In this document: one piece after another, positions 1-26,758 of the stretch
Layout: every line of letters begins with the position of its first letter
How positions within the stretch are numbered: the stretch's first letter is position 1
From: Clostridiales bacterium
Lineage (GTDB): Bacteria > Bacillota > Clostridia > Christensenellales > Aristaeellaceae
Length of the DNA stretch: 26,758 nt
Assembly: GCA_015056395.1 (NCBI GenBank)
Contig: SVGK01000010.1
Coordinates: 1-26,758 of the forward strand
Direction of reading: 5' to 3'
Position numbers and translations under genes: made by a program
Notes under the pieces: model-generated
Told to the model about the DNA's origin: nothing
Seen by the model: the letters and a program-made list of their open reading frames with translations, nothing else
The model's database searches: none

Positions 1-426
1 GGCACCCTGATCCACAACATCGAGATCAAGGTCGGCCGCGGCGGCCAGATGGTCCGCTCCGCCGGCACCGCCGCCCAAGTCATGGCCAAGGAGAACGGCA
101 CCGCCCAGATCCGCCTGCCCTCCGGCGAGGTGCGCAAGGTTTCCCTGAACGCCCGCGCCACCATCGGCACCGTGGGCAATTCCGATCACTCCAACGTGCG
201 CGTCGGCAAGGCCGGCCGCAAGCGCCACATGGGCGTTCGCCCGCACGTTCGCGGCGTCGTCATGAACCCTGTGGACCATCCGCACGGCGGCGGCGAAGGC
301 CGTTCCCCGGTCGGCATGCCCGCTCCGATGTCTCCGTGGGGCAAGAAGACGCAGGGCGTCAAGACCCGCAAGCATCGCAAGTATTCCGACAAGCTGATCG
401 TCAACAGAGCTTCCAAGAAGAAGTAA
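1..426 (+). CDS. rplB: 50S ribosomal protein L2, C-terminal portion (5' end lies outside the window)
   Basis: Frame-1 translation from nt 1 reads [23 protein letters not shown]... and continues into ORF 49..426, which has the L2 C-terminal glycine/histidine-rich motif ([19 protein letters not shown]). It is followed by rpsS in the canonical S10-operon order. Confidence 0.93.
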
Positions 427-445
427 GCCGAGAGGAGTAAAAGAT

Positions 446-724
446 ATGAGCAGATCCGTAAAGAAGGGGCCGTACATCCAGCCCGTGCTCCTCAAGCGCG
501 TTCAGGAAATGAACGCCAAGGGCGAGAAGAAGGTCCTGAAGACCTGGTCCCGTTCCTCTACCATTTTCCCGGATTTCATCGGGCACACGGTTGCCGTTCA
601 TGACGGCCGCAAGCACGTTCCGGTCTATGTGACCGAGGATATGGTCGGACACAAGTTCGGCGAGTTTGCCCCCACCCGTACCTTCAGGGGCCACGCCGGA
701 GAAAAGGCGTCGTCCCGCAAGTAA
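446..724 (+). CDS. rpsS: 30S ribosomal protein S19
   Basis: 92-aa product [11 protein letters not shown]...[27 protein letters not shown] is a typical S19. The RBS GAGAGGAG lies upstream. Position is between L2 and L22. Confidence 0.95.
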
Positions 725-742
725 CGGAAGGAGAGAGAAGAT

Positions 743-1126
743 ATGGCAACTCGTGTAAAGGAGAAGGCCGCCGCGCGCAAGGCGAACGCTGACAAGCGCC
801 CGCGCGCCACTGCCAAATACATCCGCATTTCGCCCAGCAAGGTCAAGATCGTTCTCGATCTGATCCGTGACAAGCAGGTGGATCAGGCCCGTGCGATCCT
901 CGCATACACCCCCAAGAGCGCATCCCCGGTGGTCGAGAAGCTTCTGAACTCCGCCATCGCGAACGCCGAGAACAACCTGGAGATGGACCGCGCAAGCCTC
1001 TTTGTCGCCGAAGCGTACGCCAACCAGGGCCCCACGCTCAAGCGCTATTGGGCGCGTTCCCACGGTCGCGCTGACATGATCAAGAAGAAGACCAGCCACA
1101 TCACGATCGTGCTCGACCAGAAGTGA
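743..1126 (+). CDS. rplV: 50S ribosomal protein L22
   Basis: 127-aa product with the L22 signature ([22 protein letters not shown]...). RBS GGAAGGAGAG lies upstream. Confidence 0.95.
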
Positions 1127-1140
1127 GGGAGGATTAAACA

Positions 1141-1914
1141 ATGGGTCAGAAAGTAAATCCCCATGGCGCTCGCGTCGGTGTCATCCTTGACTGGAGCACC
1201 AAGTGGTACGCCGGGAAGAAAGATTTTTCCAACAATCTCGTCGAGGACTATAACCTCCGCAAGATGCTGAAGGCCAAGCTGGACGCTGCGGGCATTTCCC
1301 ACATCGACATCTCCCGCACGGCCTCCAAGGTCACCGTCACCATCTACACCGCCAAGCCCGGCGTCATCATCGGCAAGGCGGGCGCGAACGTCGAGGCCCT
1401 GAAGAAGGAGATCGAAAAGTTCTGCGGCAAGTCCGTGAACCTGGACATCATCGAGATCAAGAACCCCGACACCGACGCCCAGCTGGTCGCCGAGAACATC
1501 GCCCAGCAGCTCGAAAAGCGCATCTCCTTCCGCCGTGCCATGAAGCAGACCATCGGCCGCGCGATGAAGGCCGGCGCGAAGGGCATCAAGACCACCGCGT
1601 CCGGACGCCTGGGCGGCGCCGACATCGCGCGTTCCGAGGGCTACCATGAGGGTTCCATCCCGCTGCAGACCCTGCGCGCGAACATCGACTACGGCTTTGC
1701 CGAGGCGAAGACCACCTACGGCCGCATCGGCATCAAGGTGTGGATCTACAAGGGACAGGTCCTGAGCAAGGACGGCAAGCTGATCGGCTCCACCGATTTG
1801 CCCGTGCCGCGCGAGAACCGCCGTCGCGGCGGCTTCGACGGCCGCAGGCGCAACGACCGCAATGACCGCGGCGAGCGCAATGACAGAAATCAGCGGAGCG
1901 AAGGAGGGAAATAA
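1141..1914 (+). CDS. rpsC: 30S ribosomal protein S3 with a ~35-aa low-complexity R/G/N/D-rich C-terminal tail
   Basis: [14 protein letters not shown]... has the KH-domain S3 core. The tail reads [39 protein letters not shown] lies upstream. Confidence 0.95.
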
Positions 1915-1917
1915 GAC

Positions 1918-2349
1918 ATGCTGATGCCGAAGAGAGTCAAGCACCGCAAGCAGATGCGTGGCCGCATGAAGGGCAAGGCCCAGCGCGGCAATTTCCTCGC
2001 CTACGGTGAGTATGGTATCGTCGCCACACAGCCCGGTTGGATCACCTCCAACCAGATCGAGGCGGCCCGTCAGGCCATGACCCGTTCCACCAAGCGTGGC
2101 GGCCAGGTCTGGATCAAGATATTCCCCGACAAGCCCATCACCGCAAAGCCGGCCGAGACCCGAATGGGTTCCGGTAAGGGCGCGCCGGATTACTGGGTCG
2201 CAGTCGTGAAGCCCGGCCGCGTGCTGTTCGAGATCGGCGGCGTGTCCGAAGAGGTCGCGCGCGAAGCGCTGCGCCTGGCCGGCCACAAGCTGCCCATCAA
2301 GACGAAGTTCATCCAGAAAGAGATCGAAAAGGGTGGTGAAGAGCAGTGA
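1918..2349 (+). CDS. rplP: 50S ribosomal protein L16
   Basis: [25 protein letters not shown]... is the classic L16 N-terminus. The start lies 3 nt after the rpsC stop. Confidence 0.95.
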
Positions 2350-2552
2350 AGACCAATGATACCCTGAAGGCCCTGAGGGCCAAGACGCTGGCCGAGCTCG
2401 ACACCGACCTGAAGGCCAAGAAGAGCGAGCTGTTCAACCTGCGCTTCCAGCTGGCGACCGGTCAGCTCGAGAACACCGCAGCGATCAACGAGTGCCGCAA
2501 GGACATCGCCCGCGTCAAGACCGTGATGCGTGAGATGGGCCAGAAGGCGTAA
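2346..2552 (+). CDS. rpmC: 50S ribosomal protein L29
   Basis: 68-aa product ([27 protein letters not shown]) from a GTG start overlapping the rplP stop. Canonical position. Confidence 0.92.
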
Positions 2553-2564
2553 TGAAAGGAGGCA

Positions 2565-2831
2565 ATGAAAATGGCTGAAGTAAGAGGAATGCGTAAGACT
2601 CGTACCGGCGTCGTTGTTTCCGATAAGATGGACAAGACCATCGTCGTTGAGATCCGTACCCGCGTGAAGCATCCGCTCTACGGCAAGATCATGAATCGCA
2701 CCAAGCGCTTCAAGGCGCACGATGAGAACAACGAGTGCGGCATCGGCGATACCGTGAAGATCATGGAGACCCGTCCGCTTTCCAAGGACAAGCGCTGGCG
2801 TCTCGTGGGCATCATCGAAAAGGCGAAGTAA
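2565..2831 (+). CDS. rpsQ: 30S ribosomal protein S17
   Basis: [32 protein letters not shown] is typical S17. RBS AAAGGAGG lies at 2555-2562. The ATG at 2571 (MAEVRG...) has better RBS spacing than the one at 2565 and may be the true start. Confidence 0.92.
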
Positions 2832-2858
2832 GCCGTTAGGCAAGGAGGAAGATTAGCA

Positions 2859-3227
2859 ATGATTCAGCCTCAAACCCGATTGAAGGTCGCCGACAACTCC
2901 GGCGCAAAGGAAATCATGTGCTTCCGTGTGCTGGGCGGCTCTTTCCGCCGCACGGGCAGCGTGGGTGACGTCATCGTCGCGTCCGTCAAGTCCGCGACGC
3001 CCGGCGGCCAGGTCAAGAAGGGCGATGTGGTCAAGGCCGTGATCGTCCGCACCAAGAAGCAGTATCGCCGTCCGGATGGCACCTACATCCGCTTTGACGA
3101 CAATGCCGCCGTCATCATAAACGAGCAGAAGCAGCCCAGAGGCACCCGTATCTTTGGGCCCGTCGCCCGCGAGCTGCGCGAGAAGGATTACATGAAGATC
3201 GTCTCGCTGGCGCCGGAAGTGCTTTAA
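2859..3227 (+). CDS. rplN: 50S ribosomal protein L14
   Basis: [17 protein letters not shown]...[10 protein letters not shown] is a canonical L14. RBS AGGAGGAAG lies upstream. Confidence 0.95.
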
Positions 3228-3240
3228 TGGAGGTGCACAA

Positions 3241-3582
3241 ATGGCAGCGAAGGTTTTTGTAAAGAGCGGAGATACCGTGCAGGTCATCTCCGGTGACGAT
3301 AAGGGCGTCAAGGGCAAGGTCCAGAAGGTTTTCCCGGAGACCGGCCGCGTCATCGTCGAAAAGGTCAACATGGTGAAAAAGCACCAGAAGCCCCGCGGAC
3401 AGGGCATGCCCGGCGGCATCATCGAGCAGGAAGCGGCCATAGACGCCTCCAACGTCATGGTGGTCTGCCCCAAGTGCGGCAAGCCCTCCAGGATGGGTCA
3501 CAAGTATCTCGATGGCGAAGGCAAGGCCTCCCGTCGGAAGGTGCGCGTGTGCAAGGAATGCGGCGCCACCATCGACAACTGA
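3241..3582 (+). CDS. rplX: 50S ribosomal protein L24 (KOW) with a C-terminal Cys4 extension (CPKCG...CKECG)
   Basis: The N-terminal KOW region (VKSGDTVQVISGDDKGVKGKV) is L24-like. The C-terminal ~35 aa carry two CxxC pairs. RBS GGAGGTG lies upstream. Confidence 0.9.
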   Translation: MAAKVFVKSGDTVQVISGDDKGVKGKVQKVFPETGRVIVEKVNMVKKHQKPRGQGMPGGIIEQEAAIDASNVMVVCPKCGKPSRMGHKYLDGEGKASRRKVRVCKECGATIDN

Positions 3583-3603
3583 CGGTAAAGGAGGAAAACC
3601 GCT

Positions 3604-4143
3604 GTGGCAAGATTAAAGGATAAGTACCGCGCGGAAGTCGTACCGGCGCTCCAGCAGAAGTTCAACTATAAGAACGTGATGGAGATTCCGCGCCTTGAAA
3701 AGGTCGTCATAAACATGGGCCTTGGCGATTGCAAGGACAATGCCAAGGCGCTTGAGACCGCCGTTGGCGAGCTCACGATCATCGCCGGTCAGAAGCCGCT
3801 GGTCACCAAGGCCAAGAAGTCCATCGCGAACTTCAAGCTGCGCAGCGGCATGAACGTCGGCGCGAAGGTCACACTGCGCGGCGACCGCATGTATGAGTTC
3901 ACGGACAAGCTTGTCTCGATCGTTCTCCCCCGCGTGCGCGACTTCCGCGGCGTGTCCGACAAGGCCTTCGACGGCCGCGGCAACTACGCCCTGGGCGTGC
4001 GCGAGCAGCTGATCTTCCCTGAGATCGAGTACGACAAGGTTGAAAAGATCCGCGGCATGGAGATGGTCTTCGTCACCACTGCCAAGACGGACGAGGAAGC
4101 CAAGGAGCTGCTCCGCCTGCTGGGCATGCCGTTCCAGGCGTAA
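3604..4143 (+). CDS. rplE: 50S ribosomal protein L5
   Basis: [40 protein letters not shown] is a canonical L5. GTG start after RBS AAAGGAGG. Confidence 0.94.
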
Positions 4144-4164
4144 GCGTTAAGGAGGAAACATACC

Positions 4165-4350
4165 GTGGCAAAGACAAGCATGAAGGTCAAGCAGCAGCGG
4201 GCAGCAAAGTATTCCACCCGCGCTTACACCCGCTGCCGCATCTGCGGCCGTCCCCACTCGGTGCTGCGCAAGTATGGCGTGTGCCGTATCTGCTTCCGCG
4301 AACTGGCCTATGCCGGCCAGATCCCGGGTGTGCGCAAGGCCAGCTGGTAA
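4165..4350 (+). CDS. rpsN: 30S ribosomal protein S14 type Z (zinc-binding, 61 aa)
   Basis: [12 protein letters not shown]...[25 protein letters not shown] carries the C-x2-C...C-x2-C motif of short zinc-type S14 (rpsZ). GTG start after AAGGAGG. Confidence 0.94.
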
Positions 4351-4376
4351 GTCAGGCTGTATAAGGAGGATTAGCA

Positions 4377-4775
4377 ATGGTTATCAATGATCCCATCGCG
4401 GATATGCTCACCAGGATCCGCAACGGCCTGATCGCCAGACATGATTCCGTGACGATCCCCGCTTCCAACATGAAGAAGGGCATCGCCAAGATCCTGCTGG
4501 ACGAGGGCTATATCAAGGCATTCGATGTCATCGATGACGGCCTTCAGGGACAGATCAAGGTCTCCCTGAAGTATGCCCAGGGCAAGGAGTCCGTCATCAA
4601 GGGCTTAAAGCGCATCTCCAAGCCCGGACTGCGCGTGTACGCCAGGAATGATGAGATCCCCAAGGTCCTGGGCGGCCTGGGCATCGCCATCATCTCCACA
4701 TCCAAGGGCGTGATGACCGACCGCGAGGCCCGCAAGGCCGGCGTGGGCGGCGAAGTCCTGGCCTATATCTGGTAA
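4377..4775 (+). CDS. rpsH: 30S ribosomal protein S8
   Basis: [17 protein letters not shown]...GGEVLAYIW is a canonical S8. RBS AAGGAGG lies upstream. Confidence 0.95.
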
Positions 4776-4798
4776 GCAAGAGTTGGAGGTGCAATAGA

Positions 4799-5347
4799 AT
4801 GAGTCGAATCGGCAGACTTCCGGTCCAGGTTCCCGCCGGCGTGACCGTGACGATCGCGGATGACAACACCGTGACCGTCAAGGGCCCCAAGGGCGAGCTG
4901 AGCCAGAAGGTGAATAAGGATATCAAAGTCGAACAGGTCGGCGCAGAGGTCATCGTCTCCCGTCCGTCCGACAGCAAGCCTCACCGCTCGATGCATGGTT
5001 TGTATCGCGCTCTTATCAACAACATGGTCACGGGCGTCACGAAGGGCTTCGAAAAGGGCCTGGAGATCCAGGGCGTCGGCTGGCGTGTGACCGACTGGAA
5101 CAAGAACCAGCTGACCATCAACGTTGGTTATTCCCATCCCGTGGTGGTCGACGCCCCCGAAGGTATCACGTTCGACGTGGACAAGTCCAACGTGAAGCTC
5201 AAGGTCATGGGCATCGACAAGCAGCAGGTCGGCGCGGTCGCCGCGGATATCCGCGCGATCCGCAAGCCCGAGCCCTATCACGGCAAGGGCATCCGCTACG
5301 AAGGCGAATACGTCCGCCACAAGGAAGGCAAGGCCGGTAAGAAGTAA
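4799..5347 (+). CDS. rplF: 50S ribosomal protein L6
   Basis: MSRIGRLPVQVPAGVTVT...GKGIRYEGEYVRHKEGK is a canonical L6. Confidence 0.95.
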   Translation: MSRIGRLPVQVPAGVTVTIADDNTVTVKGPKGELSQKVNKDIKVEQVGAEVIVSRPSDSKPHRSMHGLYRALINNMVTGVTKGFEKGLEIQGVGWRVTDWNKNQLTINVGYSHPVVVDAPEGITFDVDKSNVKLKVMGIDKQQVGAVAADIRAIRKPEPYHGKGIRYEGEYVRHKEGKAGKK

Positions 5348-5365
5348 TAAGGGAGGGTACCGCAA

Positions 5366-5734
5366 ATGTTTAACAAGCGTGATCGCAACGAGGTTCGTAA
5401 GATCCGTCATGAGCGCGTACGCAAAAAGATCAGCGGAACGCCCGAACGTCCGCGCCTTTGCGTCTATCGCAGCAATCGTCACATCGAAGCACAGATCATC
5501 GACGACGTGGCCGGCCACACGCTGGCTGCCGCCTCTACGGTCGAGAAGGACATCGCCGCCAAGGTCGCCGAATGCGACAAGAAGGGCGCTGCCAAGATCG
5601 TGGGCCAGATCGTCGCGGAGCGTGCTGCCGCAGCGGGCATCAAGGAAGTCGTCTTTGACCGCGGCGGATACATCTACACCGGTCGCGTAGCCGAGCTTGC
5701 AGCCGGCGCTCGCGAGGGCGGTCTGAACTTCTAA
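5366..5734 (+). CDS. rplR: 50S ribosomal protein L18
   Basis: The [33 protein letters not shown]...[17 protein letters not shown] pattern is typical of L18. RBS AGGGAGGG lies upstream. Confidence 0.94.
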
Positions 5735-5743
5735 GAGGAGGGT

Positions 5744-6250
5744 ATGAACGCAATGCAGCGCAATGAGCAAGTCAGCGAGTTCAAAGAGAAATTGGTCGCG
5801 GTAAACCGCGTATCCAAGACCGTCAAGGGCGGCCGCAACATGCGCTTCAGCGCACTGATGGTCGTCGGCGACGAAGCGGGCCGCGTCGGCTGCGGCATGG
5901 GCAAGGCTGTCGAGATCCCCGAGGCCATCCGCAAGGGGACCGAGGCCGCCAAGAAGGCCATGATCACCGTGCCGCTGAACGGCACCACGATCCCGCACGA
6001 GGTGGTCGGCGTGTTCGGCACCGGCCGCGTCAAGATGCTCCCCGCCCCCGAAGGTACCGGCGTGATCGCCGGCGGCCCGGTGCGCGCCGTGCTCGAAGCG
6101 GTCGGCATCAAGGACATCGTCACCAAGTCCATAGGCTCCAACAATAAGATCAACATGGTCAGAGCCACCCTCGCCGGTCTTGAGCAGCTCCGCAGCGCCG
6201 AGCAGGTCGCCAAACTGCGCGGCAAGACTGTCGAAGAGATACTCGGTTAA
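5744..6250 (+). CDS. rpsE: 30S ribosomal protein S5
   Basis: [39 protein letters not shown] is the S5 dsRBD/S5 domain. RBS AGGAGGG lies upstream. Confidence 0.95.
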
Positions 6251-6264
6251 GGGGGTAGACAGTT

Positions 6265-6447
6265 ATGAAGCTTAAGATAACGCAGACCAAGTCCACCATC
6301 GCGTGCCTGAAGGACCAGATCGCCACTGTCAAGGCGCTGGGCCTGCATCACGTCGGCCACACCGTCGTGAAGGAAGATTCCCCCGCCATCCGCGGCATGA
6401 TCTTCAAGGTCAAGCACATGGTCAAGGTCGAAGAGATCGCAGAGTAA
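6265..6447 (+). CDS. rpmD: 50S ribosomal protein L30
   Basis: 60-aa product [27 protein letters not shown] is typical L30, in the canonical position after rpsE. Confidence 0.92.
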
Positions 6448-6460
6448 GGAGGCGGCCGAC

Positions 6461-6904
6461 ATGAAACTTCAAGATCTGAAACCCGCCGTTGGCGCGACCA
6501 CCGCGCCCAAGCGCCTTGGACGCGGCGTTGGCTCCGGCCTGGGCAAGACTTCCGGCAAGGGCCACAAGGGCGCCAAGGCCCGTTCGGGCGGCGGCAAGCG
6601 TCCCGGATTCGAGGGCGGCCAGATGCCTCTCACCATGCGCCTTCCCAAGCGCGGCTTTACCAATAAGTTCCGCATCGAGTATGCCACTGTCAACGTCTCC
6701 CGCCTGGACGAGGTGTTCGAGGACGGCGCCGTGGTCACTCCCGTGGAGCTGATCCAGACCGGCATCCTGAAGAACGTGCAGGATGGCGTCAAGATCCTTG
6801 GCGACGGCGAGATCACCAAGAAGCTGACGGTGCAGGCGAACAAGTTCTCTGCATCCGCAAAGGAAAAGATCGAAGCAGCAGGCGGGAAAGCTGAGGTGAT
6901 CTGA
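6461..6904 (+). CDS. rplO: 50S ribosomal protein L15
   Basis: [37 protein letters not shown]... is a canonical L15. RBS AAGGAGG lies upstream. Confidence 0.95.
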
Positions 6905-6905
6905 G

Positions 6906-8189
6906 ATGCGAGAAACGTTGAAGAACGCATGGAAGATCCCGGAGGTCCGTAAAAAGATACTCTACACGCTCTTCATGCTGTTGATTTACCGTCTTCTGTG
7001 CTACGTGCCGTCCCCGGGCGTGCCCGCAAGCTTGCTTTCTCAGATCGAACAATTGATCAACCAGTATTCCCTTCTGGGCTACATGCAGTCCATGTCCGGC
7101 TCGCAGCTGAGCCAGTACACCGTCATGGCCATGGGCATCACGCCCTACATCAACGCAAGCATCATCATGCAGCTCCTCTGCGTCGCCATCCCCCAGCTGG
7201 AGGCGCTGCAGAAGGAGGGCGATGAGGGCCGCAAGAAGATCGCGCAGATCACCCGTTACGTGACGGTGGGCCTGGGCTTCCTGCAGGCCATCGCGCTGAC
7301 CGTGGGCGTGAGCAACATGGCGGGCACCCGCATGAGCTTCCTCTCGATGCTGACCATCGGCTTCTGCCTGGCCGCCGGTACCGCGCTGGCCATGTGGATA
7401 GGCGAGCGCATCACCGAAAACGGCATCGGCAACGGCATCTCGCTGTTGATATTCGCCGGCATCATCTCGAACATCGCCAGCAACCTGGTCGGATACGTCC
7501 GCGCCATCGCCACCGGCACGACCTACAACGGGTCCTCCGCCGTGGCCGGCCTGATCGTCTCCGTGGTGGTGTTCCTGATACTGATCGTGGGTATCGTGTT
7601 CGTGGATCTGGCCGAGCGCCGCATCCCGATACAGTACTCCAAGCGCATGGTCGGCCGCAAGATGTACGGCGGCCAGTCCACGCACATACCGCTCAAGCTG
7701 AACGCCTCCGGCGTGCTGCCGCTGATCTTCGCCAACGCGATCATGCAGTTCCCCAGCACGATACTGGCGTTCTTCCCGAATTCCTCCGCCAACCAGTGGT
7801 GGACCAACCATGTCAGCACGATGTCTGTGCCCTATCAGCTGATATTCGCTCTGCTGATATTCGGCTTCACGTTCTTCTACTCCTCCATCACGTTCGATCC
7901 GGTGGAGATCTCCAAGAACATACAGAACAACGGCGGCATGATCCCCGGCATCCGCCAGGGCAAGCCCACCTCTGACTACATCAAGAAGATCACCCGCCGC
8001 ATCACCACCTTCGGCGCCATCTATCTGGCGGTCCTGGCGGTGCTGCCCGCCATCATCTACGGCATCGGCGGCGTGTCCCTGCGCTTTGCGGCATCCTCCC
8101 TGCTGATCGCCGTCTCCGTCGCGATGGAGACCGTGCGCGAGCTGGAGAGCCAGATGCTCATGCGCCACTACAAGGGCTTCCTGAAGTAA
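6906..8189 (+). CDS. secY: Preprotein translocase subunit SecY
   Basis: 427-aa polytopic membrane protein with conserved SecY motifs (IFAGIISN, GGxxPGIRPG-like GGMIPGIRQGKPT). The start lies 2 nt after the rplO stop. Confidence 0.95.
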   Translation: MRETLKNAWKIPEVRKKILYTLFMLLIYRLLCYVPSPGVPASLLSQIEQLINQYSLLGYMQSMSGSQLSQYTVMAMGITPYINASIIMQLLCVAIPQLEALQKEGDEGRKKIAQITRYVTVGLGFLQAIALTVGVSNMAGTRMSFLSMLTIGFCLAAGTALAMWIGERITENGIGNGISLLIFAGIISNIASNLVGYVRAIATGTTYNGSSAVAGLIVSVVVFLILIVGIVFVDLAERRIPIQYSKRMVGRKMYGGQSTHIPLKLNASGVLPLIFANAIMQFPSTILAFFPNSSANQWWTNHVSTMSVPYQLIFALLIFGFTFFYSSITFDPVEISKNIQNNGGMIPGIRQGKPTSDYIKKITRRITTFGAIYLAVLAVLPAIIYGIGGVSLRFAASSLLIAVSVAMETVRELESQMLMRHYKGFLK

Positions 8190-8199
8190 GCCGGGAGGT

Positions 8200-8850
8200 A
8201 TGACTATGAAGCTGATTTTCCTGGGCCCTCCCGGTGCGGGCAAGGGAACGCAGGCCGCGGGCGTCAGCGCGCACCTGCGCGTGCCGCACATCTCTACCGG
8301 CGATATGTTCCGCTCTGCCATCTCCAACGGCACGCCGACGGGGCTTGAGGCAAAGCGCTACATGGACGCGGGCCAGCTGGTGCCCGACAGCGTCGTGATC
8401 GACATGGTGCGAGAGCGCCTGGCGATGGATGACTGCGCGAACGGCTATCTGCTGGACGGCTTCCCCCGCACGGTGGAGCAGGCCGAGGCGCTGGACGGCA
8501 TATCCGCCCCGGACGCCGTGGTCGAGATCAACGTGCCGGACGAAAGGCTGCTTGCGCGCCTGACGGGCCGCAGGGTCTGCCAGAAGTGCAGCGGCACCTA
8601 CCACATCTCAAAGCTTACGGATGAGAAGGTCTGCCCCGTGTGCGGCGGCGCGCTCATCCAGCGCGACGATGACAAGCCGGAGACGATCGCCAAGAGGCTG
8701 CAGGTCTACCACGACCAGACCTCCCCGCTGATCGGCTACTATCAGGCGCAGGACAAGCTCCGCGTCATCGACGTGGCCTCGCTGGCCACGGTGGATGGCG
8801 ACAGCCGCCCCGAGGATGTGTTCAAGGCCATCCTCGCTTCGCTGGAGTAA
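8200..8850 (+). CDS. adk: Adenylate kinase with a zinc-binding LID (C-x2-C...C-x2-C)
   Basis: P-loop GPPGAGKGTQ. LID cysteines CQKCSGTYH...CPVCGG. The ATG at 8206 (MKLIFLG) has better spacing from RBS GGGAGG (8193-8198) and may be the real start. Confidence 0.94.
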   Translation: MTMKLIFLGPPGAGKGTQAAGVSAHLRVPHISTGDMFRSAISNGTPTGLEAKRYMDAGQLVPDSVVIDMVRERLAMDDCANGYLLDGFPRTVEQAEALDGISAPDAVVEINVPDERLLARLTGRRVCQKCSGTYHISKLTDEKVCPVCGGALIQRDDDKPETIAKRLQVYHDQTSPLIGYYQAQDKLRVIDVASLATVDGDSRPEDVFKAILASLE

Positions 8851-8853
8851 TTC

Positions 8854-9627
8854 ATGATCAAGTTAAAGACAGAGGCACAGATCGAAAAGATGCGCGCAGC
8901 GGGAGTGCTGCTGCACAGCGTACTCACCGCCCTGCGCGCGGCGGCCAGGCCCGGCGTGACGACGCTCGAGCTGGACCGCATGGCCGAGGACATGATCCGA
9001 AGCGCCGGCGCGACGCCGTCGTTCAAGGGCTATGCCGGCTTTCCGTATTCGATCTGCGCATCCATCGACGACCAGGTCGTTCATGGCTTTTCGAACGACA
9101 GGCCCCTTTTGCAGGGACAGCTGCTGAGCATAGACTGCGGCTGCAAGCTGGACGGCTGGCAGTCCGACAGCGCGCTCTCCGTGGTGGTCGGCGGCGGCAA
9201 TGCGGAAGCGCAGCGTCTGATCGACATCACGGAACGCTGCTTCTGGCTGGGCGCTGACATGGCGCGCGAGGGCAACCGCTTAGGCGACATCGGGCACGCG
9301 GTGCAGACCTATGCCGAGAGCATGGGCTGCGGCGTGGTGCGCGACTATACCGGACACGGCATAGGGCGCGAGATGCACGAGGATCCCTCCGTGCCGAACT
9401 ACGGCTACGCCGGCCGCGGCCTCAAGCTTCAGAAGGGCATGACGATCGCCATAGAACCCATGATCACACTGGGCACGTGGAGGACGAAAAAGCTCTCCGA
9501 CGGCTGGACGGCCGTCACGGCCGACGGCTCACTGGCGGCGCACTACGAGCACACCGTGCTGGTGACCGACGGCGAGCCCGAGCTGCTGAGCTTCCCCGGC
9601 GCACGCATTTCGGAGGCGCTTCGATGA
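8854..9627 (+). CDS. map: Type I methionine aminopeptidase
   Basis: Pita-bread-fold metal-binding residues are in context (…HGFSNDRPL…IDCG…HGIGREMHEDP…IEPMI…EHTVLVT). It is in the canonical position after adk. Confidence 0.94.
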   Translation: MIKLKTEAQIEKMRAAGVLLHSVLTALRAAARPGVTTLELDRMAEDMIRSAGATPSFKGYAGFPYSICASIDDQVVHGFSNDRPLLQGQLLSIDCGCKLDGWQSDSALSVVVGGGNAEAQRLIDITERCFWLGADMAREGNRLGDIGHAVQTYAESMGCGVVRDYTGHGIGREMHEDPSVPNYGYAGRGLKLQKGMTIAIEPMITLGTWRTKKLSDGWTAVTADGSLAAHYEHTVLVTDGEPELLSFPGARISEALR

Positions 9628-9911
9628 AGATGTATCCGATAGAGCCGGGCAGCGTGGTCCGCTCCACGGCGGGGCGCGACCAGGGCAGGCTGTTCATCGT
9701 GGTGAGCCTGATCGACGAGGATTTTGCCTACGTCGCCAACGGAAAGCTCAGGACGATGGAACACCTGAAGAAGAAGCGCAGGAAGCATCTGAAGCCCACG
9801 GGGCATGTGGTCGGGGCGTTTGTCGAAAAACAGCGACAGGGAGAGCCTGTGCTGGATCATGAAATACGCGCGTGGTTGAAAGAGGAGGAAGAAAAGCTTG
9901 TCCAAGTCTGA
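9624..9911 (+). CDS. Small KOW-domain protein (YbzG-like), conserved between map and infA in Firmicutes
   Basis: The ATG at 9624 overlaps the map stop (ATGA). [29 protein letters not shown]... is KOW-like. The ORF-track frame 9477..9911 has a spurious N-terminal extension. Confidence 0.8.
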
Positions 9912-10119
9912 TGTCATCGAAGTGGATGGCGTTGTCACGGAGTCGTATCCGAACGCCATGTTTGAAGTACAGCTGCCCAACGGGCACAAGGTATTGGCAC
10001 ACGTCTCCGGCAAGATGCGCATGAACTACATACGCATATACCCCGGCGACAAGGTGAAGATAGAGCTCTCGCCCTACGATCTGACCCGCGGCCGGATCAC
10101 CTGGCGTTCCAAGAGCTGA
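9898..10119 (+). CDS. infA: Translation initiation factor IF-1
   Basis: [41 protein letters not shown]...RITWR is a canonical S1-like IF-1. It has a TTG start codon overlapping the end of the preceding gene. Confidence 0.94.
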
Positions 10120-10162
10120 GCGACGACGCAGGTCGATGAGTAAGTAAGGAGGCTTGTTACCG

Positions 10163-10276
10163 ATGAAAGTGAGACCTTCTGTGAAGCCCATGTGCGAGAA
10201 GTGCAAGATCATCAAGCGCAAGGGCCGCGTGATGGTGATCTGCGAGAACCCCAAGCACAAGCAGAAGCAGGGCTAA
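10163..10276 (+). CDS. rpmJ: 50S ribosomal protein L36 (zinc ribbon, 37 aa)
   Basis: Not in the ORF track (<60 aa). Translating 10163..10276 by eye gives [47 protein letters not shown] lies at 10146-10152. Confidence 0.93.
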
Positions 10277-10296
10277 GGGGACCGCGATAATACGGC

Positions 10297-10331
10297 AGCG
10301 CCGGACGAATGTCCGGCGCTCAAGTGTTTTT
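10297..10331 (+). terminator. Rho-independent terminator ending the ribosomal cluster
   Basis: Perfect 10-bp stem AGCGCCGGAC-gaat-GTCCGGCGCT at 10297-10320, followed by caagTGTTTTT. It sits between rpmJ and the convergent minus-strand gene. Confidence 0.8.
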
Positions 10332-10339
10332 GGGCCGGC

Positions 10340-11578
10340 TCAGCTTCGTACCGCCTTCTTCAGCTTCTTTGCGATGCGCGCAGGCAGCAGGTCGGCGTGC
10401 GCGATCATCGCGTCGAGCAGCATATCAGGCAGCGCGCGTATCTCGTCCAGGGACATTTCGTCCAGCGCCTCCGCCATCTCCGCAAAGGTATCCTCCGGTT
10501 CCGCGTTGTCAAGGTGCTCTCTCATGTCGTCCGCGGCCTCGTCCAACCGATCCAGATCGTCCGTGACGGTCAGGCGGATGTTCGCCCTGCGGCAGAACTC
10601 TTCGAACAGGCACTTCGCCTCGTTCGAACGGACCCTGATCTCCTTGGGGTATCTGTCCTCCAGGCTTTCGATGAAGTGGTCCAGCATCGCGTCGGCGTCG
10701 TATGAGGGGACATTGCTCAGATGGGACACGTTCACAAGTCCATCCTCGTCCACGGACATCAGCATCGCGGGGAGGAACGGCGGGTCGCCTTCTATGGGGT
10801 GCGGCAGGCGCAGTATGTCGCACTCGTACACGCCCCGTTGCCTGTGCTTCATGAGCTTGGCTATGGCGATGTCGTTGATGCGGGTCGGCGTCGCGGGGAC
10901 AGGTTCGGCGTAAGGCGGCAGGGGTATGCGCTCCTGCTTCAATTTCCCGTCGACGATCGAATACAGCGGTATCGTCACACGGTCGCCGGAGAGACTGTCG
11001 AAGAGCCCCATCTGTTCCGCACCGTAGCACTGGTCGTGCCGGCCGACCACCACAGGCCGCAGCCCGAGCGACGACTTGCCGTGCGCCTTGATCTCCTCGC
11101 TCAGCCTGATCGCCACCCTGAGCGCCGTTTCGAGGAAGGTCCAGTCGTCGTCCTCCACGATATACCAGGGCAGGCAGTGCGGCCTGAAGCGCTGGAAATC
11201 CGGATATGGCGCGCGGAAGGGGATCCCCGCCGCGCTGCAGTATTCTCTGAGCATGTCGAGCTCGTCCGGCGCGAACCGGTCCCTCTGTTCGATGGAGCAC
11301 TGTATGCAATCCTGGCTCAGCATGTCGTCCATGCTGCCGTACACAAAGTCAGGCCCCGGATCGACGACCTTGCGGTATGTCGTGAAGCCCTCCGCGCCGA
11401 CGTACACGGACAGCGCCATGTGCTCGCCAAGGCTGCCCATGACGCAGCAGTAGCCGATCTCGCCCTGCCCATCGTTTGAAGGTATCCTGACGGCGAACAG
11501 CTCTTCTTCCGAGAGCTGCTTCCAGACCTTCGACTTGCGAAAGGCGTAGCCAAGGTCCAGGTAACGGTGATCGATCAT
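10340..11578 (-). CDS. Hypothetical cytoplasmic protein (412 aa), last gene of a three-gene minus-strand operon
   Basis: Long ORF with coding-like composition. Its start lies 25 nt downstream of the SGNH hydrolase stop. No family recognised by eye. Acidic C-terminal region. Confidence 0.7.
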   Translation of the reverse strand: MIDHRYLDLGYAFRKSKVWKQLSEEELFAVRIPSNDGQGEIGYCCVMGSLGEHMALSVYVGAEGFTTYRKVVDPGPDFVYGSMDDMLSQDCIQCSIEQRDRFAPDELDMLREYCSAAGIPFRAPYPDFQRFRPHCLPWYIVEDDDWTFLETALRVAIRLSEEIKAHGKSSLGLRPVVVGRHDQCYGAEQMGLFDSLSGDRVTIPLYSIVDGKLKQERIPLPPYAEPVPATPTRINDIAIAKLMKHRQRGVYECDILRLPHPIEGDPPFLPAMLMSVDEDGLVNVSHLSNVPSYDADAMLDHFIESLEDRYPKEIRVRSNEAKCLFEEFCRRANIRLTVTDDLDRLDEAADDMREHLDNAEPEDTFAEMAEALDEMSLDEIRALPDMLLDAMIAHADLLPARIAKKLKKAVRS

Positions 11579-11602
11579 ATGTGACGCTCCTTGATGGTCT
11601 TA

Positions 11603-12259
11603 TCACGCGAGCATCTCGCGTATCTTTTCCGCCACGACGGGCGCGAGCTTCGCGTGGTCCGCCCTGGAATAGTGCAGCCCGTCGAAATCGTTGATCTCGA
11701 AGCCGAGCTCCGCACAGTCGATGAAGCCGCAGCCGTGCCTTTCGGCGATGTCGCAGTACAGCGCGCCAAGCTGCAGGCTCTTTTGATAGGCCTCGTCGCC
11801 GAAGCGCGATGCGCTCCTGAGCTTGCCGATGTCCGGATGCGTCGGCGCGGGCGCGATCAGCAGCACCTTGGGCGCGGGATAACCGTAATAGCGCTGTTCA
11901 CACTCCCGCACCAGCATGTCCATGCCCTTGGCGATCATGCCCGCGGAGAGGTTGAAGTGGCGCTTGAGCTCGTTGCAGCCCAGCTGCAGCACGGTCAGAT
12001 CCAGCGGCGCGTGCGCGTCCAGCGCGACCCTGAGGCCAGTGATGCCCCTGCGCAGCGGGAAGTAGGGGTCTTCGACCATGATCGTGCGTCCGTTCAGCGC
12101 GTCCGTGACGACGTCGAACCCGTCGCCCAGCAGCGCGCGCACACGCCCGGGCCAGTGCTCGTCCTCACGCATGCGCCTGCAGGTGTCGAGCTCGGGGATG
12201 TACTGCGTGTGGTCATAGCCCCAGGTGTTGGAATCGCCGAATATCAGTATGCGTTTCAT
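11603..12259 (-). CDS. SGNH/GDSL-family hydrolase (esterase/lipase-like)
   Basis: N-terminal GDSNTWG (block I serine). A GxND-like block. C-terminal DGLHYS (catalytic Asp-x-x-His). ATGA start/stop overlap with the upstream gene. Confidence 0.85.
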   Translation of the reverse strand: MKRILIFGDSNTWGYDHTQYIPELDTCRRMREDEHWPGRVRALLGDGFDVVTDALNGRTIMVEDPYFPLRRGITGLRVALDAHAPLDLTVLQLGCNELKRHFNLSAGMIAKGMDMLVRECEQRYYGYPAPKVLLIAPAPTHPDIGKLRSASRFGDEAYQKSLQLGALYCDIAERHGCGFIDCAELGFEINDFDGLHYSRADHAKLAPVVAEKIREMLA

Positions 12260-12756
12260 GTGCGGATCCCCTTCGCTTCGTCCAGCGCCTTGCGTATCAG
12301 CACGATCTTGCGCTCGTCCTGTTTGTGCTTGACGTTCTTTCGATAGCCGTCCTTTGAGGAAGCCTCATAAACCCTGAGATAATCGGGAAGCGTCAAAAGC
12401 CCATAACGCGCGCCCTTCTCCTCGACGATCGGTATTCTGGATATGTCCACGCCGGCGAAGGGCCCGAGGCTCTCCAGCGAAGCGAAGGCCACGCTGACGC
12501 CGTCCCTTTCGAAGGCGTGCTCCGAGTCGTCATACAGCGCATAGCCCAGCGCCGCCATGGCCCGGCTGAGCATGGGCCAGGCCTCGCGCAGCAGGCGTTC
12601 GGGGACCAGCACGTCCACGTCGTCCGCGTCGAGACTGCGGTCCAGGCGTTCCTCGAGCCCCAGCGAACCAAACAACAGCGGTTCGACGCCGAAGCCCTCG
12701 TTCAACATGCGCGCGACCTGCAAAAATGCCGCGCGTTTCGCGCCGTCAGCTCTCAT
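12256..12756 (-). CDS. Nucleotidyltransferase-fold protein (Pol-beta-like NTase superfamily, 166 aa)
   Basis: Motif LLFGSLGLEERLDRSLDADDVDVLV fits hG[GS]-x(9-13)-DxD. The ATG at 12756 is preceded by AGGAGG 5 nt upstream. The longer ORF-track start at 12876 has no RBS and would read through the upstream hairpin. Confidence 0.7.
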   Translation of the reverse strand: MRADGAKRAAFLQVARMLNEGFGVEPLLFGSLGLEERLDRSLDADDVDVLVPERLLREAWPMLSRAMAALGYALYDDSEHAFERDGVSVAFASLESLGPFAGVDISRIPIVEEKGARYGLLTLPDYLRVYEASSKDGYRKNVKHKQDERKIVLIRKALDEAKGIRT

Positions 12757-12792
12757 GCGTCCTCCTGCGTGCGAACATCCCATCGTCCTCCA

Positions 12793-13345
12793 CAGCGGCG
12801 GCCTCCGGGCCGCCACGCTGTCCATCCGTTCCAGTCTGCGGTCAGTTCGAGGCGAGGAACAGCTTCCAGTCCTCATCTGATATGGAAAACTTGTCGACGA
12901 TCTCCTCGTCCGACCAGCCGGTGGTCAGGCGCAGCTTGCGTATCGTGTCGAAGAGGCTGTTCAAGCGCCCCTCGGCGCGTCCTTCTTCGCGTCCCTCTCT
13001 ACGTCCTTCTTCGCGCCCTTCCTGATAGATATCTTCAATGATGCTGCACATTGCACGTACCCCGTGGCCCCTCCGCAGCGGCGGCCTCCAGGCCGCCACA
13101 CCATCGTCCGTTCCCGCCTGCAATCAGTCCGAGGCGAGGAACAGCTTCCAGTCCTCGCTCGATATGGAGAGCTTGTCGACGATCTCCTCGTCTGACCAGC
13201 CTGTGGTCAGGCGCAGCTTGCGGATCGTGTCGAAGAGGCTGTTCAGGCGCCCCTCGGTGCGTCCTTCTTTGCGTCCCTCTTCGCGTCCTTCTTCGCGTCC
13301 TTCTTCGCGCCCCTCCTGATAGATATCTTCCATGATCTTGCACAT
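12793..13345. repeat. Two tandem ~270-284-bp direct repeats (~88% identity) spanning the 3' end of the Rpn-type gene plus its downstream GGCGGCC-n4-GGCCGCC hairpin
   Basis: Copy 1 is ~12793-13060 and copy 2 is ~13077-13345. Both begin CAGCGGCGGCCTCCRGGCCGCCAC and contain ...CGAGGCGAGGAACAGCTTCCAGTCCTC... Confidence 0.85.
12842..13051 (-). pseudogene. Duplicated C-terminal fragment (~69 aa) of the adjacent Rpn/YhgA-type nuclease gene
   Basis: MCSIIEDIYQEGREEGRREGREEGRAEGRLNSLFDTIRKLRLTTGWSDEEIVDKFSISDEDWKLFLASN is ~85% identical to the last ~70 aa of the 13124..13996 product. It arises from a 284-bp tandem DNA duplication. Confidence 0.75.
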
Positions 13346-13996
13346 TTCAAGCGCCCCCTTTGGGTCGTCCTTATAATACCCGCTTCGTTCCGCCATCTCC
13401 TCGTACAGCATATCCCCGGGATCGCTGCACAGGAAATCGTGCATCAGCTTTCCCAGCGCGTCGTCGCCCCTGTACTGGCCGTTGACATACAGTATGTGTT
13501 CGCGGTCGTCGAAGGGCGCGCCGGTGCCCAGGTTGATGCGCTCGACCGGATAAAGCCCCTTCCCCATGCGGAACACGTCGTGCTCCGTGATGAATATGAC
13601 ATAGGTCTCCGGCAGCGCCCTGAAGGGCTGTCCCGCGCTCAGAGCTTCGATGTCCATCGCGGCTGAGTGGTACCGGGCGCGCTCCGGCTCGGCGCCCTCG
13701 TCCGCGCGCTGCACCTCGATGTCATACTGCCTGTGCTTGCTGTCCGTGGCGTGCACGTCCAGCGTCACGGACCGTGCGCCGGCCAGCCGCTTCATGTCGC
13801 GCTGCGTCTCCGCGCCGGTGAGCACCAGGTCGTCCTTGTCCAGTATGATCCTCAGCACGAACTGCGCAAACGGCAGATCGTCGCGGAACATGCAGCGCAT
13901 GAACACGTCGTCAATGGGACGCAGCTGCGCAAGCCGCGCAAGGCTCCGCTCCGTGAACTGCCTGCGCCAGGCCTCGTCGATGTTCATGGCGCACAC
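13124..13996 (-). CDS. Rpn/YhgA-like PD-(D/E)XK family recombination-promoting nuclease / putative transposase
   Basis: The D...IEVQ core (LDVHATDSKHRQYDIEVQRA) is typical of the transposase_31/PDDEXK families. The C-terminal EGREEGREEGREEGRKEGRTEGR repeats and the LNSLFDTIRKL...WSDEEI tail are hallmarks of this family. Confidence 0.75.
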   Translation of the reverse strand: MCAMNIDEAWRRQFTERSLARLAQLRPIDDVFMRCMFRDDLPFAQFVLRIILDKDDLVLTGAETQRDMKRLAGARSVTLDVHATDSKHRQYDIEVQRADEGAEPERARYHSAAMDIEALSAGQPFRALPETYVIFITEHDVFRMGKGLYPVERINLGTGAPFDDREHILYVNGQYRGDDALGKLMHDFLCSDPGDMLYEEMAERSGYYKDDPKGALEMCKIMEDIYQEGREEGREEGREEGRKEGRTEGRLNSLFDTIRKLRLTTGWSDEEIVDKLSISSEDWKLFLASD

Positions 13997-14162
13997 CTCC
14001 TCTGCTCCGAATCTATTATATCATGGATACGAACGGCGCGCAAGGTGTTCGCAGCGCGTTGCGTTTCGGTTAATTGCATTCGGATGGTATAGACCCCTTG
14101 AAATCAGCGTCCACATAGATTATACTAATGTAAATAGGTATGCCCTGAAGGAGAGTGAGCCC

Positions 14163-15923
14163 ATGAGCAAGTTCTTTATCGAATGCCCGGCCTGTCACCG
14201 CTACAGCCAGGCCTCCACGTCCCTGTTTGCCAGCCGGCGCATACGCTGCGCCTGCGGCTTCACCATCGACGTCAAGGCGGACCGCATCACCACGCGCGTC
14301 TGTCCGTCCTGCGGCAATTCCATCGCTTTCGACCAGGCGAAGGGCGCGACGGCGAAGTGCCCCATATGCAGGGCGCAGCTGCTCACGCCGGAGAGCATGA
14401 ACAGCCTGGTCACGTTCGCGTGCCGCACCTGCGGCTGCACGCTGCAGGCGAACAAGGGCGCGCAGCAGATCACGTGCCCCCTGTGCGACACGGTCAACGA
14501 CGTGCAGGCCGAGGTCAAGCTCGCGGCGCAGCGCGCGCAAGGCACGCCGCAGGTCATACGCTACGAGGGCGACAACATGACGTTCGTCTGGCGGCACCCC
14601 GCGACGGACTTCGTGATGGGCTCGCAGCTGATCGTGCACGAGAGCCAGGAGGCTCTGTTCTTCCGCAACGGCGAGGCGCTGGATTCGTTCCCAGCGGGAC
14701 GCTACACGCTCGAGACCGCGACGCTGCCGCGCATGAATGGCCTGCTGCCGCTGCCTGTGCAGGGACAGCCCTTCCACGCGGAGGTCTTCTTTGTCAACCT
14801 GACCACGCAGATGGGCATCAAATGGGGCACCAACAGCAAGGTCGGACTGTTCGACCCGGCCAGCGGCCTGCATGTGGAGCTGGGCGCGTCCGGCAGCTTC
14901 AACCTGCGCGTGACGGACCCGCGGCGGCTCGTGATCCGCCTGGTCGGCACCACGGACAGGCTGACGCAGGAGCAGGTGTTCGGGCACGACGGCGGCTACT
15001 TCCGCACGCTGGTCATGACGAAGGTCAAGGCGAACCTCGCGCGCGTGATCAGGGAGAACCGCATATCCGTGCTGGAGCTGGACCAGCACATCGACGTGAT
15101 CGGCGAGGCGCTGCGCACGCAGATCAACGCGGAGTTAGAGGAATACGGCATGACCATGCCTGAGTTCTACGTCGCCAACATACTGACGCCGGACGACGAC
15201 CCGAACTTCAGGCGCATGAAGCAGCAGCACGCGGAGCTCTACCTGCGCACGCGCGAGGAGGAGATCCGTAAGGCCGAGGCGGAGGCGGCGTTCGAGCGCA
15301 AGGCGGTCGAGGCGCAGACGCAGGCGCGCATGAAGGTGATCGGCGCGCAGGGCGAAGCCGACGCCATGCGCATACAGGCGCAGGCCCAGGCGGACGCCTA
15401 CCGCATGCAGGCGGAGGCGGAGGCGCAGGAGATGCGCATGAAGGGCTACACCTACCAGCAGGAGACGACGCGCCAGGTCGCCACGGAGGCGGTCAAAAAC
15501 GGCGGCGCGGGCGGCTTGGCCGGCGACGTGACGGGCGTGCTGGGTGGCGCGATGCAGCTGGGCCTCGGCCTGGGCGCGGCCGGCAGCGTGATCGGCATGA
15601 CGAAGGACGCGCTGGGCGCGATGAACGCGGCCGTGCCGCAGGCGCCCGCCGCGACGGACGACGGCTGGACGTGCGAGGGCTGCGGCTGCACGGGCAACAC
15701 GACGAACTTCTGCCCGAACTGCGGGCGGCGGCGGCCCGAGGCAGGCTGGACGTGCCCGGGCTGCGGGCAGGCGGGCATCACGACGAACTTCTGTCCGAAC
15801 TGCGGGAGGCGACGGCCCGAGGCGGGCTGGACGTGTCCCGGCTGCGGGCTCACGGGCATCACGACGAACTTCTGTCCGAACTGCGGCGCCAAGAAGGGTG
15901 AGAAGGGAGATGTCGAGGGATGA
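14163..15923 (+). CDS. SPFH/Band-7 (YdjI-like, Band_7_1) domain protein fused to multiple zinc ribbons
   Basis: RBS GAAGGAGAG at 14148-14156, then ATG at 14163; the ORF-track start at 13650 is an unsupported extension. The N-terminus has three CxxC...CxxC pairs. The central segment (IRYEGDNMTFVWRHPATDFVMGSQLIVHESQEALFFRNGEALDSFPAGRYTLETATLP...FHAEVFFVNLTTQMGIKWGT) resembles B. subtilis YdjI-type SPFH. An A/E/Q-rich coiled coil, a Gly-rich linker, and three GWTCPGCG..TTNFCPNCG zinc-ribbon repeats follow. Confidence 0.8.
   Translation: MSKFFIECPACHRYSQASTSLFASRRIRCACGFTIDVKADRITTRVCPSCGNSIAFDQAKGATAKCPICRAQLLTPESMNSLVTFACRTCGCTLQANKGAQQITCPLCDTVNDVQAEVKLAAQRAQGTPQVIRYEGDNMTFVWRHPATDFVMGSQLIVHESQEALFFRNGEALDSFPAGRYTLETATLPRMNGLLPLPVQGQPFHAEVFFVNLTTQMGIKWGTNSKVGLFDPASGLHVELGASGSFNLRVTDPRRLVIRLVGTTDRLTQEQVFGHDGGYFRTLVMTKVKANLARVIRENRISVLELDQHIDVIGEALRTQINAELEEYGMTMPEFYVANILTPDDDPNFRRMKQQHAELYLRTREEEIRKAEAEAAFERKAVEAQTQARMKVIGAQGEADAMRIQAQAQADAYRMQAEAEAQEMRMKGYTYQQETTRQVATEAVKNGGAGGLAGDVTGVLGGAMQLGLGLGAAGSVIGMTKDALGAMNAAVPQAPAATDDGWTCEGCGCTGNTTNFCPNCGRRRPEAGWTCPGCGQAGITTNFCPNCGRRRPEAGWTCPGCGLTGITTNFCPNCGAKKGEKGDVEG
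15657..15899 (+). repeat. Three near-perfect 81-bp (27-aa) tandem repeats inside the SPFH gene, each encoding one C4 zinc ribbon
   Basis: GGCTGGACGTG recurs at 15663, 15744 and 15825 with an exact 81-nt period. The encoded units are GWTC[EP]GCGxxGxTTNFCPNCGRRRPEA. Confidence 0.9.
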
Positions 15924-16579
15924 AGAACGGTAAGGGCCATTTCCTTGCGCTTTGGGCCATCGCGCTGGCGCTGTTCGTGGTGCTGGCGCTGGCGATACCT
16001 TTTGCGCGGACGCCGGTGTACTGGATCGGCTTTTGCGCGACGCTTTTGATGTTCGCCGTAGTGACGGCGGCATTCATGCGCGCGTTCAGGGACGGGCGGT
16101 CGCTCGAGAGCGCGCTGCTGGGCTGGCCCATATTCAAGTGCGGCGCACTGGCGCTCGGCGCGCAGCTGATCGCGGGCTTTGCGCTGATGGCGCTGGCGCG
16201 CGCGCTCGGCGTCACCGCGGCTGTGGTGATCGAGATCGTGCTGTTCGGCTGCGCGGCGGCGGTGCTGGTCGCGCGGGACGCGGCGCGCGCCGCTGTCGAG
16301 CAGACGGAGGCGCGCGTGCGGGATGACACCGGCGCGTGGAAGGCACTGCGCGCGCAGGCGAGCGCGTTCGCGGCGGCGGCCGGCAGCGACGCGGCGCGCA
16401 AACTCGCCGACGACATACGCTTTGCGGACCCGAGGCCCACGGACATGGACGGCGATATCGCGCAGGCCGTGGGCGCGCTGGGCGCGGACGCGGCGGACGA
16501 GGATATCGAGCAGGTCAGAAAGATGGTCGGAAGGAGAAACGCGCTGGCGAAGGCGGGGAAGAAGGAAATGCAGAATTGA
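15920..16579 (+). CDS. Small membrane protein (about 4 TM helices, Ala-rich cytoplasmic C-terminus), translationally coupled to the SPFH gene
   Basis: ATGA overlap with the upstream stop (15920-15923). Hydrophobic segments are HFLALWAIALALFVVLALAI, VYWIGFCATLLMFAVVTAAF, GALALGAQLIAGFALMALA and AAVVIEIVLFGCAAAVLV. Confidence 0.75.
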   Translation: MKNGKGHFLALWAIALALFVVLALAIPFARTPVYWIGFCATLLMFAVVTAAFMRAFRDGRSLESALLGWPIFKCGALALGAQLIAGFALMALARALGVTAAVVIEIVLFGCAAAVLVARDAARAAVEQTEARVRDDTGAWKALRAQASAFAAAAGSDAARKLADDIRFADPRPTDMDGDIAQAVGALGADAADEDIEQVRKMVGRRNALAKAGKKEMQN

Positions 16580-16613
16580 TAATTCAGAATTCAGAATTAA
16601 GAATTAAGAATGG
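16580..16613. repeat. AT-rich heptamer microsatellite (AATTCAG x2, AATTAAG x2) directly after the stop codon
   Basis: taATTCAGAATTCAGAATTAAGAATTAAGAATgg contains two EcoRI sites. It is an AT island in an otherwise >65% GC context. Confidence 0.7.
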
Positions 16614-16664
16614 ATAGCCCGGAGACCCGAACGTGCGGGTCCCCCGCAATGCCCCGAACGACCT

Positions 16665-17655
16665 CGTAGCGGTGGCGTCTACGCCGCCATATCCCTCGCC
16701 ATTCCCGCCAGGGAATGCGAAACGACCGAAGGACCTCATCCGGCCCTCACGGGCCACCTTCCCCAAAGGGCAACGCTGTCAACTTTGAACAAGGACATAA
16801 CAAATCATAGATATACGTCGTCCAGCGGGAATGGCGGCTGATAGCCGCCGCTACGGATCACATGATCTGCAAATGTAACCGCATAAACGGCACGGGATCG
16901 TCTTAAGTTGACAGCGTTGCCCCAAAGGGGAAGGCAAGGTCCGCCATTCAATATACGATCCGCCGTCGTACCTCGCCCATCGGTCCCGAGGACGATGATC
17001 AACAGACAAAGAGACGATCGGCCCACGAATGTACCCATATCACAGCTCGGCACGCCCGATCCTCGCCCGGAGCGGCGTCCTGTCGACGCCGTCTCCGCGA
17101 CAAAACCTCGAGCCGTCCGCTCCTATCCGACCTTGATCCCCGAGCTGACGTGGCCCGTTGGACCGCGTACAGCACAGCCACCGCGCCGAAGGCGCGGCGC
17201 GAAGCGTCCTTGAGGGTCCTCATGCTGTCTGCTAAACTGAAGCACACGGCGGCGTGATAAGGTTTCGTTTCCAACCTCTCACCCGTCGCCGTGGCCTCAT
17301 ACAAGCAGACAGCAGGAGGTTCATCAAGGATGGCGGCCGGACGAGGTATCCGTCCCCCCCAACGACCCCGTAGCGGCGGCTATCAGCCGCCACATCCCTC
17401 GCCATTCCCAACAGACAAGCCGAAACGACCGAAGGACCTCATCCGGCCCTCACGGGCCACCTTCCCCAAAGGGCAACGCTGTCAACTTAAGGCGATCCCG
17501 TTTTGGTTGTGCAGCTACATCTGCAGATCGTGTGATCCGTAGCGGCGGCTATCAGCCGCCATTTCCGACGCACAACGTATACCCGTGATTTGTTATGGTC
17601 TTGTTAAAAGTTGACAGCGTTGCCCCAGAGGGGAAGGCAAGGTCCGTCATTTGAA
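16665..17655. mobile_element. Non-coding MITE-like composite repeat: ~115-bp inverted arms (16827-16943 and 17455-17566) around a ~500-bp core, with extra partial copies on both sides
   Basis: The left arm and the reverse complement of the right arm align at ~85% (GGAATGGCGGCTGATAGCCGCCGCTACGGATCACAYGATCTGCA...CTTAAGTTGACAGCGTTGCCC...). Direct repeats 16665-16786 and 17369-17488 share an identical 66-bp block at 16721-16786 and 17424-17488. There is a further fragment at 17609-17652. The only ORFs here are spurious GC-frame ORFs. Confidence 0.6.
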
Positions 17656-17791
17656 TACAAGATCGACCGCACCCCCCAGAATCACGGCCAGCGTTCGATC
17701 TCCGGCCAATAATTCCGAAACACCCGGAGGGTGTCTAGCGAAGCGTCGATTCCGAATTACCCCATCCCCCCACGACCAAAGGAGCAACACC

Positions 17792-20700
17792 ATGATCATC
17801 TTCAAATGCAAATCCTGCGGCGGCGACCTGTCCTTCGAGCCGGGCGCGAGCGTCGCGGAATGCCCCTACTGCGGCGTGAAGCAGACGCTGCCGAAGCTGG
17901 ACGACGACAAGCGCGCGAACCTCTACGACCGCGCCAACCACTTCCGCCGCCAGAACGAGTACGACAAGGCCATGGCGATCTACGAGCAGATACTGTCCGA
18001 GGACCGCACGGACGCCGAGGCGTACTGGTCGCTGGTGCTGTGCCGCTACGGCATAGAGTACGTCGAGGACCCCGTTACGCGCAAGCGCGTGCCCACGGTC
18101 AACCGCGCGCAGTACGCCTCCGTGCTGGCGGACGACGACTACAAGTCGGCGCTTCAATACGCGGACCCTGCGCAGCGCGTGCTCTATGAATCGGAGGCGG
18201 AGGCCATCGCGGAGATACAGCGCGGCATATTGGACATCTCGCGCAAGGAGCAGCCCTTCGACGTGTTCATCTGCTACAAGGAGACGGACGCGAACGGCCG
18301 CCGCACGCCGGACAGCGTGCTGGCGACGGACCTGTACCACCAGCTGACGAAGGAGGGCTTCCGGGTATTCTTCTCGCGCATCACGCTGGAGGACAAGATC
18401 GGCACGGCGTACGAGCCGTACATATTCGCGGCGCTGAACAGCGCGAAGGTGATGGTGGTGCTGGGCACGAAGCCGGAGTACTTCAACGCGGTGTGGGTGA
18501 AGAACGAGTGGAGCCGCTACCTTGCGCTGATACGCGCGGGCGCGGAGAAGGTGCTGGTGCCCGCGTACCGCGACATGGACCCCTATGACCTGCCGGAGGA
18601 GTTCGCGCACCTGCAGGCGCAGGACATGGGCAAGCTGGGCTTCATGCAGGACCTGATACGCGGCATCAAGAAGCTGACCGCGAAGGACGATCCGAAGCCC
18701 GCGCGGCCCGCAGCGCAGACCGTGGTCGCGGGCCCCGGCGCGAACATAGAGAACCTGATGAAGCGCGCGCGGCTCTTCATGGAGGACGGCAACTGGATGA
18801 GCGCCACGGAGTACCTGGACAAGGTGCTGGACGAGAATGCCGAGTACGCGCCCGCCTACGCGGGCAAGGTGCAGGTCTCGCTGCGCATGAAGCGGGAGGC
18901 CGAACTGGCCGGGAGCCTCACGGACTACGAAGGCGACCCCGACTGGCAGAGGGCGCTGCGCTTTGCCGCGCCCGAACAGCGGAAGGTTTACGAGGGGTAC
19001 GCGGCGCAGGCGGCGGAGGCGCGGGAGGAGAAGCGCAAGGAAGACATCTATGCCGGAGCGGCCGCCATGCTCGCAAAGGCCGATACGCCCGCCGCGTGCC
19101 GCGCGGCGAAGGCGGAATTTGCGAAGATCCCGCTGCACAGGGACGCGGGCGCGAAGGTGCGCGAGTGCGAGGAGAAGGCGAGGCGCATCGAATACGACGC
19201 GCTCCTCACCAGATACAAGGACGTGGCCAGGGACTATAACAGCGTCTCAAAGGCCGAGAGGCTTGAGGCGCTTGCGGCGGAGTTCGATGCGTTCAGGGGC
19301 ACCGACATGCCCGGGCGCTGCCGCGCGGAGGCGGAGCAGTGCCGCGCGGCGCTCTATGACGAGGCCGCCGAGGCCATGCGGAAGAGCGCGCAGGCACAGC
19401 AATTCGAAAAGGCGGCGGAGCTGTTCAGACGGCTGGGCGCCTACAGGGACGCGCAGGCGCAGGCGCGAAAGTGCTCGGACAGCGCGGCGGAAGTCAAACG
19501 CGCCGACGAGCTGCGCGCCGCGCGTGAACGCGAGGAGCAGGAGCGCAGGATAGAGAAGGAGCGCGCCAGACAGAAGAGGAACAGGGTGCTCCTGTCGTTG
19601 CTGGTGCTCGTGCTGGCGGCGGGCGCGCTGGCCTATCTGTACGTGCTGAAGCCCATGATGGCCTATGACAAGGCGGTTGGGGCGATGGAGGCGGGAAACT
19701 ACGACGAGGCGACGGCGCTGTTTGAAGAGATGGGAGACTACAGGGACGCCGCTGTACAGGCGCAGGAGAGCCAATACAGGAAGGGTCTGTCGTTGATGAA
19801 CAGCGGAAAATACGATGCGGCTGTAGAGGTGTTCAACAGTATCGGCAGTTACGGCGATAGTTCCGCAAAGGCAAAACAGGCACAGGCAGACAAATTGTTT
19901 GATGCGGGATATTACGCCGAAGCGTATGCGGCATACATCGCATTGGATTCGGAGTATCAAACACATAAAGACGATTACGAGCAGATGTACGTCGATGCAT
20001 CGAGGCTGTTTGCGGATGGTGATTATGATGGCGCCAGCATGGCGTTTAATTCGATCGCGGGATACAAGGATTCAACAACACAGGCAAAGGAGAGCCAATA
20101 CCAGAAGGGCCTGTCGTTGATGAACAGTGGGCAATATGATGCAGCTGTAGAGGTATTCAACAGTATCAGCAGTTACGGCGATAGTTCTACGAGAGCAAAA
20201 CAGGCACAGGCAGATGAATTGTTTGCTGCGGGGAATTACGCCGAAGCATATATGGTTTACGCCGCATTGGATACGGGATATCAAACACACAAAGACGATT
20301 ACGAGCAAATGTACGTCGATGCATCGAAGCAATTTGCGGATGGTGATTATGACGGCGCCAGCAAGGCGTTTAATTCAATTGCAGGATACAAGGATTCAGT
20401 AACACAGGCAAAGGAGAGCCAGTACCAGAAGGGCCTGTCGTTGATGAACAGCGGGCAATATCATGCAGCTGCGGTGGCATTCAAGAGCCTTGGCAGTTAC
20501 AACGACGCCGCGACACAAGCGCAGGAGAGCCAGTACCAGAATGGCCTGTCGTTGATGAAAATTGGGCAATACGATGCGGCTGTGGAGGTATTCAAGAGCC
20601 TTGGCAGTTACAACGACGCTGCGACACAGGCGCAGGAGAGCCAATATCGGAAAGGCATGTCGTTGATGGAGAGCGAGGAGTATGATGCGGCTACGGAGGT

Positions 20701-21484
20701 GTTCGATGGCCTCAGTAATTACAACGACGCCGCGACAAAAGCGCAGGAGAGCCAGTACCTGAAGGCGGCGGCGCTGAACACAGCGGAGAATTACGATGAA
20801 GCTTATCTGGTCTATGCGTCCATAGCCGGCTATAAGGATGTTGACAGCATCGTCAAAAACGACGGTAATATTTCAGCAGCAGCCTGGCGCGCGCAGTTAT
20901 ACGTCGGCAATACGGTGACCTTCGGCGCGTACGACCAGGACGGCGATACCTCAAACGGCGCGGAGGCCATCGAATGGATCGTGCTGGCGAACGACGGCAA
21001 GACGGCGACGCTGATTAGCAGATACGGTCTGGACGCGAAGCCCTACAACACTGAACAAGAATATGTGACCTGGGAGACATGCACGCTGCGGAAATGGCTG
21101 AACGGCGATTTCCTGAACGCGGCCTTTTCGGCGGACGAGAGGGCGAAGCTTGAAACGGTCAAGGTCACGGCGGACAGGAATCCCAAGAATTTTATCGATC
21201 CCGGCAACGACACGCAGGACAAGGTCTTCCTGCTGTCCATAGACGAGGCGAACAAGTATTTCAGCTCTGATTCGGACCGCATGTGCAAGCCCACGAAGAC
21301 GGCAGTCAAGAATGGAGCAAGCACGAACAGCTCGGGTGCGTGCTGGTGGTGGCTGCGGTCGCCCGGCTACTATCCTAGCCTCGTCGCATACGTCCGCGAC
21401 GACGGTTCGGTCTACTACGACGGCTGCGGTGTCTACAACGGCGATCTCGCTGTTCGGCCGGTCGTGGTGCTGCGGCTTTCATAG
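17792..21484 (+). CDS. Large single-pass membrane protein (1230 aa): N-terminal zinc ribbon, TPR-like region, TIR domain, helical repeat region, TM helix, ~12 degenerate 37-38-aa extracytoplasmic repeats, DUF6273-like C-terminal domain
   Basis: RBS AAAGGAG at 17778-17784 and ATG at 17792 (MIIFKCKSCGGDLSFEPGASVAECPYCG); the ORF-track start at 17651 is an unsupported extension. The TIR region at ~18254-18680 reads QPFDVFICYKETD...EGFRVFFS...VMVVLGTKPEYFNAVWVKNEWSRYLAL, with the conserved W-x3-E at 18494-18508. The TM helix RVLLSLLVLVLAAGALAYLYVL lies at ~19585-19650. Repeats fit the pattern G.Y.DA..QA.ESQY.KG. The C-terminus (TVTFGAYDQDGD...IEWIVLANDGKTATLISRYGLD...VTWETCTLRKWLN...KVFLLSIDEA...ACWWWLRSPG...AVRPVVVL) matches my recollection of DUF6273. 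Confidence 0.8.
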   Translation: MIIFKCKSCGGDLSFEPGASVAECPYCGVKQTLPKLDDDKRANLYDRANHFRRQNEYDKAMAIYEQILSEDRTDAEAYWSLVLCRYGIEYVEDPVTRKRVPTVNRAQYASVLADDDYKSALQYADPAQRVLYESEAEAIAEIQRGILDISRKEQPFDVFICYKETDANGRRTPDSVLATDLYHQLTKEGFRVFFSRITLEDKIGTAYEPYIFAALNSAKVMVVLGTKPEYFNAVWVKNEWSRYLALIRAGAEKVLVPAYRDMDPYDLPEEFAHLQAQDMGKLGFMQDLIRGIKKLTAKDDPKPARPAAQTVVAGPGANIENLMKRARLFMEDGNWMSATEYLDKVLDENAEYAPAYAGKVQVSLRMKREAELAGSLTDYEGDPDWQRALRFAAPEQRKVYEGYAAQAAEAREEKRKEDIYAGAAAMLAKADTPAACRAAKAEFAKIPLHRDAGAKVRECEEKARRIEYDALLTRYKDVARDYNSVSKAERLEALAAEFDAFRGTDMPGRCRAEAEQCRAALYDEAAEAMRKSAQAQQFEKAAELFRRLGAYRDAQAQARKCSDSAAEVKRADELRAAREREEQERRIEKERARQKRNRVLLSLLVLVLAAGALAYLYVLKPMMAYDKAVGAMEAGNYDEATALFEEMGDYRDAAVQAQESQYRKGLSLMNSGKYDAAVEVFNSIGSYGDSSAKAKQAQADKLFDAGYYAEAYAAYIALDSEYQTHKDDYEQMYVDASRLFADGDYDGASMAFNSIAGYKDSTTQAKESQYQKGLSLMNSGQYDAAVEVFNSISSYGDSSTRAKQAQADELFAAGNYAEAYMVYAALDTGYQTHKDDYEQMYVDASKQFADGDYDGASKAFNSIAGYKDSVTQAKESQYQKGLSLMNSGQYHAAAVAFKSLGSYNDAATQAQESQYQNGLSLMKIGQYDAAVEVFKSLGSYNDAATQAQESQYRKGMSLMESEEYDAATEVFDGLSNYNDAATKAQESQYLKAAALNTAENYDEAYLVYASIAGYKDVDSIVKNDGNISAAAWRAQLYVGNTVTFGAYDQDGDTSNGAEAIEWIVLANDGKTATLISRYGLDAKPYNTEQEYVTWETCTLRKWLNGDFLNAAFSADERAKLETVKVTADRNPKNFIDPGNDTQDKVFLLSIDEANKYFSSDSDRMCKPTKTAVKNGASTNSSGACWWWLRSPGYYPSLVAYVRDDGSVYYDGCGVYNGDLAVRPVVVLRLS
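19766..20413 (+). repeat. Two tandem 324-bp (108-aa) intragenic direct repeats (~88% identity) within the extracytoplasmic repeat region of the TIR protein gene
   Basis: GAGAGCCAATAC recurs at 19766, 20090 and 20414 with an exact 324-nt spacing. This stretch (~19690-20830) has visibly lower GC (~50%) than the 5' half of the gene (~70%). Confidence 0.85.
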
Positions 21485-21607
21485 TCAAATCGTTAATCTT
21501 TACTCTTCAAATCCTCTGGCGTGCAAGCGCCATGATCCCGGCAGTGCCGCGAACAGACCTTATCCTGCAGGAGCGAGAATCATTGAGTACAAAGAGGTGA
21601 ACAGAAT

Positions 21608-22492
21608 ATGAACGGAAGACCAGGCATCCTCTTTCTCGGCAACGGCATCAACCGACTGTTCAATGACGATCCGTGGGACAAGATGATCCGCGACCAGCTC
21701 GCCCTGTCGGGCCATCGCTACACGTGGGAACAGATCAGGAACATACCGCCCACGATGCAGATCGTACTTGCGACGAACGATCAGGTCGACGCCCGCCTCA
21801 AGCAGATCGCAAAGGAGCTGGAACAACAGCGCATACAGGACGAACGCGCCGCTTTCCTGCGCAGGCTCGCCGGTATGGATGTCGACTGCGTAATGACGGC
21901 GAATTATTCTCTCGAGATCGAAAAGGCATTCGGGCTGAAGGAAAGCTGCGCCTCCTACAGGCGGCGCCTGAACAGGACCATCGAAGCAAACGGCCTGCGC
22001 GACGATTTTCGTCTGTACCAATATTATCCCCTCGAGCGGGCGGACGGAAGGACGATGCCGCTTTGGCACGTGCACGGCGACATCGCGAAGCCTCGCTCCA
22101 TGATCATGGGCCATTACTACTACGCAAGGCATCTGCGCGAGATACAGGACCGCGTCGGCGTTATGATGCGCGTCGTTCGGGGCTGTGAACGGGCCGGCTC
22201 GACGTTCCATCCGCAAAGCTGGGTCGATGCGTTTCTGATAAGCGACGTGTTCATGCTCGGCTTTGGGCTGTATCTGTGTGAGTCCGATTTGTGGTGGCTG
22301 CTCTGCTGCAAGAAGCGCAACTTCCCCGATACGAAGGTGTTCTTCTACGGCGAGGCGACGAATGATGTCCGGCTGCTGCTGGAGGCCTATGGCGGCGAAA
22401 CGCAGGACGAGATCAGCCGGATCGGAGAAGACGGCTATATGCGCTTTTATGAAAGGGCGATCGCGGATATCGAACGAAAGCTGGAACATTAG
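21608..22492 (+). CDS. Stand-alone SIR2-like (SIR2_2 / DSR-ThsA-type sirtuin fold) protein, 294 aa, no additional sensor domain
   Basis: The N-terminal ILFLGNGINRLFNDDPWDKMI fits the SIR2_2 consensus lFlGAGxS...PxW..L. VMTANYSLEIEKA fits TTNYDxLlE (catalytic Asn retained). LWHVHGDIAKPRSMIMGHYYY fits iyKlHGs...lvlt.edY (catalytic His retained). DVFMLGFGLYLCESDLWWLL fits llfiGYSl.D. RBS AAAGAGGTG lies upstream. The gene is 124 bp downstream of, and co-directional with, the TIR gene. Confidence 0.65.
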   Translation: MNGRPGILFLGNGINRLFNDDPWDKMIRDQLALSGHRYTWEQIRNIPPTMQIVLATNDQVDARLKQIAKELEQQRIQDERAAFLRRLAGMDVDCVMTANYSLEIEKAFGLKESCASYRRRLNRTIEANGLRDDFRLYQYYPLERADGRTMPLWHVHGDIAKPRSMIMGHYYYARHLREIQDRVGVMMRVVRGCERAGSTFHPQSWVDAFLISDVFMLGFGLYLCESDLWWLLCCKKRNFPDTKVFFYGEATNDVRLLLEAYGGETQDEISRIGEDGYMRFYERAIADIERKLEH

Positions 22493-22574
22493 TTGGATGT
22501 CCAGAGGGACAAGGACCGCGATCCTGCATGATCGGTGTCATTGATGTATGTCCTGCCCATGCCCTCAATAACGT

Positions 22575-23545
22575 ACCACCGTAGGGACGCCCCATGGGGC
22601 GTCCGCGTGCCCGATCCCGGCACGCACCGCGCAACGTCTTTACGAACCGCATCCCGTAGGGACGCCATTCATGGCGTCCGCCGCGCGTGAGCGCACCGTT
22701 ATCCGTTTCCCCGCAGGGCGCGTTTTCCCCGCGATCCGCCATTGCGGACACACGCAGGGGGAACGTGGCGGCGTAGACGCCGCCGCTACGGATGTTGTTA
22801 TATCACTTGAAGGATGGCGGACAAGGCGCGGCAAGCAACGCTCCTGCGGCGACACATCGCCGCCATTCCGTACACCGACCGTCCTGTCGCCCACGCCGCA
22901 CAGAGCATGACCCTCCGTAGGGACGCCCCATGGGGCGTCCGCGTGCCCGATCCCGGCACGCACTGCGCAACGTCTATACGAACCACATCCCGTAGGGGCG
23001 CCATCCATGGCGCCCGCGCCCTCATCCCGGCATGAACCGCGCAACATCCACACGAAACCGCATCCCGTAGGGACGCCATTCATGGCGTCCGCCTGCGCGT
23101 GAGCGCACCGTTATCCGTTGCCCTACAGGACGCATATCCCCCGCGATCTGCCATCATGAACACGGGGCACGTGGCGGCGCAGACGCCGCCGCTACGGGTG
23201 TTGTTATATATCACCTAACGATGGGGGCGGATGGGGCGCGGCAAGCGACGACCCTGCGGCGACACATCGCCGCCATTCCGTACACCGACCGCCCTGTCGC
23301 CCGCGCCGCACAGAGCATGACCCTCCGTAGGGACGCCCCATGGGGCGTCCGCGTGCCCGATCCCGGCACGCACTGCGCAACGTCTATACGAACCACATCC
23401 CGTAGGGGCGCCATCCATGGCGCCCGCCCGCGCGTAAGCGCACCGTTATCCGTGGCCTCCCAAGGCGCATATCCCCCGCGATCCGTCATCACGAGCGCGG
23501 GGGAACGTGGCGGCGCAGACGCCGCCGCTACGGGTGGTGTTCTTG
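22575..23545. repeat. Three tandem non-coding units (~330, ~420, ~230 bp), each with a perfect 20-bp palindrome GGACGCCCCATGGGGCGTCC, a second palindrome GGRCGCCATYCATGGCGYCC ~75 bp later, and a GTGGCGGCG-yAGA-CGCCGCCGCTACGG hairpin
   Basis: Palindrome A occurs at 22585, 22919 and 23339. Palindrome B or variants occur at 22660, 22995, 23080 and 23413. The CGCCGCCGCTACGG hairpin occurs at 22773-22800, 23171-23198 and 23507-23535. Sequence between the palindromes is itself repeated, so these are not CRISPR spacers. Confidence 0.8.
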
Positions 23546-23603
23546 GACCACCTTTCGCATTTGCGAGCAACGAGTGGTGGATGAGGGCGCAGCATTTTAC
23601 ATG

Positions 23604-23645
23604 AGGGCCTGTTCCCTTCGCGAGAGGGAACGGGCCCTTTTCTTA
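23604..23645 (+). terminator. Stem-loop GGGCCUGUUCCCU-ucgcgag-AGGGAACGGGCCC followed by TTTTCTTAT; terminator-like, first of two near-identical copies
   Basis: 13-bp stem with one G-U pair plus a T-tract on the + strand. It lies immediately 3' of the minus-strand SWIM gene stop (23648), so it is probably bidirectional. The second copy is at 24097-24140. Confidence 0.55.
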
Positions 23646-23647
23646 TG

Positions 23648-23983
23648 TCATTTGCCGAGCACGGTTTCCGCAAACCTGTCGCGGCAGCGCTTTTCAAGCT
23701 CTTTTTCCTGCTGCTTTTTGTAGGCGATGTATTCAAGTACGGCGTTTTTGTCGATGACGCCGCATTCGAGCATGAGGCGGGCGATGTGCTTGCACGGGGC
23801 GTCCTTCTTCTTTCCCCTGATCTGGAAATCGGGGCAGTCGCATTCTTCGAGCGTCGCGTGGTAGATGTCGCCGTTGGAGCCGACGAACACGGCGGAGGGC
23901 ACGCCGGTTTCGATCGACTGCACATTCACGTCCAAGGCGCGAATAGCGGTCTTGTCGTCGAGGTTCCTGTAAGAAATTGCCAT
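23648..23983 (-). CDS. Small SWIM zinc-finger protein (111 aa)
   Basis: CDCPDFQIRGKKKDAPCKHIARL matches the SWIM CxCxnCxH signature. RBS AAAGGAAG lies 6 nt before the ATG at 23983. GC is intermediate. Confidence 0.7.
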   Translation of the reverse strand: MAISYRNLDDKTAIRALDVNVQSIETGVPSAVFVGSNGDIYHATLEECDCPDFQIRGKKKDAPCKHIARLMLECGVIDKNAVLEYIAYKKQQEKELEKRCRDRFAETVLGK

Positions 23984-24096
23984 GGGGATGCACTTCCTTT
24001 CTGGTCGATGCGGTTATGAGGTGCATATCAGCTTTCGAACGGTGATGTATAATAGAAATGCAAATCGGACAAGTGGTGTTGGCTGATTTTGCATGT

Positions 24097-24140
24097 GGGC
24101 CTGTTCCCTTCGCGAGAGGGAACGGGCCTTCTTATTTCTT
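24097..24140 (+). terminator. Second copy of the GGGCCTGTTCCCTTCGCGAGAGGGAACGGGCC stem-loop plus TTCTTATTTCTT, abutting the stop of the minus-strand secreted-protein gene
   Basis: Identical 32-bp hairpin and similar flank (ATTTTRCATGWG upstream) to the copy at 23604. Confidence 0.5.
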
Positions 24141-24689
24141 GGTCGGGGCAACAACAAGCAAATAACTTTCGATGTATTCGGGGTTCCAGATGTAATAGGT
24201 GGCATAGCGGCCAATGTGATAGGGGATACGCGCGCCGGGCGTCAAGATGGATCCTGCATTTCTGAAAACATTCATAGTCTTCTCATAGAACCCTTTTGAA
24301 TCGGACATTATGGACAAAACCTGATCATGCGATATATTCGGGAAACTTGTGTACTCAAGCGCAGAATACAGGGCCATGAGCTTGAAGGCGTCTTCAACAG
24401 ACAAGTCGTCAGTGGATATGTTGACGTTCAACGGAAAATCTACAGACAATGTAGCGAAAGATGAAGCATCGTACTGAATCGTAATCATGTCATAGCCCAT
24501 CGCGGAAGTGGCATCGTTCACATCGGCAAAAACTGGGTCAGCTTTGAACGGATAGCCATACAGCGAACACCATCCAGCATATGTGGCTGCAATCCTTGAA
24601 GGCGTATCAAAGCCGGACGAAGCATCTGCGAGAGCGAAACCGGACAATATGAGTGCGAGCAAGAGCAGTATAACAACAAGTCTTTTCAT
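24132..24689 (-). CDS. Secreted hypothetical protein with N-terminal signal peptide (185 aa), lower-GC gene
   Basis: ATG at 24689 preceded by GGAGGTG with a 7-nt spacer. MKRLVVILLLLALILSGFALADAS is a signal peptide. The ORF-track start at 24734 lacks an RBS. GC is ~45-50% versus >65% for flanking DNA. Confidence 0.7.
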   Translation of the reverse strand: MKRLVVILLLLALILSGFALADASSGFDTPSRIAATYAGWCSLYGYPFKADPVFADVNDATSAMGYDMITIQYDASSFATLSVDFPLNVNISTDDLSVEDAFKLMALYSALEYTSFPNISHDQVLSIMSDSKGFYEKTMNVFRNAGSILTPGARIPYHIGRYATYYIWNPEYIESYLLVVAPTKK

Positions 24690-24747
24690 GTGAAACACCT
24701 CCATTAGGTCCATATTCCGTGACGGCACGTTCATGGATTCAGGATAA

Positions 24748-25131
24748 CTATGCCGTTATGGACGCGCCATCTTCCTTTTGCATGTCCGGGTTGCCTGCGA
24801 AGGCGCGGGCTGTGTTCAGGAGGGTGGTTTGGGCGTCGTGGTTCAGGGAACGGAACAGGGAAAGAAGCTCAGATTCCTGTTCTGTAAGCGGAACGGATAA
24901 TTCATATTTTGGGGGTTCAGAGTAGAATTCAGCGATGCTGTTGATTCCATAGATCTCACACAGGCGAAAGAGCATATCAGCGTCCGGCTGGCCCCGGCCA
25001 TGCTCCCAGCCCGATACGGTCTTATCGCTTTTACCGATCATTTCGCCAACTTCTCTTGCTGTCAAGCCTGCCATTATTCGGAAATCATGCAGCTTGGCGG
25101 CGAGGGCTTTTCTGATTTCTTGTTCTTTCAC
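24748..25131 (-). CDS. XRE-family (Cro/CI-type) helix-turn-helix transcriptional regulator, 127 aa
   Basis: GTG start at 25131 preceded by GAGGTGA. The HTH reads LTAREVGEMIGKSDKTVSGWEHGRGQPDADMLFRLCEIY, and there is a C-terminal extension. Confidence 0.85.
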   Translation of the reverse strand: MKEQEIRKALAAKLHDFRIMAGLTAREVGEMIGKSDKTVSGWEHGRGQPDADMLFRLCEIYGINSIAEFYSEPPKYELSVPLTEQESELLSLFRSLNHDAQTTLLNTARAFAGNPDMQKEDGASITA

Positions 25132-25150
25132 GGAATCTCACCTCAAAAGA

Positions 25151-25179
25151 AGTATACAACCATTTTAGCTATATTGCAA
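25151..25179 (-). promoter_or_regulatory. Sigma-70-type promoter for the minus-strand XRE regulator (-35 TTGCAA, 17-nt spacer, -10 TATACT)
   Basis: Reverse complement of 25151-25179 reads TTGCAAtatagctaaaatggttgTATACT. Located ~20 nt upstream of the RBS. Confidence 0.55.
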
Positions 25180-25219
25180 GACAAATCCTTAAATAATGAG
25201 AATTAATTGATAAAATGGC

Positions 25220-25248
25220 TTGACAGTCTATGATTTTAAGAGTATTAT
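25220..25248 (+). promoter_or_regulatory. Divergent sigma-70 promoter (-35 TTGACA 25220-25225, 17-nt spacer, -10 TATTAT 25243-25248) flanked by three TTAAGAG/CTCTTAA operator-like repeats
   Basis: Consensus -35 with near-consensus -10. TTAAGAG recurs at 25236-25242 and 25271-25277, and an inverted CTCTTAA at 25262-25268 brackets the -10. Confidence 0.65.
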
Positions 25249-25291
25249 ATATCCACGCTCTTAAAATTTAAGAGATTGAGAGGTGGTTAAT

Positions 25292-25507
25292 GTGTATCAC
25301 ATCAAAGATGTCGCTACTGTAGTTGAGGAAAGACGCAGTGAATTTGGTATGACGGTTCGCGCATTGTCTCAAAAGAGCGGCGTCAGCGAAGGCGCTTTGT
25401 ATAGGATCCTTGGCGGCCATTGAAAGATGACCGCATCGGAACTGCTGTCGCTCTCGGAGGTATTGCATTTGACGTTCGATGACTATCGATCTGAAGAGGC
25501 GGTGTGA
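25292..25507 (+). pseudogene. Small XRE-family HTH gene interrupted by an in-frame TGA (25421-25423); Cro-like partner of the divergent regulator
   Basis: GTG at 25292 after RBS AGAGGTGG. Translation is MYHIKDVATVVEERRSEFGMTVRALSQKSGVSEGALYRILGGH-*-KMTASELLSLSEVLHLTFDDYRSEEAV*. Both halves together make one canonical HTH_XRE domain in a single frame. Confidence 0.55.
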
Positions 25508-25509
25508 AT

Positions 25510-25761
25510 ATGGCGCGGATGAGCGTTGAGGAGCTGGCGGCGCTTCCGGGCGTCGCGGTCGGAACGAAAGAAGCCGCGGCGGTGCTGGGGTGCGACAGGT
25601 ATTCGCTGACCATCGCCGCGAAGTGCGGGATGCTGGGGCTGCCGCACTTCTTCTCCGGGAACAGGCTCAAGATCAGCAAGGCGGCGCTGCTTGAATTCTG
25701 CGGCGCGCACGGCGCGACGGGTGAAGTGCCCATCGTGCCGGGAAAGGGCGTGAAGGCGTGA
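25510..25761 (+). CDS. Excisionase/MerR-like helix-turn-helix (HTH_17, Xis-type) DNA-binding protein, 83 aa
   Basis: MARMSVEELAALPGVAVGTKEAAAVLGCDRYSLTIAAKCGMLGLPHFFSGNRLKISKAALLEF. The ATG at 25510 immediately follows the upstream stop. Confidence 0.65.
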   Translation: MARMSVEELAALPGVAVGTKEAAAVLGCDRYSLTIAAKCGMLGLPHFFSGNRLKISKAALLEFCGAHGATGEVPIVPGKGVKA

Positions 25762-25997
25762 AGATCATCGCGGTGGACTTTGACGGGACGCTGTGCGAGA
25801 GCGCTTGGCCGGACATCGGCAAGGCGCACTGGGGCGTGATCAACCAGCTCGTGAAGCGGCAGGCCGAGGGCGACAAGATCATACTTTGGACGTGCCGGAC
25901 GGGAAAGCAGCTGGAGGAGGCCGTCAAGTGGTGCACAAACCACGGGATACGGTTCAAAGCCGTGAAGCGACGCCCCTACGGCGACGCATCATCGTGA
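25758..25997 (+). CDS. Small HAD-motif protein (DxDGT motif I; phage-associated type), 79 aa
   Basis: The GTG start overlaps the upstream stop. VKIIAVDFDGTLCESAWPDIG... is HAD motif I, followed by ILWTCRTG (motif II-like Thr). Confidence 0.55.
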   Translation: MKIIAVDFDGTLCESAWPDIGKAHWGVINQLVKRQAEGDKIILWTCRTGKQLEEAVKWCTNHGIRFKAVKRRPYGDASS

Positions 25998-26039
25998 TCG
26001 CGCTAAACCGATCCGATGTATACGCACATATGATTTTGC

Positions 26040-26165
26040 GCACGACATAGGCCGTTCCCGCAGGGGCACCATCCATGGCGCCCGCCACACGTGAGCGCAT
26101 GTTACCCATCTTCCCGTAGGGACGCCCCATGGGCGCCCGCGTTCCCCATGCCCGACACACCGAAA
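26040..26165. repeat. Partial, degenerate copy of the palindromic repeat family seen at 22575-23545
   Basis: GGGCACCATCCATGGCGCCC (near-palindrome) ... CACGTGAGCGCA ... CCCGTAGGGACGCCCCATGGGCGCCCGCG match the palindrome B and A types of the downstream array. Confidence 0.6.
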
Positions 26166-26222
26166 CAGAGCCGCCGCGCGCCATCTGCGCACGGCGGCTC
26201 CGCCTGTCATCTCAACGCTCTT

Positions 26223-26758
26223 TTACTTGAGCAGCTCGTTGAACTCGTCCTGCATGGCCTGGAGGTTCGCGTCCACCTCGCCGGTGGAGAGCATCTCGGT
26301 CATGTAGTCGTCAAAGCGGGTGAAGATCTCCTGCGTGTTCTTGTCGGCGGCGGGCAGCGGCACGCCCCAGCCGTCCTTGGACGCGCCTAGGAAGGCCTCG
26401 GTGTTGAAGTCCGCATAGGCCTCGGCCCACATGTCGTCGCAGCCCTCGTAGGCGGGGATGACGACCTGGGCGGTCATGGCCTGCGCCTCGGCGGTGCCCA
26501 TCCACTCAAGGAAGGTCTTGACCTCTTCGGGATGCTCGGTGGTGGCGGCGCCGACCCAGCTCAGCGAGTGGGACACGGTCTTGCGCTCGGCCATGGTCGG
26601 CAGCGGGGCCACGCCCAGCCTGTCGCCGAACACGCCCACATAGGTGCCCATGTTCCAGGAGCCATTGAAGGTCATGGCGATCATGCCGGACTGGAAGCGG
26701 GTGTCGGCGTCCAGCTCGACCTGGTCTTCGACGGTGGGAGATACGCCTTCCACGAGTA
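26223..26758 (-). CDS. ABC transporter extracellular solute-binding protein, C-terminal part (N-terminus beyond window end)
   Basis: The frame is open to the window edge. The C-terminal sequence ...GVAPLPTMAERKTVSHSLSWVGAATTEHPEEVKTFLEWMGTAEAQ...DEFNELLK is typical of family-1 sugar SBPs. Stop at 26223-26225. Confidence 0.75.
   Translation of the reverse strand, partial: LVEGVSPTVEDQVELDADTRFQSGMIAMTFNGSWNMGTYVGVFGDRLGVAPLPTMAERKTVSHSLSWVGAATTEHPEEVKTFLEWMGTAEAQAMTAQVVIPAYEGCDDMWAEAYADFNTEAFLGASKDGWGVPLPAADKNTQEIFTRFDDYMTEMLSTGEVDANLQAMQDEFNELLK

Follow-up and report, generated by a model that had tools for sequence, protein, structure and literature searches.

A putative RpnL/RpnS antitoxin-within-a-toxin locus with an additional stand-alone antitoxin copy in a Clostridiales genome

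RpnS has been described as the intragenic antitoxin of the RpnL/RpnS gene-within-gene toxin-antitoxin systems (Zhong et al. 2023, PMC10400941). In E. coli, RpnL is a toxic DNA endonuclease, and RpnS binds the identical C-terminal domain of the nuclease and blocks it (PMC10400941). RpnS carries four-amino-acid repeats, variable in number and starting 8-20 residues past the internal Met, and its fold consists of three helices, the first of which is long (7TH0; PMC10400941). Experiments on RpnC have shown that an RpnS one repeat off fails to neutralise RpnL (PMC10400941). Stand-alone copies of the small gene lying downstream of an rpn gene, termed rpnSs, are also already described, as for ypaA after rpnE, and the YpaA protein was detected in E. 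coli (PMC10400941). In the literature library searched, no later work (after 2023) on RpnS or rpnSs was found.

Here we describe a locus on a Clostridiales contig, whose 26,758 nucleotides were analysed as a whole (the window), that we interpret as an RpnL/RpnS "antitoxin-within-a-toxin" module accompanied by one extra stand-alone antitoxin copy, with a probability of roughly 0.8. The nuclease gene and its active-site-like motif are located as follows:

13124..13996, minus strand: rpnL, full-length Rpn/YhgA-type PD-(D/E)XK nuclease gene, putative toxin (from profile matches)
13709..13723, minus strand: D92-I-E94-V-Q96, a (D/E)XK-like motif with Q replacing K ("IEVQ", within YDIEVQ; from alignment)

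The rpnL ORF codes for 290 aa when read from the GTG at 13996. Exact look-up of this 290-aa product did not retrieve any match, because the public gene calls on identical contigs start from the ATG at 13987 and give 287 aa, and the 69-aa protein encoded downstream (see below) was matched instead. The Rpn/YhgA-type PD-(D/E)XK identity, originally proposed by a sequence-only reading of this DNA, was confirmed by scores above the curated cutoffs for both TIGR01784, "Rpn family recombination-promoting nuclease" (53.9 bits, with a small margin over the cutoff of 52.1), and PF12784, PDDEXK_2 (33.4 bits, cutoff 27.4), and by the presence of YDIEVQ. More than 3,630 homologues carrying PF12784 were found, the best one at 65% identity. 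Residues D80, D92, E94 and Q96 were invariant in 30 out of 30 aligned homologues, and we take them to be catalytic from the published knowledge of the family. The AF2 model of the full-length protein was poor (pLDDT 59.7), and searching the PDB with the complete sequence returned irrelevant weak matches only. Matches to the Yae1_N and FliH profiles were dismissed, being low-complexity matches to the EGR repeats. PADLOC has no model matching rpn and reported nothing for rpn or the neighbour genes, nothing was found by Rfam and tRNA scans in the window, and tblastn with the Rpn protein revealed no other paralogue in the window beyond the second tail copy. The locus had also been placed at the boundary where ribosomal synteny breaks, a placement that was not retained, as the ribosomal cluster ends at rpmJ (~10276), three genes short of rpn.

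Within the 3' part of rpnL, an internal start codon and the elements expected for an intragenic antitoxin were identified:

13124..13345, minus strand: intragenic rpnS, the 73-aa C-terminal domain from internal M218 (MCKIMEDIYQ...), putative cognate antitoxin (from alignment and match to the RpnS definition of PMC10400941)
13354..13361, minus strand: in-frame Shine-Dalgarno (SD)-like AAAGGGGG at codons K213-G214, 8 nt ahead of the internal ATG (from family comparison)
13259..13309, minus strand: 12-nt (4-aa) repeat array inside rpnL/rpnS (TRF, 4.2 copies, 92% matches)

The M218-C219 pair was invariant in all of the 30 aligned rpnL homologues. Every one of the distinct family genes compared (128/128) had an SD-like 5-mer at -18..-5 relative to the internal ATG, a feature shown by 6.6% of the control in-frame positions. 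The Gly codon at G214 was GGR in 125 of the 128, compared with 60% for Gly codons elsewhere (p 8e-23 by Fisher test). Judging from this codon usage, the in-frame SD ahead of the internal Met is maintained at nucleotide level across the PF12784 branch. This comparison contributes nucleotide-level evidence, namely a synonymous codon choice preserving the in-frame SD, for a conserved internal antitoxin start. The EGR-type repeats previously noticed at the nuclease C-terminus correspond to six xEGR units in the in-gene RpnS, starting at its residue 10-11 and showing a 12-nt period by TRF. Among homologues the number of 4-aa units is hypervariable, ranging from about 1 to 10, and the units start approximately 10 residues past the Met.

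The segment bearing these elements is present twice, with the following limits:

13070..13364, minus strand: duplication unit copy B (SD, rpnS, 3' UTR and hairpin), inside and just after rpnL (from repeat search, alignment and tblastn)
12790..13069, minus strand: duplication unit copy A, the downstream copy (from repeat search, alignment and tblastn)
13365..13371, minus strand: AGGACGA 7-mer bordering copy B on its outer 5' side (read from the boundary sequence)
12783..12789, minus strand: AGGACGA 7-mer bordering copy A on its outer 3' side (read from the boundary sequence)

The head-to-tail duplication of the 3' end of the gene together with its hairpin, as first recognised in the sequence-only reading, was thus verified, with a spacing of ~283 bp and an identity of 89-91%. 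A repeat search detected a direct repeat of 197 nt between 12825-13021 and 13107-13303 (89% identity, spacing 282) and a hairpin-bearing 30-mer (12787-12816 and 13070-13099; 93%, spacing 283). When the two copies were aligned with MAFFT (about 300 nt), the mean column identity was 91%; the gaps comprised a single 12-nt one within the EGR-coding array and three of 1-2 nt in the flanking non-coding DNA, and in tblastn with the Rpn protein the second copy matched residues 214-290 (80.5%, E 3e-21). The ~283-bp unit spans from ~25 nt upstream of the internal Met to ~55 nt past the stop. Since it starts just upstream of the family-wide internal start, the duplicated unit is, on its sequence, the RBS, ORF and hairpin of the RpnS antitoxin module and no arbitrary gene tail.

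A mis-joined, collapsed or expanded repeat might produce a similar picture in an assembly, and two short contigs, L083 and L084, are indeed interrupted within the repeat, at window position 13251. However, ~10% of positions differ between the two copies, which are also set apart by a 12-nt indel, and three independent assemblies (JGI 3300031555, JGI 3300018427 and Logan SRR7031252) span both copies identically, so that an assembly artefact was rejected, its probability being practically nil. The locus was unchanged in at least five samples, with the JGI and Logan assemblies 99.98-100% identical to the window.

As to its origin, the 283-bp duplication would most likely be due to illegitimate recombination between short direct repeats, the AGGACGA pair at both outer edges being a possible microhomology used in the event; the inner junction has diverged. 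The GAAGAAGGACGC-like repeats, initially supposed to have promoted slippage, were rejected as the cause of the 283-bp duplication because its end points fall outside the 12-nt arrays (12976-13021 and 13259-13309), and they could account for the 12-nt indel alone, by later slippage in the dodecamer array. Since the event, the copies have diverged by ~10% and by one 12-nt unit, with six repeats in the gene versus five in the downstream copy.

The downstream copy contains a small ORF with its own features:

12842..13051, minus strand: stand-alone rpnS copy of "rpnSs" type, 69 aa, five xEGR units, MCSIIEDIYQEGREEGRREGR... (from ORF list and alignment)
13060..13063, minus strand: GGGG, retained SD remnant, 8 nt upstream of the small ORF ATG (-12..-9; from sequence and alignment)
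12976..13021, minus strand: 12-nt repeat array of the stand-alone copy, more degenerate (TRF, 3.8 copies, 73% matches)

The in-frame C-terminal fragment ORF of 69 aa claimed earlier is intact, on the same strand as rpnL and separated by a gap of 72 nt from its stop; it is publicly annotated as a hypothetical protein (P0121). Its product shows 90% aa identity to the in-gene RpnS, versus 34-49% to the corresponding domains of 14 homologues. The homology of the stand-alone copy reaches ~25 nt upstream of the ATG, thus including the internal start and the RBS, and we infer that the GGGG remnant functions as an SD weaker than the in-gene one. The AF2 model of the 69-aa protein (pLDDT 70) has helices at residues 4-44, 48-54 and 59-68. 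In a Foldseek search with this model no match had an E below 0.5, the RpnA-S structure 7TH0 ranking 9th (E 3.1, target-normalised TM 0.52, 28% identity over 40 columns). The C-terminal-domain alignment was matched to YpaA by hhalign with a probability of 69% and a pairwise E of 4e-5, at 30% identity over 54 columns. The PF14261/DUF4351 profile, which is used for some stand-alone RpnS, gave no match at E up to 10; it was also unmatched by E. coli YpaA and by three stand-alone or C-terminal-domain sequences of relatives, hence DUF4351 is not defining for rpnSs.

Two copies of a GC hairpin accompany the two ORFs:

13080..13097, minus strand: first GC hairpin, 7-bp stem and 4-nt loop, 27 nt past the rpnL stop, with a further 29 nt to the small ORF ATG
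12797..12814, minus strand: second GC hairpin, past the small ORF, with stems identical to the first and one loop base different

The motif GGCGGCC-n4-GGCCGCC occurs exactly twice, against a chance expectation of 0.09, and two matches were obtained in 0/100 shuffles. Its previous designation as a terminator found no support, as no U tract lies 3' of the hairpin, which is followed by GCUGCGGAGG or GCUGUGGAGG, and it was not called by a terminator scan. The folding energy of the hairpin regions was no different from that of shuffles (z -0.3 and +0.2).

Stand-alone downstream copies were also found in relatives, namely L032 (two copies), L060, L071, L107, L134 and a 13-contig human-gut lineage (L109). 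Relatives gained such copies several times independently. The tandem structures of relatives range from two complete genes (L002) and an N-terminally truncated second gene (L003) to stand-alone tails, one in L060 and two in L032. In L032, L060 and L109, too, the SD ahead of the internal start is where the copy begins. In the human-gut lineage, comparison of the small ORF between L114 and L110 (Sd 13/33.2, Nd 2/128.8) points to a stand-alone copy that is under strong purifying selection.

These data bear on whether the 69-aa ORF is a functionless relic, i.e., a gene tail caught in the duplication and kept open as GC-rich DNA rarely gains stops. An ORF of its composition survives 20 random substitutions 22% of the time, its SD is degraded to GGGG, no sigma-70-like promoter for it was found by a promoter scan, and its 12-nt array is more degenerate than the in-gene one (73% vs 92% matches). 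Moreover, when the homologue consensus is considered, most of the copy-to-copy amino acid differences (K3S, M5I, L59F, S63D) fall in the stand-alone copy, a concentration compatible with relaxed constraint, and the E. coli counterpart ypaA is flagged as a pseudogene by RefSeq. On the contrary, comparison of the stand-alone with the in-gene copy gives a dN/dS of 0.30 (p 0.018 by Fisher test; dS about 0.24), a value which pools the surely constrained in-gene branch with the branch in question, and which drops to about 0.15 in the last 40 codons, coding for the helical part, with 7 synonymous and 4 non-synonymous changes there. A duplication starting at the SD is repeated in ypaA, L032, L060 and L109, which is hard to obtain by chance unless functional units survive; the gut-lineage copy is strongly constrained, and YpaA is detected as a protein in E. 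coli (PMC10400941). Selective maintenance of the 69-aa ORF is suggested by these values, and we consider a relic rather unlikely. A conserved independent gene, which the sequence-only reading had opposed to its fragment, is supported in kind, the small ORF recurring in relatives and being constrained in one lineage, and is suggestive only at the present locus, with the above dN/dS of 0.30.

Another feature common to these loci is the repeat number. The length of the repeat helix differs between parent and copy in all the eight pairs examined (the present locus, E. coli rpnE/ypaA, L032, L060, L071, L107, L134 and the L109 gut lineage), and the difference in whole-domain length is a multiple of four residues in seven of them, with L032 adding a 3-aa indel. 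This consistent difference, and the arrangement of two direct repeats of ~90% identity with nothing else in between, would suit a recombination cassette, in which loss of one unit fuses the nuclease domain to the 5-repeat tail and switches the RpnL/RpnS specificity in one step. However, neither recombinant nor variant forms were found among the other locus-bearing contigs, all 99.98-100% identical, the ~10% divergence and the dS of about 0.24 indicate no recent gene conversion, and such a switch could work in one direction only, with loss of the cassette; we regard this explanation as improbable.

In the preferred reading, that of a toxin-antitoxin module with an extra antitoxin copy, RpnL would be a toxic DNA endonuclease by analogy with E. 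coli (PMC10400941), and the 73-aa RpnS, with its translation starting at the internal Met, would, by the same analogy, bind the identical C-terminal domain of RpnL and block it. The 69-aa ORF would represent a ypaA-like rpnSs, probably co-transcribed via read-through of the U-less hairpin and probably translated from the retained weak SD. Its product, predicted to fold into a long helix and two short ones, may be able to pair with the RpnS or RpnL tails. A simple second dose of antitoxin is disfavoured because the repeat number differs from that of the in-gene neighbour and, given that a one-repeat mismatch fails in RpnC, the 5-unit copy may not act on the 6-unit RpnL; for the 69-aa copy, a role as modulator, orthogonal antitoxin or recombination substrate is more likely. 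That stand-alone rpnS copies in general are something other than a surplus supply of the neighbouring antitoxin is a doubtful generalisation. Under the null view, repeat number would be simply unstable and the parent/copy mismatch would build up neutrally. If true, since a one-repeat mismatch abolishes neutralisation in RpnC, such copies might be selected as orthogonal antitoxins, e.g., in an anti-addiction role towards horizontally acquired non-self RpnL variants, or alternatively might tune RpnS-RpnS pairing or be cassettes re-setting specificity. The consistent parent/copy repeat mismatch poses a small testable question on the evolution of specificity in Rpn toxin-antitoxins. Furthermore, ORFs of this kind are usually annotated as "hypothetical" or pseudogene, and labelling them as part of an antitoxin module would improve the annotation of defence loci.

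The closest described counterpart is the rpnE-ypaA pair of E. coli K-12 (PMC10400941), with ypaA as the stand-alone rpnE-Ss, where, as in the present locus, a same-strand small ORF located downstream copies the C-terminal domain of the rpn gene. The homologous DNA of rpnE-ypaA begins 15 nt ahead of the internal ATG, AAGGAG included, and that of the present locus ~25 nt ahead of it; in both cases the SD is inside the duplicated segment, and in both loci the copies differ by exactly one 12-nt (4-aa) unit. The identity between copies is 84% in E. coli and about 90% here, and the distance from the rpn stop to the small ORF is 12 nt in E. coli and 72 nt, with a GC hairpin, here. RpnE carries an annotation as inactive nuclease, while the rpnL product described here keeps D80, E94 and Q96. 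The nuclease belongs here to the PF12784 PDDEXK_2 branch, while PF04754, Transposase_31, is described for the E. coli Rpn proteins. The host is an uncultured Clostridiales MAG of 61% GC, and expression of the small protein has been demonstrated in E. coli only, the present locus being known from its sequence. The arrangement of rpnL/rpnS plus rpnSs would thus be extended from E. coli to distant high-GC Clostridiales and to the PF12784 branch.

With the RpnL/RpnS systems as a whole (RpnA, RpnB, RpnC, RpnP2 and the C. difficile Rpn), the locus shares the PD-(D/E)XK N-terminal nuclease domain, the conserved internal start with an in-frame RBS, and the small C-terminal domain whose first helix has variable 4-aa repeats 8-20 residues past the Met. 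It differs from them in the repeat unit, which is here xEGR (charged residues and Gly), and in being recognised from DNA data, and the AF2 model obtained here resembles RpnA-S (7TH0) weakly (E 3.1). Tandem rpn arrays and partial duplications, lastly, have been reported as tandem direct duplications without target-site duplications (SI Fig. S1B, PMC10400941); compared with these arrays, the duplication described here is limited to an antitoxin-sized unit.

The window is one complete contig (26,758 nt) of a Clostridiales MAG. Its Rpn-type locus consists of two ORFs:

13996 to 13124, minus strand: rpnL, encoding the full-length nuclease, 290 aa counted from GTG
13051 to 12842, minus strand: stand-alone rpnS copy (rpnSs), an intact 69-aa ORF, MCSIIEDIYQEGREEGRREGR...

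The rpnL protein carries YDIEVQ and exceeds the cutoffs of Pfam PF12784 PDDEXK_2 (33.4 bits against 27.4) and of NCBIfam TIGR01784 ('Rpn family recombination-promoting nuclease/putative transposase'; 53.9 bits against 52.1), in agreement with the Rpn-type nuclease identity proposed by an earlier, sequence-only reading. Public gene calls on identical contigs place its start at ATG 13987 (287 aa).

That reading had also described the 3' end of the gene and its hairpin as tandemly duplicated, leaving an in-frame C-terminal ORF of 69 aa. Indeed, a repeat search of the window retrieved a 197-nt direct repeat (12825-13021 / 13107-13303; 89% identity, spacing 282) and a 30-nt one with the hairpin (12787-12816 / 13070-13099; 93% identity, spacing 283). 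The downstream copy A and copy B, within and just after rpnL, whose homology over ~270 bp had been made the point at issue, aligned with MAFFT over about 300 nt at 91% column identity, with one gap of 12 nt within the EGR-coding array and three of 1-2 nt in the non-coding flanks. GGCGGCC-n4-GGCCGCC occurs only at 12797-12814 and 13080-13097 (chance expectation 0.09); the stem-loop, previously taken for a terminator, has no U tract. An assembly artefact was excluded, since the copies diverge by roughly 10% and three independent assemblies span both at 99.98-100% identity; the same rpn locus is present in at least five samples. The duplicated segment does break some assemblies, as two short metagenome contigs (L083 and L084) both end inside it, at window position 13251.

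Within rpnL, the sequence corresponding to the small ORF opens at Met M218 (ATG 13345-13343, MCKIMEDIYQ...), internal to the long frame. When the rpnL protein is aligned with 29 homologues (50-65% identity), M218-C219 is invariant, and just after it the number of four-residue units (xEGR, xEGL, KEGI ...) ranges from about 1 to 10. Among 128 distinct family genes from genomes and metagenomes, an SD-like 5-mer lies 5-18 nt 5' of the internal Met in 128/128, against 6.6% of control in-frame positions. SD conservation goes beyond amino-acid conservation of the 'KG' dipeptide, because 125/128 genes encode its Gly as GGA or GGG, compared with 60% for Gly codons elsewhere in these genes (Fisher p 8e-23); the window site is AAAGGGGG (13361-13354), and the rest of the genome strongly favours GGC. 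Taken together, the 5-mers and the codon bias show that a ribosome-binding site and start inside the gene are conserved across the family. The duplicated unit runs from about 25 nt upstream of this start to about 55 nt past the stop, and comprises the predicted ribosome-binding site, ORF, 3' UTR and hairpin of the internal gene.

In E. coli and C. difficile, the C-terminal domain of Rpn proteins is made separately from an internal start as RpnS; RpnS binds to RpnL, the toxic full-length endonuclease, and blocks it (Zhong et al. 2023, PMC10400941). The first helix of RpnS contains four-amino-acid (dodecamer) repeats, hypervariable in number, that start 8-20 residues past the Met, and RpnS is also encoded as a separate downstream gene, 'rpnSs', e.g. 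ypaA 3' of rpnE; such copies have independent origins, each from its own upstream gene (PMC10400941). We interpret the window locus, with a probability of about 0.8, as a putative RpnL/RpnS toxin-antitoxin pair with a ypaA-type stand-alone rpnS copy. The duplicated gene tail of the sequence-only reading is thereby retained, but as a putative rpnS-type antitoxin module rather than an arbitrary tail.

The 69-aa ORF itself offers modest evidence of being a gene. The two copies differ at 20 of 210 aligned coding positions (Sd 9 of 44.5 sites, Nd 11 of 162.5 sites), with dN/dS 0.30 (Fisher p 0.018), a value spanning both branches, of which the in-gene one, as part of rpnL, is certainly constrained; their final 40 codons hold 7 synonymous and 4 non-synonymous changes. 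Judged by homologue consensus, the amino-acid differences are mostly on the stand-alone side, and a comparable ORF would survive as many random substitutions by chance in 22% of cases. The SD of the stand-alone copy is cut down to GGGG, no promoter-like site was found for the small ORF, and its expression would require read-through of the U-tract-less hairpin. The AF2 model (pLDDT 70) shows a long helix (4-44) and two short ones (48-54 and 59-68), consistent with the published RpnA-S description; Foldseek gave no significant match (7TH0 ranked 9th, E 3.1, TM 0.52 normalised to target).

The relatives make a stronger case for stand-alone copies as genes. Among 123 rpn genes followed by 300 nt or more of sequence, tail ORFs directly 3' of rpn were found in the relatives L032 (two in tandem), L060, L071, L107 and L134, and a human-gut lineage (13 contigs) also has one; all start a few codons ahead of the conserved Met. 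The gut-lineage ORF shares only about 46% identity with its parent tail yet is strongly constrained, with 13 synonymous and 2 non-synonymous changes between L114 and L110.

As to the origin of the duplication, the 12-nt arrays lie at 12976-13021 and 13259-13309, and the 283-bp unit has both its ends outside them; therefore, the EGREEGR-coding repeats, previously suggested to promote the slippage behind the duplication, account for the 12-nt difference (six vs five units) and not for the 283-bp duplication. Copy B on its outer 5' side (13371-13365) and copy A on its outer 3' side (12789-12783) are edged by one and the same 7-mer, AGGACGA. This is compatible with a tandem duplication mediated by microhomology, although the junction between the copies is too diverged for proof. 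A dS of about 0.24 between the copies indicates an old event with no subsequent gene conversion. The relative L002 has two complete rpn genes, a larger duplication; at L003:4956-5555 the second rpn copy is N-terminally truncated, with six repeats vs eight, and the tandem copies at L032:4922-5494 show repeats decreasing copy by copy. The L002 and L003 duplications fit the published picture of tandem duplication without transposition (PMC10400941), and the L032 and L003 arrangements represent other outcomes of the process that made the window duplication.

In all 8 parent/copy pairs examined the repeat helix of the copy differs in length from that of the parent, and in 7/8 the two whole domains differ by a multiple of four residues (L032 has an added 3-aa indel). 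Since RpnL is neutralised only by an RpnS of equal repeat number, as shown for RpnC (PMC10400941), a mismatched copy should not neutralise its neighbouring RpnL. Either the mismatch is adaptive, the copies serving as orthogonal antitoxin, modulator or specificity-switch cassette, which we consider improbable, or repeat number drifted freely after uncoupling from rpnL.

On the two sides of the locus, rpn had been placed at the boundary of ribosomal synteny; the break is instead three genes away, the secY-adk-map-infA-rpmJ cluster ending at about 10276 (10276-10340). Its usual continuation, rpsM-rpsK-rpsD-rpoA, is absent from the remainder of the contig. After rpmJ an opposite-strand accessory block contains DUF7309/DUF6930, a GDSL hydrolase, a 166-aa protein, rpnSs and rpnL. 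The 166-aa ORF (12256-12756, minus), directly 3' of the small rpnS copy, has a strong AGGAGG SD and a stop overlapping the GDSL hydrolase start; by eye, its LFGSLG...DADDVDVLV resembles the NTase-like GSxG...DxD typical of minimal nucleotidyltransferases, and it matched no Pfam, NCBIfam or PADLOC family. Beyond rpnL, an SPFH/zinc-ribbon gene is followed by the gene for a membrane-like protein of 219 aa, a 1.07-kb gap rich in repeats, a TPR-TIR-DUF6273 gene and an ORF with weak similarity to SIR2:

14163-15923, plus strand: SPFH/Band-7 gene with zinc-ribbon repeats at its 3' end
17651-21484, plus strand: TPR-TIR-DUF6273 ORF, 1,277 aa (1,230 aa in public calls)

The SPFH gene ends in three tandem 81-nt repeats (15663-15905, plus; 72-85% identity to the first), each encoding one GWTCxGCG...TTNFCPNCG zinc-ribbon unit. 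The gap (16580-17650), without convincing ORFs or any Rfam match, holds direct repeats spaced 703 nt (16683-16785 / 17386-17488, 93%; 16905-16948 / 17608-17651, 95%), a 155-nt inverted repeat (16768-16922 / 17471-17625, 86%) and copies of the CCGTAGCGGCGGCTATCAGCCGCCA hairpin motif, and is possibly a MITE-like or structured RNA region. The next ORF has TPR repeats, TIR_2 at residues 205-327 and a C-terminal DUF6273, and is followed by a 294-aa ORF (21608-22492) with a below-threshold SIR2_2 match. This domain content is loosely defence-like; PADLOC gave no match for rpn and its neighbours, the TIR and SIR2-like ORFs included.

In E. coli K-12, ypaA and the rpnE 3' end share 84% DNA identity, the homology begins 15 nt 5' of the internal ATG, AAGGAG included, and the copies are one 12-nt unit apart; the window locus matches this anatomy in homology start, SD and the one-unit difference. 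Against YpaA, a profile of window-type C-terminal domains gave an alignment of 54 columns at 30% identity (probability 69%, pairwise E 4e-5), and PF14261/DUF4351 matched neither YpaA nor the window small protein. RpnL/RpnS with a stand-alone copy being already known in E. coli, the window locus would be a further case from a distant lineage, and the repeat-number mismatch adds a small, testable new angle on stand-alone rpnS copies.

Follow-up and report, generated by a model that had tools for sequence, protein, structure and literature searches.

The SPFH gene examined here and the 4TM membrane-protein gene that overlaps it are two parts of a conserved three-part module, the third part of which consists of one or more TIR genes. 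The window, i.e., the whole stretch of DNA that was analysed, comprises 26,758 nucleotides. SPFH proteins are universal membrane scaffolds, whose bacterial clients are mostly unknown, and TIR domains, found across life, are central to immune signalling and NAD cleavage. The three-part module is abundant in Clostridia of gut and rumen, the defence systems of which are poorly explored, and it is apparently undescribed. What it suggests is a system of immunity or surveillance linked to the membrane, not a PspA stress operon, and our main reading, to which we assign a probability of about one half, is that of a mobile, membrane-associated TIR-based conflict (defence) system with SPFH and 4TM as a shared membrane platform or effector.

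A conserved module of SPFH, 4TM and TIR genes

The module is composed of a single SPFH gene, the 4TM gene straight after it and at least one ZnR-TPR-TIR gene on the same strand, situated before or after the pair, which occurs once per locus. In 65 of 69 related loci 4TM was found directly downstream of SPFH (median gap 15 nt), and the earlier sequence-only reading, which had named conservation of the membrane ORF beside SPFH homologues as a check on the pair, was borne out in this respect. A same-strand TIR homologue was present in all 34 loci flanked by 4 kb or more on each side (34/34), upstream of the pair in 13, downstream in 16 and on both sides in five; one TIR copy was counted in 23 loci, two in seven and three in four, and ORF clustering yielded up to five TIR-cluster ORFs in locus L045. 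Seen from the TIR side, SPFH and/or 4TM accompanied the anchor in 13 of 14 metagenome loci whose two flanks each reach 5 kb or more and in 66 of 79 overall. Independent gene calls together with Pfam confirmed Band_7_1, an unannotated protein of ~213-231 aa and TIR_2. When the ORFs of 80 related loci were clustered, only SPFH, 4TM and TIR proved to be conserved, any other family being confined to eight loci or fewer, and the flanks of the module differed everywhere and were non-syntenic.

Module genes often overlap or are spaced by 30 nt or less, and the gap between 4TM and TIR is below ~100 nt in many related loci. The module extends over several orders of Clostridia and the Erysipelotrichales and includes three SPFH architecture classes; Allobaculum stercoricanis DSM 13633 and Neglectibacter timonensis SN17 are cultured carriers. 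In the window (Table 1) 4TM and TIR are parted by a 1.2-kb gap with MITE/REP-like repeats, the direct copies of which lie 703 nt apart and have inverted ends, and their end motif occurs four times in the gap and nowhere else in the window; the gap is probably an insertion in this genome. The strictly linked ZnR-TPR-TIR gene lies just beyond the stretch that the sequence-only reading had covered and had escaped it. With one or more TIR genes linked, the likely biology changes from what that reading had supposed. Nothing relevant was found in the literature that brings SPFH or Band 7 proteins together with TIR domains, Thoeris or phage defence, and a survey of TIR systems from 2025 does not mention SPFH and offers no precedent for an SPFH/4TM partner (bioRxiv 10.64898/2025.12.03.692087).

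Table 1. Features of the module and its surroundings in the window
Feature	Position (nt)	Strand	Basis
Promoter-like site TTGAAA-17-TATACT	14098..14126	+	Consensus scan 10/12; pattern match only
SPFH gene (Band_7_1, YdjI-type; 586 aa; without TM anchor)	14163..15923	+	Translation
Three N-terminal Cys4 zinc ribbons, residues 8-31, 47-69, 87-108	14184..14486	+	Cys positions
Band_7_1 SPFH core, residues 142-345	14586..15197	+	Pfam PF13421
Long A/E/Q-rich helix, residues 347-426	15201..15440	+	AF2 model
Gly-rich, weakly hydrophobic linker VLGGAMQLGLGLGAAGSVIGM	15498..15659	+	pLDDT, KD19
Three C-terminal zinc ribbons	15663..15886	+	81-nt tandem repeat; Pfam DZR E 3e-4
4TM protein, 219 aa	15920..16579	+	ATGA overlap with SPFH stop; hydropathy; AF2
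Gap with two tandem MITE/REP-like repeat copies	16580..17788	.	Direct repeats, inverted ends
ZnR-TPR-TIR single-pass membrane protein, 1230 aa	17792..21484	+	Pfam, RBS, homologues
TIR gene: TIR_2	18263..18631	+	
TIR gene: Glu E239	18506..18508	+	
TIR gene: TM helix	~19589..19648	+	
TIR gene: DUF6273	21008..21472	+	
SIR2_2-like protein, 294 aa	21608..22492	+	Pfam SIR2_2 E 7.1e-5

Properties of the encoded proteins

The SPFH gene is preceded by the RBS GGAGAG at 14150-14155, 7 nt from the start. Its product matches Pfam Band_7_1 over residues 142-345 (E 7.5e-37; 127.4 bits against a cut-off of 24), close to the residues ~130-330 at which the SPFH core had been expected, and residues 236-375 also match Pfam Band_7. 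Foldseek related the AF2 model, which is only moderately confident (pLDDT 67), with a probability of 1.0 to erlin, stomatin, prohibitin, flotillin, HflK/C and QmcA, with TM-scores of 0.53-0.73 against isolated SPFH domains; the alignments with SPFH proteins that form cages extended over 260-300 columns. The long A/E/Q segment, correctly recognised before, was modelled as a single helix of 80 residues and is, to judge from the model, the counterpart of the wall-forming helix in SPFH cages. It is followed by the Gly-rich segment, likewise already noted, which is disordered at residues 440-499 (pLDDT <50) and contains the invariant residues G467, G478 and M479 in an alignment of 40 SPFH homologues. 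Since the highest KD19 hydropathy is only 1.51, located inside this linker, SPFH has no classical TM helix. A phmmer search of PDB sequences gave no useful relative, erlin-1 appearing at E 0.15, and searches of NCBIfam and PADLOC with the SPFH protein returned nothing. The best match, Rv2887 (phmmer E 1.4e-4), was rejected as a PDB relative, since it runs only from within the SPFH core through the A/E-rich helix (query residues 313-425) and was treated as compositional.

Six zinc ribbons, three at each end, had been assigned to the SPFH protein and were recovered as Cys4 ribbons, whose cysteines are situated at residues 8, 11, 29, 31 / 47, 50, 66, 69 / 87, 90, (92), 105, 108 and at 504, 507, (509), 517, 520 / 531, 534, 544, 547 / 558, 561, 571, 574. 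The count of three N-terminal CxxC pairs was too low, as there are six knuckles (five CxxC and one CxC); three remains right as the number of ribbons. The N-terminal ribbon cysteines are invariant among 40 homologues (12/12), the ribbons were modelled as beta-hairpins (pLDDT 60-80), and the five CxxC and one CxC are retained in ~70 of 80 genomes; some SPFH variants of the module are devoid of these ribbons. The DNA of the C-terminal ribbons forms a tandem repeat (TRF: period 81 nt, 2.8 copies, 88% matches), and the number of C-terminal CxxC motifs ranges from 2 to 8 across complete homologues. The decoration with ribbons had been called unusual, a view that did not hold: it is standard within the clade, more than 120 clusters at 58-72% identity aligning over 94-100% of the SPFH query. 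Sister variants of the module carry SHOCT as an end domain, and the six-ribbon SPFH is one of three interchangeable SPFH architectures within the module.

The start of 4TM overlaps the SPFH stop as ATGA, and the coupled four-helix protein proposed earlier was confirmed by four hydrophobic peaks (KD19 2.93, 2.09, 1.94 and 2.62) and by four TM helices in the AF2 model (mean pLDDT 85). These helices span residues ~8-118; the cytosolic domain behind them is all-helical and has an invariant D170-P171 in the motif FRYSDPVS, and a tail ERNxxCKxxK is also conserved. While a word-indexed search gave five relatives, so that profile and exhaustive HMMER searches were needed, the exhaustive search of a library of 1.84 billion proteins revealed a family of 3994 representatives at 50% identity. 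The 4TM protein itself matched no Pfam, NCBIfam or PADLOC entry and, in the Pfam scans, no TPM domain. For 26 family members Pfam at E <=5 gave scattered hydrophobic noise (tetraspanin, DUF1430 and others) and no consistent family.

The TIR gene, preceded by the RBS AAGGAG at 17779-17784, encodes in this order TIR_2 (E 6.9e-11), a TM helix, TPR-like repeats and DUF6273 (E 7e-28). The N-terminal 300 aa are highly conserved among 71 homologues, and this head shows 75-84% identity across metagenomes, which is unusually high for an immune gene and would also fit a housekeeping role. The C-termini are variable, with RCC1 in 24 of 69, DUF6273 in 11 of 69 and also Sel1, BspA-type LRR and TPR; one membrane-anchored member possesses a BspA-type LRR ectodomain. 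A single TM helix is present in 44 of 71 TIR paralogues and missing from ~27; in 38 of the 44, K/R residues are richer on the N-terminal side of the helix, and the TIR protein of the window has seven K/R upstream versus two downstream. All 30 TIR sequences compared share the Glu of the W-x-x-x-E motif; this residue aligns with the WCxxE motif (WCQYE) of the TLR15/2 TIR domain, and among PDB sequences the TIR profile matched TLR15/TLR2 TIR best. The same Glu is the catalytic residue in SARM1 and in plant and bacterial TIRs. TLR TIR domains also have the canonical Glu, yet are not NADases, and an invariant Glu is thus no proof of catalysis; TIR fold and W-x-x-x-E Glu together suggest, at the level of sequence, a potential for NAD cleavage. 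A cloning primer of YdjG encodes MIISYKCPNC and resembles MIIFKCKSCGG of the TIR proteins, a likeness of anecdotal nature.

Genomic setting and possible functions

Downstream of TIR in the window lies the SIR2_2-like gene, whose score of 23.4 bits is just under the cut-off of 24.5. Homologues were found within the module in seven other loci (L045, L085, L023, L142, L015, L087 and L094), that of L023 also weakly matching AbiH and LmuA, and the gene is a recurrent accessory gene of the module. Known or candidate defence genes are inserted in the module repeatedly; besides the SIR2-like ones there are a defence reverse transcriptase, RT_UG26 (E 2.5e-164), a HEPN gene (25.4 bits against a cut-off of 22) and PDC-S31/DUF2971, and DUF4760 is embedded as well; most ORFs inserted in the module are without defence annotation and some are housekeeping genes. 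The context of UG26 RT, PDC-S31, SIR2-like and HEPN genes would suit a generic role in anti-phage defence. An identical SPFH protein was found in two different contexts, beside a resolvase, and in locus L092 an integrase adjoins the module. The module is chromosomal, with some flanks made up of housekeeping genes. Phage records contained no SPFH homologue; on plasmids the SPFH matches were distant Band_7_1 proteins, limited to the core at <=40% identity, and the TIR head had no homologue there; a match on the Butyrivibrio plasmid pNP21 was rejected as a module, its neighbours being different. Viral contigs searched with SPFH gave no SPFH, and the TIR head was detected in only two IMG/VR contigs, both of which also carry SPFH. 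Rfam assigned no RNA family at gathering score anywhere in the window.

Under our main reading, the soluble SPFH protein would, like its solved relatives, build rings or cages by oligomerising via the SPFH core and the long helix, the 4TM partner would hold it at the inner face of the membrane, and translational coupling would keep the SPFH:4TM ratio fixed. The 4TM protein would probably act via its conserved cytosolic helical domain, and the end domains of SPFH, zinc ribbons here and SHOCT in the sisters, may serve as interchangeable adaptors. The TIR proteins would constitute the input and enzymatic arm, with the putative catalytic Glu in a cytosolic ZnR-TPR-TIR head and variable C-termini as sensors, these being soluble or, where a single TM helix precedes them, outside the cell. 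The most likely triggers would be damage to the envelope or an attack by phage, whereupon TIR heads might be released or clustered at the SPFH/4TM platform and cleave NAD+ or make a nucleotide signal, and the response could be executed by the SPFH/4TM pair or by inserted accessory genes (SIR2-like, HEPN). The conflict reading is preferred because of the reciprocal linkage, the SPFH fold, the TIR Glu, the variability of the sensors, the embedded known or candidate defence genes and the mobility. Counted against defence were the conservation of the TIR head, the absence from PADLOC (in PADLOC-DB v2 no model matched a core protein, the sole match being PDC-S66 at E 0.0056 for the TIR protein), the absence of the signal-binding domains SLOG, Macro, SAVED and STING from SPFH and 4TM in Pfam scans, the mostly unannotated inserted ORFs and the pLDDT of 67. 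In a more specific form, proposed tentatively, the module would represent a new class of bacterial TIR immunity: an array of TIR receptors, some with the layout of a TLR, would detect events at the envelope or beyond it, and an SPFH cage docked on 4TM would serve them as membrane platform, regulator or effector. Should this hold, it would be the first case, from any organism, of SPFH scaffolds being functionally tied to TIR signalling.

Alternatively, though this is considered unlikely, the genes could have a housekeeping task in envelope stress or membrane organisation, comparable to that of YdjI/SamI, with SPFH and 4TM stabilising or surveying the membrane and the TIR proteins being non-enzymatic transmembrane receptors or adaptors for signals from the envelope or the environment, with no part in defence. 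The YdjI architecture of SPFH, which had been identified correctly from the start, argues for it (Band_7_1, no TM helix, low-complexity linker, C-terminal ZnR), as do the recruitment of YdjI and sensing of membrane stress by YdjG and YdjH in B. subtilis, the very conserved TIR head, the lack of core proteins in PADLOC and the chromosomal location with some housekeeping flanks. However, PspA, TPM or YdjG-like partners occurred in 0 of 80 loci, flanks are non-syntenic with resolvases or integrases adjacent in several loci, the TIR Glu is invariant, and tandem TIR paralogues with swapped sensors and embedded UG26 RT, PDC-S31, SIR2-like and HEPN genes typify conflict systems.

Strict Thoeris-like signalling, a sharper sub-case of the conflict reading, appears improbable. 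Here the TIR paralogues would make a cADPR-type signal, and a 4TM protein caged or regulated by SPFH would be the signal-activated, membrane-disrupting effector. One conserved non-TIR unit with one to three or more tandem TIR genes is consistent with this, as is the invariant D-P motif in the cytosolic domain of 4TM, which could be a ligand site; moreover, new Thoeris types use TM-helix effectors along with domains of unknown function (bioRxiv 10.64898/2025.12.03.692087), and NCBIfam yielded a weak match to Thoeris type III ThcB4, with 28.6 bits far below the cut-off of 220. Mere co-location of SPFH-4TM and TIR as independent units in a shared defence island or insertion hotspot, to which unrelated defence-type genes between them in some loci and the 1.2-kb repeat insertion in the window might point, is highly improbable in view of the reciprocal co-occurrence (34/34 and 13/14) always on the same strand, the short gaps or overlaps across several orders and three SPFH classes, and the presence of SPFH in both IMG/VR contigs with a TIR head.

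The tight, reciprocal and widespread linkage of SPFH and TIR provides a concrete hypothesis for both fields and also brings in a large unannotated membrane-protein family (~4000 clusters at 50% identity). SPFH biology would gain a new kind of membrane anchor and, in the TIR receptors, a defined set of clients; bacterial immunity would gain a candidate system unlisted in PADLOC v2, and the two cultured carriers make the module testable.

Comparison with known systems

The SPFH protein belongs to the same subfamily (YdjI/SamI Band_7_1, COG4260-type) as that of PspA-YdjGHI (SamGHI), and, like YdjI, it lacks a TM anchor and has a low-complexity linker and a C-terminal zinc ribbon. B. subtilis YdjI reaches the membrane only with membrane partners (PMC8581546), being recruited by the ZnR-bearing YdjG and the TM-bearing YdjH, which sense membrane stress (PMC8581546; bioRxiv 10.64898/2026.02.06.704340). 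In both systems integral membrane partners are co-encoded, and YdjG starts with zinc ribbons as do the TIR proteins (PMC8581546, PMC11237479). In contrast to YdjGHI, the module is devoid of PspA, and its 4TM protein is all-helical and belongs to an unannotated family, whereas YdjH has a TPM domain; the ZnR-bearing partner has TPR, TIR and variable sensors instead of the NTF2/YpeB-like domain of YdjG, and SPFH has three N-terminal ribbons beyond those of YdjI, with C-terminal ribbons that vary in number and SHOCT in their stead in the sisters. The link to PspA membrane-stress operons that had been suggested at first was abandoned, the PspA-YdjGHI operon (PspA; YdjG with two ZnR, NTF2-like domain and TM; YdjH with TPM) being rejected from the ORF clusters of 80 loci, in which family clustering and a Pfam TPM scan revealed no partner of the YdjG or YdjH type.

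With QmcA-YbbJ, FloA/FloT-NfeD and HflK/C-FtsH the module shares an SPFH gene co-encoded with a small multi-TM partner, and its predicted SPFH core and long helix superpose on these cage formers. Unlike the partners of QmcA and FloA/FloT, 4TM lacks the NfeD OB-fold; an NfeD pair was rejected, as the soluble domain is all-helical (pLDDT 85) and no NfeD Pfam match appeared at E <=5. A protease client is also missing, and the SPFH protein here has no TM helix of its own. Protease complexes, also brought up by the sequence-only reading, and with them an HflK/C-FtsH-type cage, were discarded, no conserved protease family being present in the neighbourhoods.

In layout, animal Toll-like receptors resemble the membrane-anchored TIR proteins in having extracellular repeats (TPR-like, Sel1, LRR), one TM helix and a cytosolic TIR, an analogy that implies no homology past the TIR domain; unlike in Toll-like receptors, the order is reversed with TIR N-terminal, the ectodomains are unrelated and ~27 of 71 paralogues are without a TM helix. 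Compared with Thoeris, a ThsA-type effector domain is missing, Thoeris and PADLOC models are unmatched, and the TIR proteins are large, with an N-terminal ZnR-TPR, sensor domains of their own and often a membrane anchor. Nevertheless, the module has in common with Thoeris a TIR with the canonical Glu, SIR2-like genes that are sometimes adjacent, a mobile and variable setting, and the layout of one conserved non-TIR unit, comparable to the Thoeris effector unit, beside one to several tandem TIR paralogues.

The SPFH protein and its membrane partner

The translated ORF of the SPFH gene was assigned by Pfam to Band_7_1 (residues 142-345, E 7.5e-37) and Band_7 (residues 236-375), and its cysteine pattern resolves into three Cys4 ribbons at the N-terminus (8/11/29/31, 47/50/66/69 and 87/90/105/108) and three at the C-terminus (504/507/517/520, 531/534/544/547 and 558/561/571/574), the latter encoded by an 81-nt tandem repeat of 2.8 copies with 88% matches. 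The six ribbons in the title of the sequence-only reading therefore stand, whereas the "three N-terminal CxxC pairs" of its text are too few knuckles. In an AF2 model built with 40 homologues (mean pLDDT 67) the ribbons are predicted as beta-hairpins, followed by the SPFH core, a single 80-residue helix (residues 347-426), a Gly-rich linker modelled as disorder (440-499) and C-terminal ribbons that are well defined; Foldseek matched the model to erlin, stomatin, prohibitin, flotillin, HflK/C and QmcA with probability 1.0. No TM segment was detected in the SPFH protein by hydropathy, the KD19 maximum of 1.51 lying within the Gly-rich linker. Every protein-level feature of the Band_7_1 (YdjI-type) family that was tested was found, and by itself the SPFH protein is a typical representative of a known family.

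The ORF of the four-TM protein (4TM) begins within an ATGA overlapping the SPFH stop. The initial observation of a ribbon-bearing SPFH protein with a coupled membrane ORF was confirmed. Four clear TM peaks appear in hydropathy, and four TM helices are also present in the AF2 model (pLDDT 85), the last of them extending as a long cytosolic helix that is followed by three shorter ones. The membrane ORF is conserved next to SPFH homologues: at 65 of the 69 loci with enough downstream sequence a 4TM homologue follows on the same strand within 400 nt (median gap between matches 15 nt). The family evolves fast (21-53% identity), yet it keeps a distinctive set of motifs, for TM1 ends in IPF, SKxYGFPxFR precedes TM3, TM3 itself contains an invariant Gln, TDNxRD follows TM4, and further on come 'FRYSDPVS' with D170-P171 invariant and the basic tail 'ERNRxCKxxK'.

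The ribbon decoration had been called unusual, but the full-length architecture is not rare, as more than 120 protein clusters with 58-72% identity span 94-100% of the SPFH query, in nearly every case 99%. In an alignment of 40 SPFH sequences none of the 12 cysteines of the N-terminal ribbons varies. Among 80 loci from species-representative genomes, about 70 show five CxxC and one CxC at the SPFH N-terminus and eight lack the N-terminal ribbons wholly; the number of C-terminal CxxC in complete proteins varies from 2 to 8, a spread expected of a tandem repeat. The carriers are chiefly Clostridia MAGs from gut and rumen; the cultured ones are Allobaculum stercoricanis DSM 13633, with the module of SPFH, 4TM and TIR genes at ~723-737 kb of NZ_KB913034.1, and Neglectibacter timonensis SN17. 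A more remote Band_7_1 protein, 40% identical in the core, is encoded on the 20-kb plasmid pNP21 of Butyrivibrio fibrisolvens (locus L083, 6700-7881), where two hypothetical proteins follow, a 4TM or TIR partner is absent, and a type I restriction S subunit, a recombinase and a YoeB/RelB pair lie nearby.

Features of the window in and around the module
Feature	Position	Strand	Remark
Partial duplicate of the PD-(D/E)XK_2 gene	12842-13123	-	C-terminal end; directly downstream of that gene
PD-(D/E)XK_2 'transposase' (Rpn-like) gene	13124-13996	-	just upstream of SPFH gene
Promoter-like site	14098-14126		ahead of SPFH gene
Ribosome-binding site GGAGAG	7 nt 5' of SPFH ORF		
SPFH gene	14163..15923	+	586 aa
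4TM gene	15920..16579		
Composite repeat	16580-17788		
TIR gene	17792..21484	+	1230 aa
In-frame tandem repeats	19756-20763		within TIR gene
SIR2_2-like gene	21608..22492	+	294 aa; directly after TIR gene
Low-GC stretch	24001-26000		
HTH_3 gene	24748..25131	-	

Tight and reciprocal linkage with a TIR gene

The third partner, missed by the sequence-only reading, is the TIR gene just beyond the coordinates of that reading. Its product comprises, in order, a zinc ribbon, a TPR-like unit, TIR_2 (E 6.9e-11), a coiled-coil/TPR-like part, one TM helix (7 K/R before, 2 after), TPR-like repeats and DUF6273. Across the 80 loci, tblastn and ORF clustering found only the SPFH, 4TM and TIR families conserved, with flanking genes differing everywhere. 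SPFH is flanked by 4 kb or more in each direction at 34 loci, and every one of them (34 of 34) carries one to three homologues of the TIR head, the conserved N-terminal part, invariably on the SPFH strand: upstream at 13 loci, downstream at 16, and both upstream and downstream at five. Reciprocally, when the TIR head served as anchor in metagenome contigs, SPFH and/or 4TM were found at 66 of 79 loci, and at 13 of the 14 that have 5 kb or more of flank in each direction. Gene calls made independently, with precomputed Pfam annotation, gave the same layout, in which Band_7_1 and TIR_2 accompany an unannotated protein of 213-231 aa. The linkage of the three families is tight, reciprocal and independent of order.

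The distance between 4TM and TIR genes is 1.2 kb in the window and elsewhere often tens of nucleotides or an overlap, the wider spacing being probably due to a duplicated insertion. The composite repeat in between consists of two tandem copies 703 nt apart with inverted ends (GGGCAACGCTGTCAACTT / AAGTTGACAGCGTTGCCCC), and its end motif occurs four times there and nowhere else in the window; no Rfam match was obtained for it, and it looks like a MITE/REP-like insertion splitting the two genes.

In 71 homologues the first ~300 residues of the TIR family are very conserved (KCKMCGG...C.YCG, RAN.LR..FDKA..YE, GIEYV.DP, DVFICYKE, VFF.RITLEDKLG..YEPYIFAAL and AVWVKNEWSR). An alignment of 30 TIR domains shows no variation at the Glu of WVKNE, and a profile search of PDB aligns this residue with the WCQYE motif in the TIR domain of TLR15/TLR2, a position occupied by the catalytic glutamate in SARM1 and in the TIR NADases of plants and bacteria. 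Conservation is lost in the C-terminal parts (mean column identity 10%), the tails being RCC1 propellers (24/69), DUF6273 (11/69), Sel1 (one), BspA-type LRR (one) and also TPR. A strong TM segment occurs in 44 of 71 proteins and none in 27, many of the latter of RCC1 type; K/R are enriched on the N-terminal side of the helix in 38 of the 44, an arrangement that would make the head cytosolic and the tail extracellular. From the conserved head, the varied tails and these TM counts, the family probably pairs one constant head in the cytosol with sensor-like tails that are swapped, some of them extracellular and others intracellular.

Among the 69 tails (loci L004-L082), the Sel1 match reaches E 1.8e-168 and that of the LRR paralogue (LRR_5) E 1e-111; LRR and TIR together are the domain pair of Toll-like receptors, a likeness in domain content. 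The in-frame tandem repeats of the window's TIR gene (324 nt x2.3 and 111 nt x3.2, 82-86% matches) encode the TPR-like ectodomain repeats and suggest their recent expansion.

At the TIR-anchored metagenome loci the SPFH protein is 33-65%, mostly 35-44%, identical to that of the window and falls into three classes: without N-terminal ribbons and with a C-terminal SHOCT domain (21, including L092, 6500-7651), without N-terminal but with C-terminal zinc ribbons (17), and of the window's own type with three-plus-n ribbons (9). Since 4TM partner and TIR head are unchanged across these classes, the SPFH end domains look swappable, and the ribbons seem to be one terminal adaptor module among several that can be exchanged, rather than central to the mechanism. 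In many of these metagenomes (L084-L162) the TIR head shares 75-84% identity with that of the window, while the linked SPFH often shares only 35-43%, a mosaic which suggests cassette exchange or a far stronger constraint on the TIR head.

Inserted genes and a partly mobile setting

Extra genes recur within the module, nearly always on its strand. At two loci (L025, 1741-2979; L031, 4350-5588) the defence reverse transcriptase of class UG26 (RT_UG26, PADLOC, E 2.5e-164) and a small ZnR-like ORF sit between TIR and SPFH genes; other insertions are DUF2971/PDC-S31 proteins, DUF4760, a HEPN protein (25.4 bits, cut-off 22), a protein of ~370-440 aa with weak SIR2_2 similarity (9 loci), and some unannotated or housekeeping ORFs. 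The SIR2_2-like protein of the window scores just under the cut-off (23.4 bits vs 24.5); homologues of ~300 aa lie inside the module at seven other loci in differing positions, that of L023 with weak matches also to AbiH and LmuA, and the protein is possibly an optional fourth component.

An identical SPFH protein (P0081) was found in two differing contexts (L165 and L166, 9001-17551), each time directly after a resolvase gene among plasmid/IS-type genes (RepA_N, ALP_N, IstB, Fic, RVT_1), and a HEPN protein separates the 4TM gene there from a TIR gene of ~1800 aa; in L092 an integrase adjoins the module. The module was not found in phage records, nor the TIR head in plasmid records, and among 2.9 million viral contigs the TIR head occurs on no more than two, both with SPFH too. 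The setting is non-syntenic and partly mobile, with defence-type insertions.

An all-helical protein of ~150 aa without Pfam match recurs immediately upstream of SPFH (L037, 2742-3212; L046, 5547-5996; L167, 8540-9004, here overlapping the SPFH start; and others); one member bears a putative HEPN-like R-x4-H string (RNPYIH). In the window the PD-(D/E)XK_2 gene has ...IYQEGREEGR...GRLNSLFDTIRKLRLTTGWSDEEIVDK... in common with its partial duplicate. The low-GC stretch (0.49-0.54, vs 0.57-0.69 elsewhere save one bin of 0.52 at 20001-21000) contains the HTH_3 gene and several ORFs without Pfam matches and is possibly foreign DNA.

Interpretation and comparison with known systems

The reading we favour, with a probability of about one half, is a conflict system in which the SPFH protein would oligomerise in the manner of its solved relatives and dock on the 4TM protein, and the TIR proteins would act as sensors and enzymes. 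Docking is proposed by analogy with YdjI, which reaches the membrane only with YdjG and YdjH (PMC8581546). A housekeeping role of the module in envelope stress is rather doubtful: the YdjI architecture of the SPFH protein speaks for it, the locus-to-locus variation of the setting and the defence-type genes against it. A sharper form of the conflict system, Thoeris-like and with 4TM as signal-activated effector, appears unlikely, a recognisable signal-binding domain being absent. In its layout the TIR arm is like Thoeris, yet it does not match the Thoeris or PADLOC models. Mere co-location of the families is highly improbable beside a linkage that holds from both anchors.

A full-text literature search yielded no paper linking SPFH/Band 7 with TIR, Thoeris or anti-phage work, and SPFH is absent from a systematic survey of TIR systems of 2025; this unreported SPFH-4TM-TIR linkage is the most interesting content of the locus. 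The original interpretation holds for the YdjI-type SPFH protein and its partner, but not for a PspA-YdjGHI operon, whose operon-level features did not emerge from ORF clustering of the 80 loci. The module was likewise rejected as an SPFH-NfeD pair and as a protease cage. It falls among SPFH-partner operons and TIR conflict systems, as a variant of both kinds.

Follow-up and report, generated by a model that had tools for sequence, protein, structure and literature searches.

Organization of the gap

The window (the whole stretch of DNA that was analyzed, 26,758 nt from a Clostridiales bacterium) contains a 1.2-kb gap between a 219-aa membrane-protein gene and a TIR-TPR-DUF6273 gene. This gap, located 5′ of the TIR gene, consists of clustered palindromic repeats that two 149-bp MITEs have invaded. 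Its features are as follows:

16567–16612, no strand: heptad tandem repeat AGAATTA, ~5.7 copies (Tandem Repeats Finder), outside the mobile elements
16651–16760, plus strand: host repeat unit 1, left part; direct repeat with 17354–17463
16761–16770, no strand: left target-site duplication of MITE-1, CCCCAAAGGG; identical 10-mer at 16920–16929
16771–16919, plus strand: MITE-1, 149 bp; termini CAACGCTGTCAACTT at 16771–16785 and 16905–16919
16920–16929, no strand: right target-site duplication of MITE-1, CCCCAAAGGG; 10/10 against the left copy
16930–16948, plus strand: host repeat unit 1, right part, GAAGGCAAGGTCCGCCATT
16949–17353, no strand: unique spacer, GC-rich and hairpin-rich
17354–17463, plus strand: host repeat unit 2, left part; direct repeat with unit 1
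17464–17473, no strand: left target-site duplication of MITE-2, CCCCAAAGGG
17474–17622, minus strand: MITE-2, 149 bp; terminal inverted repeats at 17474–17488 and 17608–17622, flipped relative to MITE-1
17623–17632, no strand: right target-site duplication of MITE-2, CCCCAGAGGG; 9/10 against the left copy, with one mismatch
17633–17651, plus strand: host repeat unit 2, right part, GAAGGCAAGGTCCGTCATT; direct repeat with unit 1
17652–17791, plus strand: unique leader of the TIR-TPR-DUF6273 gene, up to the start codon as called in other contigs

The AGAATTA heptad repeat overlaps the stop codon (16577–16579) of the membrane-protein gene. At the other end of the gap, the TIR-TPR-DUF6273 gene possesses a ribosome-binding site, AAAGGAG (17778–17784), and an ATG at 17792; no σ70-like promoter was detected on the plus strand of its leader (17652–17791). 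The initial annotation had seen no credible ORF in the gap, and this was borne out: five ORFs of 60–101 aa occur there and none matches Pfam. Moreover, stop-free frames in the gap show flat GC1/GC2/GC3 values of ~0.6, whereas the genuine genes of the window have a GC3 of 0.76–0.93, and gene calls on other metagenome contigs placed none in the gap.

Host repeats and their hairpins

The framework of the gap is a hairpin-rich host repeat of ~140 bp, present as two direct copies (16651–16948 and 17354–17651) that lie 703 bp apart. In each copy, a 149-bp element interrupts the repeat at an identical position, at the apex of the CCTTCCCC-AAA-GGGGAAGG hairpin. The left part of unit 1 contains, in succession, a variant of a GTAG-tagged REP-like hairpin (16666–16688), the hairpin CATTCCC-GCCA-GGGAATG (16700–16717), the module GGACCTCATCC (16731–16741), the hairpin GGCCC-TCAC-GGGCC (16742–16755), and CCTT(CCCC), the left-hand half of the target hairpin. 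The left part of unit 2 carries the GTAG-tagged REP-like hairpin CCGTAGCGGCGGCTATCAGCCGCCA (17368–17392), the same GGACCTCATCC module (17434–17444), and the GGCCC-TCAC-GGGCC hairpin (17445–17458). When the empty unit was reconstructed and folded, the right part of unit 1 completed both a CCTTCCCC-AAA-GGGGAAGG hairpin and a GGACCT/AGGTCC closing stem. In other words, removal of the MITE and one duplication from the window sequence restores the target hairpin. Unoccupied targets occur in locus L033, in which the host module is found twice without an insertion, arranged as GACCTCATCCG-hairpin-CACCTTCCCC-AGA-GGGGAAGGC.

A GTAG-type motif, CCGTAG(C/G)GG followed by a 7–8-bp G+C stem, occurs in the host repeats and in the MITE interiors. 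Thirteen perfect instances of the GTAG-tagged REP, all intergenic, were found in the 26.8-kb window, as compared with 1.2 in shuffled sequences. The perfect hairpin GGCGGCT-ATC-AGCCGCC that had been described earlier for the arms occurs three times, at 16833–16854 (minus strand), 17370–17391 and 17539–17560; the first is the GTAG-tagged hairpin of the MITE-1 interior, and the last is its plus-strand counterpart in MITE-2. No RAYT (Y1/TnpA-REP) gene is present in the window, and the hairpin targeted by the IS described below, CCTTCCCC...GGGGAAGG, is without a GTAG tag.

The two host repeats are separated by the spacer at 16949–17353, which contains a 124-nt imperfect palindrome (17207–17330) and gives RNA fold z-scores of −6.4 (plus strand) and −5.5 (minus strand). 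BLAST found no similar copy of the spacer elsewhere in the window, nor in any of the loci retrieved, and no coding signal was seen in it (flat codon-position GC and no Pfam match). The initial annotation had taken this sequence for a ~500-bp core inside one element; it is instead the sequence between two host repeats.

Geometry of the repeats

All of the repeats described in the initial annotation exist, with corrected boundaries. Its head-to-tail direct repeats correspond to 16683–16785 and 17386–17488, which are 93% identical at a spacing of 703 nt, and the first of these pairs reaches back to ~16651/17354 if one indel is allowed. A second pair, 16905–16948 and 17608–17651, is 95% identical at the same 703-nt spacing. 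Between these direct repeats, the middle 119 bp of the unit is flipped from one copy to the other: 98 of 119 positions are identical as the reverse complement, and the segments are unalignable in direct orientation. Perfect inverted repeats and direct duplications of 10 bp delimit the flipped middles; neither the flip nor these boundaries figured in the earlier description. Inverted arms of ~115 bp had also been proposed at 16827–16943 and 17455–17566. These do belong to a real inverted pair, but the true arms are 155 nt long (16768–16922 and 17471–17625, 86% complementary, 548 nt apart), and those first proposed lie inside or overlap them. The arms are well beyond chance, as the 15-mer CAACGCTGTCAACTT occurs four times in the window against an expectation of 0.04, and the palindrome noted within them was located as CCCCAAAGGGG at 16920–16930. 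The 155-nt inverted arms are thus the product of two MITEs lying in opposite orientations.

The 149-bp MITEs

Several properties identify the 149-bp elements as MITEs. Both are small and end in perfect 15-bp terminal inverted repeats; neither encodes an ORF within its 149 bp, and flat codon-position GC and the lack of a Pfam match likewise indicate no coding capacity. The target-site duplications that the initial annotation had proposed to look for are present, matching at 10 of 10 positions for MITE-1 and 9 of 10 for MITE-2, and their 10-bp length is that of the parent IS at L033, L051 and L054. Furthermore, the termini are shared with an autonomous, transposase-encoding element known from 13 full copies (see below). 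The GC content of MITE-1 (0.49) and MITE-2 (0.50) is close to that of the IS (0.50), in a window of ~0.61.

The relationship with the 1.5-kb IS is confined to the ends. In MITE-1, the end resembling the left end of the IS is at 16771, and its first 34–36 nt match. In MITE-2, that end is at 17622, with a 39-nt match (87.5%) on the reverse strand. Further inward than ~15–39 nt, the MITE sequence bears no relationship to the IS, so that a simple, recent deletion does not account for the MITE.

The two copies in the window are diverged from one another, and 18-mer scans of genome and metagenome contig collections revealed no further MITE of the same type. A scan of viral contigs gave no match. The genome-contig scan gave 15 single matches in unrelated taxa, none with paired termini, against a chance expectation of ~17 by our own estimate. 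The metagenome-contig scan, which was incomplete for the source organism in that it did not return the locus itself, did find L033 and L037. Similarly, when unit 2 was translated in six frames as a chimeric sequence and searched against 5.8 billion proteins, no match was obtained. In a separate observation, the sequence CCCCACAGGGGCAACGCTGTCAACTT adjoins other hairpins in L014, from an Oscillospiraceae MAG, and may be a solo end.

Full-length IS4-family relatives

In L037 and L033, the MITE termini surround 1,498 bp encoding a 432-aa protein. This protein matches Pfam DDE_Tnp_1 (PF01609) at 59.1 bits (cutoff 23) and the NCBIfam IS4 family transposase model NF033592 at 155.2 bits (cutoff 115), and in L037 its sequence LYLNRWKIEINYDFLK fits the YREK signature Y-(2)-R-(3)-E-(6)-K. 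Altogether, 13 full copies were recovered (L033, L037 and L051–L061; L062, which ends before its right end, is not counted among them). They measure 1,446–1,499 bp and carry CAAC(G/A)CTGTCAACTT at both ends, and perfect 10-bp duplications flank the copies in L033 (CCTGAAAGGG), L051 (CCCCGAAGGG) and L054 (CCCCAAAGGG). The 10-bp duplications, 5′-CAAC ends and size are all as found in the IS4 family. The closest annotated plasmid-borne transposases are at most 31% identical to that of the IS.

The IS flanks are nearly all palindromes consisting of a C-run, a loop and a G-run (the C4-loop-G4 hairpin type). Several IS contigs have flanks without matching duplications, which probably reflects the collapse of repeat copies in assembly. 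An IS of the P0008 type sits in CCTTCCCC-loop-GGGGAAGG hairpins and was found in four of the eight samples carrying the locus, a co-occurrence at the level of the sample. A second kind of element in L033, 247 bp long, has related ends. Flanks such as ...GTGG followed by CAAC show that the element begins at CAAC. A different parse, with 18-bp repeats and a 4-bp duplication, fits most copies since the target is palindromic, but it was rejected because L033 needs another length and several IS flanks lack GGG.

The two MITEs are non-autonomous copies of an IS4-family IS, inserted in opposite orientations. The IS itself was previously unnamed; it is defined by CAAC(G/A)CTGTCAACTT ends, a length of ~1.5 kb, a 10-bp duplication, a strong preference for C4-loop-G4 targets, and at least one derived MITE family. 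Judged by their sequence, the 149-bp elements are MITEs belonging to a new IS of the IS4 family that targets REPs. The picture as a whole, of REP-like host repeats colonized twice by a non-coding MITE derivative of this IS, can be assigned a probability of roughly 85%. The MITE-like structure suspected in the initial annotation was therefore right in kind and wrong in anatomy, there being two separate 149-bp MITEs and not one element of ~740 bp.

Proposed insertion mechanism and consequences

Mobilization of the MITE would depend on the transposase of a full-length IS, which is predicted to act in trans by binding the CAAC(G/A)CTGTCAACTT ends and, as with other IS4-family members, to move the element through DDE cut-and-paste chemistry. 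Staggered cuts of 10 bp would be made in a preferred G+C-rich C4-N3-5-G4 palindrome, and their repair would generate the duplication; for a marked mini-element, the expected target would be CCTTCCCCAAAGGGGAAGG. Since the target is nearly symmetrical, insertion is possible in either orientation, and the observed flip would follow if two MITEs had inserted independently into paralogous host repeats.

As for biological consequences, the gap repeats are best regarded as ordinary selfish-DNA litter, and the MITEs probably have no dedicated cellular function. It is conceivable that each MITE, if transcribed, would form a stem of ~32 bp at which transcripts reading through into the TIR gene might be stopped or processed, and the repeats might also serve as substrates for homologous rearrangement. 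The repeats have no demonstrated bearing on the working of the TIR gene.

Alternative explanations

One alternative to independent insertion is that a host repeat already holding a MITE was duplicated, and that one copy was then flipped between its own inverted termini, which would reach 18 bp if the palindromic duplication were counted. Such a history would account for the identical position of both MITEs within the host repeat, their common duplication sequence and 149-bp length, and the 93–95% identity of the host flanks. However, the same position would be expected anyway from the strict target preference seen in ~14 IS copies, and the MITE interiors have diverged more than the flanks they would have been copied with (21/119, or 17.6%, versus 9/117, or 7.7%; Fisher p = 0.03). 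The flipped state was also absent in five other assemblies. Duplication followed by flipping is consequently unlikely, and two independent insertions are preferred.

Another proposal is that the host repeats and MITEs act as recombination joints for the exchange, between strains, of accessory or defense-type genes (here the TIR-TPR-DUF6273 gene and its SIR2-like neighbor), with the stems insulating the arriving cassette against transcription from upstream. The initial annotation had raised a related idea, that the element delivered or now delimits a TIR-SIR2 cassette. Delivery is unsupported. Delimitation has something in its favor, weakly, in the strain variant L005, whose collinearity with the window extends through the first host repeat and breaks off at 16949, where the host repeats cease to match each other. 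The host repeats thus mark a variable junction. In addition, REP clusters lie on either side of the TIR/SIR2-like genes, at 16651–17651 and 22480–23550, the downstream one varying in its number of units. A look-up of the Band_7 protein for longer contigs of the L005 type returned none, and PADLOC gave no significant defense-system model for the TIR and SIR2-like proteins. SIR2_2 falls just under the Pfam cutoff (23.4 versus 24.5 bits), and the term “TIR-SIR2 cassette” is accordingly only loosely supported. A role as gene-swapping joints is improbable on the whole.

Considering the strong secondary structures in the gap, it could also be a structured non-coding RNA locus, that is, a long 5′ leader or small RNA regulating the TIR operon, as had been suggested at the outset. 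The units fold at about −122 to −130 kcal/mol with z-scores of about −6, those of the spacer are −5.5 to −6.4, and hairpin A of the host module stays a hairpin even where its sequence varies between organisms. Nevertheless, this stability stems from transposon termini and REP-like palindromes. Rfam 15 gave no match at the gathering score across the whole window, and matches at E ≤ 5 were at chance level, with no credible family among them. The main stem has an interior that in one copy is the reverse complement of that in the other, a DNA-level signature that is incompatible with a conserved RNA sequence or structure. Orthologous copies of the locus are 99.9–100% identical, which leaves no variation for a covariation test. 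An RNA locus is therefore very improbable, and the gap is better read as REP-like repeats colonized by MITEs.

Even less can be said for a single non-autonomous element of ~740–850 bp that used the ~115–155-bp arms as termini, moved as a unit, and brought or bounded the TIR-SIR2 genes. It would fit the 155-nt inverted pair (86%) around 548 bp and the loss of collinearity in L005 where unit 1 ends, but each arm is an entire element, with two termini and a duplication to itself, the halves that the host hairpins lack are found in the inner flanks of both arms (so that two separate insertions are needed), the TIR gene is outside the pair, and the L005 breakpoint coincides with the end of the host repeat (16949) rather than that of the MITE, with MITE-1 being kept in L005.

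Equally far-fetched is the notion that the 119-bp segments are invertons, flipped by a site-specific recombinase for phase-variable control of the downstream TIR gene. Perfect inverted repeats do surround a short segment 5′ of a gene, with both orientations represented across two paralogous units, much as in the invertible promoters of gut bacteria. Here, however, the two orientations occupy two paralogous sites, and the inverted repeats are those that terminate an IS encoding a transposase and are flanked by 10-bp target duplications, a signature of transposition. No promoter-like site was found inside 16786–16904 or 17489–17607, and no invertase or integrase occurs among the window genes (Pfam scan) or the genes called on related contigs. 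Both orientations were not seen at one locus, the five other assemblies (L001–L004 and L006) being collinear with the window at 99.9–100%; as these are consensus sequences, this last argument is weak. An outward promoter arising from TTGACA in the termini was also considered and was rejected for want of an acceptable −10 at 16–18 nt. In general, an inverted-repeat segment found in two orientations should be checked for target duplications and transposase relatives before it is called an inverton.

Relationship to known systems

The closest known counterpart of the IS is ISRm22 of Sinorhizobium meliloti, a member of the IS4 family, subgroup IS4Sa, of which all copies lie in repetitive extragenic palindromes (PMC1525189), with marked conservation of the target (PMC2266710). 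Members of the IS4 family in general share the YREK motif Y-(2)-R-(3)-E-(6)-K, duplications of ~10 bp, 5′-CA ends and a size of 1.15–1.8 kb (PMC2266710). Like ISRm22, with which it was compared by description only, the present IS has an IS4-family DDE transposase and resides in REP-like palindromes. Its ends also fit the CA------T consensus of IS4Sa, and its 10-bp duplication is within the 8–10-bp range of that subgroup (PMC2266710). It differs from ISRm22 in occurring in an uncultured, high-GC metagenome bacterium, in its C4-loop-G4 hairpin target, and in having derived MITEs. REP-specific insertion into intergenic repeat clusters is also known for IS1397 and ISKpn1 (IS3 family) and for IS621, ISPpu9 and ISPpu10 (IS110 family) (PMC1525189). 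Those elements belong to other transposase families with other chemistry, whereas the ends and duplications found here are of the classical DDE, IS4 type. In the IS110 family, a guide RNA works together with a DEDD recombinase, and neither typical inverted repeats nor duplications result.

Among bacterial MITEs, RUP, NEMIS/Correia, Bcr1, ERIC and Nezha (PMC3733652), together with the MIC231 cassettes derived from IS231 (PMC2266710), offer the best comparison. Bacterial MITEs are likewise non-coding elements of 70–300 bp with 15–30-bp terminal inverted repeats, located near genes, folding into strong hairpins and mobilized by a transposase that recognizes their termini. The elements described here are distinguished by their CAACGCTGTCAACTT ends, a 10-bp duplication in a palindromic target, and an internal GTAG-tagged hairpin. 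For the annotation of the locus, these findings explain a puzzling 1.2-kb non-coding gap, which can be dropped as a candidate regulatory RNA, switch or cassette carrier.

Finally, the motif in the host repeats and MITE interiors matches the definition of the GTAG-tagged REPs and REPINs mobilized by RAYTs (PMC3733652), from which the present system differs in the absence of a RAYT gene from the window and of a GTAG tag from the IS-targeted hairpin. REPs of this type are G+C-rich palindromes of 20–40 bp that bear an unpaired GTAG tag at one end and are present in many copies. GTAG repeats have been reported in Proteobacteria, Cyanobacteria, Chloroflexi and the PVC group, with Firmicutes not being mentioned (PMC3733652). 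For the mobile-element field, an unnamed IS4-family IS is hereby defined in uncultured high-GC bacteria that also bear GTAG-tagged REP-like hairpins.

Genomic setting

The window is a segment of bacterial chromosome, and its first 10,200 bp hold a ribosomal-protein/SecY/Adk/Map/InfA/L36 cluster. This cluster usually continues after rpmJ (L36) with rpsM-rpsK-rpsD-rpoA; these genes were not seen in the rest of the window (10200-26758), where accessory genes, including the TIR locus, come directly. An accessory island may interrupt or end the conserved cluster at this point.

Features of the region (window coordinates)
After the ribosomal cluster: accessory genes for a DUF7309/DUF6930 protein, a GDSL hydrolase and a PD-(D/E)XK protein
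14163-15923: Band_7 protein
15920-16579: 219-aa membrane protein
16761-16770 / 16771-16919 / 16920-16929: unit 1, CCCCAAAGGG / CAACGCTGTCAACTT ... AAGTTGACAGCGTTG / CCCCAAAGGG (central segment, MITE-1)
17464-17473 / 17474-17622 / 17623-17632: unit 2, as unit 1, with right-hand 10-mer CCCCAGAGGG (central segment, MITE-2)
17792-21484: 1,230-aa TIR_2-TPR-DUF6273 protein
Also present: 294-aa protein with a SIR2_2 match below threshold

The gap between the membrane-protein and TIR genes measures 1,212 bp. The initial annotation saw no credible ORF there, and this holds: the gap's ORFs (60-101 aa) lack a Pfam match, its stop-free frames have flat GC1/GC2/GC3 of ~0.6 (GC3 of the window's genes is 0.76-0.93), and other assemblies of the locus call no gene in it.

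Two 149-bp elements in REP-like host repeats

Every repeat previously listed in the gap was recovered, including the direct repeats on both sides (16683-16785 / 17386-17488 at 93% and 16905-16948 / 17608-17651 at 95%, each spaced by 703 bp), the hairpin GGCGGCT-ATC-AGCCGCC, which occurs three times, and the palindrome CCCCAAAGGGG at 16920-16930. The inverted arms also exist, but they extend over 155 nt (16768-16922 / 17471-17625, 86% complementary) rather than ~115 bp. When 16640-16960 was aligned with 17343-17663, two direct copies of one unit emerged, whose central 119 bp could be aligned solely as reverse complements (98/119 identical) and whose centres are flanked, in both units, by perfect inverted repeats.

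Each unit contains a 149-bp element that ends in 15-bp inverted repeats and is flanked by a 10-bp direct duplication; the window has four occurrences of the terminal 15-mer, where 0.04 would be expected. Excision of the element and one duplication regains a perfect hairpin, CCTTCCCC-AAA-GGGGAAGG, which in the predicted fold of the reconstructed empty unit is part of a Y-shaped module with closing stem GGACCT/AGGTCC. Judged from its sequence, the feature is best described as two IS4-derived MITEs in opposite orientation, each nested in a REP-like palindromic repeat. Two metagenome contigs of the locus, L007 and L008, stop inside MITE-1 at window 16888 and 16874 (104-118 nt in), about one assembler k-mer beyond the MITE/hairpin boundary, as would be expected if near-identical copies occurred elsewhere in those communities; this is indirect evidence.

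Besides the target hairpin, each host unit has a hairpin with CCGTAG in front of it. When the window was scanned for GTAG ahead of a perfect G+C stem of 6 bp or more, 13 sites came up, versus 1.2 in shuffles; they fall within the two units, the two MITEs and a tandem cluster at 22480-23550. These hairpins fit what has been described as GTAG-tagged REPs (PMC3733652). REP-homing IS elements are known in five families, one of them the IS4 family with ISRm22 (PMC1525189).

The cluster at 22480-23550 comprises three tandem units of ~336-410 bp between the SIR2-like and SWIM genes, dense in GTAG-tagged hairpins: CCGTAGGGACGCCCCATGGGGCGTCC, CCGTAGGGGCGCCATCCATGGCGCCC, CCGTAGCGGCGGCGTCTACGCCGCCA (minus strand). 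Another contig of the locus, L001, is one unit short (about 410 bp, corresponding to window 23018-23427), and the array is therefore length-polymorphic between samples. Further copies of the repeat lie at 26056-26133.

Full-length IS elements with the same ends

Scans of genome and metagenome contig collections with GGGCAACGCTGTCAACTT returned mostly isolated matches, the 15 in genomes being close to the ~17 estimated by chance (our own arithmetic estimate). In two metagenome contigs, L037 and L033, the MITE termini bound 1,498 bp containing a single long ORF, which matches Pfam DDE_Tnp_1 (59 bits) and NCBIfam NF033592 (155 bits; cutoff 115) and is a predicted IS4-family transposase. Its sequence LYLNRWKIEINYDFLK agrees with Y-(2)-R-(3)-E-(6)-K, the signature of that family (PMC2266710). 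Homologues formed about 22 clusters at 61-100% identity, nearly all on 1.5-3 kb contigs, as expected of a multi-copy IS collapsing in assembly.

All 12 further IS-bearing contigs (L051-L062) have CAAC(G/A)CTGTCAACTT ends. Element lengths are 1,446-1,499 bp, and perfect 10-bp duplications occur in L033 (CCTGAAAGGG), L051 (CCCCGAAGGG) and L054 (CCCCAAAGGG). The flanks are nearly all C-run/short loop/G-run palindromes, often exactly CCTTCCCC...GGGGAAGG. The IS4 family is defined by size, 5'-CA ends, a ~10-bp duplication and the YREK motif, all four of which were found here; the CA------T end pattern, also seen here, is given for subgroup IS4Sa (PMC2266710).

Several features mark the 149-bp elements as MITEs of this IS: they are non-coding, share their termini and duplication length with it, and lie in its preferred target. 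One MITE end resembles the IS left end over 34-39 nt, and G+C is 0.49-0.50 in the MITEs and 0.50 in the IS, compared with 0.61 in the host and 0.66 in the host repeat. Two uninterrupted host modules in L033, GACCTCATCCG-hairpin-CACCTTCCCC-AGA-GGGGAAGGC, serve as comparators for the unoccupied site. One type of full-length element, the P0008-type IS, has termini that depart from those of the MITEs at a single position, with both variants used among other IS copies. Because it was found in four of the eight samples containing the locus, within hairpins of identical sequence, it could plausibly supply transposase in trans.

Directly after the full-length IS in L033 lies a 247-bp element (1635-1881) with related, partly degenerate termini and two unoccupied host hairpin modules inside, in inverted orientation; CCTGAAAGGG occurs three times in succession around the IS and this element. 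It belongs to the same IS family, either as a second type of MITE or as a tandem insertion.

Origin of the pair

We favor an independent insertion of each MITE into one of the paralogous host repeats, with their identical position expected from the target specificity. The MITE interiors differ at 21/119 positions, more than the flanks at 9/117 (p=0.03). Conceivably, an occupied unit was instead duplicated and one MITE then flipped across its termini, a history we consider improbable. An invertible promoter is also unlikely, given the target duplications and the transposase-encoding relative; no promoter was found inside the segments and no recombinase nearby, and five other assemblies are collinear at 99.9-100%.

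The alternative suggestion of a structured RNA locus was not borne out, as an Rfam scan gave no support and the stem interior is reverse-complemented between copies. The initial annotation was nonetheless partly right in calling the structure MITE-like; what is contradicted is one large MITE with arms around a ~500-bp core, since each arm forms a complete element by itself and the inner flanks supply the halves that the host hairpins lack.

The 405-bp spacer (16949-17353), highly structured in its predicted fold, is hairpin-rich non-coding DNA. Within it lies an imperfect palindrome of 124 nt (17207-17330; arms of 27 nt, 85%, inner stem nested), possibly left over from another small element; it shows neither a flanking duplication nor an Rfam match, and no further copies turned up in the sequences compared.

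Relation to the TIR gene

A strain variant, L005, shares the Band_7 and membrane-protein genes and stays identical up to the end of host repeat 1, MITE-1 included, diverging at 16949, the exact point where units 1 and 2 stop matching. From there it runs into unrelated sequence (L005 3688-3993), in which a terminator-like hairpin and a small membrane-protein gene on the minus strand take the place of the spacer, of unit 2 and of the TIR gene. In the window, the second REP cluster comes after the TIR and SIR2-like genes, and its unit number varies between assemblies. The repeats therefore mark a variable junction. Of the earlier proposal that the element delivered or delimits the TIR cassette, the delimiting part agrees with the L005 breakpoint, while there is no indication of transport by the MITEs. 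Neither the TIR nor the SIR2-like protein matched a PADLOC defence model.

Other features of the window

An AGAATTA tandem repeat of about 5.7 copies (16567-16612) spans the membrane-protein stop codon; similar 6-8-nt tandem repeats (GAAATGA..., GGAGTGT...) also sit beside hairpin clusters in unrelated Clostridia-like contigs (L010 110-290, L054 55-100). The PD-(D/E)XK (PDDEXK_2) gene has a duplicated 3' end (12825-13021 / 13107-13303, 197 nt, 89%); the duplication takes in the gene's 12-nt repeats coding GREE/GRKE and yields a 69-aa gene fragment that is annotated in L001. Three tandem 81-nt repeats (15663-15905) encode three zinc-ribbon modules (GWTCxGCG...NFCPNCG) at the Band_7 protein's C-terminus. 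The SWIM-domain gene is bracketed by 51-nt direct repeats (23594-23644 / 24086-24136, 90%), each a terminator-like hairpin (GGGCCTGTTCCCTTCGCGAGAGGGAACGGGCCC). Finally, in the adjacent stretch 24000-25500, G+C falls to 43-52%, which suggests foreign DNA.

Follow-up and report, generated by a model that had tools for sequence, protein, structure and literature searches.

A predicted membrane TIR receptor with SPFH and four-helix membrane partners and a facultative SIR2-like neighbor in Clostridia

To our knowledge, the known TIR and SIR2 defense systems sense infection inside the cell. In Thoeris, the TIR protein ThsB is small and cytosolic and makes gcADPR or His-ADPR, which activates the effector ThsA through a SLOG/STALD (type I) or Macro (type II) sensor. 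KomC, from the KomBC/HAM-SIR2 complexes (8zsf, 8zsi, and 9xvc), is a single-domain SIR2 protein of 264 aa that depends on a partner for activation according to the entry descriptions. We analyzed a window of 26,758 nucleotides from a Clostridiales bacterium (Table 1) in which two co-directional open reading frames of 1230 and 294 aa are present as reported in a preliminary description of the sequence, where they were proposed to form a Thoeris-like two-gene module; the gap between them is 123 nt. A TIR gene next to a SIR2-type gene, a shared SIR2 fold, and a ThsA-like Asn/His motif do recall type I Thoeris, and an NAD+-centered logic is plausible, but the SIR2-like protein has neither kind of ThsA sensor, the TIR domain lies inside a large membrane receptor, and its constant companions are instead SPFH and four-transmembrane (TM) proteins, with SIR2 being optional.

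Table 1. Features of the locus, with positions counted from the first letter of the window
Feature	Position	Strand	Description
Promoter-like site TTGAAA-17-TATACT	14098..14126	+	5' of the SPFH gene; 10/12 consensus positions
c2	14163..15923	+	586 aa; cytosolic SPFH/Zn-ribbon protein
c3	15920..16579	+	219 aa; four-TM protein with a helical tail in the cytosol
Non-coding spacer, REP/MITE-like	16580..17791	.	1.2 kb between c3 and the TIR gene; crowded with inverted and direct repeats
TIR receptor gene	17792..21484	+	1230 aa; Zn-ribbon, TPR, TIR, helical linker, one TM, TPR-like 37-aa repeats, DUF6273
TIR_2 domain	18263..18631	+	aa 158-280; predicted cytoplasmic
W235 codon; candidate catalytic E239 codon	18494-18496; 18506-18508	+	Within TIR_2
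Single TM helix	19586..19642	+	aa 599-617; hydropathy 2.44
TPR-like repeat region	19664..20821	+	Predicted extracellular; 37-aa and 108-aa periodicity
DUF6273 (C-type-lectin-like) domain	21008..21472	+	Predicted extracellular; Pfam
SIR2-like gene	21608..22492	+	294 aa; single domain
SIR2-like residues	N99, 21902-21904; H156, 22073-22075		G11-N12-G13, N99, H154/H156, E225, D227
Repeat array 3' of the SIR2-like gene	22480..23550	.	About three ~336-410-nt units; GC-rich hairpins (D2, D4, D7, D9, D10)

Homologues of the TIR and SIR2-like genes do pair up outside this genome, as the preliminary description led us to expect, but the link is facultative, and the SIR2-like gene is an optional add-on to a larger, undescribed cluster. 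Among 79 loci found from the TIR receptor, c3 homologues occur in 63 and c2 homologues in 56, adjoining the TIR genes most commonly in the order c2-c3-TIR-DUF6273, and the c2/c3/TIR pattern recurs in all four independent context look-ups. The constant partners of the TIR receptor are thus the SPFH protein (c2) and the four-helix membrane protein (c3), both of which had been left out of the proposed two-gene module, and the pair is not a self-contained unit. A SIR2-like gene is present in only 5 of the 79 loci and in none of the 11 that have long sequence to either side, indicating that TIR receptors evidently function without the SIR2-like protein.

A second sample of 80 loci was found from the SIR2-like side, 36 of them with at least 5 kb on both sides. 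Same-strand arrays of one to five TIR-receptor paralogues enclose 15 of the 80 loci and 11 of the 36 fully flanked ones, and the array-linked members are scattered across all major branches of the SIR2-like family tree. In the three closest relatives checked (61%, 48%, and 46% identity), the SIR2-like gene lies 80 to 135 nt 3' of a DUF6273 gene, which carries TIR_2 in two cases and is cut off at a contig end in the third. Its position inside arrays varies, which also fits insertion at a hotspot: at L087 and L100 the SIR2-like match abuts c3, with the TIR gene 125 nt or 9 nt further on, respectively. The same array slots are occupied at five loci (L017, L097, L103, L130, and L149) by a second, unrelated SIR2 family, which matches the PADLOC SIR2 model with an E value of 1.3e-6, and a true AbiH gene lies ∼1.4 kb 5' of the c2 gene in the L081 array, with an integrase fragment between them. 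Array neighbors include resolvase, integrase, TnpV, WYL, REase-ARP, HsdM, and DrmB-like genes. About 70 to 80% of SIR2-like genes are found elsewhere, beside secreted LRR_5 proteins, MoxR/VWA pairs, and ComEA-like genes; with most of its members outside TIR arrays, the SIR2-like protein can act in other settings or alone.

The TIR receptor gene starts with an ATG preceded by AGGAG, and the encoded protein opens with a Zn-ribbon formed by C6, C9, C24, and C27. A profile search placed TIR_2 above its cut-off (43.1 bits versus 28), within the interval of residues ∼155 to 295 to which the preliminary description had assigned it, and the W235-x3-E239 motif is unchanged in all 33 ungapped TIR modules from other genomes. 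The top PDB sequence match of this region is a TLR TIR domain, aligned at the W...E motif, and a Foldseek search with the TIR model (pLDDT 75.8) returned the TIR domains of L6, Roq1, SNC1, TLR1, AbTir, and SPARTA. The conserved Glu is no proof of NADase activity; the TIR domains of animal TLRs can be aligned at the motif as well. Membership of the protein in Thoeris was considered and rejected, since it misses the ThsB profiles (PADLOC ThsB1, E value of 0.011; NCBIfam type III ThcB4, 28.6 bits versus a cut-off of 220).

Eight K/R residues flank the TM helix on its N-terminal side versus two on its C-terminal side, an asymmetry that predicts an N-in orientation with TIR inside and DUF6273 outside. 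Hydropathy, K/R distribution, and Pfam matches together agree with the single-pass N-in/C-out topology and the repeat-plus-DUF6273 ectodomain described earlier. The TPR-like region matches TPR_6, TPR_19, and ANAPC3 in Pfam and contains DNA repeats D1 and D3 with 111- and 324-nt spacing, while DUF6273 is matched at residues 1073 to 1227 with 98.1 bits (cut-off 23.5). Across paralogues in 15 genome loci, the N-terminal 300 aa are 46 to 83% identical and the C-terminal parts 22 to 54%. Gut and rumen Clostridia carry this family in abundance, with 3695 protein clusters matching the N-terminal module. The receptor is predicted from its sequence to hold a variable lectin-like tip outward and to keep its most conserved part, the Zn-ribbon, TPR, and TIR domains with the invariant Glu, in the cytoplasm.

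DUF6273 is a C-type-lectin-like (C-lec) ligand-binding fold and a target of diversity-generating retroelements (DGRs) (PMC10743442; bioRxiv 10.1101/2024.10.15.618418). Six close relatives of the TIR receptor (L096, L105, L107, L127, L128, and L136) are direct DGR targets: in these full-length TIR-TM-DUF6273 ORFs the variable region lies at the 3' end and corresponds to DUF6273, in the same ORF as the TIR domain, and 85 to 100% of mismatches fall at template adenines. One of them, L127, has a complete DGR cassette with bAvd, TR, and RVT_1. The last ∼140 nt of the window DUF6273 are homologous to the DGR variable and template repeats of relatives, sharing a 27-nt identical block with the L081 VR/TR and having many of its differences at the template's AAY codons. 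No DGR TR or RT was found within the window, so the window gene itself does not count as a DGR target, and eleven contigs of the strain are identical across the TIR receptor region. Hypermutation of the lectin-like tip in relatives favors extracellular ligand sensing and, together with the C-lec fold, lends indirect support to the outside-in mode suggested in the preliminary description. Most of the cellular DGR targets known to date are surface adhesins, a pattern that points to a non-immune reading. No mention of TIR was found in the main text of two large DGR surveys.

The c2 protein contains several CxxC Zn-ribbons at its N terminus, an SPFH domain, a stretch rich in Ala and Glu, and three Zn-ribbon repeats at its C terminus; it matches the Pfam models Band_7_1 (YdjI/SamI type; 126.7 bits, cut-off 24) and DZR, has no predicted TM helix, and is 53% identical to the L072 copy. 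The start of c3 overlaps the c2 stop codon by 4 nt, and the TM segments of its product span residues 8-26, 35-53, 74-92, and 100-118. This protein scores 238.9 bits against a profile HMM of its relatives and has no match in Pfam, NCBIfam, or PADLOC and no known family; neither c2 nor c3 is recognized by PADLOC models or defense profiles. The spacer downstream contains an inverted repeat with 155-nt arms that are 86% complementary (16768-16922 and 17471-17625), as well as direct repeats D8, D18, and D20. At other loci the c3-TIR position is short or is occupied by a variable gene; the spacer has no homology to the genes at that position and no Rfam family. With this repeat-filled spacer lying between c3 and the TIR gene, it is doubtful that all four genes are transcribed together here. 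The promoter-like site, a match to the consensus and no more, is a possible start of a cluster transcript. The repeat array beyond the SIR2-like gene has hairpins with T-rich tails at 22764-22790 and 23170-23196, and is a probable end of the transcription unit and context outside the system. The distance from this region to the next gene varies between contigs of the same strain.

A ribosome-binding site (AAAGAGGTG) lies 8 nt 5' of the SIR2-like gene, and no terminator-like site is predicted in the gap that separates it from the same-strand TIR receptor gene. The earlier SIR2_2 call was right as to fold, family, and motifs, but the window protein's own score against SIR2_2 (PF13289) is 23.4 bits over residues 94 to 177, marginally under the Pfam cut-off of 24.5. 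The SIR2 assignment is nevertheless secure, since SIR2_2 is matched by 29 of 43 family members (E ≤ 0.001), a confident AlphaFold model (pLDDT 93.4) has KomC, BcThsA, DSR2, and SIR2/HerA as its best Foldseek matches in the PDB (E values of 1e-6 to 1e-4, TM scores of 0.43 to 0.62), and profile comparison with solved structures gave FAM118B, KomC, and ThsA among the matches. In the 43-sequence alignment, G11-N12-G13, N99, and H154/H156 are all invariant, including the MTANYS (N99) and VHGD (H156) motifs singled out in the preliminary description, and in FAM118B the N and H-x-H-G motifs line up with N99 and H154/H156. We take N99 and H154/H156 to be equivalent to N112 and H152 of ThsA. Pfam, the AlphaFold model, and hydropathy all bear out a single domain with no SLOG, Macro, or TM segment, no recognizable signal-binding domain was found in the protein, and none of the 150 best-scoring family representatives (184 to 358 aa) is a fusion. 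A minimal stand-alone SIR2 protein is not in itself new, given that KomC is already one.

We tentatively favor, at somewhat less than an even chance, a reading in which four genes on one strand (c2, c3, TIR receptor, and SIR2-like) form a cluster, with the two genes at its downstream end, for NAD+-based receptor signaling that leads to growth arrest or abortive infection. Related loci make up a large family in gut and rumen Clostridia and often lie beside integrases and resolvases. We hypothesize that the ectodomain binds a ligand, perhaps a glycan, a phage particle, or some foreign component of a cell surface, and that binding would cause receptors to cluster in a membrane platform organized by the c3-anchored SPFH protein. 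For such a platform we count the analogy of the Bacillus subtilis SamG-SamH membrane proteins, which recruit the cytosolic SPFH protein SamI/YdjI (PMC8581546; bioRxiv 10.64898/2026.02.06.704340). Clustering would bring the TIR domains together in their active state, where they could cleave NAD+ or make an ADP-ribose-derived signal. Where its gene is present, as here, the SIR2-type protein might be an additional or amplifying effector that consumes NAD+, activated either through direct contact or by the TIR product and not through a fused sensor domain; cluster activation would then end in the arrest or abortive outcome. Of this scheme, the analysis shows the domains, the predicted topology, the conserved residues, the gene linkage, the paralogue arrays, and the DGR targeting in relatives; all enzymatic activities, the ligand, the parts played by SPFH and c3, the coupling of TIR to SIR2, and any defense role are inferred. 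A more far-reaching idea, which we consider rather unlikely, is that gut Clostridia own TLR-shaped immune sensors, with a hypervariable lectin outside (in paralogue arrays and, in some strains, subject to DGRs), linked by one membrane helix to a TIR NADase or signal generator inside, an SPFH platform, and interchangeable SIR2 plug-in effectors.

It is somewhat unlikely that the genes are merely island neighbors, with the SIR2-like protein being an autonomous NAD+-depleting or abortive-infection factor in the manner of AbiH and the TIR arrays being co-cargo of integrase-flanked variable regions. The 65 of 80 SIR2-like loci without TIR genes would fit such an arrangement, as would the scarcity of the gene in TIR-side loci (5/79), its shifting position within arrays, and the resolvases, integrases, TnpV, WYL, restriction-modification, and other defense-type genes flanking them; in addition, a distant homologue lies amid the transfer genes of a Salmonella integrating conjugative element, far from any TIR gene, and all SIR2-like relatives are stand-alone, single-domain proteins. 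However, the adjacent genes always share a strand and often sit close together inside an array instead of at its side, the adjacency is kept across 46 to 61% identity in the window's own clade and spread over the whole SIR2-like tree, the second SIR2 family behaves likewise, and other recurrent island genes, such as integrases and WYL, occur at array edges and not between c3 and TIR.

Genuine Thoeris, in which the TIR protein would act as a ThsB making a cyclic ADP-ribose signal and the SIR2 protein as ThsA in a sufficient two-gene unit, is very improbable. The genes are adjacent and co-oriented, 14 of 43 SIR2-like family members touch the ThsA1 profile, and BcThsA is among the best structural matches, but the window protein itself has no ThsA match, its one SIR2 domain without SLOG/STALD or Macro already contradicts the sensor-domain feature of ThsA, ThsB-type profiles are at noise level, and the TIR/SIR2 pair is not the conserved unit. 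The Thoeris-like interpretation proposed earlier thus has support only in part. We regard as improbable, to a lesser degree, that the locus is a surface lectin or adhesin system and not an immune one. Membrane-anchored, diversifiable lectins, resembling other cellular DGR targets, would then bind host glycans, mucus, or other cells, the Zn-ribbon/TPR/TIR module and the SPFH/four-TM proteins would serve assembly, clustering, or envelope-stress signaling, and the SIR2-like protein, if linked, would be a regulatory NAD-dependent enzyme. Receptor-binding proteins use the C-lec fold of DUF6273, the arrays come from gut and rumen Clostridia, the SPFH protein YdjI/SamI works in membrane-stress signaling and not defense, SIR2-like genes also adjoin secreted LRR_5 surface proteins, and c2 and c3 lack defense-profile matches. 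Against this, no part of the receptor is better conserved than its cytoplasmic TIR module, which has a catalytic-type Glu in each copy, all of the folds nearest to the SIR2-like protein belong to NADase effectors from defense systems, and multi-paralogue arrays in a mobile-element setting are typical of conflict systems.

The predicted topology of the TIR receptor family joins, in one polypeptide, a TIR domain under strict conservation to an extracellular binding domain that is lectin-like, variable, and at times hypermutated by retroelements. Should the TIR and SIR2-type proteins prove active, they would represent outside-in NAD+-based signaling in bacteria and a concrete system for studying the origin of TIR receptors laid out like animal TLRs, and would give a role to a common SPFH/four-TM gene pair and a new cellular target class to DGRs. 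Were the TLR-shaped sensor reading true, bacterial immunity could be triggered outside the cell, before or at phage attachment, by a somatically diversifiable receptor. A new Thoeris type is a narrower claim that would matter less and is not well supported.

Among described systems, KomC is the best structural match to the SIR2-like protein (E value of 1.3e-6) and resembles it in being a single-domain SIR2 of similar length (264 versus 294 aa), but the two are 12 to 14% identical, and here there is no HAM1-type partner gene and the neighbors are TIR receptors. The Lactococcus abortive-infection protein AbiH (PF14253) is likewise a ∼300-aa stand-alone protein that shares an H-x-H-G region with the SIR2-like family, and its Pfam model is touched by 23 of 43 SIR2-like relatives. 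AbiH membership of the window protein was rejected on the basis of no Pfam or PADLOC AbiH match and an hhalign probability of 1.4% versus true AbiH. DSR2 and SIR2/HerA share the SIR2 NADase fold class but come with large sensor or helicase parts, either fused or as separate partners, that are absent here. The B. subtilis PspA-YdjGHI (SamGHI) membrane-stress module also combines a Band_7_1 SPFH protein and Zn-ribbon with membrane-protein partners, whereas here Zn-ribbons and SPFH are fused in one protein and there is no PspA.

On the receptor side, STAND/MoxR-vWA conflict systems of multicellular bacteria have C-lec "antigen sensors" diversified by DGRs (PMC10907252; PMC7159879), in which a hypermutable C-lec domain is coupled to effectors that can include TIR, and relatives of the window protein are also DGR targets. 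Those systems are NTPase-centered and found in cyanobacteria and Chromatiales, and the DGR targets analyzed in PMC10907252 are mostly predicted to be cytoplasmic, with some periplasmic or surface-exposed; here, in contrast, a single polypeptide of gut Clostridia unites sensor, TM, and TIR, its partner is an SPFH protein, and there is no NTPase. By analogy, animal Toll-like receptors offer the same succession of extracellular ligand-binding domain, one TM helix, and cytoplasmic TIR. Their ectodomain is built of LRRs, whereas the receptor here has TPR-like repeats and DUF6273 with no LRR, a Zn-ribbon and TPR before TIR, and no adaptor homologues, and its TLR-like layout is probably a convergent architecture.

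The conserved genetic unit at this locus consists of an SPFH protein (c2), a protein with four transmembrane (TM) helices (c3), and one or more TIR receptors, with SIR2-type proteins of at least two families as optional inserts. The preliminary description had read the TIR and SIR2-like genes as a two-gene Thoeris-like module; both ORFs are real and adjacent, but the pair did not survive as the conserved unit. We rejected canonical Thoeris, given that the SIR2-like protein has no sensor domain and the Thoeris profiles are not satisfied.

On long contigs, each of four close TIR homologues lies in a context with a Band_7_1 gene and a ∼230-aa gene beside one to three TIR genes; an AbiH-type gene occurs in one of the four contexts. 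A metagenome scan, in which components were detected by profile HMMs, gave 79 TIR-side loci: c3 was present in 63 and c2 in 56 (both lower bounds, many contigs being short), a DUF6273-like domain in 53, and the SIR2-like family in 5, with the SIR2-like gene in 0 of the 11 TIR-side loci that have long flanks on both sides. The most frequent order is c2, c3, TIR-DUF6273. Where present, the SIR2-like gene shares the strand of these genes in every case and takes one of three positions: it separates c3 from TIR, separates TIR from the next c2, or follows TIR. PADLOC and NCBIfam profiles returned no name for c2 or c3. The C terminus of the window's SPFH protein has three Zn-ribbon units (GWTCxGCG...NFCPNCG), encoded by three tandem 81-nt repeats (72 to 85% identity).

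The interval between c3 and the TIR gene is a variable slot, with gaps of ≤60 nt in 28 cases and of 300 to 2100 nt in 39, the longer ones holding assorted genes such as those for Zn-ribbon/RCC1-repeat proteins. Proteins of this kind fill the slot in L126, L131, and four other loci (L-numbers denote loci fetched from other genomes or metagenomes); they carry a C-terminal Zn-ribbon and no TIR or TM helix, and at the N terminus they have a Zn-ribbon similar to the one in the TIR receptors. A second SIR2 family (370 to 435 aa, co-oriented and tightly packed) occupies such slots in arrays, that is, same-strand runs of TIR-receptor paralogues, and matches the PADLOC SIR2 (E 1.3e-6) and Aga_SIR2 models. 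It is unrelated to the first, a TTNY motif being the sole common feature, and L017 contains both. Resolvases, integrases, TnpV, and WYL regulators recur at array edges, and HsdM, DrmB-like, and REase-ARP genes are also found nearby. In L168 and L169, a fusion of HSP70/MreB-like and DrmB-like (DISARM) parts (887 aa; PADLOC DrmB, E 2e-78) is encoded beside an HsdM methylase, just upstream of a TIR-SIR2-SPFH array.

Approached from the SIR2 side, one genome per species yielded 147 relatives, from which 80 loci were kept, nearly all labelled Clostridia, from gut and rumen. The SIR2-like gene sits inside a same-strand array of 1 to 5 paralogous Zn-ribbon/TPR/TIR genes in 15/80 loci, and in 11/36 of those flanked by ≥5 kb on each side. 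Compared with the window, the array paralogues of the 15 loci share 46 to 83% identity over their N-terminal modules and 22 to 54% over the remainder, where domain content varies. A c2/c3 pair lies upstream in 11 SIR2-side loci (c2 combines an SPFH Band_7_1 domain with several Zn-ribbons in ∼600 aa; c3 has four TM helices in ∼230 aa), and both genes are present in the window. The closest SIR2-like relatives examined (61%, 48%, and 46% identity) are each encoded 80 to 135 nt downstream of a DUF6273-ended gene, which in two of the three has TIR_2 and is accompanied by a downstream Band_7_1 gene; in the 61%-identity relative, the contig ends within the DUF6273-ended gene and includes no SPFH gene. 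Array-linked members fall on all major branches of a neighbor-joining tree of the family. The remaining loci adjoin secreted LRR_5 proteins, MoxR/VWA pairs, or ComEA-like genes. Other branches (L013, L015, L018, L025, L032; L044-L046, L049, L051, L058, L061, L075, L076, L078) have recurrent neighbors of their own: in one set a MoxR-type AAA ATPase and a VWA/DUF2201-like protein with LRR_5 proteins, and in one clade ComEA-like helix-hairpin-helix repeat proteins directly upstream.

The TIR receptor ORF begins at an ATG preceded by AGGAG. Pfam places TIR_2 at residues 158 to 280 (43.1 bits; cut-off, 28), DUF6273 at residues 1073 to 1227 (98.1 bits; cut-off, 23.5), and TPR-type matches at residues 44 to 79 and 625 to 1010. 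There is no signal peptide, and a single hydrophobic helix (residues 599 to 617) has 8 K/R in the preceding 15 residues and 2 in the following 15, a pattern that predicts a cytoplasmic location for the Zn-ribbon/TPR/TIR half and an extracellular one for the repeat/DUF6273 half. The earlier idea of an outward sensor coupled to an inward TIR is strengthened. The first 323 residues (the TIR module) match 3695 protein clusters, the best 120 of which share 73 to 89% identity, and searches of catalogued plasmids and phages gave 0 matches. Four Zn-ribbon cysteines, Y162-K163, R171-T172, E208, and W235-x3-E239-W240 are invariant in the module, and E164 is nearly so. Among PDB sequences, the module best matches a Toll-like-receptor TIR, with the W...E motif aligned, and a TIR structure model of medium confidence (pLDDT 75.8) retrieves TIR domains of plant NLRs, TLR1, AbTir, MAL, and SPARTA. 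The glutamate at the E239 position is catalytic in plant and bacterial TIR enzymes; its presence in the receptor allows for NADase activity but is not proof of it.

The SIR2-like ORF, identical to GenBank hypothetical protein E7317_01525, follows the TIR receptor gene by 123 nt, with a good ribosome-binding site and no predicted terminator-like site in the gap. The single-domain product narrowly misses the Pfam SIR2_2 cut-off (23.4 versus 24.5 bits) and scores at noise level with PADLOC. We found 83 relatives, all ∼300 aa; among 43 aligned members, 29 match SIR2_2 and 23 touch AbiH, and the PADLOC models LmuA and ThsA1 hit 23 and 14, respectively. G11-N12-G13, N99-Y100, E105, H154, H156-G157, E225, D227, and W229 are invariant. 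A confident AlphaFold model (pLDDT 93.4, pTM 0.91) matches KomC/HAM-SIR2, BcThsA, DSR2, and SIR2/HerA in Foldseek (E 1e-6 to 1e-4, TM 0.43 to 0.62), and a profile search of PDB sequences recovers FAM118B, KomC, and ThsA with the Gly loop, TTN, and H-x-H-G motifs aligned. Judged by these alignments and the predicted structure, SIR2 identity is clear at the family level. Membership in AbiH was rejected, as a true AbiH (PADLOC E 1e-32) aligns at the H-x-H-G stretch only, with a probability of 1.4%. Searches of phages and plasmids gave only distant proteobacterial homologues (21 to 26% identity) with no TIR context. Within a PFGI-1-class integrating conjugative element of Salmonella Infantis SARB27, one homologue (L170, 26% identity) is surrounded by transfer genes and comes immediately after a helicase-like hypothetical protein of 873 aa; it may represent a different SIR2 pairing.

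The source is an uncultured Clostridiales bacterium, and the window has a G+C content of 62%. From ∼9.6 to 26 kb, the whole stretch looks like an inserted variable island. None of the genes after the ribosomal-protein operon is of ribosomal-protein or translation type. Near the right end, the stretch in which G+C falls to 49% is possibly foreign DNA. The 1.2-kb non-coding spacer upstream of the TIR receptor gene contains a 155-nt inverted repeat (86% complementary), ∼100-nt direct repeats at a spacing of 703 nt, and GC-rich hairpins with the pattern GTAGCGGCGGC...GCCGCC; by its repeat structure it looks like nested MITE/REP-like elements. A degraded gene there was ruled out, no similarity being found to genes at that position in other loci, and an Rfam scan of the whole window, spacer included, gave 0 matches. 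Downstream of the SIR2-like gene, ∼3 tandem units of ∼336 to 410 nt carry the same hairpin motifs, inverted relative to those at 16665-16689. The SWIM gene lies 1156 nt from the stop of the SIR2-like gene in the window but only ∼746 nt from it in the strain's other contigs, so the number of units varies.

Coordinates of features in the window and in fetched loci (VR, variable repeat; TR, template repeat)
Feature	Source	Positions	Strand	Remark
Ribosomal-protein/SecY/Adk/Map operon, end portion	window	1-9627		then variable region
DUF7309/DUF6930, GDSL hydrolase, unknown 206-aa protein, PDDEXK_2 nuclease	window	9628-13996	minus	directly after operon
c2 gene	window	14163-15923		SPFH/Zn-ribbon
81-nt repeats	window	15663-15905		
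c3 gene	window	15920-16579		
Spacer	window	16580-17791		non-coding
Spacer inverted repeat	window	16768-16922/17471-17625		
TIR receptor gene	window	17792-21484	plus	1230 aa
Segment homologous to L081 VR and TR	window	21341-21470		3' end of TIR gene
SIR2-like gene	window	21608-22492	plus	294 aa
Tandem units	window	22480-23550		also 13072-13099, 26056-26099
Low-G+C stretch	window	24001-25131		
200-aa protein, no family	window	24132-24734	minus	185 aa in other contigs of strain
HTH_3 regulator	window	24748-25131	minus	within 49% G+C stretch
Slot Zn-ribbon/RCC1-repeat gene	L126	8349-9971		
Slot Zn-ribbon/RCC1-repeat gene	L131	4424-6094		
Second SIR2 family	L017	14307-15353		
Second SIR2 family	L097	3545-4744		
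Second SIR2 family	L103	8877-10001		
Second SIR2 family	L130	15348-16580		
Second SIR2 family	L149	10647-11957		
HSP70/MreB-DrmB-like gene	L168	1594-4257		
HSP70/MreB-DrmB-like gene	L169	1486-4149		
SIR2-like homologue	L170	6986-7936		
VR/TR pair	L096	2588-2713/3295-3420		
VR/TR pair	L105	12343-12468/13050-13175		
VR/TR pair	L107	11670-11794/12373-12479		
VR/TR pair	L127	12308-12434/13069-13195		
VR/TR pair	L128	11040-11166/11801-11927		
VR/TR pair	L136	4453-4579/5214-5340		
VR/TR pair	L081	12433-12559/12911-13037		

The linkage between TIR arrays and the SIR2-like gene is real, because it is observed in 19 to 31% of loci versus ∼1% by a rough chance estimate rather than a proper background rate (a ∼10-kb array in a ∼2.5-Mb genome falling no more than 8 kb from a particular gene). 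Two readings of this linkage were weighed. Functional coupling of the TIR receptor and the SIR2-like protein is a tentative reading that we place just short of an even call, and that the linkage is explained by shared residence in islands seems to us rather unlikely. An exhaustive profile search with the SIR2-like family returned 690 cluster representatives at E ≤ 1e-30, and the best 150 of these, all 184 to 358 aa, include no Rosetta-stone fusions to TIR or sensor domains. The enzymatic activities of the TIR receptor and the SIR2-like protein are putative. For the conserved partners, Bacillus subtilis SamGHI offers an analogy, having membrane proteins that recruit its cytosolic Band_7_1 SPFH protein (PMC8581546; bioRxiv 10.64898/2026.02.06.704340); by this analogy c3 may anchor c2, which would serve as a platform on which receptors cluster.

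DUF6273 has a C-type-lectin-like fold and is a target of diversity-generating retroelements (DGRs) (PMC10743442; bioRxiv 10.1101/2024.10.15.618418). A search of every fetched locus for repeat pairs with mismatches on the adenines of one copy revealed seven DGRs, each next to a TIR receptor, with 85 to 100% of mismatches at template adenines. In L096, L105, L107, L127, L128, and L136, the VR is the final ∼130 nt of a 796- to 869-aa ORF that opens with Zn-ribbon/TPR/TIR and has one TM helix, and L127 has a full cassette of Band_7_1, c3, a TIR_2/DUF6273 gene with the VR, bAvd, the TR, RVT_1, and an integrase. In the window, the TIR gene has a 3' end that shows homology to both the VR and the TR of L081: one block of 27 nt is identical, and many of the differences fall at the template's AAY codons. 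Beyond this homology, nothing points to an active DGR in the window, a reading that we rejected: neither a TR/VR pair nor a reverse transcriptase was found there, and the SIR2-like gene plus the 1880 nt preceding it show 100% identity across eleven same-strain contigs recovered from different samples. The window copy is therefore not visibly diversifying.

Searches of PADLOC, NCBIfam, and the searchable literature did not find a lectin/TM/TIR receptor in a single polypeptide, its SPFH and 4-TM partners, arrays of its paralogues, or its targeting by DGRs in gut Clostridia. The literature, of which coverage was incomplete so that absence is unproven, likewise held nothing specific on an SPFH and TIR system or on TIR receptors as DGR targets in gut bacteria. 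Already known are TIR and SIR2 conflict systems based on NAD+, stand-alone SIR2 effectors such as KomC, and C-lec sensors diversified by DGRs and equipped with TIR effectors (PMC10907252).

Follow-up and report, generated by a model that had tools for sequence, protein, structure and literature searches.

A clostridial membrane receptor that couples a cytoplasmic TIR domain to a DGR-type lectin tip, a possible surface sensor in biological conflict

To our knowledge, the bacterial TIR domains characterised so far are NADases or signal synthases, not adaptor scaffolds. Multicellular bacteria have conflict systems in which effectors of the TIR, CHAT or kinase type are fused or linked to DGR-diversified C-type-lectin sensors (Kaur et al., 2020, PMC7159879; Doré et al., 2024, PMC10907252; Vallota-Eastman et al., 2020, PMC7517822). 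Published DGR targets include the DUF6273 domain, whose variable region is C-terminal (PMC10743442; PMC11792537; bioRxiv 10.1101/2024.10.15.618418). The window, the whole stretch of 26,758 nucleotides from a Clostridiales bacterium that was analysed here, encodes a 1230-aa protein with a TIR and a DUF6273 domain. This protein is a single-pass type-II membrane receptor, with a cytoplasmic N-terminal half and an extracellular C-terminal half. The start codon was the ATG at 17792, which is common to all homologues (motif M..FKCK.CGG), and the ORF ended at 21484. From the N-terminus, the gene was organized as follows:

17792..21484, plus strand: the TIR receptor gene, encoding the 1230-aa type-II membrane protein
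17792..17887, plus strand: C4 zinc ribbon, aa 1-32 (C6, C9, C24, C27), from cysteine conservation and beta hairpins in the model
17906..18247, plus strand: "head" of a helical/TPR hairpin and a beta-hairpin, aa 39-152, from Pfam, the model and dense invariant residues
18263..18631, plus strand: TIR domain (TIR_2), aa 158-280 by Pfam, with candidate catalytic E239
18740..19531, plus strand: cytoplasmic TPR-like helical repeats, aa 317-580, from the model, Foldseek and HMM
19103..19168, plus strand: marginal cytoplasmic unit FAKIPLHRDAGAKVREC, aa 438-459 (HMM, 6.0 bits)
19391..19474, plus strand: cytoplasmic unit homologous to the extracellular units, aa 534-561 (HMM)
19586..19648, plus strand: single transmembrane (TM) helix, aa 599-619, N-in/C-out, from Kyte-Doolittle hydrophobicity and K/R counts
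19676..20878, plus strand: 11 extracellular TPR-like repeats, aa 629-1029, a recent tandem expansion with foreign codon composition
20879..21481, plus strand: DUF6273, predicted C-type-lectin-like fold (modelled aa 1030-1230; Pfam aa 1073-1227)
21341..21466, plus strand: DGR-type variable region, aa 1184-1225, CWWWLRSPG...AVRPVV, from alignment to related template repeats (TRs)

Cysteines C9, C24 and C27 of the zinc ribbon were invariant and C6 nearly so (51-142 homologues), a TPR was found at aa 44-73 (Pfam TPR_1/TPR_2, about 1e-9), and most of aa 39-152 was modelled with a pLDDT of 80-94. The TIR domain matched TIR_2 at E 7e-11 (43 bits against a gathering score of 28), and its sole PDB sequence match was the TLR15/TLR2 TIR 7ylf_A (E 2e-4). 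Weak matches to ThsB and ThcB4 were also obtained. Since aa 198-280, the second half of the domain, were modelled at a pLDDT of only 32-48, the fold and active-site geometry are predictions from sequence. Residue E239 in the motif WVKNEW aligned with the Glu of WCQYE in 7ylf_A. It did not vary at all in alignment A2 and was kept in at least 90% of the sequences in alignments A3 and A4, making it a candidate catalytic residue. No known defence system was found by PADLOC, whose only matches were weak (ThsB1, 0.011; PDC-S66, 0.006).

The TM helix had a hydrophobicity of 2.44 (Kyte-Doolittle, 19 aa), compared with 1.1 or less for every other segment, and the protein lacked an N-terminal hydrophobic signal sequence. 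Eight K/R residues in the 15 positions before the helix, against two in the 15 after it, indicate an N-in/C-out topology that obeys the positive-inside rule. The position of the helix was conserved in 114 of 120 homologues. The preliminary description of this gene, made from its letters only, had proposed a receptor-like molecule whose zinc ribbon and TIR lie in the cytoplasm, followed by a single TM helix near residues ~598-620, extracellular repeats and a DUF6273-like end; each of these elements was confirmed, and the TIR region matched TIR families and no other fold family.

Similar repeats lie on both sides of the membrane. The cytoplasmic aa 317-580 were modelled at a pLDDT of about 95 and their Foldseek matches were TPR proteins. 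An HMM built from the extracellular units only scored 13.4 bits at cytoplasmic aa 537-560, a score reached by none of 2000 shuffles in each of two sets (maxima 6.5 and 7.9), and with an HMM from the homologues' extracellular units aa 534-561 scored 18.0 bits, whereas no shuffle exceeded 8.4. In most of the 120 homologues listed, one or more cytoplasmic units likewise scored at least 8 bits (up to 27.8). The shared repeat type noticed earlier is thus upheld at the protein level (13.4-18.0 bits), with weak likeness at the DNA level (62-nt and 44-nt families). Of the two cytoplasmic copies claimed, aa 534-561 was significant, whereas FAKIPLHRDAGAKVREC, at 6.0 bits, exceeded the 95th percentile of shuffles but not their maximum. 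The extracellular array was first put at about 12 repeats of 38 aa; the count is 11, nine of 37 aa and two variants of 34 aa. At the DNA level, copies of 324 bp (2.3 copies, 86%) and 111 bp (3.2 copies, 82%) point to recent tandem duplication of these repeats. GC3 was 0.38-0.6 in the extracellular repeats against 0.9 in the head, and a compositional break inside the array points to recombination within the repeats. A partial duplication across the TM segment, as suggested at the outset, is possible.

The outer tip carried features that the preliminary description had missed. DUF6273 was detected at aa 1073-1227 (E 7e-28), and the model predicts a C-type-lectin fold for it. This domain also occurs in a secreted IgA protease. 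The 42 aa at its end aligned with the template repeats of related loci, and at each of the 14 sites where those TRs encode Asn (AAY) the window had an NNY codon. Across homologues, entropy was 3.17 bits at TR-Asn positions and 1.11 bits at the other positions of the variable region. Both the scaffold and the codon pattern of these 42 residues are those of a DGR-written variable region. In several homologous loci the target gene stood in a cassette with Avd, a template repeat and a reverse transcriptase. In locus L004, bAvd (8e-10) and RVT_1 (5e-22) were identified by Pfam, and at the other DGR loci they were assigned by tblastn match to the L004 proteins. Pairs of template repeat and variable region adjoined the homologous genes, with adenine-only mismatches in 21/21 (L009), 16/17 (L004), 19/20 (L061), 24/26 (L028) and 18/21 (L046) cases, and in L020 one template repeat matched two paralogues. 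Within the window, no TR copy or DGR parts were found. The variable region was identical in strain L080, which is 99.5% identical to the window, and there is thus no sign of ongoing diversification at this locus. Because no DGR lies nearby, the tip of the window protein was probably diversified in the past and then frozen, or else imported horizontally.

The architecture, considered unusual in the preliminary description, is common: it belongs to a family with at least 8000 close matches and 4043 clusters at 50% identity with E<=1e-30, spread over 580 species or more, chiefly Clostridia of the gut and rumen. The family was chromosomal and not found in phage or plasmid collections. Across the family, the zinc-ribbon/TPR/TIR head was kept while the outer domains were swapped: the N-terminal 300 aa were 60-86% identical among clusters less than 50% identical overall, and this constant head was fused to DUF6273, BspA-type LRR (LRR_5), RCC1, Flg_new and other outer domains. 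In sister members, the LRR ectodomain sits after the TM helix. The GC3 mosaic and locus L081 indicate that the tail is a horizontally swapped cassette, exchanged by recombination. Neither this swapping nor the operon partners had been recognised in the preliminary description. The neighbouring features were:

14163..15923, plus strand: SPFH/Band_7_1 protein, 586 aa from M172 of a long ORF (Pfam Band_7_1, 1.3e-36; DZR)
15920..16579, plus strand: MEM, a membrane protein of 219 aa whose hydrophobic stretches lie in the N-terminal half
16580..17791, no strand: MEM-TIR intergenic slot, 1212 bp, rich in direct and inverted repeats
21608..22492, plus strand: SIR2_2/AbiH-like protein, 294 aa, 124 bp downstream of the TIR receptor gene

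SPFH, MEM, an optional accessory gene and, last, the TIR receptor make up a conserved operon. The start of the SPFH gene was set at 14163 by an AAGGAG ribosome-binding site, with a promoter-like site at 14098-14126, and its product had zinc ribbons at both termini and no TM helix. The start of MEM, which had no Pfam or NCBIfam match, overlapped the SPFH stop codon (ATGA). SPFH homologues on the same strand were present in 58 of 79 related loci; MEM homologues (about 232 aa) were found in 54, always between the SPFH and TIR genes, and both partners were present in 37 of the 54 loci with enough upstream sequence. In relatives the slot was empty or contained one or two tightly packed defence-type genes, encoding TIR_2, DUF2971, DUF4365, HEPN (pEK499_p136, RiboL-PSP) or SIR2-like proteins. 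In the window it had no credible ORF and did not resemble the genes that fill the slot elsewhere. Those genes might themselves be independent cargo at a permissive insertion site.

Taken as a whole, the sequence features suggest, with a probability of roughly 0.5, that the 1230-aa protein acts as a surface-sensing TIR receptor in conflict or defence. The lectin tip would bind a ligand outside the cell, a phage particle or other foreign surface being the most plausible, and binding would gather the receptors into clusters, perhaps in a membrane-located SPFH scaffold. The clustered cytoplasmic TIR domains might then cleave NAD+ or produce a nucleotide signal, and this signal would arrest the cell, either directly or via accessory effectors; candidates are the downstream SIR2/AbiH-like protein in the window and the HEPN, TIR, DUF4365 or DUF2971 proteins of the slot in relatives. 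In some members of this very large, uncharacterised family, the outer tip is rewritten by mutagenic retroelements.

As a counterpoint, the SPFH partner recalls the YdjGHI envelope-stress module of B. subtilis (PMC8581546), which has no immune role, and the system here may have none either. By analogy, the zinc-ribbon membrane protein and MEM might recruit the soluble SPFH protein to the membrane in a YdjG/YdjH/YdjI-type envelope-stress or membrane-organisation complex, where the lectin tip would bind the cell's own wall polymers and the TIR would be an oligomerisation scaffold only. Like YdjI, which requires the membrane proteins YdjG and YdjH, the partner lacks a TM helix and combines Band_7_1 with zinc ribbons at its C-terminus; translation of the YdjG cloning primer gives MIISYKCPNC, the beginning of a zinc ribbon much as in MIIFKCKSCGG here. 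The tight linkage of SPFH, MEM and TIR receptor across Clostridia and the chromosomal setting also favor such a complex, but no PspA-like gene was seen among the neighbouring genes scanned against Pfam, and DGR hypervariation of the tip, ectodomain swapping, the conserved candidate TIR Glu and the HEPN/TIR/SIR2/DUF4365 slot genes would be left unexplained. We consider this unlikely. Somewhat less likely again is a surface adhesin, whose DGR-type lectin tip on a TPR stalk would bind host mucus, food particles or cells, the cytoplasmic part merely anchoring or regulating display. According to Roux et al. (2021, PMC8144416), cellular DGR targets are mostly anchored in the membrane and bind external substrates; tails of the DUF6273, LRR_5 (BspA), Flg_new or RCC1 type are typical of adhesins, and the IgA protease is in line with this. 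However, conservation is by far the highest in the 300-aa cytoplasmic head, which would be surprising in a passive anchor, the candidate Glu of the TIR is kept, and the operon partners and slot genes would lack an explanation.

A Thoeris-like pair, in which a ThsB-like TIR signal activates a ThsA-like SIR2 protein to deplete NAD+, is brought to mind by the SIR2_2-like gene on the same strand directly after the TIR gene, by the weak ThsB1 and ThcB4 matches, and by the same pairing in L080, L055 and L039. Yet these loci and the window were the only ones in which such a gene adjoined a TIR-receptor gene. It was present in only 2 of 79 related loci, and the receptor was undetected on the contigs of all four metagenomic SIR2-like relatives, three of the four contigs being short. 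The ThsB/ThcB4 scores were far below curated cut-offs (28.6 vs 220). The 294-aa protein fell just under the SIR2_2 gathering score (E 7e-5; 23.4 against 24.5 bits), with a weak LmuA match, and because this partial match was its sole Pfam match, no SLOG/Macro sensor domain was detected on it. Its closest named family was AbiH, and its relative in L085 passed the AbiH and SIR2_2 gathering scores. The SIR2-like neighbour is an accessory gene rather than a conserved partner; Thoeris-like action is very improbable here, and as a family-level explanation it is largely refuted.

Several known systems can be compared with the protein. In Thoeris (ThsB TIR and ThsA SIR2), too, a TIR protein sits beside a SIR2-family protein, and the TIR domain here is weakly similar to ThsB and ThcB4, but in the window the TIR protein is a 1230-aa membrane receptor, no SLOG/Macro was detected and the pairing is not conserved. 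PspA-YdjGHI (PMC8581546) likewise encodes two membrane proteins, one of them with a zinc ribbon, together with a soluble SPFH protein that has Band_7_1 and ends in a zinc finger; here no PspA was seen, and TIR, TPR and lectin domains are present on the zinc-ribbon membrane protein. Animal Toll-like receptors likewise combine an extracellular repeat/ligand-binding domain, one TM helix and a cytoplasmic TIR, and sister family members even carry LRR ectodomains. However, the orientation is opposite (type II, N-terminal TIR), the ectodomain is TPR and C-type lectin rather than LRR, and no evidence here points to a shared ancestry of the complete architecture. Phage and bacterial DGR targets with DUF6273, namely tentaclins and the Mtd-like proteins of Faecalibacterium phages (PMC10743442; PMC11792537), have the same lectin domain, C-terminal variable region and AAY-rich template repeat design, but they are phage tail or head-decoration receptor-binding proteins without membrane anchor or TIR, whereas this protein is chromosomal and membrane-anchored with a cytoplasmic signalling module. 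The DGR-lectin conflict systems share a hypervariable C-type lectin as presumed antigen sensor, its coupling to TIR and a presumed role in biological conflict. Their core is formed by STAND, MoxR or vWA NTPase modules, whereas no NTPase domain was detected here, and they occur in cyanobacteria and proteobacteria rather than gut and rumen Clostridia. Their lectin is of the FGE-sulfatase type and many of their targets are predicted to be cytoplasmic by the cited papers, whereas here DUF6273 is extracellular on a TPR stalk, the TIR lies in a constant N-terminal zinc-ribbon head, and the partners are SPFH and MEM.

The receptor, the TIR-containing protein under study, was encoded by a single gene at 17792..21484 (+) with a product of 1230 aa. 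A longer TTG-initiated ORF from 17651 was dropped, because every homolog began at the same M..FKCK.CGG as the start at 17792. Pfam assigned the following domains to the product, together with numerous TPR-type matches over aa 625–1000.

Pfam domains of the receptor
aa 44-73, + strand: TPR
aa 158-280, + strand: TIR_2 (PF13676), E 7e-11, 43.1 bits against a gathering score of 28
aa 1073-1227, + strand: DUF6273 (PF19789), E 7e-28

Zinc-ribbon cysteines C9, C24 and C27 were invariant among homologs, and C6 nearly so. The sole strongly hydrophobic segment lay at aa 599–619 (Kyte-Doolittle 2.44), with eight K/R in the preceding 15 residues and two in the following 15. Based on this asymmetry (the positive-inside rule), on hydropathy and on the lack of a signal sequence, the N-terminal half is probably cytoplasmic and the C-terminal half outside. 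A preliminary description of this DNA had proposed a zinc ribbon and a TIR in a cytoplasmic N-terminal part, a TM helix at about aa 598–620 and a DUF6273-like terminal domain, and each of these was borne out by the conserved cysteines, the TIR_2 score, the hydropathy and K/R pattern, and the DUF6273 match.

The AF2 model of aa 1–625 had a mean pLDDT of 78.5, with the zinc ribbon and helical head mostly well predicted and a long helix continuing into the TM segment. Values were about 95 over the cytoplasmic TPR-like repeats (aa 317–580) and 32–48, i.e., of low confidence, over the second half of the TIR domain (aa 198–280). Foldseek on the cytoplasmic model returned TPR proteins only, with matches from the TPR part, because the low-confidence TIR half was poorly modeled. 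A PDB sequence search with aa 140–300 gave a sole match, the TLR15/TLR2 TIR domain 7ylf_A (E 2e-4), consistent with the TIR_2 assignment. In that alignment E239 of WVKNEW was paired with the Glu of TLR WCQYE; it was invariant in one homolog alignment (A2) and conserved at 90% or more in two others (A3 and A4). E239 is a candidate catalytic glutamate in the alpha-C region (WxxxE context), which we take to be equivalent to the NADase catalytic Glu of SARM1, plant and bacterial TIR domains.

The architecture, earlier considered odd, proved to be that of a very large family. A word-indexed search found at least 8000 related proteins with E ≤ 1e-10, and nearly all of the 120 matches listed combined TIR_2 with TPR, most of them also carrying DUF6273. 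With residues 1–300 as query, exhaustive HMMER searching retrieved representatives of 7144 clusters at 50% identity (4043 of them at E ≤ 1e-30); the best 150 of these, each from a separate cluster, were 53–86% (mostly 60–86%) identical over that stretch. At least 580 stretches in one-genome-per-species contigs contained a relative, with heads (the conserved N-terminal ∼300 aa) 71–79% identical. Hosts were mainly Oscillospiraceae, Lachnospiraceae, Acutalibacteraceae, Anaerovoracaceae and other gut and rumen Clostridia. Several paralogs per locus were often seen, and the sole source name met for the family was “DUF6273 domain-containing protein.” A phage or plasmid origin was rejected, as the head had no match in phage or plasmid collections and the window contained no tRNAs or Rfam matches.

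Among 142 new cluster representatives a TM segment was present in 127 and DUF6273 in only 28. A Pfam census of 57 representatives lacking DUF6273 detected TIR_2 in all 57, LRR_5 (BspA-type) in 13, LRR_8 and RCC1_2 in five each, Flg_new in three, and PASTA, YARHG and an ECF-type multi-pass domain in one each. Since heads were highly identical across separate clusters and outer domains differed, the sequences indicate a family built of a constant head with variable tails. The LRR_5 and LRR_8 motifs of the sister clusters were positioned after the TM helix, so that their layout is LRR outside, TM helix, and TIR inside. Tandem paralogs occasionally had heads of high identity (90% nt for the pair in locus L025, 89% aa for that in L051); concerted evolution of heads was rejected as a rule, other pairs reaching only 51–65% protein identity.

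Codon composition formed a sharp mosaic within the one gene (17792-21481, change at codons ∼640–880). GC3 was 0.85–0.97 through codon 640, similar to the housekeeping genes SecY (0.90) and Adk (0.89), then 0.38–0.6 in most extracellular repeats (codons 660–880) and 0.7–0.85 in the lectin domain. A locus from another sample (L081, 1-4144, ENA ERZ27248377) had 96.5% DNA identity to window 17451-18718, comprising the upstream region and codons 1–309. Beyond codon 309 came an unrelated low-GC3 tail, likewise with a terminal DUF6273 domain, and after it a gene for a Y1 (IS200/IS605) transposase; the locus looks like an allelic tail replacement. The GC3 mosaic and this shared head with an unrelated tail indicate that receptor tails are replaced by recombination. 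The evidence for tail swapping at a fixed breakpoint is clear, and breakpoints lie at the head end or inside the repeat array.

The repeats beyond the membrane comprised 11 units at aa 629–1029 (nine of 37 aa and two 34-aa variants); the array itself had been recognized before, at about 12 repeats of 38 aa, a count and length that did not hold. Recent tandem duplication was evident in the repeat DNA (324 bp × 2.3 copies at 86%; 111 bp × 3.2 at 82%). An HMM built from the extracellular units only scored cytoplasmic aa 537–560 at 13.4 bits, against a shuffle maximum of 7.9 (two sets of 2000), and one built from the extracellular units of other proteins scored aa 534–561 at 18.0 bits against 8.4. 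The proposal of one repeat type on both sides of the membrane is thus sustained for aa 534–561, the second suggested cytoplasmic copy (aa 438–459) being marginal at 6.0 bits. Most of the 120 homologs listed likewise had one or more cytoplasmic units scoring 8 bits or above, so repeats on both membrane sides are a feature of the family. It is plausible that they act as recombination substrates.

The lectin tip was modeled very confidently (AF2, aa 1030–1230, pLDDT 96.7), and its DUF6273 membership was apparent from both a Pfam match above cut-off and a C-type-lectin fold. DUF6273 is a C-type-lectin-like target of diversity-generating retroelements (DGRs), with the variable region (VR) at the C-terminus (PMC10743442, PMC11792537, bioRxiv 10.1101/2024.10.15.618418), and is already known as a phage DGR target (PMC10743442, PMC11792537). 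When the last 260 nt of each homologous gene was searched against its own locus, mismatches between template repeat (TR) and VR fell nearly all at TR adenines (21/21 in L009, 16/17 in L004, 19/20 in L061, 24/26 in L028, and 18/21 in L046). In L020, a single TR (12853-13000) matched the VRs of two tandem receptor paralogs (6046-13000) with adenine-only mismatches. Flanking ORFs in L004 matched bAvd (8e-10) and the reverse transcriptase RVT_1 (5e-22). When these two were used as tblastn queries, full DGR cassettes emerged in L004, L009, L028 and L061, and Avd and TR without RT in L020 and L046; no intact RT followed the L020 TR. Decayed Avd/RT fragments lay beside receptor genes in L044 (13785-14573), L058 (13724-13958) and L025 (11165-11290); these are DGR cassettes at differing stages of decay.

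The TRs of related loci encode CWWWLRSPGNNQNNAANVNNDGSVNYNGNNVNNDNDAVRPAL, and the window VR (aa 1184–1225), CWWWLRSPGYYPSLVAYVRDDGSVYYDGCGVYNGDLAVRPVV, has the same scaffold. NNY codons occupied 14/14 TR-Asn positions in the window VR, and entropy across homologs was 3.17 bits at TR-Asn positions vs. 1.11 at scaffold positions. The receptor therefore has the C-terminal lectin VR, with NNY codons on a conserved scaffold, of a DGR target. A DGR in the window itself was rejected: no second copy of 21001-21520 that could serve as cognate TR was found within the 26.8 kb, nor any Avd or RT by tblastn with the L004 proteins. Since, in addition, a strain 99.5% identical in DNA (L080) had the same VR, the receptor looks, from these comparisons, like an orphan DGR target whose tip is currently fixed. 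The window copy is an ordinary family member with no active DGR in cis, though a TR or DGR may lie elsewhere in the genome.

ORF clustering of 79 related loci yielded three conserved families. Besides the receptor these were an SPFH/Band_7_1 protein, present in 58 loci, and MEM, a ∼232-aa membrane protein, present in 54. They lay on one strand in the order SPFH, MEM, receptor; among the loci whose upstream sequence reached 3.5 kb or more, 37 of 54 showed this arrangement.

Partner genes of the receptor in the window
14163..15923, + strand: SPFH protein, Band_7_1 (1.3e-36) and DZR zinc ribbons, start re-assigned to M172
15920..16579, + strand: MEM, member of the family conserved in 54 loci

The SPFH protein (14163-15923) was unusually rich in zinc ribbons, with three near-identical repeats, WTC.GCG..G.TTNFCPNCG, at the C-terminus and several N-terminal CxxC pairs; its receptor partner likewise begins with a zinc ribbon. 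Directly upstream, and overlapping the over-long SPFH ORF call, was a PD-(D/E)XK transposase-like ORF (13124-13996, − strand, PDDEXK_2 4.8e-8). In 13 of the 79 loci a tyrosine recombinase of ∼280 aa (Phage_integrase 2.6e-25, XerA-like; L004 6095-6952) stood directly upstream of SPFH and could serve to exchange or invert cassettes; none was present in the window. At 1-9627, part of the operon for ribosomal proteins (S3, L5) was followed by the genes of SecY, adenylate kinase and methionine aminopeptidase, so the locus is chromosomal and near core genes. A 412-aa protein with DUF7309 (2e-26) and DUF6930 (2e-17) was encoded at 10340-11578 (−). Counts from a promoter and terminator scan were close to chance expectation and gave little information on operon boundaries.

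The interval between MEM and receptor, hereafter the slot, was empty (11–60 bp) in about 20 loci. Where filled, it held closely packed genes of unrelated families, encoding a stand-alone TIR (1e-20), DUF2971, DUF4365 (1.6e-12), HEPN pEK499_p136 (down to 8e-7), HEPN RiboL-PSP (6e-14) together with a SIR2-like gene, or zinc-ribbon membrane proteins. The window slot (16580-17791) was 1212 bp of repeats with no credible ORF, and a slot-gene pseudogene was rejected after tblastn with all slot proteins returned nothing. Two pairs of direct copies, 16683-16785/17386-17488 and 16905-16948/17608-17651, had a spacing of 703 bp, and an inverted repeat of 155 nt paired 16768-16922 with 17471-17625. The downstream flank (22480-23550) contained a unit of ∼335–410 bp three times and shared with the slot the GC-rich palindrome CGTAGCGGYGGCG..GCCGCCA. 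These repeated non-coding elements, flanking the receptor and a SIR2-like gene, look REP- or MITE-like. Further downstream, 51-nt direct copies (23594-23644 and 24086-24136, 90% identical, 492 bp apart) each carried a strong hairpin, GGGCCTGTTCCC..GGGAACGGGCCC. The SIR2-like gene, downstream of the receptor, encodes a 294-aa SIR2_2/AbiH-like protein (GC3 0.755 vs. 0.90 for SecY). A relative in L085 (2065-6876), which exceeds the AbiH and SIR2_2 gathering scores, starts 13 bp downstream of a BspA-type LRR protein of 1290 aa, making this the second pairing of such an effector with a large surface-repeat protein.

We take domain order, probable topology, lectin fold, DGR-type VR, operon partners, modular tails and tail swapping as established. 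The best explanation, to which we assign a probability of about 0.5, is a receptor acting in biological conflict, with sensing outside the cell, clustering, and TIR output. The lectin tip on its TPR stalk would bind an external ligand; clustering, perhaps in an SPFH assembly tethered by MEM, would bring TIR heads together, and the output would be TIR chemistry on NAD+, either direct or via accessory effectors. More tentatively, the family could be a bacterial counterpart of Toll-like receptors whose DGR-linked members are anticipatory antigen receptors. Such a repertoire would join one constant zinc-ribbon/TIR head to recombined outer domains (lectin, LRR, RCC1), the lectin type being hypermutated by the retroelement, and would detect phage or foreign surfaces before genome entry, with SPFH-organized TIR NADase activity or signaling leading to arrest or to effectors (HEPN, SIR2/AbiH, TIR, DUF4365).

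The same operon could instead be an envelope-stress module of the YdjGHI type, which we consider unlikely. In Bacillus subtilis the Band_7_1 protein YdjI is likewise soluble, has a zinc finger and depends on two membrane proteins, one of them with a zinc ribbon (PMC8581546). As in PspA-YdjGHI, a Band_7_1 SPFH protein with zinc ribbons is here encoded with membrane partners, MEM and the receptor, in a conserved same-strand arrangement; the N-terminus of YdjG, as translated from a primer, reads MIISYKCPNC. PspA-YdjGHI, however, includes a PspA/IM30 gene, whereas no PspA/IM30-family match was found among the neighboring genes scanned against Pfam. A role as a plain adhesin seems quite improbable. 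A Thoeris-like pair of TIR and SIR2 is very improbable. ThsA combines a SIR2 (or TM) effector with a SLOG or Macro domain, whereas the SIR2-like protein of the window had no such domain detected, its partial, sub-threshold SIR2_2 match (23.4 bits; gathering score 24.5) being the only one over 294 aa; scores for ThcB4 (28.6 bits, where the cut-off is 220) and PADLOC ThsB1 (E 0.011) were likewise poor. The SIR2-like gene occurred in 2 of the 79 loci and is no conserved partner, and its four metagenomic relatives had no detectable TIR-receptor gene on their contigs, three of which were short. The pair was therefore rejected as the core system.

To our knowledge, the bacterial TIR immune proteins characterized to date sense infection from inside the cell. 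If the receptor reading in conflict is correct, a protein that senses the cell's surroundings with an exchangeable ectodomain, which in some members is hypermutable, and relays to a cytoplasmic TIR would represent a new prokaryotic sensing logic for immunity or signaling, and its resemblance to the Toll-like and antigen receptors of animals would be striking. With thousands of clusters in Clostridia of gut and rumen, the family is so large that its function bears on gut phage–host and host–microbe interactions. It also supplies DGR biology with a class of cellular target whose signaling output is obvious. Should the immune reading prove wrong, three findings could still be tested: the conserved partnership with SPFH and MEM, the slot for accessory genes, and the swapping of tails at a fixed breakpoint.

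DGR-diversified lectin sensors with TIR or other effectors have been described in NTPase-based conflict systems of cyanobacteria and proteobacteria (PMC7159879, PMC10907252, PMC7517822). The literature searched contained no description of this Clostridial receptor family, which is no proof of absence, and we could not find one of a TM-anchored constant TIR head, SPFH and MEM partners, an accessory slot, or exchangeable ectodomains including LRR. The likeness to Toll-like receptors is one of analogy only: these are type-I proteins with an LRR ectodomain and a C-terminal TIR, whereas the receptor here has TPR and a C-type lectin outside and its TIR at the N-terminus, and sister clusters of its family place LRR_5 or LRR_8 after the TM helix.

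Follow-up and report, generated by a model that had tools for sequence, protein, structure and literature searches.

A TIR receptor gene of gut Clostridia as a probable recombinational mosaic with a repeat-built ectodomain of low GC3

In bacteria, O-antigen and capsule clusters are low-GC hypervariable surface loci. Diversification of recognition domains has also been described in bacterial conflict systems, where DGR-diversified C-type-lectin "antigen sensors" are fused to TIR, CHAT and STAND NTPases (PMC10907252, Dore et al., PNAS 2024; PMC7159879, Kaur et al., eLife 2020). Among phages, DUF6273 is found in receptor-binding proteins, namely tentaclins and Mtd-like DGR targets (PMC10743442, PMC11792537), and the domain has been likened to C-type lectins and identified as a target of DGRs in gut phages (PMC10743442, 10.1101/2024.10.15.618418). 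Here we analyze a TIR gene carried on a 26,758-nt contig of a Clostridiales bacterium (SVGK01000010.1, hereafter the window). Gut Clostridia encode a large family of TIR proteins that span the membrane, in which the outer repeat-plus-lectin part is reshuffled and the inner TIR part is conserved, and the gene's internal GC drop and tandem duplication are typical of this family. The mechanism, a mosaic with repeat turnover, is ordinary; the receptor family itself is uncharacterized and fairly interesting.

The gene encodes, in order, a Zn-ribbon/TPR/TIR_2 module, a cytoplasmic helical region, one transmembrane (TM) helix, 37-aa TPR-like repeats and a C-terminal DUF6273 domain (Table 1). Pfam recognizes TIR_2 (43.1 bits, cut-off 28) and DUF6273 (98.1 bits, cut-off 23.5), and several TPR models also match. 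The best PDB sequence match of the TIR segment is the TLR15/TLR2 TIR domain, and the Glu of its WVKNEW motif aligns with the conserved Glu of WCQYEL. Because a strongly basic stretch, RARQKRNR, precedes the TM helix, the positive-inside rule predicts an N-in/C-out protein, that is, a type-II single-pass membrane receptor. The Zn-ribbon/TPR/TIR module would then be cytoplasmic, and is presumably an NAD-consuming or signaling effector. Outside the cell, we infer a stalk of ~11 TPR-like 37-aa helical hairpins topped by a C-type-lectin-like DUF6273 head. An AF2 model of the ectodomain (pLDDT 93.4) places a beta/alpha domain at model residues 420-611, after 24 helices, and Foldseek matched the model to TPR superhelices and a DUF6273-containing protein. 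The best PDB match was 9qa6, the IgA peptidase of T. ramosa, which has a DUF6273 as its N-terminal domain. The C-terminus of the head carries a DGR-VR-like scaffold, CWWWLRSPG...AVRPVVVL.

Table 1. Features of the TIR gene and its neighbors, in window coordinates
Feature	Position (nt)	Strand	Remarks
Band_7_1/SPFH protein, C-terminal double zinc ribbon	14163-15923	+	Pfam
219-aa protein gene	15920-16579	+	upstream of TIR gene
Whole TIR gene	17792-21484	+	1230 aa; ORF, AAAGGAG 5' of ATG
Conserved N-terminal module, aa 1-300	17792-18691	+	GC3 0.93, host-like
CxxC...CxxC zinc ribbon	~17792-17896	+	inside N-terminal module
Single TPR, aa 44-73		+	inside N-terminal module
TIR_2, aa 158-280	18263-18631	+	Pfam
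Cytoplasmic Ala/Glu/Arg-rich helical (TPR-like) region, aa 301-599	18692-19588	+	GC3 0.88
TM helix, aa 600-619, LLSLLVLVLAAGALAYLYVL	19589-19648	+	read from sequence
R0, first 37-aa extracellular repeat, divergent	19649-19759	+	GC3 0.76-0.78
ABC copy 1: A1 (37 aa), B1 (34 aa), C1 (37 aa); 324 nt	19760-20083	+	GC3 0.68/0.44/0.57
Lowest-GC3 block	19805-20410	+	GC3 0.50, maximum-likelihood two-breakpoint model
ABC copy 2: A2, B2, C2	20084-20407	+	GC3 0.57/0.41/0.46
A3, chimeric A unit	20408-20518	+	Fisher p = 0.001
A4, A5, degenerate A6 (111-nt A-type array)	20519-20851	+	GC3 0.70
DUF6273 domain, aa 1073-1227	21008-21472	+	Pfam; GC3 ~0.76
Downstream 294-aa gene	21608-22492	+	weak SIR2-like similarity; GC3 0.76

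The Band_7_1/SPFH and 219-aa genes are conserved upstream partners of the TIR gene. A Band_7_1 homologue occurs in 63 of the related loci searched, and L102 and L103 both have Band_7_1, a ~215-aa gene, (a third gene) and the TIR gene in that order. Downstream, the 294-aa protein scores 23.4 bits against SIR2_2, under the cut-off of 24.5, and has a weak LmuA match; homologues at 26-27% identity lie directly 3' of the TIR genes of two other loci (L030 and L046). The GC3 of this gene resembles that of the 3' part of the TIR gene.

GC computed in 200-nt windows runs at 0.60-0.71 over 17800-19700, drops to 0.465-0.495 over 19800-20500 and from there to 21484 recovers to 0.53-0.60. The drop that a preliminary description had placed at the repeat block is real, but its figure of ~70% GC for the 5' half was slightly overstated (mean ~0.66). 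GC1 and GC2 are nearly flat along the gene, and the shift is one of synonymous sites: aa 1-619 have a GC3s of 0.908, the two ABC copies 0.510 (p = 2e-32 against the N-terminal part, Fisher test), A3-A6 0.694 and the C-terminus 0.757, compared to 0.869 in nine neighboring genes of the host. The shift holds after amino-acid correction, since host per-amino-acid codon usage predicts 0.857 for the ABC copies and 0.510 is observed. The best two-breakpoint maximum-likelihood model breaks this non-uniform profile at codon 672 (nt 19805) and codon 874 (nt 20411), with GC3 of 0.90, 0.50 and 0.74. Its 3' break lies at most 4 nt from the end of ABC copy 2 and ~60 nt upstream of a crossover scar in A3; the 5' step falls inside A1, with no sequence chimera detectable at that point. 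The three GC3 levels (0.91, 0.51 and 0.69-0.76) track the boundaries between sequence types, and the synonymous-site discontinuity coincides with the repeats.

The tandem duplication of 324 bp noted earlier is also confirmed, with copies starting at 19760 and 20084. TRF reports an array at 19756-20500 (period 324, 2.3 copies, 86% matches, 0% indels, score 1112), and the BLAST self-match has E = 3e-134. Compared in frame, the two copies show 86.4% nucleotide and 83% amino acid identity, slightly less than the ~88% first estimated. The supposed third start at 20414 exists, but it belongs to A3, which opens a separate array (TRF: 20412-20763, 111-nt period, 3.2 copies, 82%), and there is no third 324-nt copy. 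Nor is the duplication recent, as had been proposed: with Ks of 0.47 and Ka/Ks of 0.19, it is old and constrained, and both copies have been retained under purifying selection. A3 itself is A2-like at 7 of 8 informative sites over offsets 0-59 and A4-like at 16 of 17 over offsets 65-109, which puts the scar at ~20467-20473. A crossover within A3 thus joined the ABC-type block to the downstream A4-A6/DUF6273 part. In P0004, the closest full-length relative, a single ABC copy is accompanied by four A units, and P0004 is no closer to one query copy than to the other (56% and 59%); because of this equidistance the duplication is lineage-specific. We conclude that the stalk is assembled from a 108-aa super-repeat (A+B+C) found throughout the family, with single A units in addition, and that the ABC unit duplicated once in this lineage via unequal crossing-over between A units.

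Across the family, the N-terminal module (aa 1-300) shows 54-100% identity to its counterparts in 120 relatives, reaching at least 66% in ~100 of these; the remainder of the protein is 20-68% identical to the same set. The module occurs at 565 or more genome loci. Family proteins contain 0-9 ABC units; relatives at 81-95% amino acid identity are set apart by indels whose length is exactly 108 aa or 37 aa, and between two loci with 96-99% DNA identity the difference is one 111-nt unit. Together with the A3 chimera, these indels uphold the earlier suggestion that repeat number evolves by unequal recombination. Whole C-terminal parts are exchanged as well. One contig, L100, matches window positions 17451-18673 (the promoter region and the first 882 nt of the TIR gene) at 97.7% DNA identity and is unrelated beyond, its GC3 falling from 0.9 to 0.3, although this is a single short metagenome contig that may be a chimeric assembly. 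L102 and L103 are 95.5-98.7% identical where alignable, which covers two upstream genes and the TIR gene as far as aa ~1612, and past that residue the DUF6273 domain and all downstream sequence are unrelated. In more than 100 pairs, the N-terminal 300 aa are at least 93% identical and the last 200 aa are less than 60% identical or have no detectable match. Such abrupt replacement bears out, across the family, the view of the ectodomain as a swappable, diversifying recognition module.

The low GC3 is likewise a property of the family. In 44 of 51 loci, the part following the TM helix lies below the expectation from host GC3, with a mean deficit of -0.124 (Wilcoxon p = 2e-8). Regression on host GC3 gives a slope of 0.51 for this part and 0.84 for the N-terminal module; as host GC3 rises the deficit widens from -0.03 to -0.21, and the fitted line meets identity at GC3 ~0.27 rather than at the host mean of ~0.5. 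P0004 and P0008, the nearest relatives and from high-GC hosts, show this trough too despite saturated divergence, their ectodomains being only 48-66% identical to that of the window gene. The preliminary description had also raised a domain recombined from a lower-GC donor. Searches of 5.8 billion proteins and of metagenome contigs, phages and plasmids found no such donor; the phage DUF6273 homologues are only 24-37% identical, and the best ectodomain match in the databases searched has 48-59% amino acid identity. Because the deficit is family-wide and common to the nearest relatives, a single low-GC import is not the sole reading and perhaps not the best.

We favor, at a probability of roughly 0.55, a recombinational mosaic whose low GC3 reflects a long-running regime of the ectodomain. 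The conserved N-terminal 900 nt and the A-type repeats may serve as homology anchors for recombination, and the ectodomain-coding pieces would have a history different from that of the host-like 5' two-thirds, probably with a lower-GC source. Low GC3 could then arise because a hypervariable recognition module is recurrently replaced or turned over, because it lies outside the forces that hold GC3 high in the host, or for both reasons. Because ectodomain DNA lies systematically below host GC3 across the family, a long-running regime fits better than a single recent import.

A possible, if doubtful, alternative is that nothing was imported, and that the ectodomain DNA evolved in place with its low GC3 held by a position-specific regime common to the family. 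Hypervariable alleles might be too divergent to recombine, escape GC-biased gene conversion and drift to an AT-biased mutational equilibrium, or codon selection might be relaxed or different on the exported part of the protein. The negative donor search is consistent with this, as is the trough shared by P0004 and P0008. So is a gradient of GC3 deviation, from +0.04 in the N-terminal 300 aa through -0.05 in the cytoplasmic linker to -0.12 in the ectodomain, that parallels falling sequence conservation. Given the one-sided deficit, which grows with host GC3 and crosses identity so low, and the common trough, an actively maintained bias fits at least as well as imports. Against evolution in place stand the sharp GC3 steps, above all the 3' break at the ABC end and ahead of the scar, and the abrupt C-terminal replacements seen directly in near-identical loci (L100; L102/L103). 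Moreover, the equally divergent aa 301-599, weakly conserved in the family at 24-47% identity to relatives, retains a host-like GC3.

Programmed diversification at the locus, either by silent-cassette gene conversion of the pilE/vls type or by a DGR, is largely refuted for the window and very improbable. One family member, L103, does have a bAvd and a TR/VR pair with mismatches at TR adenines in the homologous DUF6273 C-terminal scaffold, and the window retains this scaffold (WWLRSPG...VRP). Yet the window holds no silent cassettes, template repeat or reverse transcriptase motif and no Avd, and neither the duplicated ABC block nor the last 300 nt of the gene recurs elsewhere in it; a DGR would in any case rewrite ~100 nt of the lectin domain, not the repeat block. 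The gene is also stable within its lineage, sampled as six independent, nearly clonal metagenome assemblies. The exact TIR protein is present on five JGI contigs. The gene DNA is identical in L002-L004, and the differences in L001 (1 substitution) and L101 (22) all fall in its first ~120 nt. All six contigs carry the 324-nt unit twice; at this near-clonal strain level the uniform repeat number speaks against the preliminary description, whereas close relatives elsewhere in the family differ. An assembly artefact, by which a repeat was collapsed or expanded or the reads of two organisms were joined into a chimera, is the least credible explanation: the source is a metagenome-assembled contig, repeats are classic misassembly sites and a nearby 410-nt intergenic repeat differs between assemblies, but collapse is unlikely because six assemblies from different samples agree on the two copies and on the repeat-block sequence, short reads can resolve copies that differ at 13.6% of sites, the frame stays open for all 1230 codons, and confidence in the AF2 model is high along its whole length.

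Like the DGR antigen sensors, this TIR family couples a variable C-terminal lectin-like domain to an N-terminal effector, and L103 has a genuine Avd and TR/VR pair on that domain. The TIR receptor differs in having no NTPase switch, in a single TM helix that would put its sensor outside the cell, in a stalk of TPR-like repeats and in its unicellular gut clostridial hosts; the window locus lacks a DGR, and the partner is an SPFH/Band_7_1 protein, not a MoxR/vWA pair. Animal Toll-like receptors likewise combine a repeat solenoid outside the cell with one TM helix and a TIR domain in the cytoplasm, but here the TIR domain is N-terminal in an inverted, type II topology, the solenoid is TPR-like and not LRR, and a lectin-like head is added. 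This resemblance is an analogy, common descent of the whole architecture being without evidence. In-frame head-to-tail units, a chimeric boundary unit and whole-unit indels recall fungal NLR/HET proteins, with their TPR, WD and ANK repeats, and bacterial surface proteins whose genes contain tandem repeats. Fungal NLR repeats are typically near-identical and positively selected, whereas the copies here are old and under purifying selection, and their number does not vary among the six near-clonal contigs. The phage DUF6273 receptor-binding proteins have the same Pfam domain and a C-terminal variable region; the TIR receptor is a cellular membrane protein with a TIR domain. As in O-antigen and capsule loci, a surface-exposed recombining module lies well below host GC next to conserved, host-like flanks that may act as recombination anchors, but here the discontinuity falls within one reading frame and recurs in dozens of host species of very different GC.

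The TIR gene runs from an ATG at 17792, with AAAGGAG ahead of it, to 21484 (1230 codons). Measured in 200-nt windows, its GC content is 0.60-0.71 at 17800-19700, falls to 0.465-0.495 at 19800-20500 and reaches only 0.53-0.60 from 20500 to the stop codon, bearing out the mid-gene drop reported in the preliminary description. The shift lies almost wholly at third codon positions: GC1 and GC2 are level along the gene, and GC3 passes from 0.85-0.98 (aa 1-600) to 0.43-0.61 and then to 0.63-0.81. The GC3s of the N-terminal part differs from that of the duplicated ABC block at p = 2e-32 (Fisher test), and the remaining ectodomain, the part after the transmembrane (TM) helix, is also under the host value (p = 2e-7 and 5e-5). 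Per-amino-acid codon tables shift for Ala, Asp, Gly, Val, Thr and Phe; codons ending in G or C make up 96/99 Ala and 41/44 Asp codons in the N-terminal part, and 16/35 and 4/23 in the ABC block. Amino-acid composition is ruled out as the cause of the drop, because host per-amino-acid codon usage predicts a GC3 of 0.857 for the ABC block, far above the 0.510 observed. A maximum-likelihood two-breakpoint model places the GC3 steps at codons 672 and 874 (nt 19805 and 20411, respectively); these sharp edges, together with a synonymous composition off that of the host (0.51 vs 0.87), are what a recombined-in segment would display. We favor, with a probability of roughly 0.55, the reading that the gene is a mosaic of a host-like TIR half and an ectodomain of separate history, in which the ABC unit duplicated long ago, a join lies within repeat A3 and GC3 tracks the boundaries.

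Features of the TIR gene and its surroundings in window coordinates. An ABC unit is a 324-nt set of hairpins A, B and C, and ABCx2 denotes both copies; R0 and A3-A6 are further single repeat units. GC3s excludes Met and Trp.
Feature	Residues (aa)	Position (nt)	GC3s	Remarks
Band_7_1/SPFH gene		14163-15923		Pfam
N-terminal part of TIR gene	1-619		0.908	
R0	620-656			
Duplicated ABCx2 block			0.510	
A1, B1, C1	657-764	19760-20083		
A2, B2, C2	765-872	20084-20407		
A3-A6 repeats after ABCx2			0.694	
A3, A4, A5	873-983			
A6	984-1020			degenerate; DUF6273 comes after
C-terminal 210 aa of TIR gene			0.757	
Nine adjoining host genes			0.869	
SWIM zinc-finger protein		23648-23983		in low-GC island
200-aa protein without Pfam match		24132-24734		GC3 0.54; in low-GC island
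HTH_3 regulator		24748-25131		in low-GC island

Within the ectodomain, TRF detected a period-324 array at 19756-20500 (2.3 copies, 86% matches, 0% indels, score 1112) and a period-111 array at 20412-20763. The two ABC copies, each a hairpin triple of 37+34+37 aa, stand head to tail and in frame with an exact spacing of 108 codons each, well above chance, and match each other in BLAST at E = 3e-134. The 324-nt tandem duplication of the preliminary description is therefore real, but it is not recent as had been supposed: far from near-identical, the copies share 86.4% of their nucleotides and 83% of their amino acids, with Ks 0.47, Ka 0.088 and Ka/Ks 0.19 (Nei-Gojobori). From the Ks and Ka/Ks values, we conclude that the duplication is old and that both copies have been conserved. 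It is also specific to the window lineage, since the related protein P0004, with a single ABC unit and four A units, stands equally close to the two copies (56% and 59%). The unit would have duplicated through unequal crossing-over. At third positions, copy 1 has S where copy 2 has W at 15 sites and the reverse holds at 6, which is not a significant direction (binomial p 0.078).

What had been described as a third start of the 324-nt unit, at 20414, is indeed a repeat start, but one that belongs to the chimeric unit A3, with which a separate A array opens. Up to offset 59 (its first ~60 nt), A3 agrees with A2 at 7 of 8 informative sites; from offset 65, it agrees with A4 at 16 of 17 (p = 0.001, Fisher). 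This pattern marks a crossover scar at about 20467-20473 that links the ABC-type block with a separate single-A-unit array. A crossover here would have joined the ABC-type block to the part containing A4-A6 and DUF6273, and the three GC3 levels would follow the boundaries between sequence types.

The low GC3 of the ectodomain extends beyond this gene. Taking background GC3 from flanking genes for 56 complete family genes of different species, we found that the N-terminal 300 codons have a higher GC3 than the post-TM part in 54; post-TM GC3 is on average 0.124 below background (51 of 56 negative), and the N-terminal module is at +0.03. An amino-acid-corrected analysis of the 51 genes with a detectable TM helix gave mean observed minus expected GC3 of +0.04 for the N-terminal 300 codons, -0.05 for the cytoplasmic linker and -0.124 for the post-TM ectodomain (44 of 51 negative, p = 2e-8), with slopes on host GC3 of 0.84, 0.76 and 0.51, respectively. 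The post-TM deficit deepens with host GC3, from -0.03 where background is below 0.4 to -0.21 where it is above 0.7, and the two nearest relatives, L104/P0004 and L105/P0008, both from high-GC hosts, show the same trough. With 44 of 51 loci below host expectation, the deficit is a property of the family and not an anomaly of one locus. Because the ectodomain regression meets identity near GC3 0.27, far under the host mean of about 0.5, the pattern is not a simple regression toward a shared gene pool.

The preliminary description had also proposed a lower-GC donor for the block, and we identified none among proteins, metagenomes, phages or plasmids. A protein search with the repeat block alone returned nothing above 49% identity, and the best match to the whole ectodomain in a metagenome scan, at 52%, was limited to the DUF6273 part. 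Phage tblastn reached amino-acid matches of 24-37% at most, and plasmid blastn produced no match. Over the protein database, metagenome contigs, phages and plasmids together, the best ectodomain match was 48-59% amino-acid identity. As the main alternative, the low GC3 could have been kept in place with no import, perhaps through loss of GC-biased gene conversion in alleles that have diverged too far for recombination or through other codon selection on the exported part; we give this clearly less than even odds. For the mosaic gene that we favor, the family-wide extent of the deficit leads us to see in the low GC3 the mark of a lasting regime on a hypervariable sensor half, which would not amount to proof of one recent import.

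Comparisons among relatives give signs of mosaic recombination. Across the best 120 matches, identity in the N-terminal 300 aa is 54-100% (66% or more in about 100), compared with 20-68% downstream. More than 100 pairs combine at least 93% identity in the N-terminal 300 aa with less than 60%, or no detectable match, in the last 200 aa; the values are 100% and 42% for P0018/P0114 and 99.7% and 44% for P0005/P0006. The ectodomain would have been assembled from repeat modules whose history is separate from that of the conserved, host-like TIR half. One contig, L100 (P0072, 1-4144), is 97.7% identical in DNA to window 17451-18673, which comprises 341 nt upstream and the first 882 nt of the gene; past gene nt 882, it no longer resembles the window, and its GC3 drops from about 0.9 to about 0.3. 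Its TIR gene is followed by one for an IS200-type Y1 transposase. As aligned, this single short metagenome contig looks like a replacement of the C-terminal two-thirds at the same locus, and it is either that or a chimeric metagenome assembly. Two further loci, L102 and L103, are 95.5-98.7% identical over their aligned regions, which cover two upstream genes and the TIR gene to about aa 1612; their third upstream gene is unaligned, and the DUF6273 domain and everything downstream are unrelated.

In gut phages, the C-terminal domain, DUF6273, has been reported to be C-type-lectin-like and a target of diversity-generating retroelements (DGRs) (PMC10743442, PMC11792537, 10.1101/2024.10.15.618418). 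Directly downstream of the L103 TIR gene (P0016) lies bAvd (9553-9951), and a TR at 10001-10112 matches a VR at 9220-9331 at the C-terminus of the gene, with mismatches in the aligned core at TR adenines. Judged by these features, the TR/VR pair carries a DGR signature on a homologous WWLRSPG...VRP scaffold; no reverse transcriptase was found in the 3.4 kb downstream. Within the 26.8-kb window contig, the final 300 nt of the gene occur only once, and we found neither a reverse transcriptase motif nor Avd; 19649-20851 did not match anything outside the gene, as silent cassettes of the pilE/pilS or vlsE type would. Programmed diversification at the window locus is largely excluded and in our estimate very improbable.

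The exact TIR protein is present on five JGI contigs from four samples, with a 99% variant in a fifth sample. Gene DNA is identical in three contigs; another contig, L001, differs by one SNP (at about nt 122), and L101 by 22 substitutions, which fall without exception at gene nt 7-119, within 160 nt of the contig end. Six near-clonal contigs of the lineage have two ABC copies each, and the suggestion that the arrangement is an assembly artefact, the least probable of all, is largely excluded. Sequence differences among copies of the gene cluster in its first ~120 nt (window 17798-17912; L101 41-160; L001 10122); the cluster, which in L101 lies at a contig end, may reflect gene conversion from a paralogue. 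Our metagenome scan did not return the identical contigs and is thus uninformative on strain copy number. The databases contained no moderately diverged orthologue, the next full-length relative being P0004 at 54% identity. The preliminary description had proposed that the repeat count is evolving, and had taken an identical count in related genomes as evidence to the contrary; the count is invariant in this nearly clonal lineage, and it is among relatives in the family that it varies, by whole units.

This family is large, with at least 8000 database protein matches; species-representative genomes of many Clostridia contain at least 565 of its loci. The proteins range from 807 to 2145 aa with 0-9 ABC-type units each. 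Exact 108-aa indels separate proteins that are 81-95% identical (P0015/P0021, P0013/P0034 and two in P0005/P0009), and exact 37-aa indels occur at 68-94% identity (P0015/P0024, P0013/P0016, P0013/P0003 and two in P0004/P0008). A single 111-nt unit distinguishes L102 from L103, whose DNA is 96-99% identical over the length of the gene. These alignments demonstrate unit-wise turnover by unequal recombination in the family; for the window gene, we infer such turnover from the A3 scar. L104 carries tandem TIR-DUF6273 paralogues (118-5691; 747-aa and 1103-aa genes with 57% N-terminal amino-acid identity), and L105 (457-9564) carries a second Band_7_1/TIR/DUF6273 set in which TIR and DUF6273 are separate genes. 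Tandem paralogues of this kind provide intragenomic recombination partners. Repeat turnover and mosaicism are known mechanisms, and a low-GC block with an old duplication calls for no more than ordinary processes in a variable surface module, namely unequal crossing-over together with mosaic recombination.

The TIR gene is preceded upstream by genes for a 219-aa protein and for a Band_7_1/SPFH protein that bears a double zinc ribbon. A Band_7_1 homologue occurs in 63 of the related loci searched, and upstream gene order matches in L102 and L103. The Band_7_1/SPFH gene has its own 81-nt tandem repeat (15663-15886, 2.8 copies, 88% identical) that encodes recurring CPxCG zinc-ribbon motifs (Pfam DZR). 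The 1.2-kb gap that separates the TIR gene from the 219-aa gene (16580-17791) has no convincing ORF and no homologue of the third operon gene (203-235 aa) that fills this slot in L102/L103; L100 shares the final 341 nt of the gap at 97.7%. A palindromic element of ~266 nt occurs twice in the gap (16683-16948 and 17386-17651, 93-95% identical, 155-nt self-complementary arms), and its copies contain the CCGTAGCGGCGGC...GCCGCC hairpin that also occurs downstream of the locus. Directly downstream of the TIR gene, a 294-aa gene (21608-22492) matches SIR2_2 below threshold (23.4 bits, cut-off 24.5) and LmuA weakly (E = 0.0016), and homologues at 26-27% identity lie directly 3' of TIR family genes in L030 and L046. 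The two genes may form a TIR and SIR2-like pairing. No catalogued defense system in PADLOC or NCBIfam, Thoeris (TIR ThsB and SIR2 ThsA) included, scored above threshold; NCBIfam ThcB4 reached 28.6 bits against a cut-off of 220, and the sole PADLOC match was PDC-S66 (E = 0.006).

Farther 3', an intergenic 410-nt tandem repeat (22614-23427, and 22579-23533; two copies, 89% identical) is dense in REP-like hairpins of the forms CCGTAGGGACGCC-N3-5-GGCGTCC and CCGTAGCGGCGGC-N5-GCCGCC, with about 11 copies on both strands. Its count varies by assembly: L001 has one unit fewer, L004 seems to run into a further unit, and L002, L003 and L101 terminate in or just before the region. A second low-GC island follows at 23600-25400 (GC 0.47-0.52), with its HTH_3, 200-aa and SWIM genes all on the minus strand, and is probably foreign or mobile DNA adjoining the locus. 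An Rfam scan of the whole window found nothing.

The protein begins with a CxxC...CxxC zinc ribbon and carries a TIR_2 domain (PF13676, aa 158-280, 43.1 bits, gathering cut-off 28), one N-terminal TPR, many weak TPR-type matches in the ectodomain (TPR_6, TPR_19 and ANAPC3 among them) and DUF6273 (PF19789, aa 1073-1227, 98.1 bits, gathering cut-off 23.5). A lone hydrophobic helix at aa 600-619, with a strongly basic stretch just ahead, implies a predicted topology with the TIR domain inside and the repeats and lectin head outside. The conserved glutamate of the WxxxE motif is catalytic in NADase TIRs. This residue is conserved in the TIR gene product, for which catalysis is a prediction, and within 'WVKNEW' it aligns with the 'WCQYEL' glutamate of the TLR15/TLR2 TIR 7ylf. 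An AF2 model of aa 620-1230, built from 24 aligned sequences, has a mean pLDDT of 93.4 (above 90 in the helices) and comprises 12 helix pairs (24 helices) and, after them, a beta/alpha domain. The modeled helix-turn-helix units of about 34-37 aa wind into a superhelix, as expected of a TPR-like solenoid, and Foldseek matched P58IPK, APC/C, OGT and consensus TPR proteins at probability 1.0. Its top PDB match was 9qa6, a T. ramosa IgA peptidase whose N-terminal domain is DUF6273. DUF6273 has been described as C-type-lectin-like (PMC10743442, 10.1101/2024.10.15.618418), and we assign the head accordingly. In a subset of relatives (P0040-43, P0058, P0067, P0074, P0078-79, P0081 and P0087), RCC1_2 (PF13540) and PF25390 replace the DUF6273 head on the same TIR/repeat chassis.

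As a tentative proposal, the family may consist of 'Toll-like' transmembrane receptors in which a hypervariable TPR-solenoid and lectin head senses an external ligand and signals to the conserved TIR with the SPFH/Band_7_1 partner; the GC3 step would then reflect long-term balancing or diversifying selection, including exclusion from GC-biased gene conversion. Candidate ligands would be phage particles, neighboring cells or host glycans, and recombination would exchange the head, repeat turnover would change its size and DGRs would mutagenize it in some members. Our findings mark, in gut and rumen Clostridia, a huge uncharacterized family of TIR proteins with a single membrane pass that couples a conserved intracellular TIR module to an extracellular recognition part, which is resized by whole units, replaced wholesale between near-identical strains and in some cases targeted by DGRs. 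The GC3 deficit, being family-wide, one-sided and scaled with host GC, is a clean natural dataset for asking whether hypervariable surface loci are AT-rich through import or through escape from recombination-linked GC enrichment.

Our literature search found no paper describing a TIR and DUF6273 membrane architecture. Of published systems, those nearest in concept are C-lectin sensors that are diversified by DGRs and fused to TIR, CHAT or NTPase effectors (PMC10907252). Unlike those sensors, the family described here has one TM helix, an extracellular TPR-like stalk and an SPFH partner, and it has no NTPase. Animal Toll-like receptors offer an analogy in their combination of solenoid, TM helix and TIR, although the topology of the window family would be inverted and its repeats are different.

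Follow-up and report, generated by a model that had tools for sequence, protein, structure and literature searches.

Stand-alone SIR2-like proteins, a large family of mostly gut and rumen Clostridia, are recurrently encoded as an optional extra beside SPFH proteins and membrane TIR receptors

The stretch of DNA analysed here (the window, 26,758 nucleotides from a Clostridiales bacterium) carries on its forward (+) strand a cluster of genes to which a small SIR2-like protein belongs. A core gene of this cluster, termed Band7 (14163-15923), encodes a Zn-ribbon, an SPFH domain (Pfam Band_7_1, 1.3e-36) and a triple Zn-ribbon. Next comes the gene for a 219-aa protein (15920-16579), a gene that always follows Band7; the protein matches no Pfam family, and its N-terminal half contains hydrophobic stretches that appear to span the membrane. 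Downstream lies the ZnR-TPR-TIR gene (17792-21484), with Pfam matches to TIR_2, TPR and DUF6273, and with a coiled coil, a single transmembrane (TM) segment and TPR-like ecto-repeats. Its start was placed by alignment with 13 homologues at Met48 of the listed 1277-codon open reading frame (ORF), giving a protein of 1230 aa with the TM segment at aa 646-664 (ORF numbering). The TIR domain (18245-18688) contains the motif WVKNEW, with the codon of the putative catalytic Glu at 18506-18508. In an alignment of the ZnR-TPR-TIR module (A2), the mean column identity was 71% over 300 residues, and WVKNEW, which holds the catalytic Glu position, was invariant. The protein is predicted to be a single-pass receptor with the ZnR-TPR-TIR module inside the cell and the TPR-like repeats plus DUF6273 outside.

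The SIR2-like gene, whose stand-alone product belongs to the defence-type SIR2_2 or 'SIRim' branch of the SIR2 superfamily, occupies 21608-22492 and encodes 294 aa plus a stop codon. The ORF reported at this position by an earlier note, made from the DNA letters and a list of ORFs, is exact, with an ATG start and a good Shine-Dalgarno sequence; this we read as GAGGTG at 21594-21599, 8 nt 5' of the ATG. The TIR gene ends 123 nt before the ATG, and a scan of this gap revealed neither a promoter-like nor a terminator-like site. Around the gene, searches for Rfam families, tRNAs, promoters and terminators returned a single terminator-like hairpin, within the downstream repeats, and nothing else. 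The same protein is already recorded, annotated as hypothetical, from a Clostridiales metagenome-assembled genome (MAG), and 83 homologue clusters were found at E-values from 5e-202 to 1e-10, nearly all of 280-320 aa, so the gene is real. It is the last, co-transcribed member of the conserved cluster in the window.

An AlphaFold2 model of the protein, based on an alignment of 74 sequences (A1), had a mean pLDDT of 94.4 and a pTM of 0.91. The model is a single compact domain spanning residues 6-293, with no segment below a pLDDT of 50 and none disordered, and adopts a Rossmann-type SIR2 fold with a helical insertion, nearer to ThsA, DSR2 or KomC than to the deacylase sirtuins. Structure comparison placed KomC closest (score 17.5), followed by the KomBC complex (16.2) and SeThsA (15.9), and then by the SIR2 of Avs5 (13.3), the HerA-associated SIR2 (12.4) and FAM118B (12.2). 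Classical sirtuins (Af2, PfSir2A, SIRT1 and Hst2) scored 8.7-9.6. A Foldseek search with the model agreed. The top-scoring structural neighbours are NADase effectors, all of which work as filaments or large assemblies. The earlier note would have been refuted by a fold unlike that of sirtuins; AlphaFold2, Foldseek and structure comparison all returned a sirtuin-like one. When PDB sequences were searched with the window protein as a single sequence, only noise was obtained and a family profile was needed; the profile matched FAM118B, KomC and ThsA at E-values of 5e-4 to 5e-3, with the G-x-G loop and TTNY lining up in these alignments and HIHG lining up for FAM118B.

Three motifs mark the putative NAD site, and their conservation was counted in 291 relatives drawn from all genomic contexts. 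The first, GNGIN (aa 11-15, 21638-21652), is the counterpart of the dinucleotide-binding loop GAGxS of sirtuins and of the AbiH-type GNGxD; G11 is found in 281/291, N12 in 279/291 and G13 in 281/291 relatives. TANYSLEIE (aa 97-105, 21896-21922) holds the putative catalytic Asn99 and lines up with TTNYD in ThsA and KomC and with TTNFD in FAM118B (N99, 288/291; Y100, 286/291; E105, 288/291). WHVHGD (aa 153-158, 22064-22081) holds the putative catalytic His156 and aligns to LHIHG of FAM118B (H154 and H156, both 291/291; G157, 290/291). D227 is also kept, in 288/291. The active-site Asn and His on which the earlier note relied are thus retained at the level of sequence, aligning with the TTNY and HG motifs, and the presumed NAD-site signature is strictly conserved whatever the genomic context. 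The protein contains no CxxC pairs and so lacks the sirtuin Cys4 zinc module; classical sirtuins (CobB, SIRT) have both this module and GAGxS, neither of which is present here. A housekeeping sirtuin of the CobB type was rejected because the fold is distant, the Zn module is absent and the family is patchily distributed. At the C-terminus, the earlier note had read an acidic tail. Its letters were right, but the segment is no free tail: it forms the last helix of the fold, predicted with confidence (aa 276-293 plus His294, 22433-22489; DSSP helix in blocks with a mean pLDDT above 90), and Tyr281 within it is conserved in 280/291 relatives. The last 31 residues carry a net charge of only about -4, and this acidity is not kept in the aligned relatives.

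Placement of the protein in curated families is less direct. The Pfam SIR2_2 (PF13289) match, at aa 94-177, scored 23.4 bits and so narrowly missed the gathering cut-off of 24.5, no NCBIfam model matched, and PADLOC gave weak matches to LmuA and PbeC only. Among the 74 aligned relatives, SIR2_2 matched 58 and AbiH matched 44 (E ≤0.01 for SIR2_2), and PADLOC matched its SIR2-type LmuA model in 40/74 and ThsA in 19/74, returning no model named AbiH. Judged by these profile matches, the family sits between the curated families and is a member of none.

To gauge its size, 1.84 billion representatives (clusters at 50% identity) were searched with the family profile, yielding 2206 matches, of which 1436 had E≤1e-10 and 632 E≤1e-30. 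The best 150 of the 2206 matches were all 184-358 aa long, so the one-domain architecture is a fixed property of a large family. A Rosetta-stone search of the same best 150 found no protein in which the SIR2-like domain is fused to a TIR, SLOG, Macro or other sensor domain. The description of the protein as SIR2 only in the earlier note therefore holds for the window protein, with its single domain at 6-293, and for these 150 representatives. Its further suggestion of regulation in trans is a reasonable one, since no sensor domain occurs in the best 150 and control either in trans or by self-assembly would be expected. Among 185,579 species genomes, one scan picked out 145 relatives. Nearly all of the 80 loci retained are from gut and rumen Clostridia MAGs (for example Oscillospiraceae, Lachnospiraceae, Acutalibacteraceae, Christensenellales and Ruminococcus). 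In plasmid and phage collections, tblastn gave one distant match each, at 21-26% identity. An origin as mobile-element cargo is unsupported, the family being essentially absent from these collections. The SIR2-like proteins are a large, uncharacterised and uncurated one-domain family of about 300 aa, found mostly in gut and rumen Clostridia.

Genomic context was surveyed in 83 non-redundant loci, comprising the 80 scan loci and loci found by exact protein look-up, with duplicates collapsed; neighbours were identified by iterative searches with parts of the window's TIR neighbour. One to five ZnR-TPR-TIR paralogues were present in 17 of the 83 loci, accompanied by a Zn-ribbon SPFH (Band_7_1) protein in 13 of the 17 and by a hydrophobic protein of about 230 aa following the SPFH gene in 10. 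In all 17, the SIR2-like gene is co-directional and directly flanked by TIR and/or Band7 genes, with at least one flanking gap of ≤161 bp and with overlaps as far as -49 bp. Genes whose starts overlap or abut are seen in L011, L018, L027, L061 and L082. The usual order is TIR, SIR2-like, then Band7 or TIR. These loci are scattered across the whole neighbour-joining tree of the family and form no clade. The link to a neighbouring TIR gene raised in the earlier note thus recurs tree-wide and with tight spacing, but it is not obligate: no TIR gene lies within reach in 66 of the 83 loci, and few TIR clusters carry the gene (see below). A Mantel analysis of co-evolution among SIR2-like, Band7 and TIR distances in 13 loci found no pair correlated, the firmly linked Band7-TIR pair included.

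Other neighbours are varied. The closest relative of the window protein (61% identity; L007-L010, on short contigs) lies beside a membrane protein with DUF6273, and the gene as called for that neighbour encodes no TIR domain. BspA-type LRR_5 proteins adjoin the gene in L016, L025, L029, L054 and L078, some with signal-peptide-like N-terminal segments and some without a predicted TM segment, and in L081 and L084 the neighbours cross the membrane once, with RCC1 or LRR_5 repeats following the TM segment and an N-terminal region that is not a TIR domain. Sel1 repeat proteins are also found. ComEA-like HhH-repeat proteins mark one sub-clade of 11 loci, and a Macro-domain protein lies directly downstream in three loci of one sub-clade (L059, L062 and L069). 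MoxR AAA ATPases occur in five loci, with DUF2201/VWA proteins nearby in four of them. Ordinary neighbours include an AMP-binding enzyme, a topoisomerase and an aminotransferase.

Viewed from the TIR side, a metagenome scan gave at least 600 matching stretches and at least 452 confirmed relatives, from which 80 loci were kept. Among the matches listed, Band7 was present in 51 of these 80 (31 of the 41 loci of ≥10 kb) and the small hydrophobic protein (cluster c1) in 53, and the SIR2-like gene was present in only two (L091 and L129; 2/41 of those ≥10 kb), both with the order TIR, SIR2-like, Band7. From these counts it follows that the core consists of an SPFH protein, a small hydrophobic protein and one to four TIR receptors, with the SIR2-like gene optional, and that the TIR cluster works without it.

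A second candidate family was found in the position of the SIR2-like gene. Among the matches listed, cluster c5 (about 375-425 aa) occupies the same slot in seven further TIR loci, and it co-occurs with the SIR2-like gene in L027. Its members carry the motifs GxGxS, TTNYT, HG and GY..D.HIN; the c5 profile matched the SIR2 of the SIR2-HerA system (PsSIR2) at E 1.5e-3, and one member matched a PADLOC SIR2 model at 7e-4. It is probably a second SIR2-like family, unrelated in sequence to that of the window. Should c5 prove to be SIR2-like, SIR2 proteins of two independent lineages would have been recruited to one position, and this motif-level coincidence would be the strongest argument for a functional relationship between TIR and SIR2.

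Known systems offer partial parallels, and in its presumed mode of action the protein comes nearest to NADase effectors of the KomC or ThsA type. In Kongming, the SIR2-only protein KomC (264 aa, PDB 8zsf) is reported to form filaments together with the HAM1-type KomB and to be activated in this complex by dITP (PMC13454610). The window protein shares only 14% sequence identity with KomC, and no HAM1 (KomB-type), ITPase, deaminase or KomA gene was found among the window ORFs or the sampled neighbours of the SIR2-like gene. Thoeris I has a TIR gene adjoining a SIR2 gene, as here, where the TIR gene lies 123 nt upstream in the window and is linked in 17/83 loci. In Thoeris the TIR protein makes 1''-3' gcADPR as the activating signal, and the receptor of the window does keep the catalytic Glu. 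However, ThsA has a SLOG (STALD) domain for gcADPR that the SIR2-like protein lacks, and ThsB is small and cytosolic, unlike the 1230-aa single-pass membrane receptor of the window with its Zn-ribbon, TPR and ectodomain. The small minority of TIR clusters that contain the SIR2-like gene (2/80 among the matches listed) is a further difference. In the portion of the survey of 29 Thoeris configurations by Yirmiya et al. that is available, no SIR2-only, AbiH, DUF6273 or Band7 protein and no TIR protein of this architecture is visible. HerA, the partner in SIR2-HerA (Nezha), has no homologue in the window, and none of the SIR2-like loci contains one; HerA-like ATPases occur in five TIR clusters without the SIR2-like family (among the matches listed). 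Among open-access papers and preprints, a search for SPFH together with TIR in phage defence found nothing relevant.

Because its nearest structural relatives are NADases, we infer that the SIR2-like protein is a defence-type SIR2 enzyme that hydrolyses NAD+. The reading we prefer, which we put at slightly under an even chance, is that its gene is an optional accessory of the TIR cluster encoding an NAD-depleting effector activated in trans. At rest, the protein would be an inactive monomer or small oligomer. Activation of the TIR receptor would then switch it on in trans, through either an NAD-derived nucleotide made by the TIR domain or contact with the clustered cytoplasmic ZnR-TPR-TIR module or the SPFH scaffold. 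The activation step would probably be self-assembly, as in the nearest structural relatives, since KomC, ThsA, Avs5 and FAM118B form filaments and the HerA-associated SIR2 sits in a large complex. Once active, the protein would hydrolyse NAD+ and growth would stop. Any coupling between TIR and SIR2 is at best facultative, because most TIR clusters are without the gene and most loci of the family are without a TIR cluster.

That double independence also counts in favour of a protein that acts alone. AbiH of Lactococcus (PF14253) is described as a stand-alone SIR2-like protein that works as a single gene and is found largely on integrated conjugative elements (PMC13064643). The main alternative, though a rather unlikely one, is that the window protein is an autonomous abortive-infection protein of this type, which would deplete NAD+ after sensing phage itself or through self-assembly, and whose gene would lie next to those for TIR or surface proteins only because both kinds collect in variable conflict islands. 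Beyond the shared stand-alone architecture, the N-terminal GNGxx motif is AbiH-like, and Pfam AbiH matches in the 44 of 74 relatives, although weak, reach E 3.3e-8. Most family loci have no TIR gene and have mixed neighbours, some of them housekeeping, and TIR clusters overwhelmingly lack the SIR2-like gene (among the matches listed). However, the window protein itself has no AbiH match at E ≤0.1, no PADLOC model named AbiH was returned for its relatives, and the plasmid and phage collections hold almost no member of the family. While AbiH is a single gene, the SIR2-like gene of the window is embedded in a multi-gene operon; across the family it is operonic in 17 loci and isolated in others. 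Where a family locus includes a TIR cluster, the gene lies inside it, co-directional and often overlapping the next start, in a recurrent slot, whereas a gene inserted independently would be expected to end up at the cluster's margin or in either orientation. The occurrence of a second probable SIR2-like family in that same slot also argues for the accessory role over autonomous action.

A different kind of activity was considered improbable. As an ADP-ribosyltransferase or deacylase acting on proteins or small molecules, the SIR2-like protein might regulate its neighbours, such as the cytoplasmic part of the receptor or the SPFH scaffold, with Macro proteins reversing the mark. The Macro-domain gene directly downstream in one sub-clade is consistent with this, as is the range of membrane and surface protein partners, which extends beyond TIR. 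On the other hand, the Macro link is limited to three loci, the top structural neighbours are all NADase effectors, and many of the neighbours have signal-peptide-like N-termini and would thus be exported, beyond the reach of a cytosolic NAD-dependent enzyme. Less probable still is that the protein processes the TIR signal, making a second NAD-derived messenger or destroying the TIR product so as to set a threshold or end the signal rather than kill: a TIR domain that keeps its catalytic Glu could itself be the NAD-consuming effector and render a second NADase redundant, and optional presence in clusters would suit a modulator, but the family persists in most of its loci without a TIR gene, and SIR2-type enzymes are not known to make or break down signals of the cyclic ADPR type.

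The accessory-effector reading can be extended to an outside-in pathway resembling Toll signalling, a proposal we regard as doubtful. FAM118B, a vertebrate sirtuin of the SIR2_2 type, is a SIR2-only protein that assembles head to tail into filaments and requires FAM118A to be active (PMC12700824). Its gene lies in synteny with that of TIRAP, a TIR adaptor, and it functions downstream of Toll-like receptors (TLRs). The bacterial protein would be the counterpart of FAM118B/SIRanc, with TIR receptors on an SPFH scaffold triggering SIR2 filaments and NAD+ consumption. Their ectodomains would bind phage, another cell or a polymer outside the cell, and may be exchanged among paralogues; in sister loci a diversity-generating retroelement (DGR) would hypermutate them. 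However, FAM118 is described as a vertebrate-specific clade with its own filament surfaces, FAM118B/SIRanc has marginal sequence similarity to the SIR2-like family, and the TIR linkages of the two need not share an origin.

A stand-alone SIR2 protein is not new in kind. The earlier note took the fusion of SIR2 to a sensor or partner module as the rule among defence sirtuins, a premise contradicted by KomC, AbiH and FAM118B, all of them SIR2-only. What is new is a very large uncurated family, its fixed minimal architecture and its optional recurrence in an undescribed cluster of SPFH proteins and TIR receptors. SIR2 NADases are major antiviral effectors, and control without a sensor domain is understood only for KomC, through a partner and dITP, and, through its filaments, in part for FAM118B; a family of more than 600 sequence clusters provides a third, genetically tractable case. 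The recurrent SPFH and membrane TIR receptor context points to a possible outside-in TIR pathway in Clostridia that are abundant in gut and rumen. A functional link between TIR and SIR2 would be a parallel to the connection of FAM118B with TIRAP and TLRs in animals and would bring effectors that have no signal-binding domain under a Thoeris-like logic, and if the Toll-like proposal is true, the TIR-SIR2 partnership of animal TLR signalling would have a prokaryotic precedent. Should the TIR-SIR2 link not be functional, the family would still likely represent a new AbiH-like defence gene that is missed by current defence-finder models.

Some receptors of the cluster have ectodomains diversified by retroelements. 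In the window itself, a search for DGR components found no bAvd or reverse transcriptase (RT) homologue. Elsewhere, a cluster of neighbouring proteins (c12) was considered as an RT and rejected for its lack of RT motifs; the true RT in L120 is a 399-aa ORF.

The SIR2-like gene sits beside a core cluster (window 14163-21484) that also appears in L091-L170, the 80 loci found in metagenomes via the TIR module. This cluster consists of a Zn-ribbon SPFH (Band_7_1) protein, a hydrophobic protein of ∼230 residues for which no Pfam match was found, and one to four paralogous single-pass receptors, each with a ZnR-TPR-TIR arrangement inside the cell and variable repeats plus DUF6273 outside. The TIR module has at least 452 relatives in metagenomes; its column identity averages 71%, and the Glu of the WVKNEW motif is invariant. 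This core cluster is conserved and, it appears, previously undescribed.

Diversity-generating retroelements (DGRs) target these TIR receptors at their DUF6273 ectodomain. The DGR region of L120 (12308-14435) contains a VR (12308-12435) and a TR (13069-13196) that differ at 27 of 128 positions, with 25 of these 27 falling at TR adenines; a bAvd-like gene and a YMDD-containing RT flank the pair. DGR targeting was also noted at L094, L098, L100, L105, L122, and L125. While neither bAvd nor RT was found within the window, the window TIR protein ends (21335-21481) with the CWWWLRSPG...AVRP scaffold present in the DGR-target receptors.

In other TIR clusters, the operon slot of the SIR2-like gene is taken by a second family of 375-425 residues that is unrelated in sequence to the family in the window. 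Members are located at L097 3545-4744, L101 8877-10001, L134 15348-16580, L141 1750-2874, L144 4211-5485, L153 4940-6184, L159 4171-5412, and L027 ∼16500-17200. Judging from its GxGxS, TTNYT, HG, and GY..D.HIN motifs and a match to PsSIR2 (E = 1.5e-3), this second family is probably SIR2-like as well. Other genes are also optional in TIR clusters. An 894-residue HerA-like DUF87 ATPase occurs in L155, L156, L158, L164, and L167, adjoined by a 680-residue protein for which searches returned no matches. A serine resolvase of ∼200 residues is present in 11 loci of the metagenomic set (including L096 and L126); in those inspected (L113, L116, L126, L154, and L160), it sits immediately 5′ of the Band7 gene. 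An 887-residue HSP70-like protein with an MZB domain is encoded in L001-L004 (∼1500-4260).

The SIR2-like gene was also found in other contexts. In one sub-clade it is followed by a Macro-domain protein of ∼330-356 residues (L059, L062, and L069) and/or preceded, at 11 loci (e.g., L055-L057, L085, and L086), by ComEA-like HhH-repeat proteins, several of which carry a hydrophobic segment at the N-terminus. These neighbors hint at ADP-ribose chemistry without a TIR nearby. At five loci (L023, L025, L028, L037, and L044) the gene is flanked by MoxR-type AAA ATPase genes (∼503 residues), accompanied in all but L025 by DUF2201/VWA-metallopeptidase proteins, along with LRR_5 or Sel1 repeat proteins.

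Non-coding repeats, for which Rfam returned no family matches, bracket the TIR and SIR2-like gene pair in the window. The upstream block (16683-17651) contains two 155-nt arms inverted relative to each other (16768-16922 and 17471-17625) and 103-nt direct repeats. In the downstream block (22480-23545), a unit of ∼336-410 nt occurs three times in tandem, with GC-rich hairpins and a 31-nt core sequence found again at 26056. The cluster lies a few kb 3′ of the SecY, adenylate kinase, and Met aminopeptidase genes (6906-9627), and a PD-(D/E)XK transposase-like ORF (PDDEXK_2; 13124-13996, minus strand) lies immediately 5′ of it. GC content falls to 47-52% at 23500-25500, as compared to ∼60-65% elsewhere. 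This islet, possibly a small mobile insert, holds two copies of a 51-nt repeat (at 23594 and 24086), a 200-residue ORF whose N-terminal segment is hydrophobic and which matches no Pfam family, and two minus-strand ORFs: one of 111 residues (23648-23983) with a SWIM-like CxC...CxH motif and one of 127 residues (24748-25131) that by eye resembles an XRE-type HTH protein.
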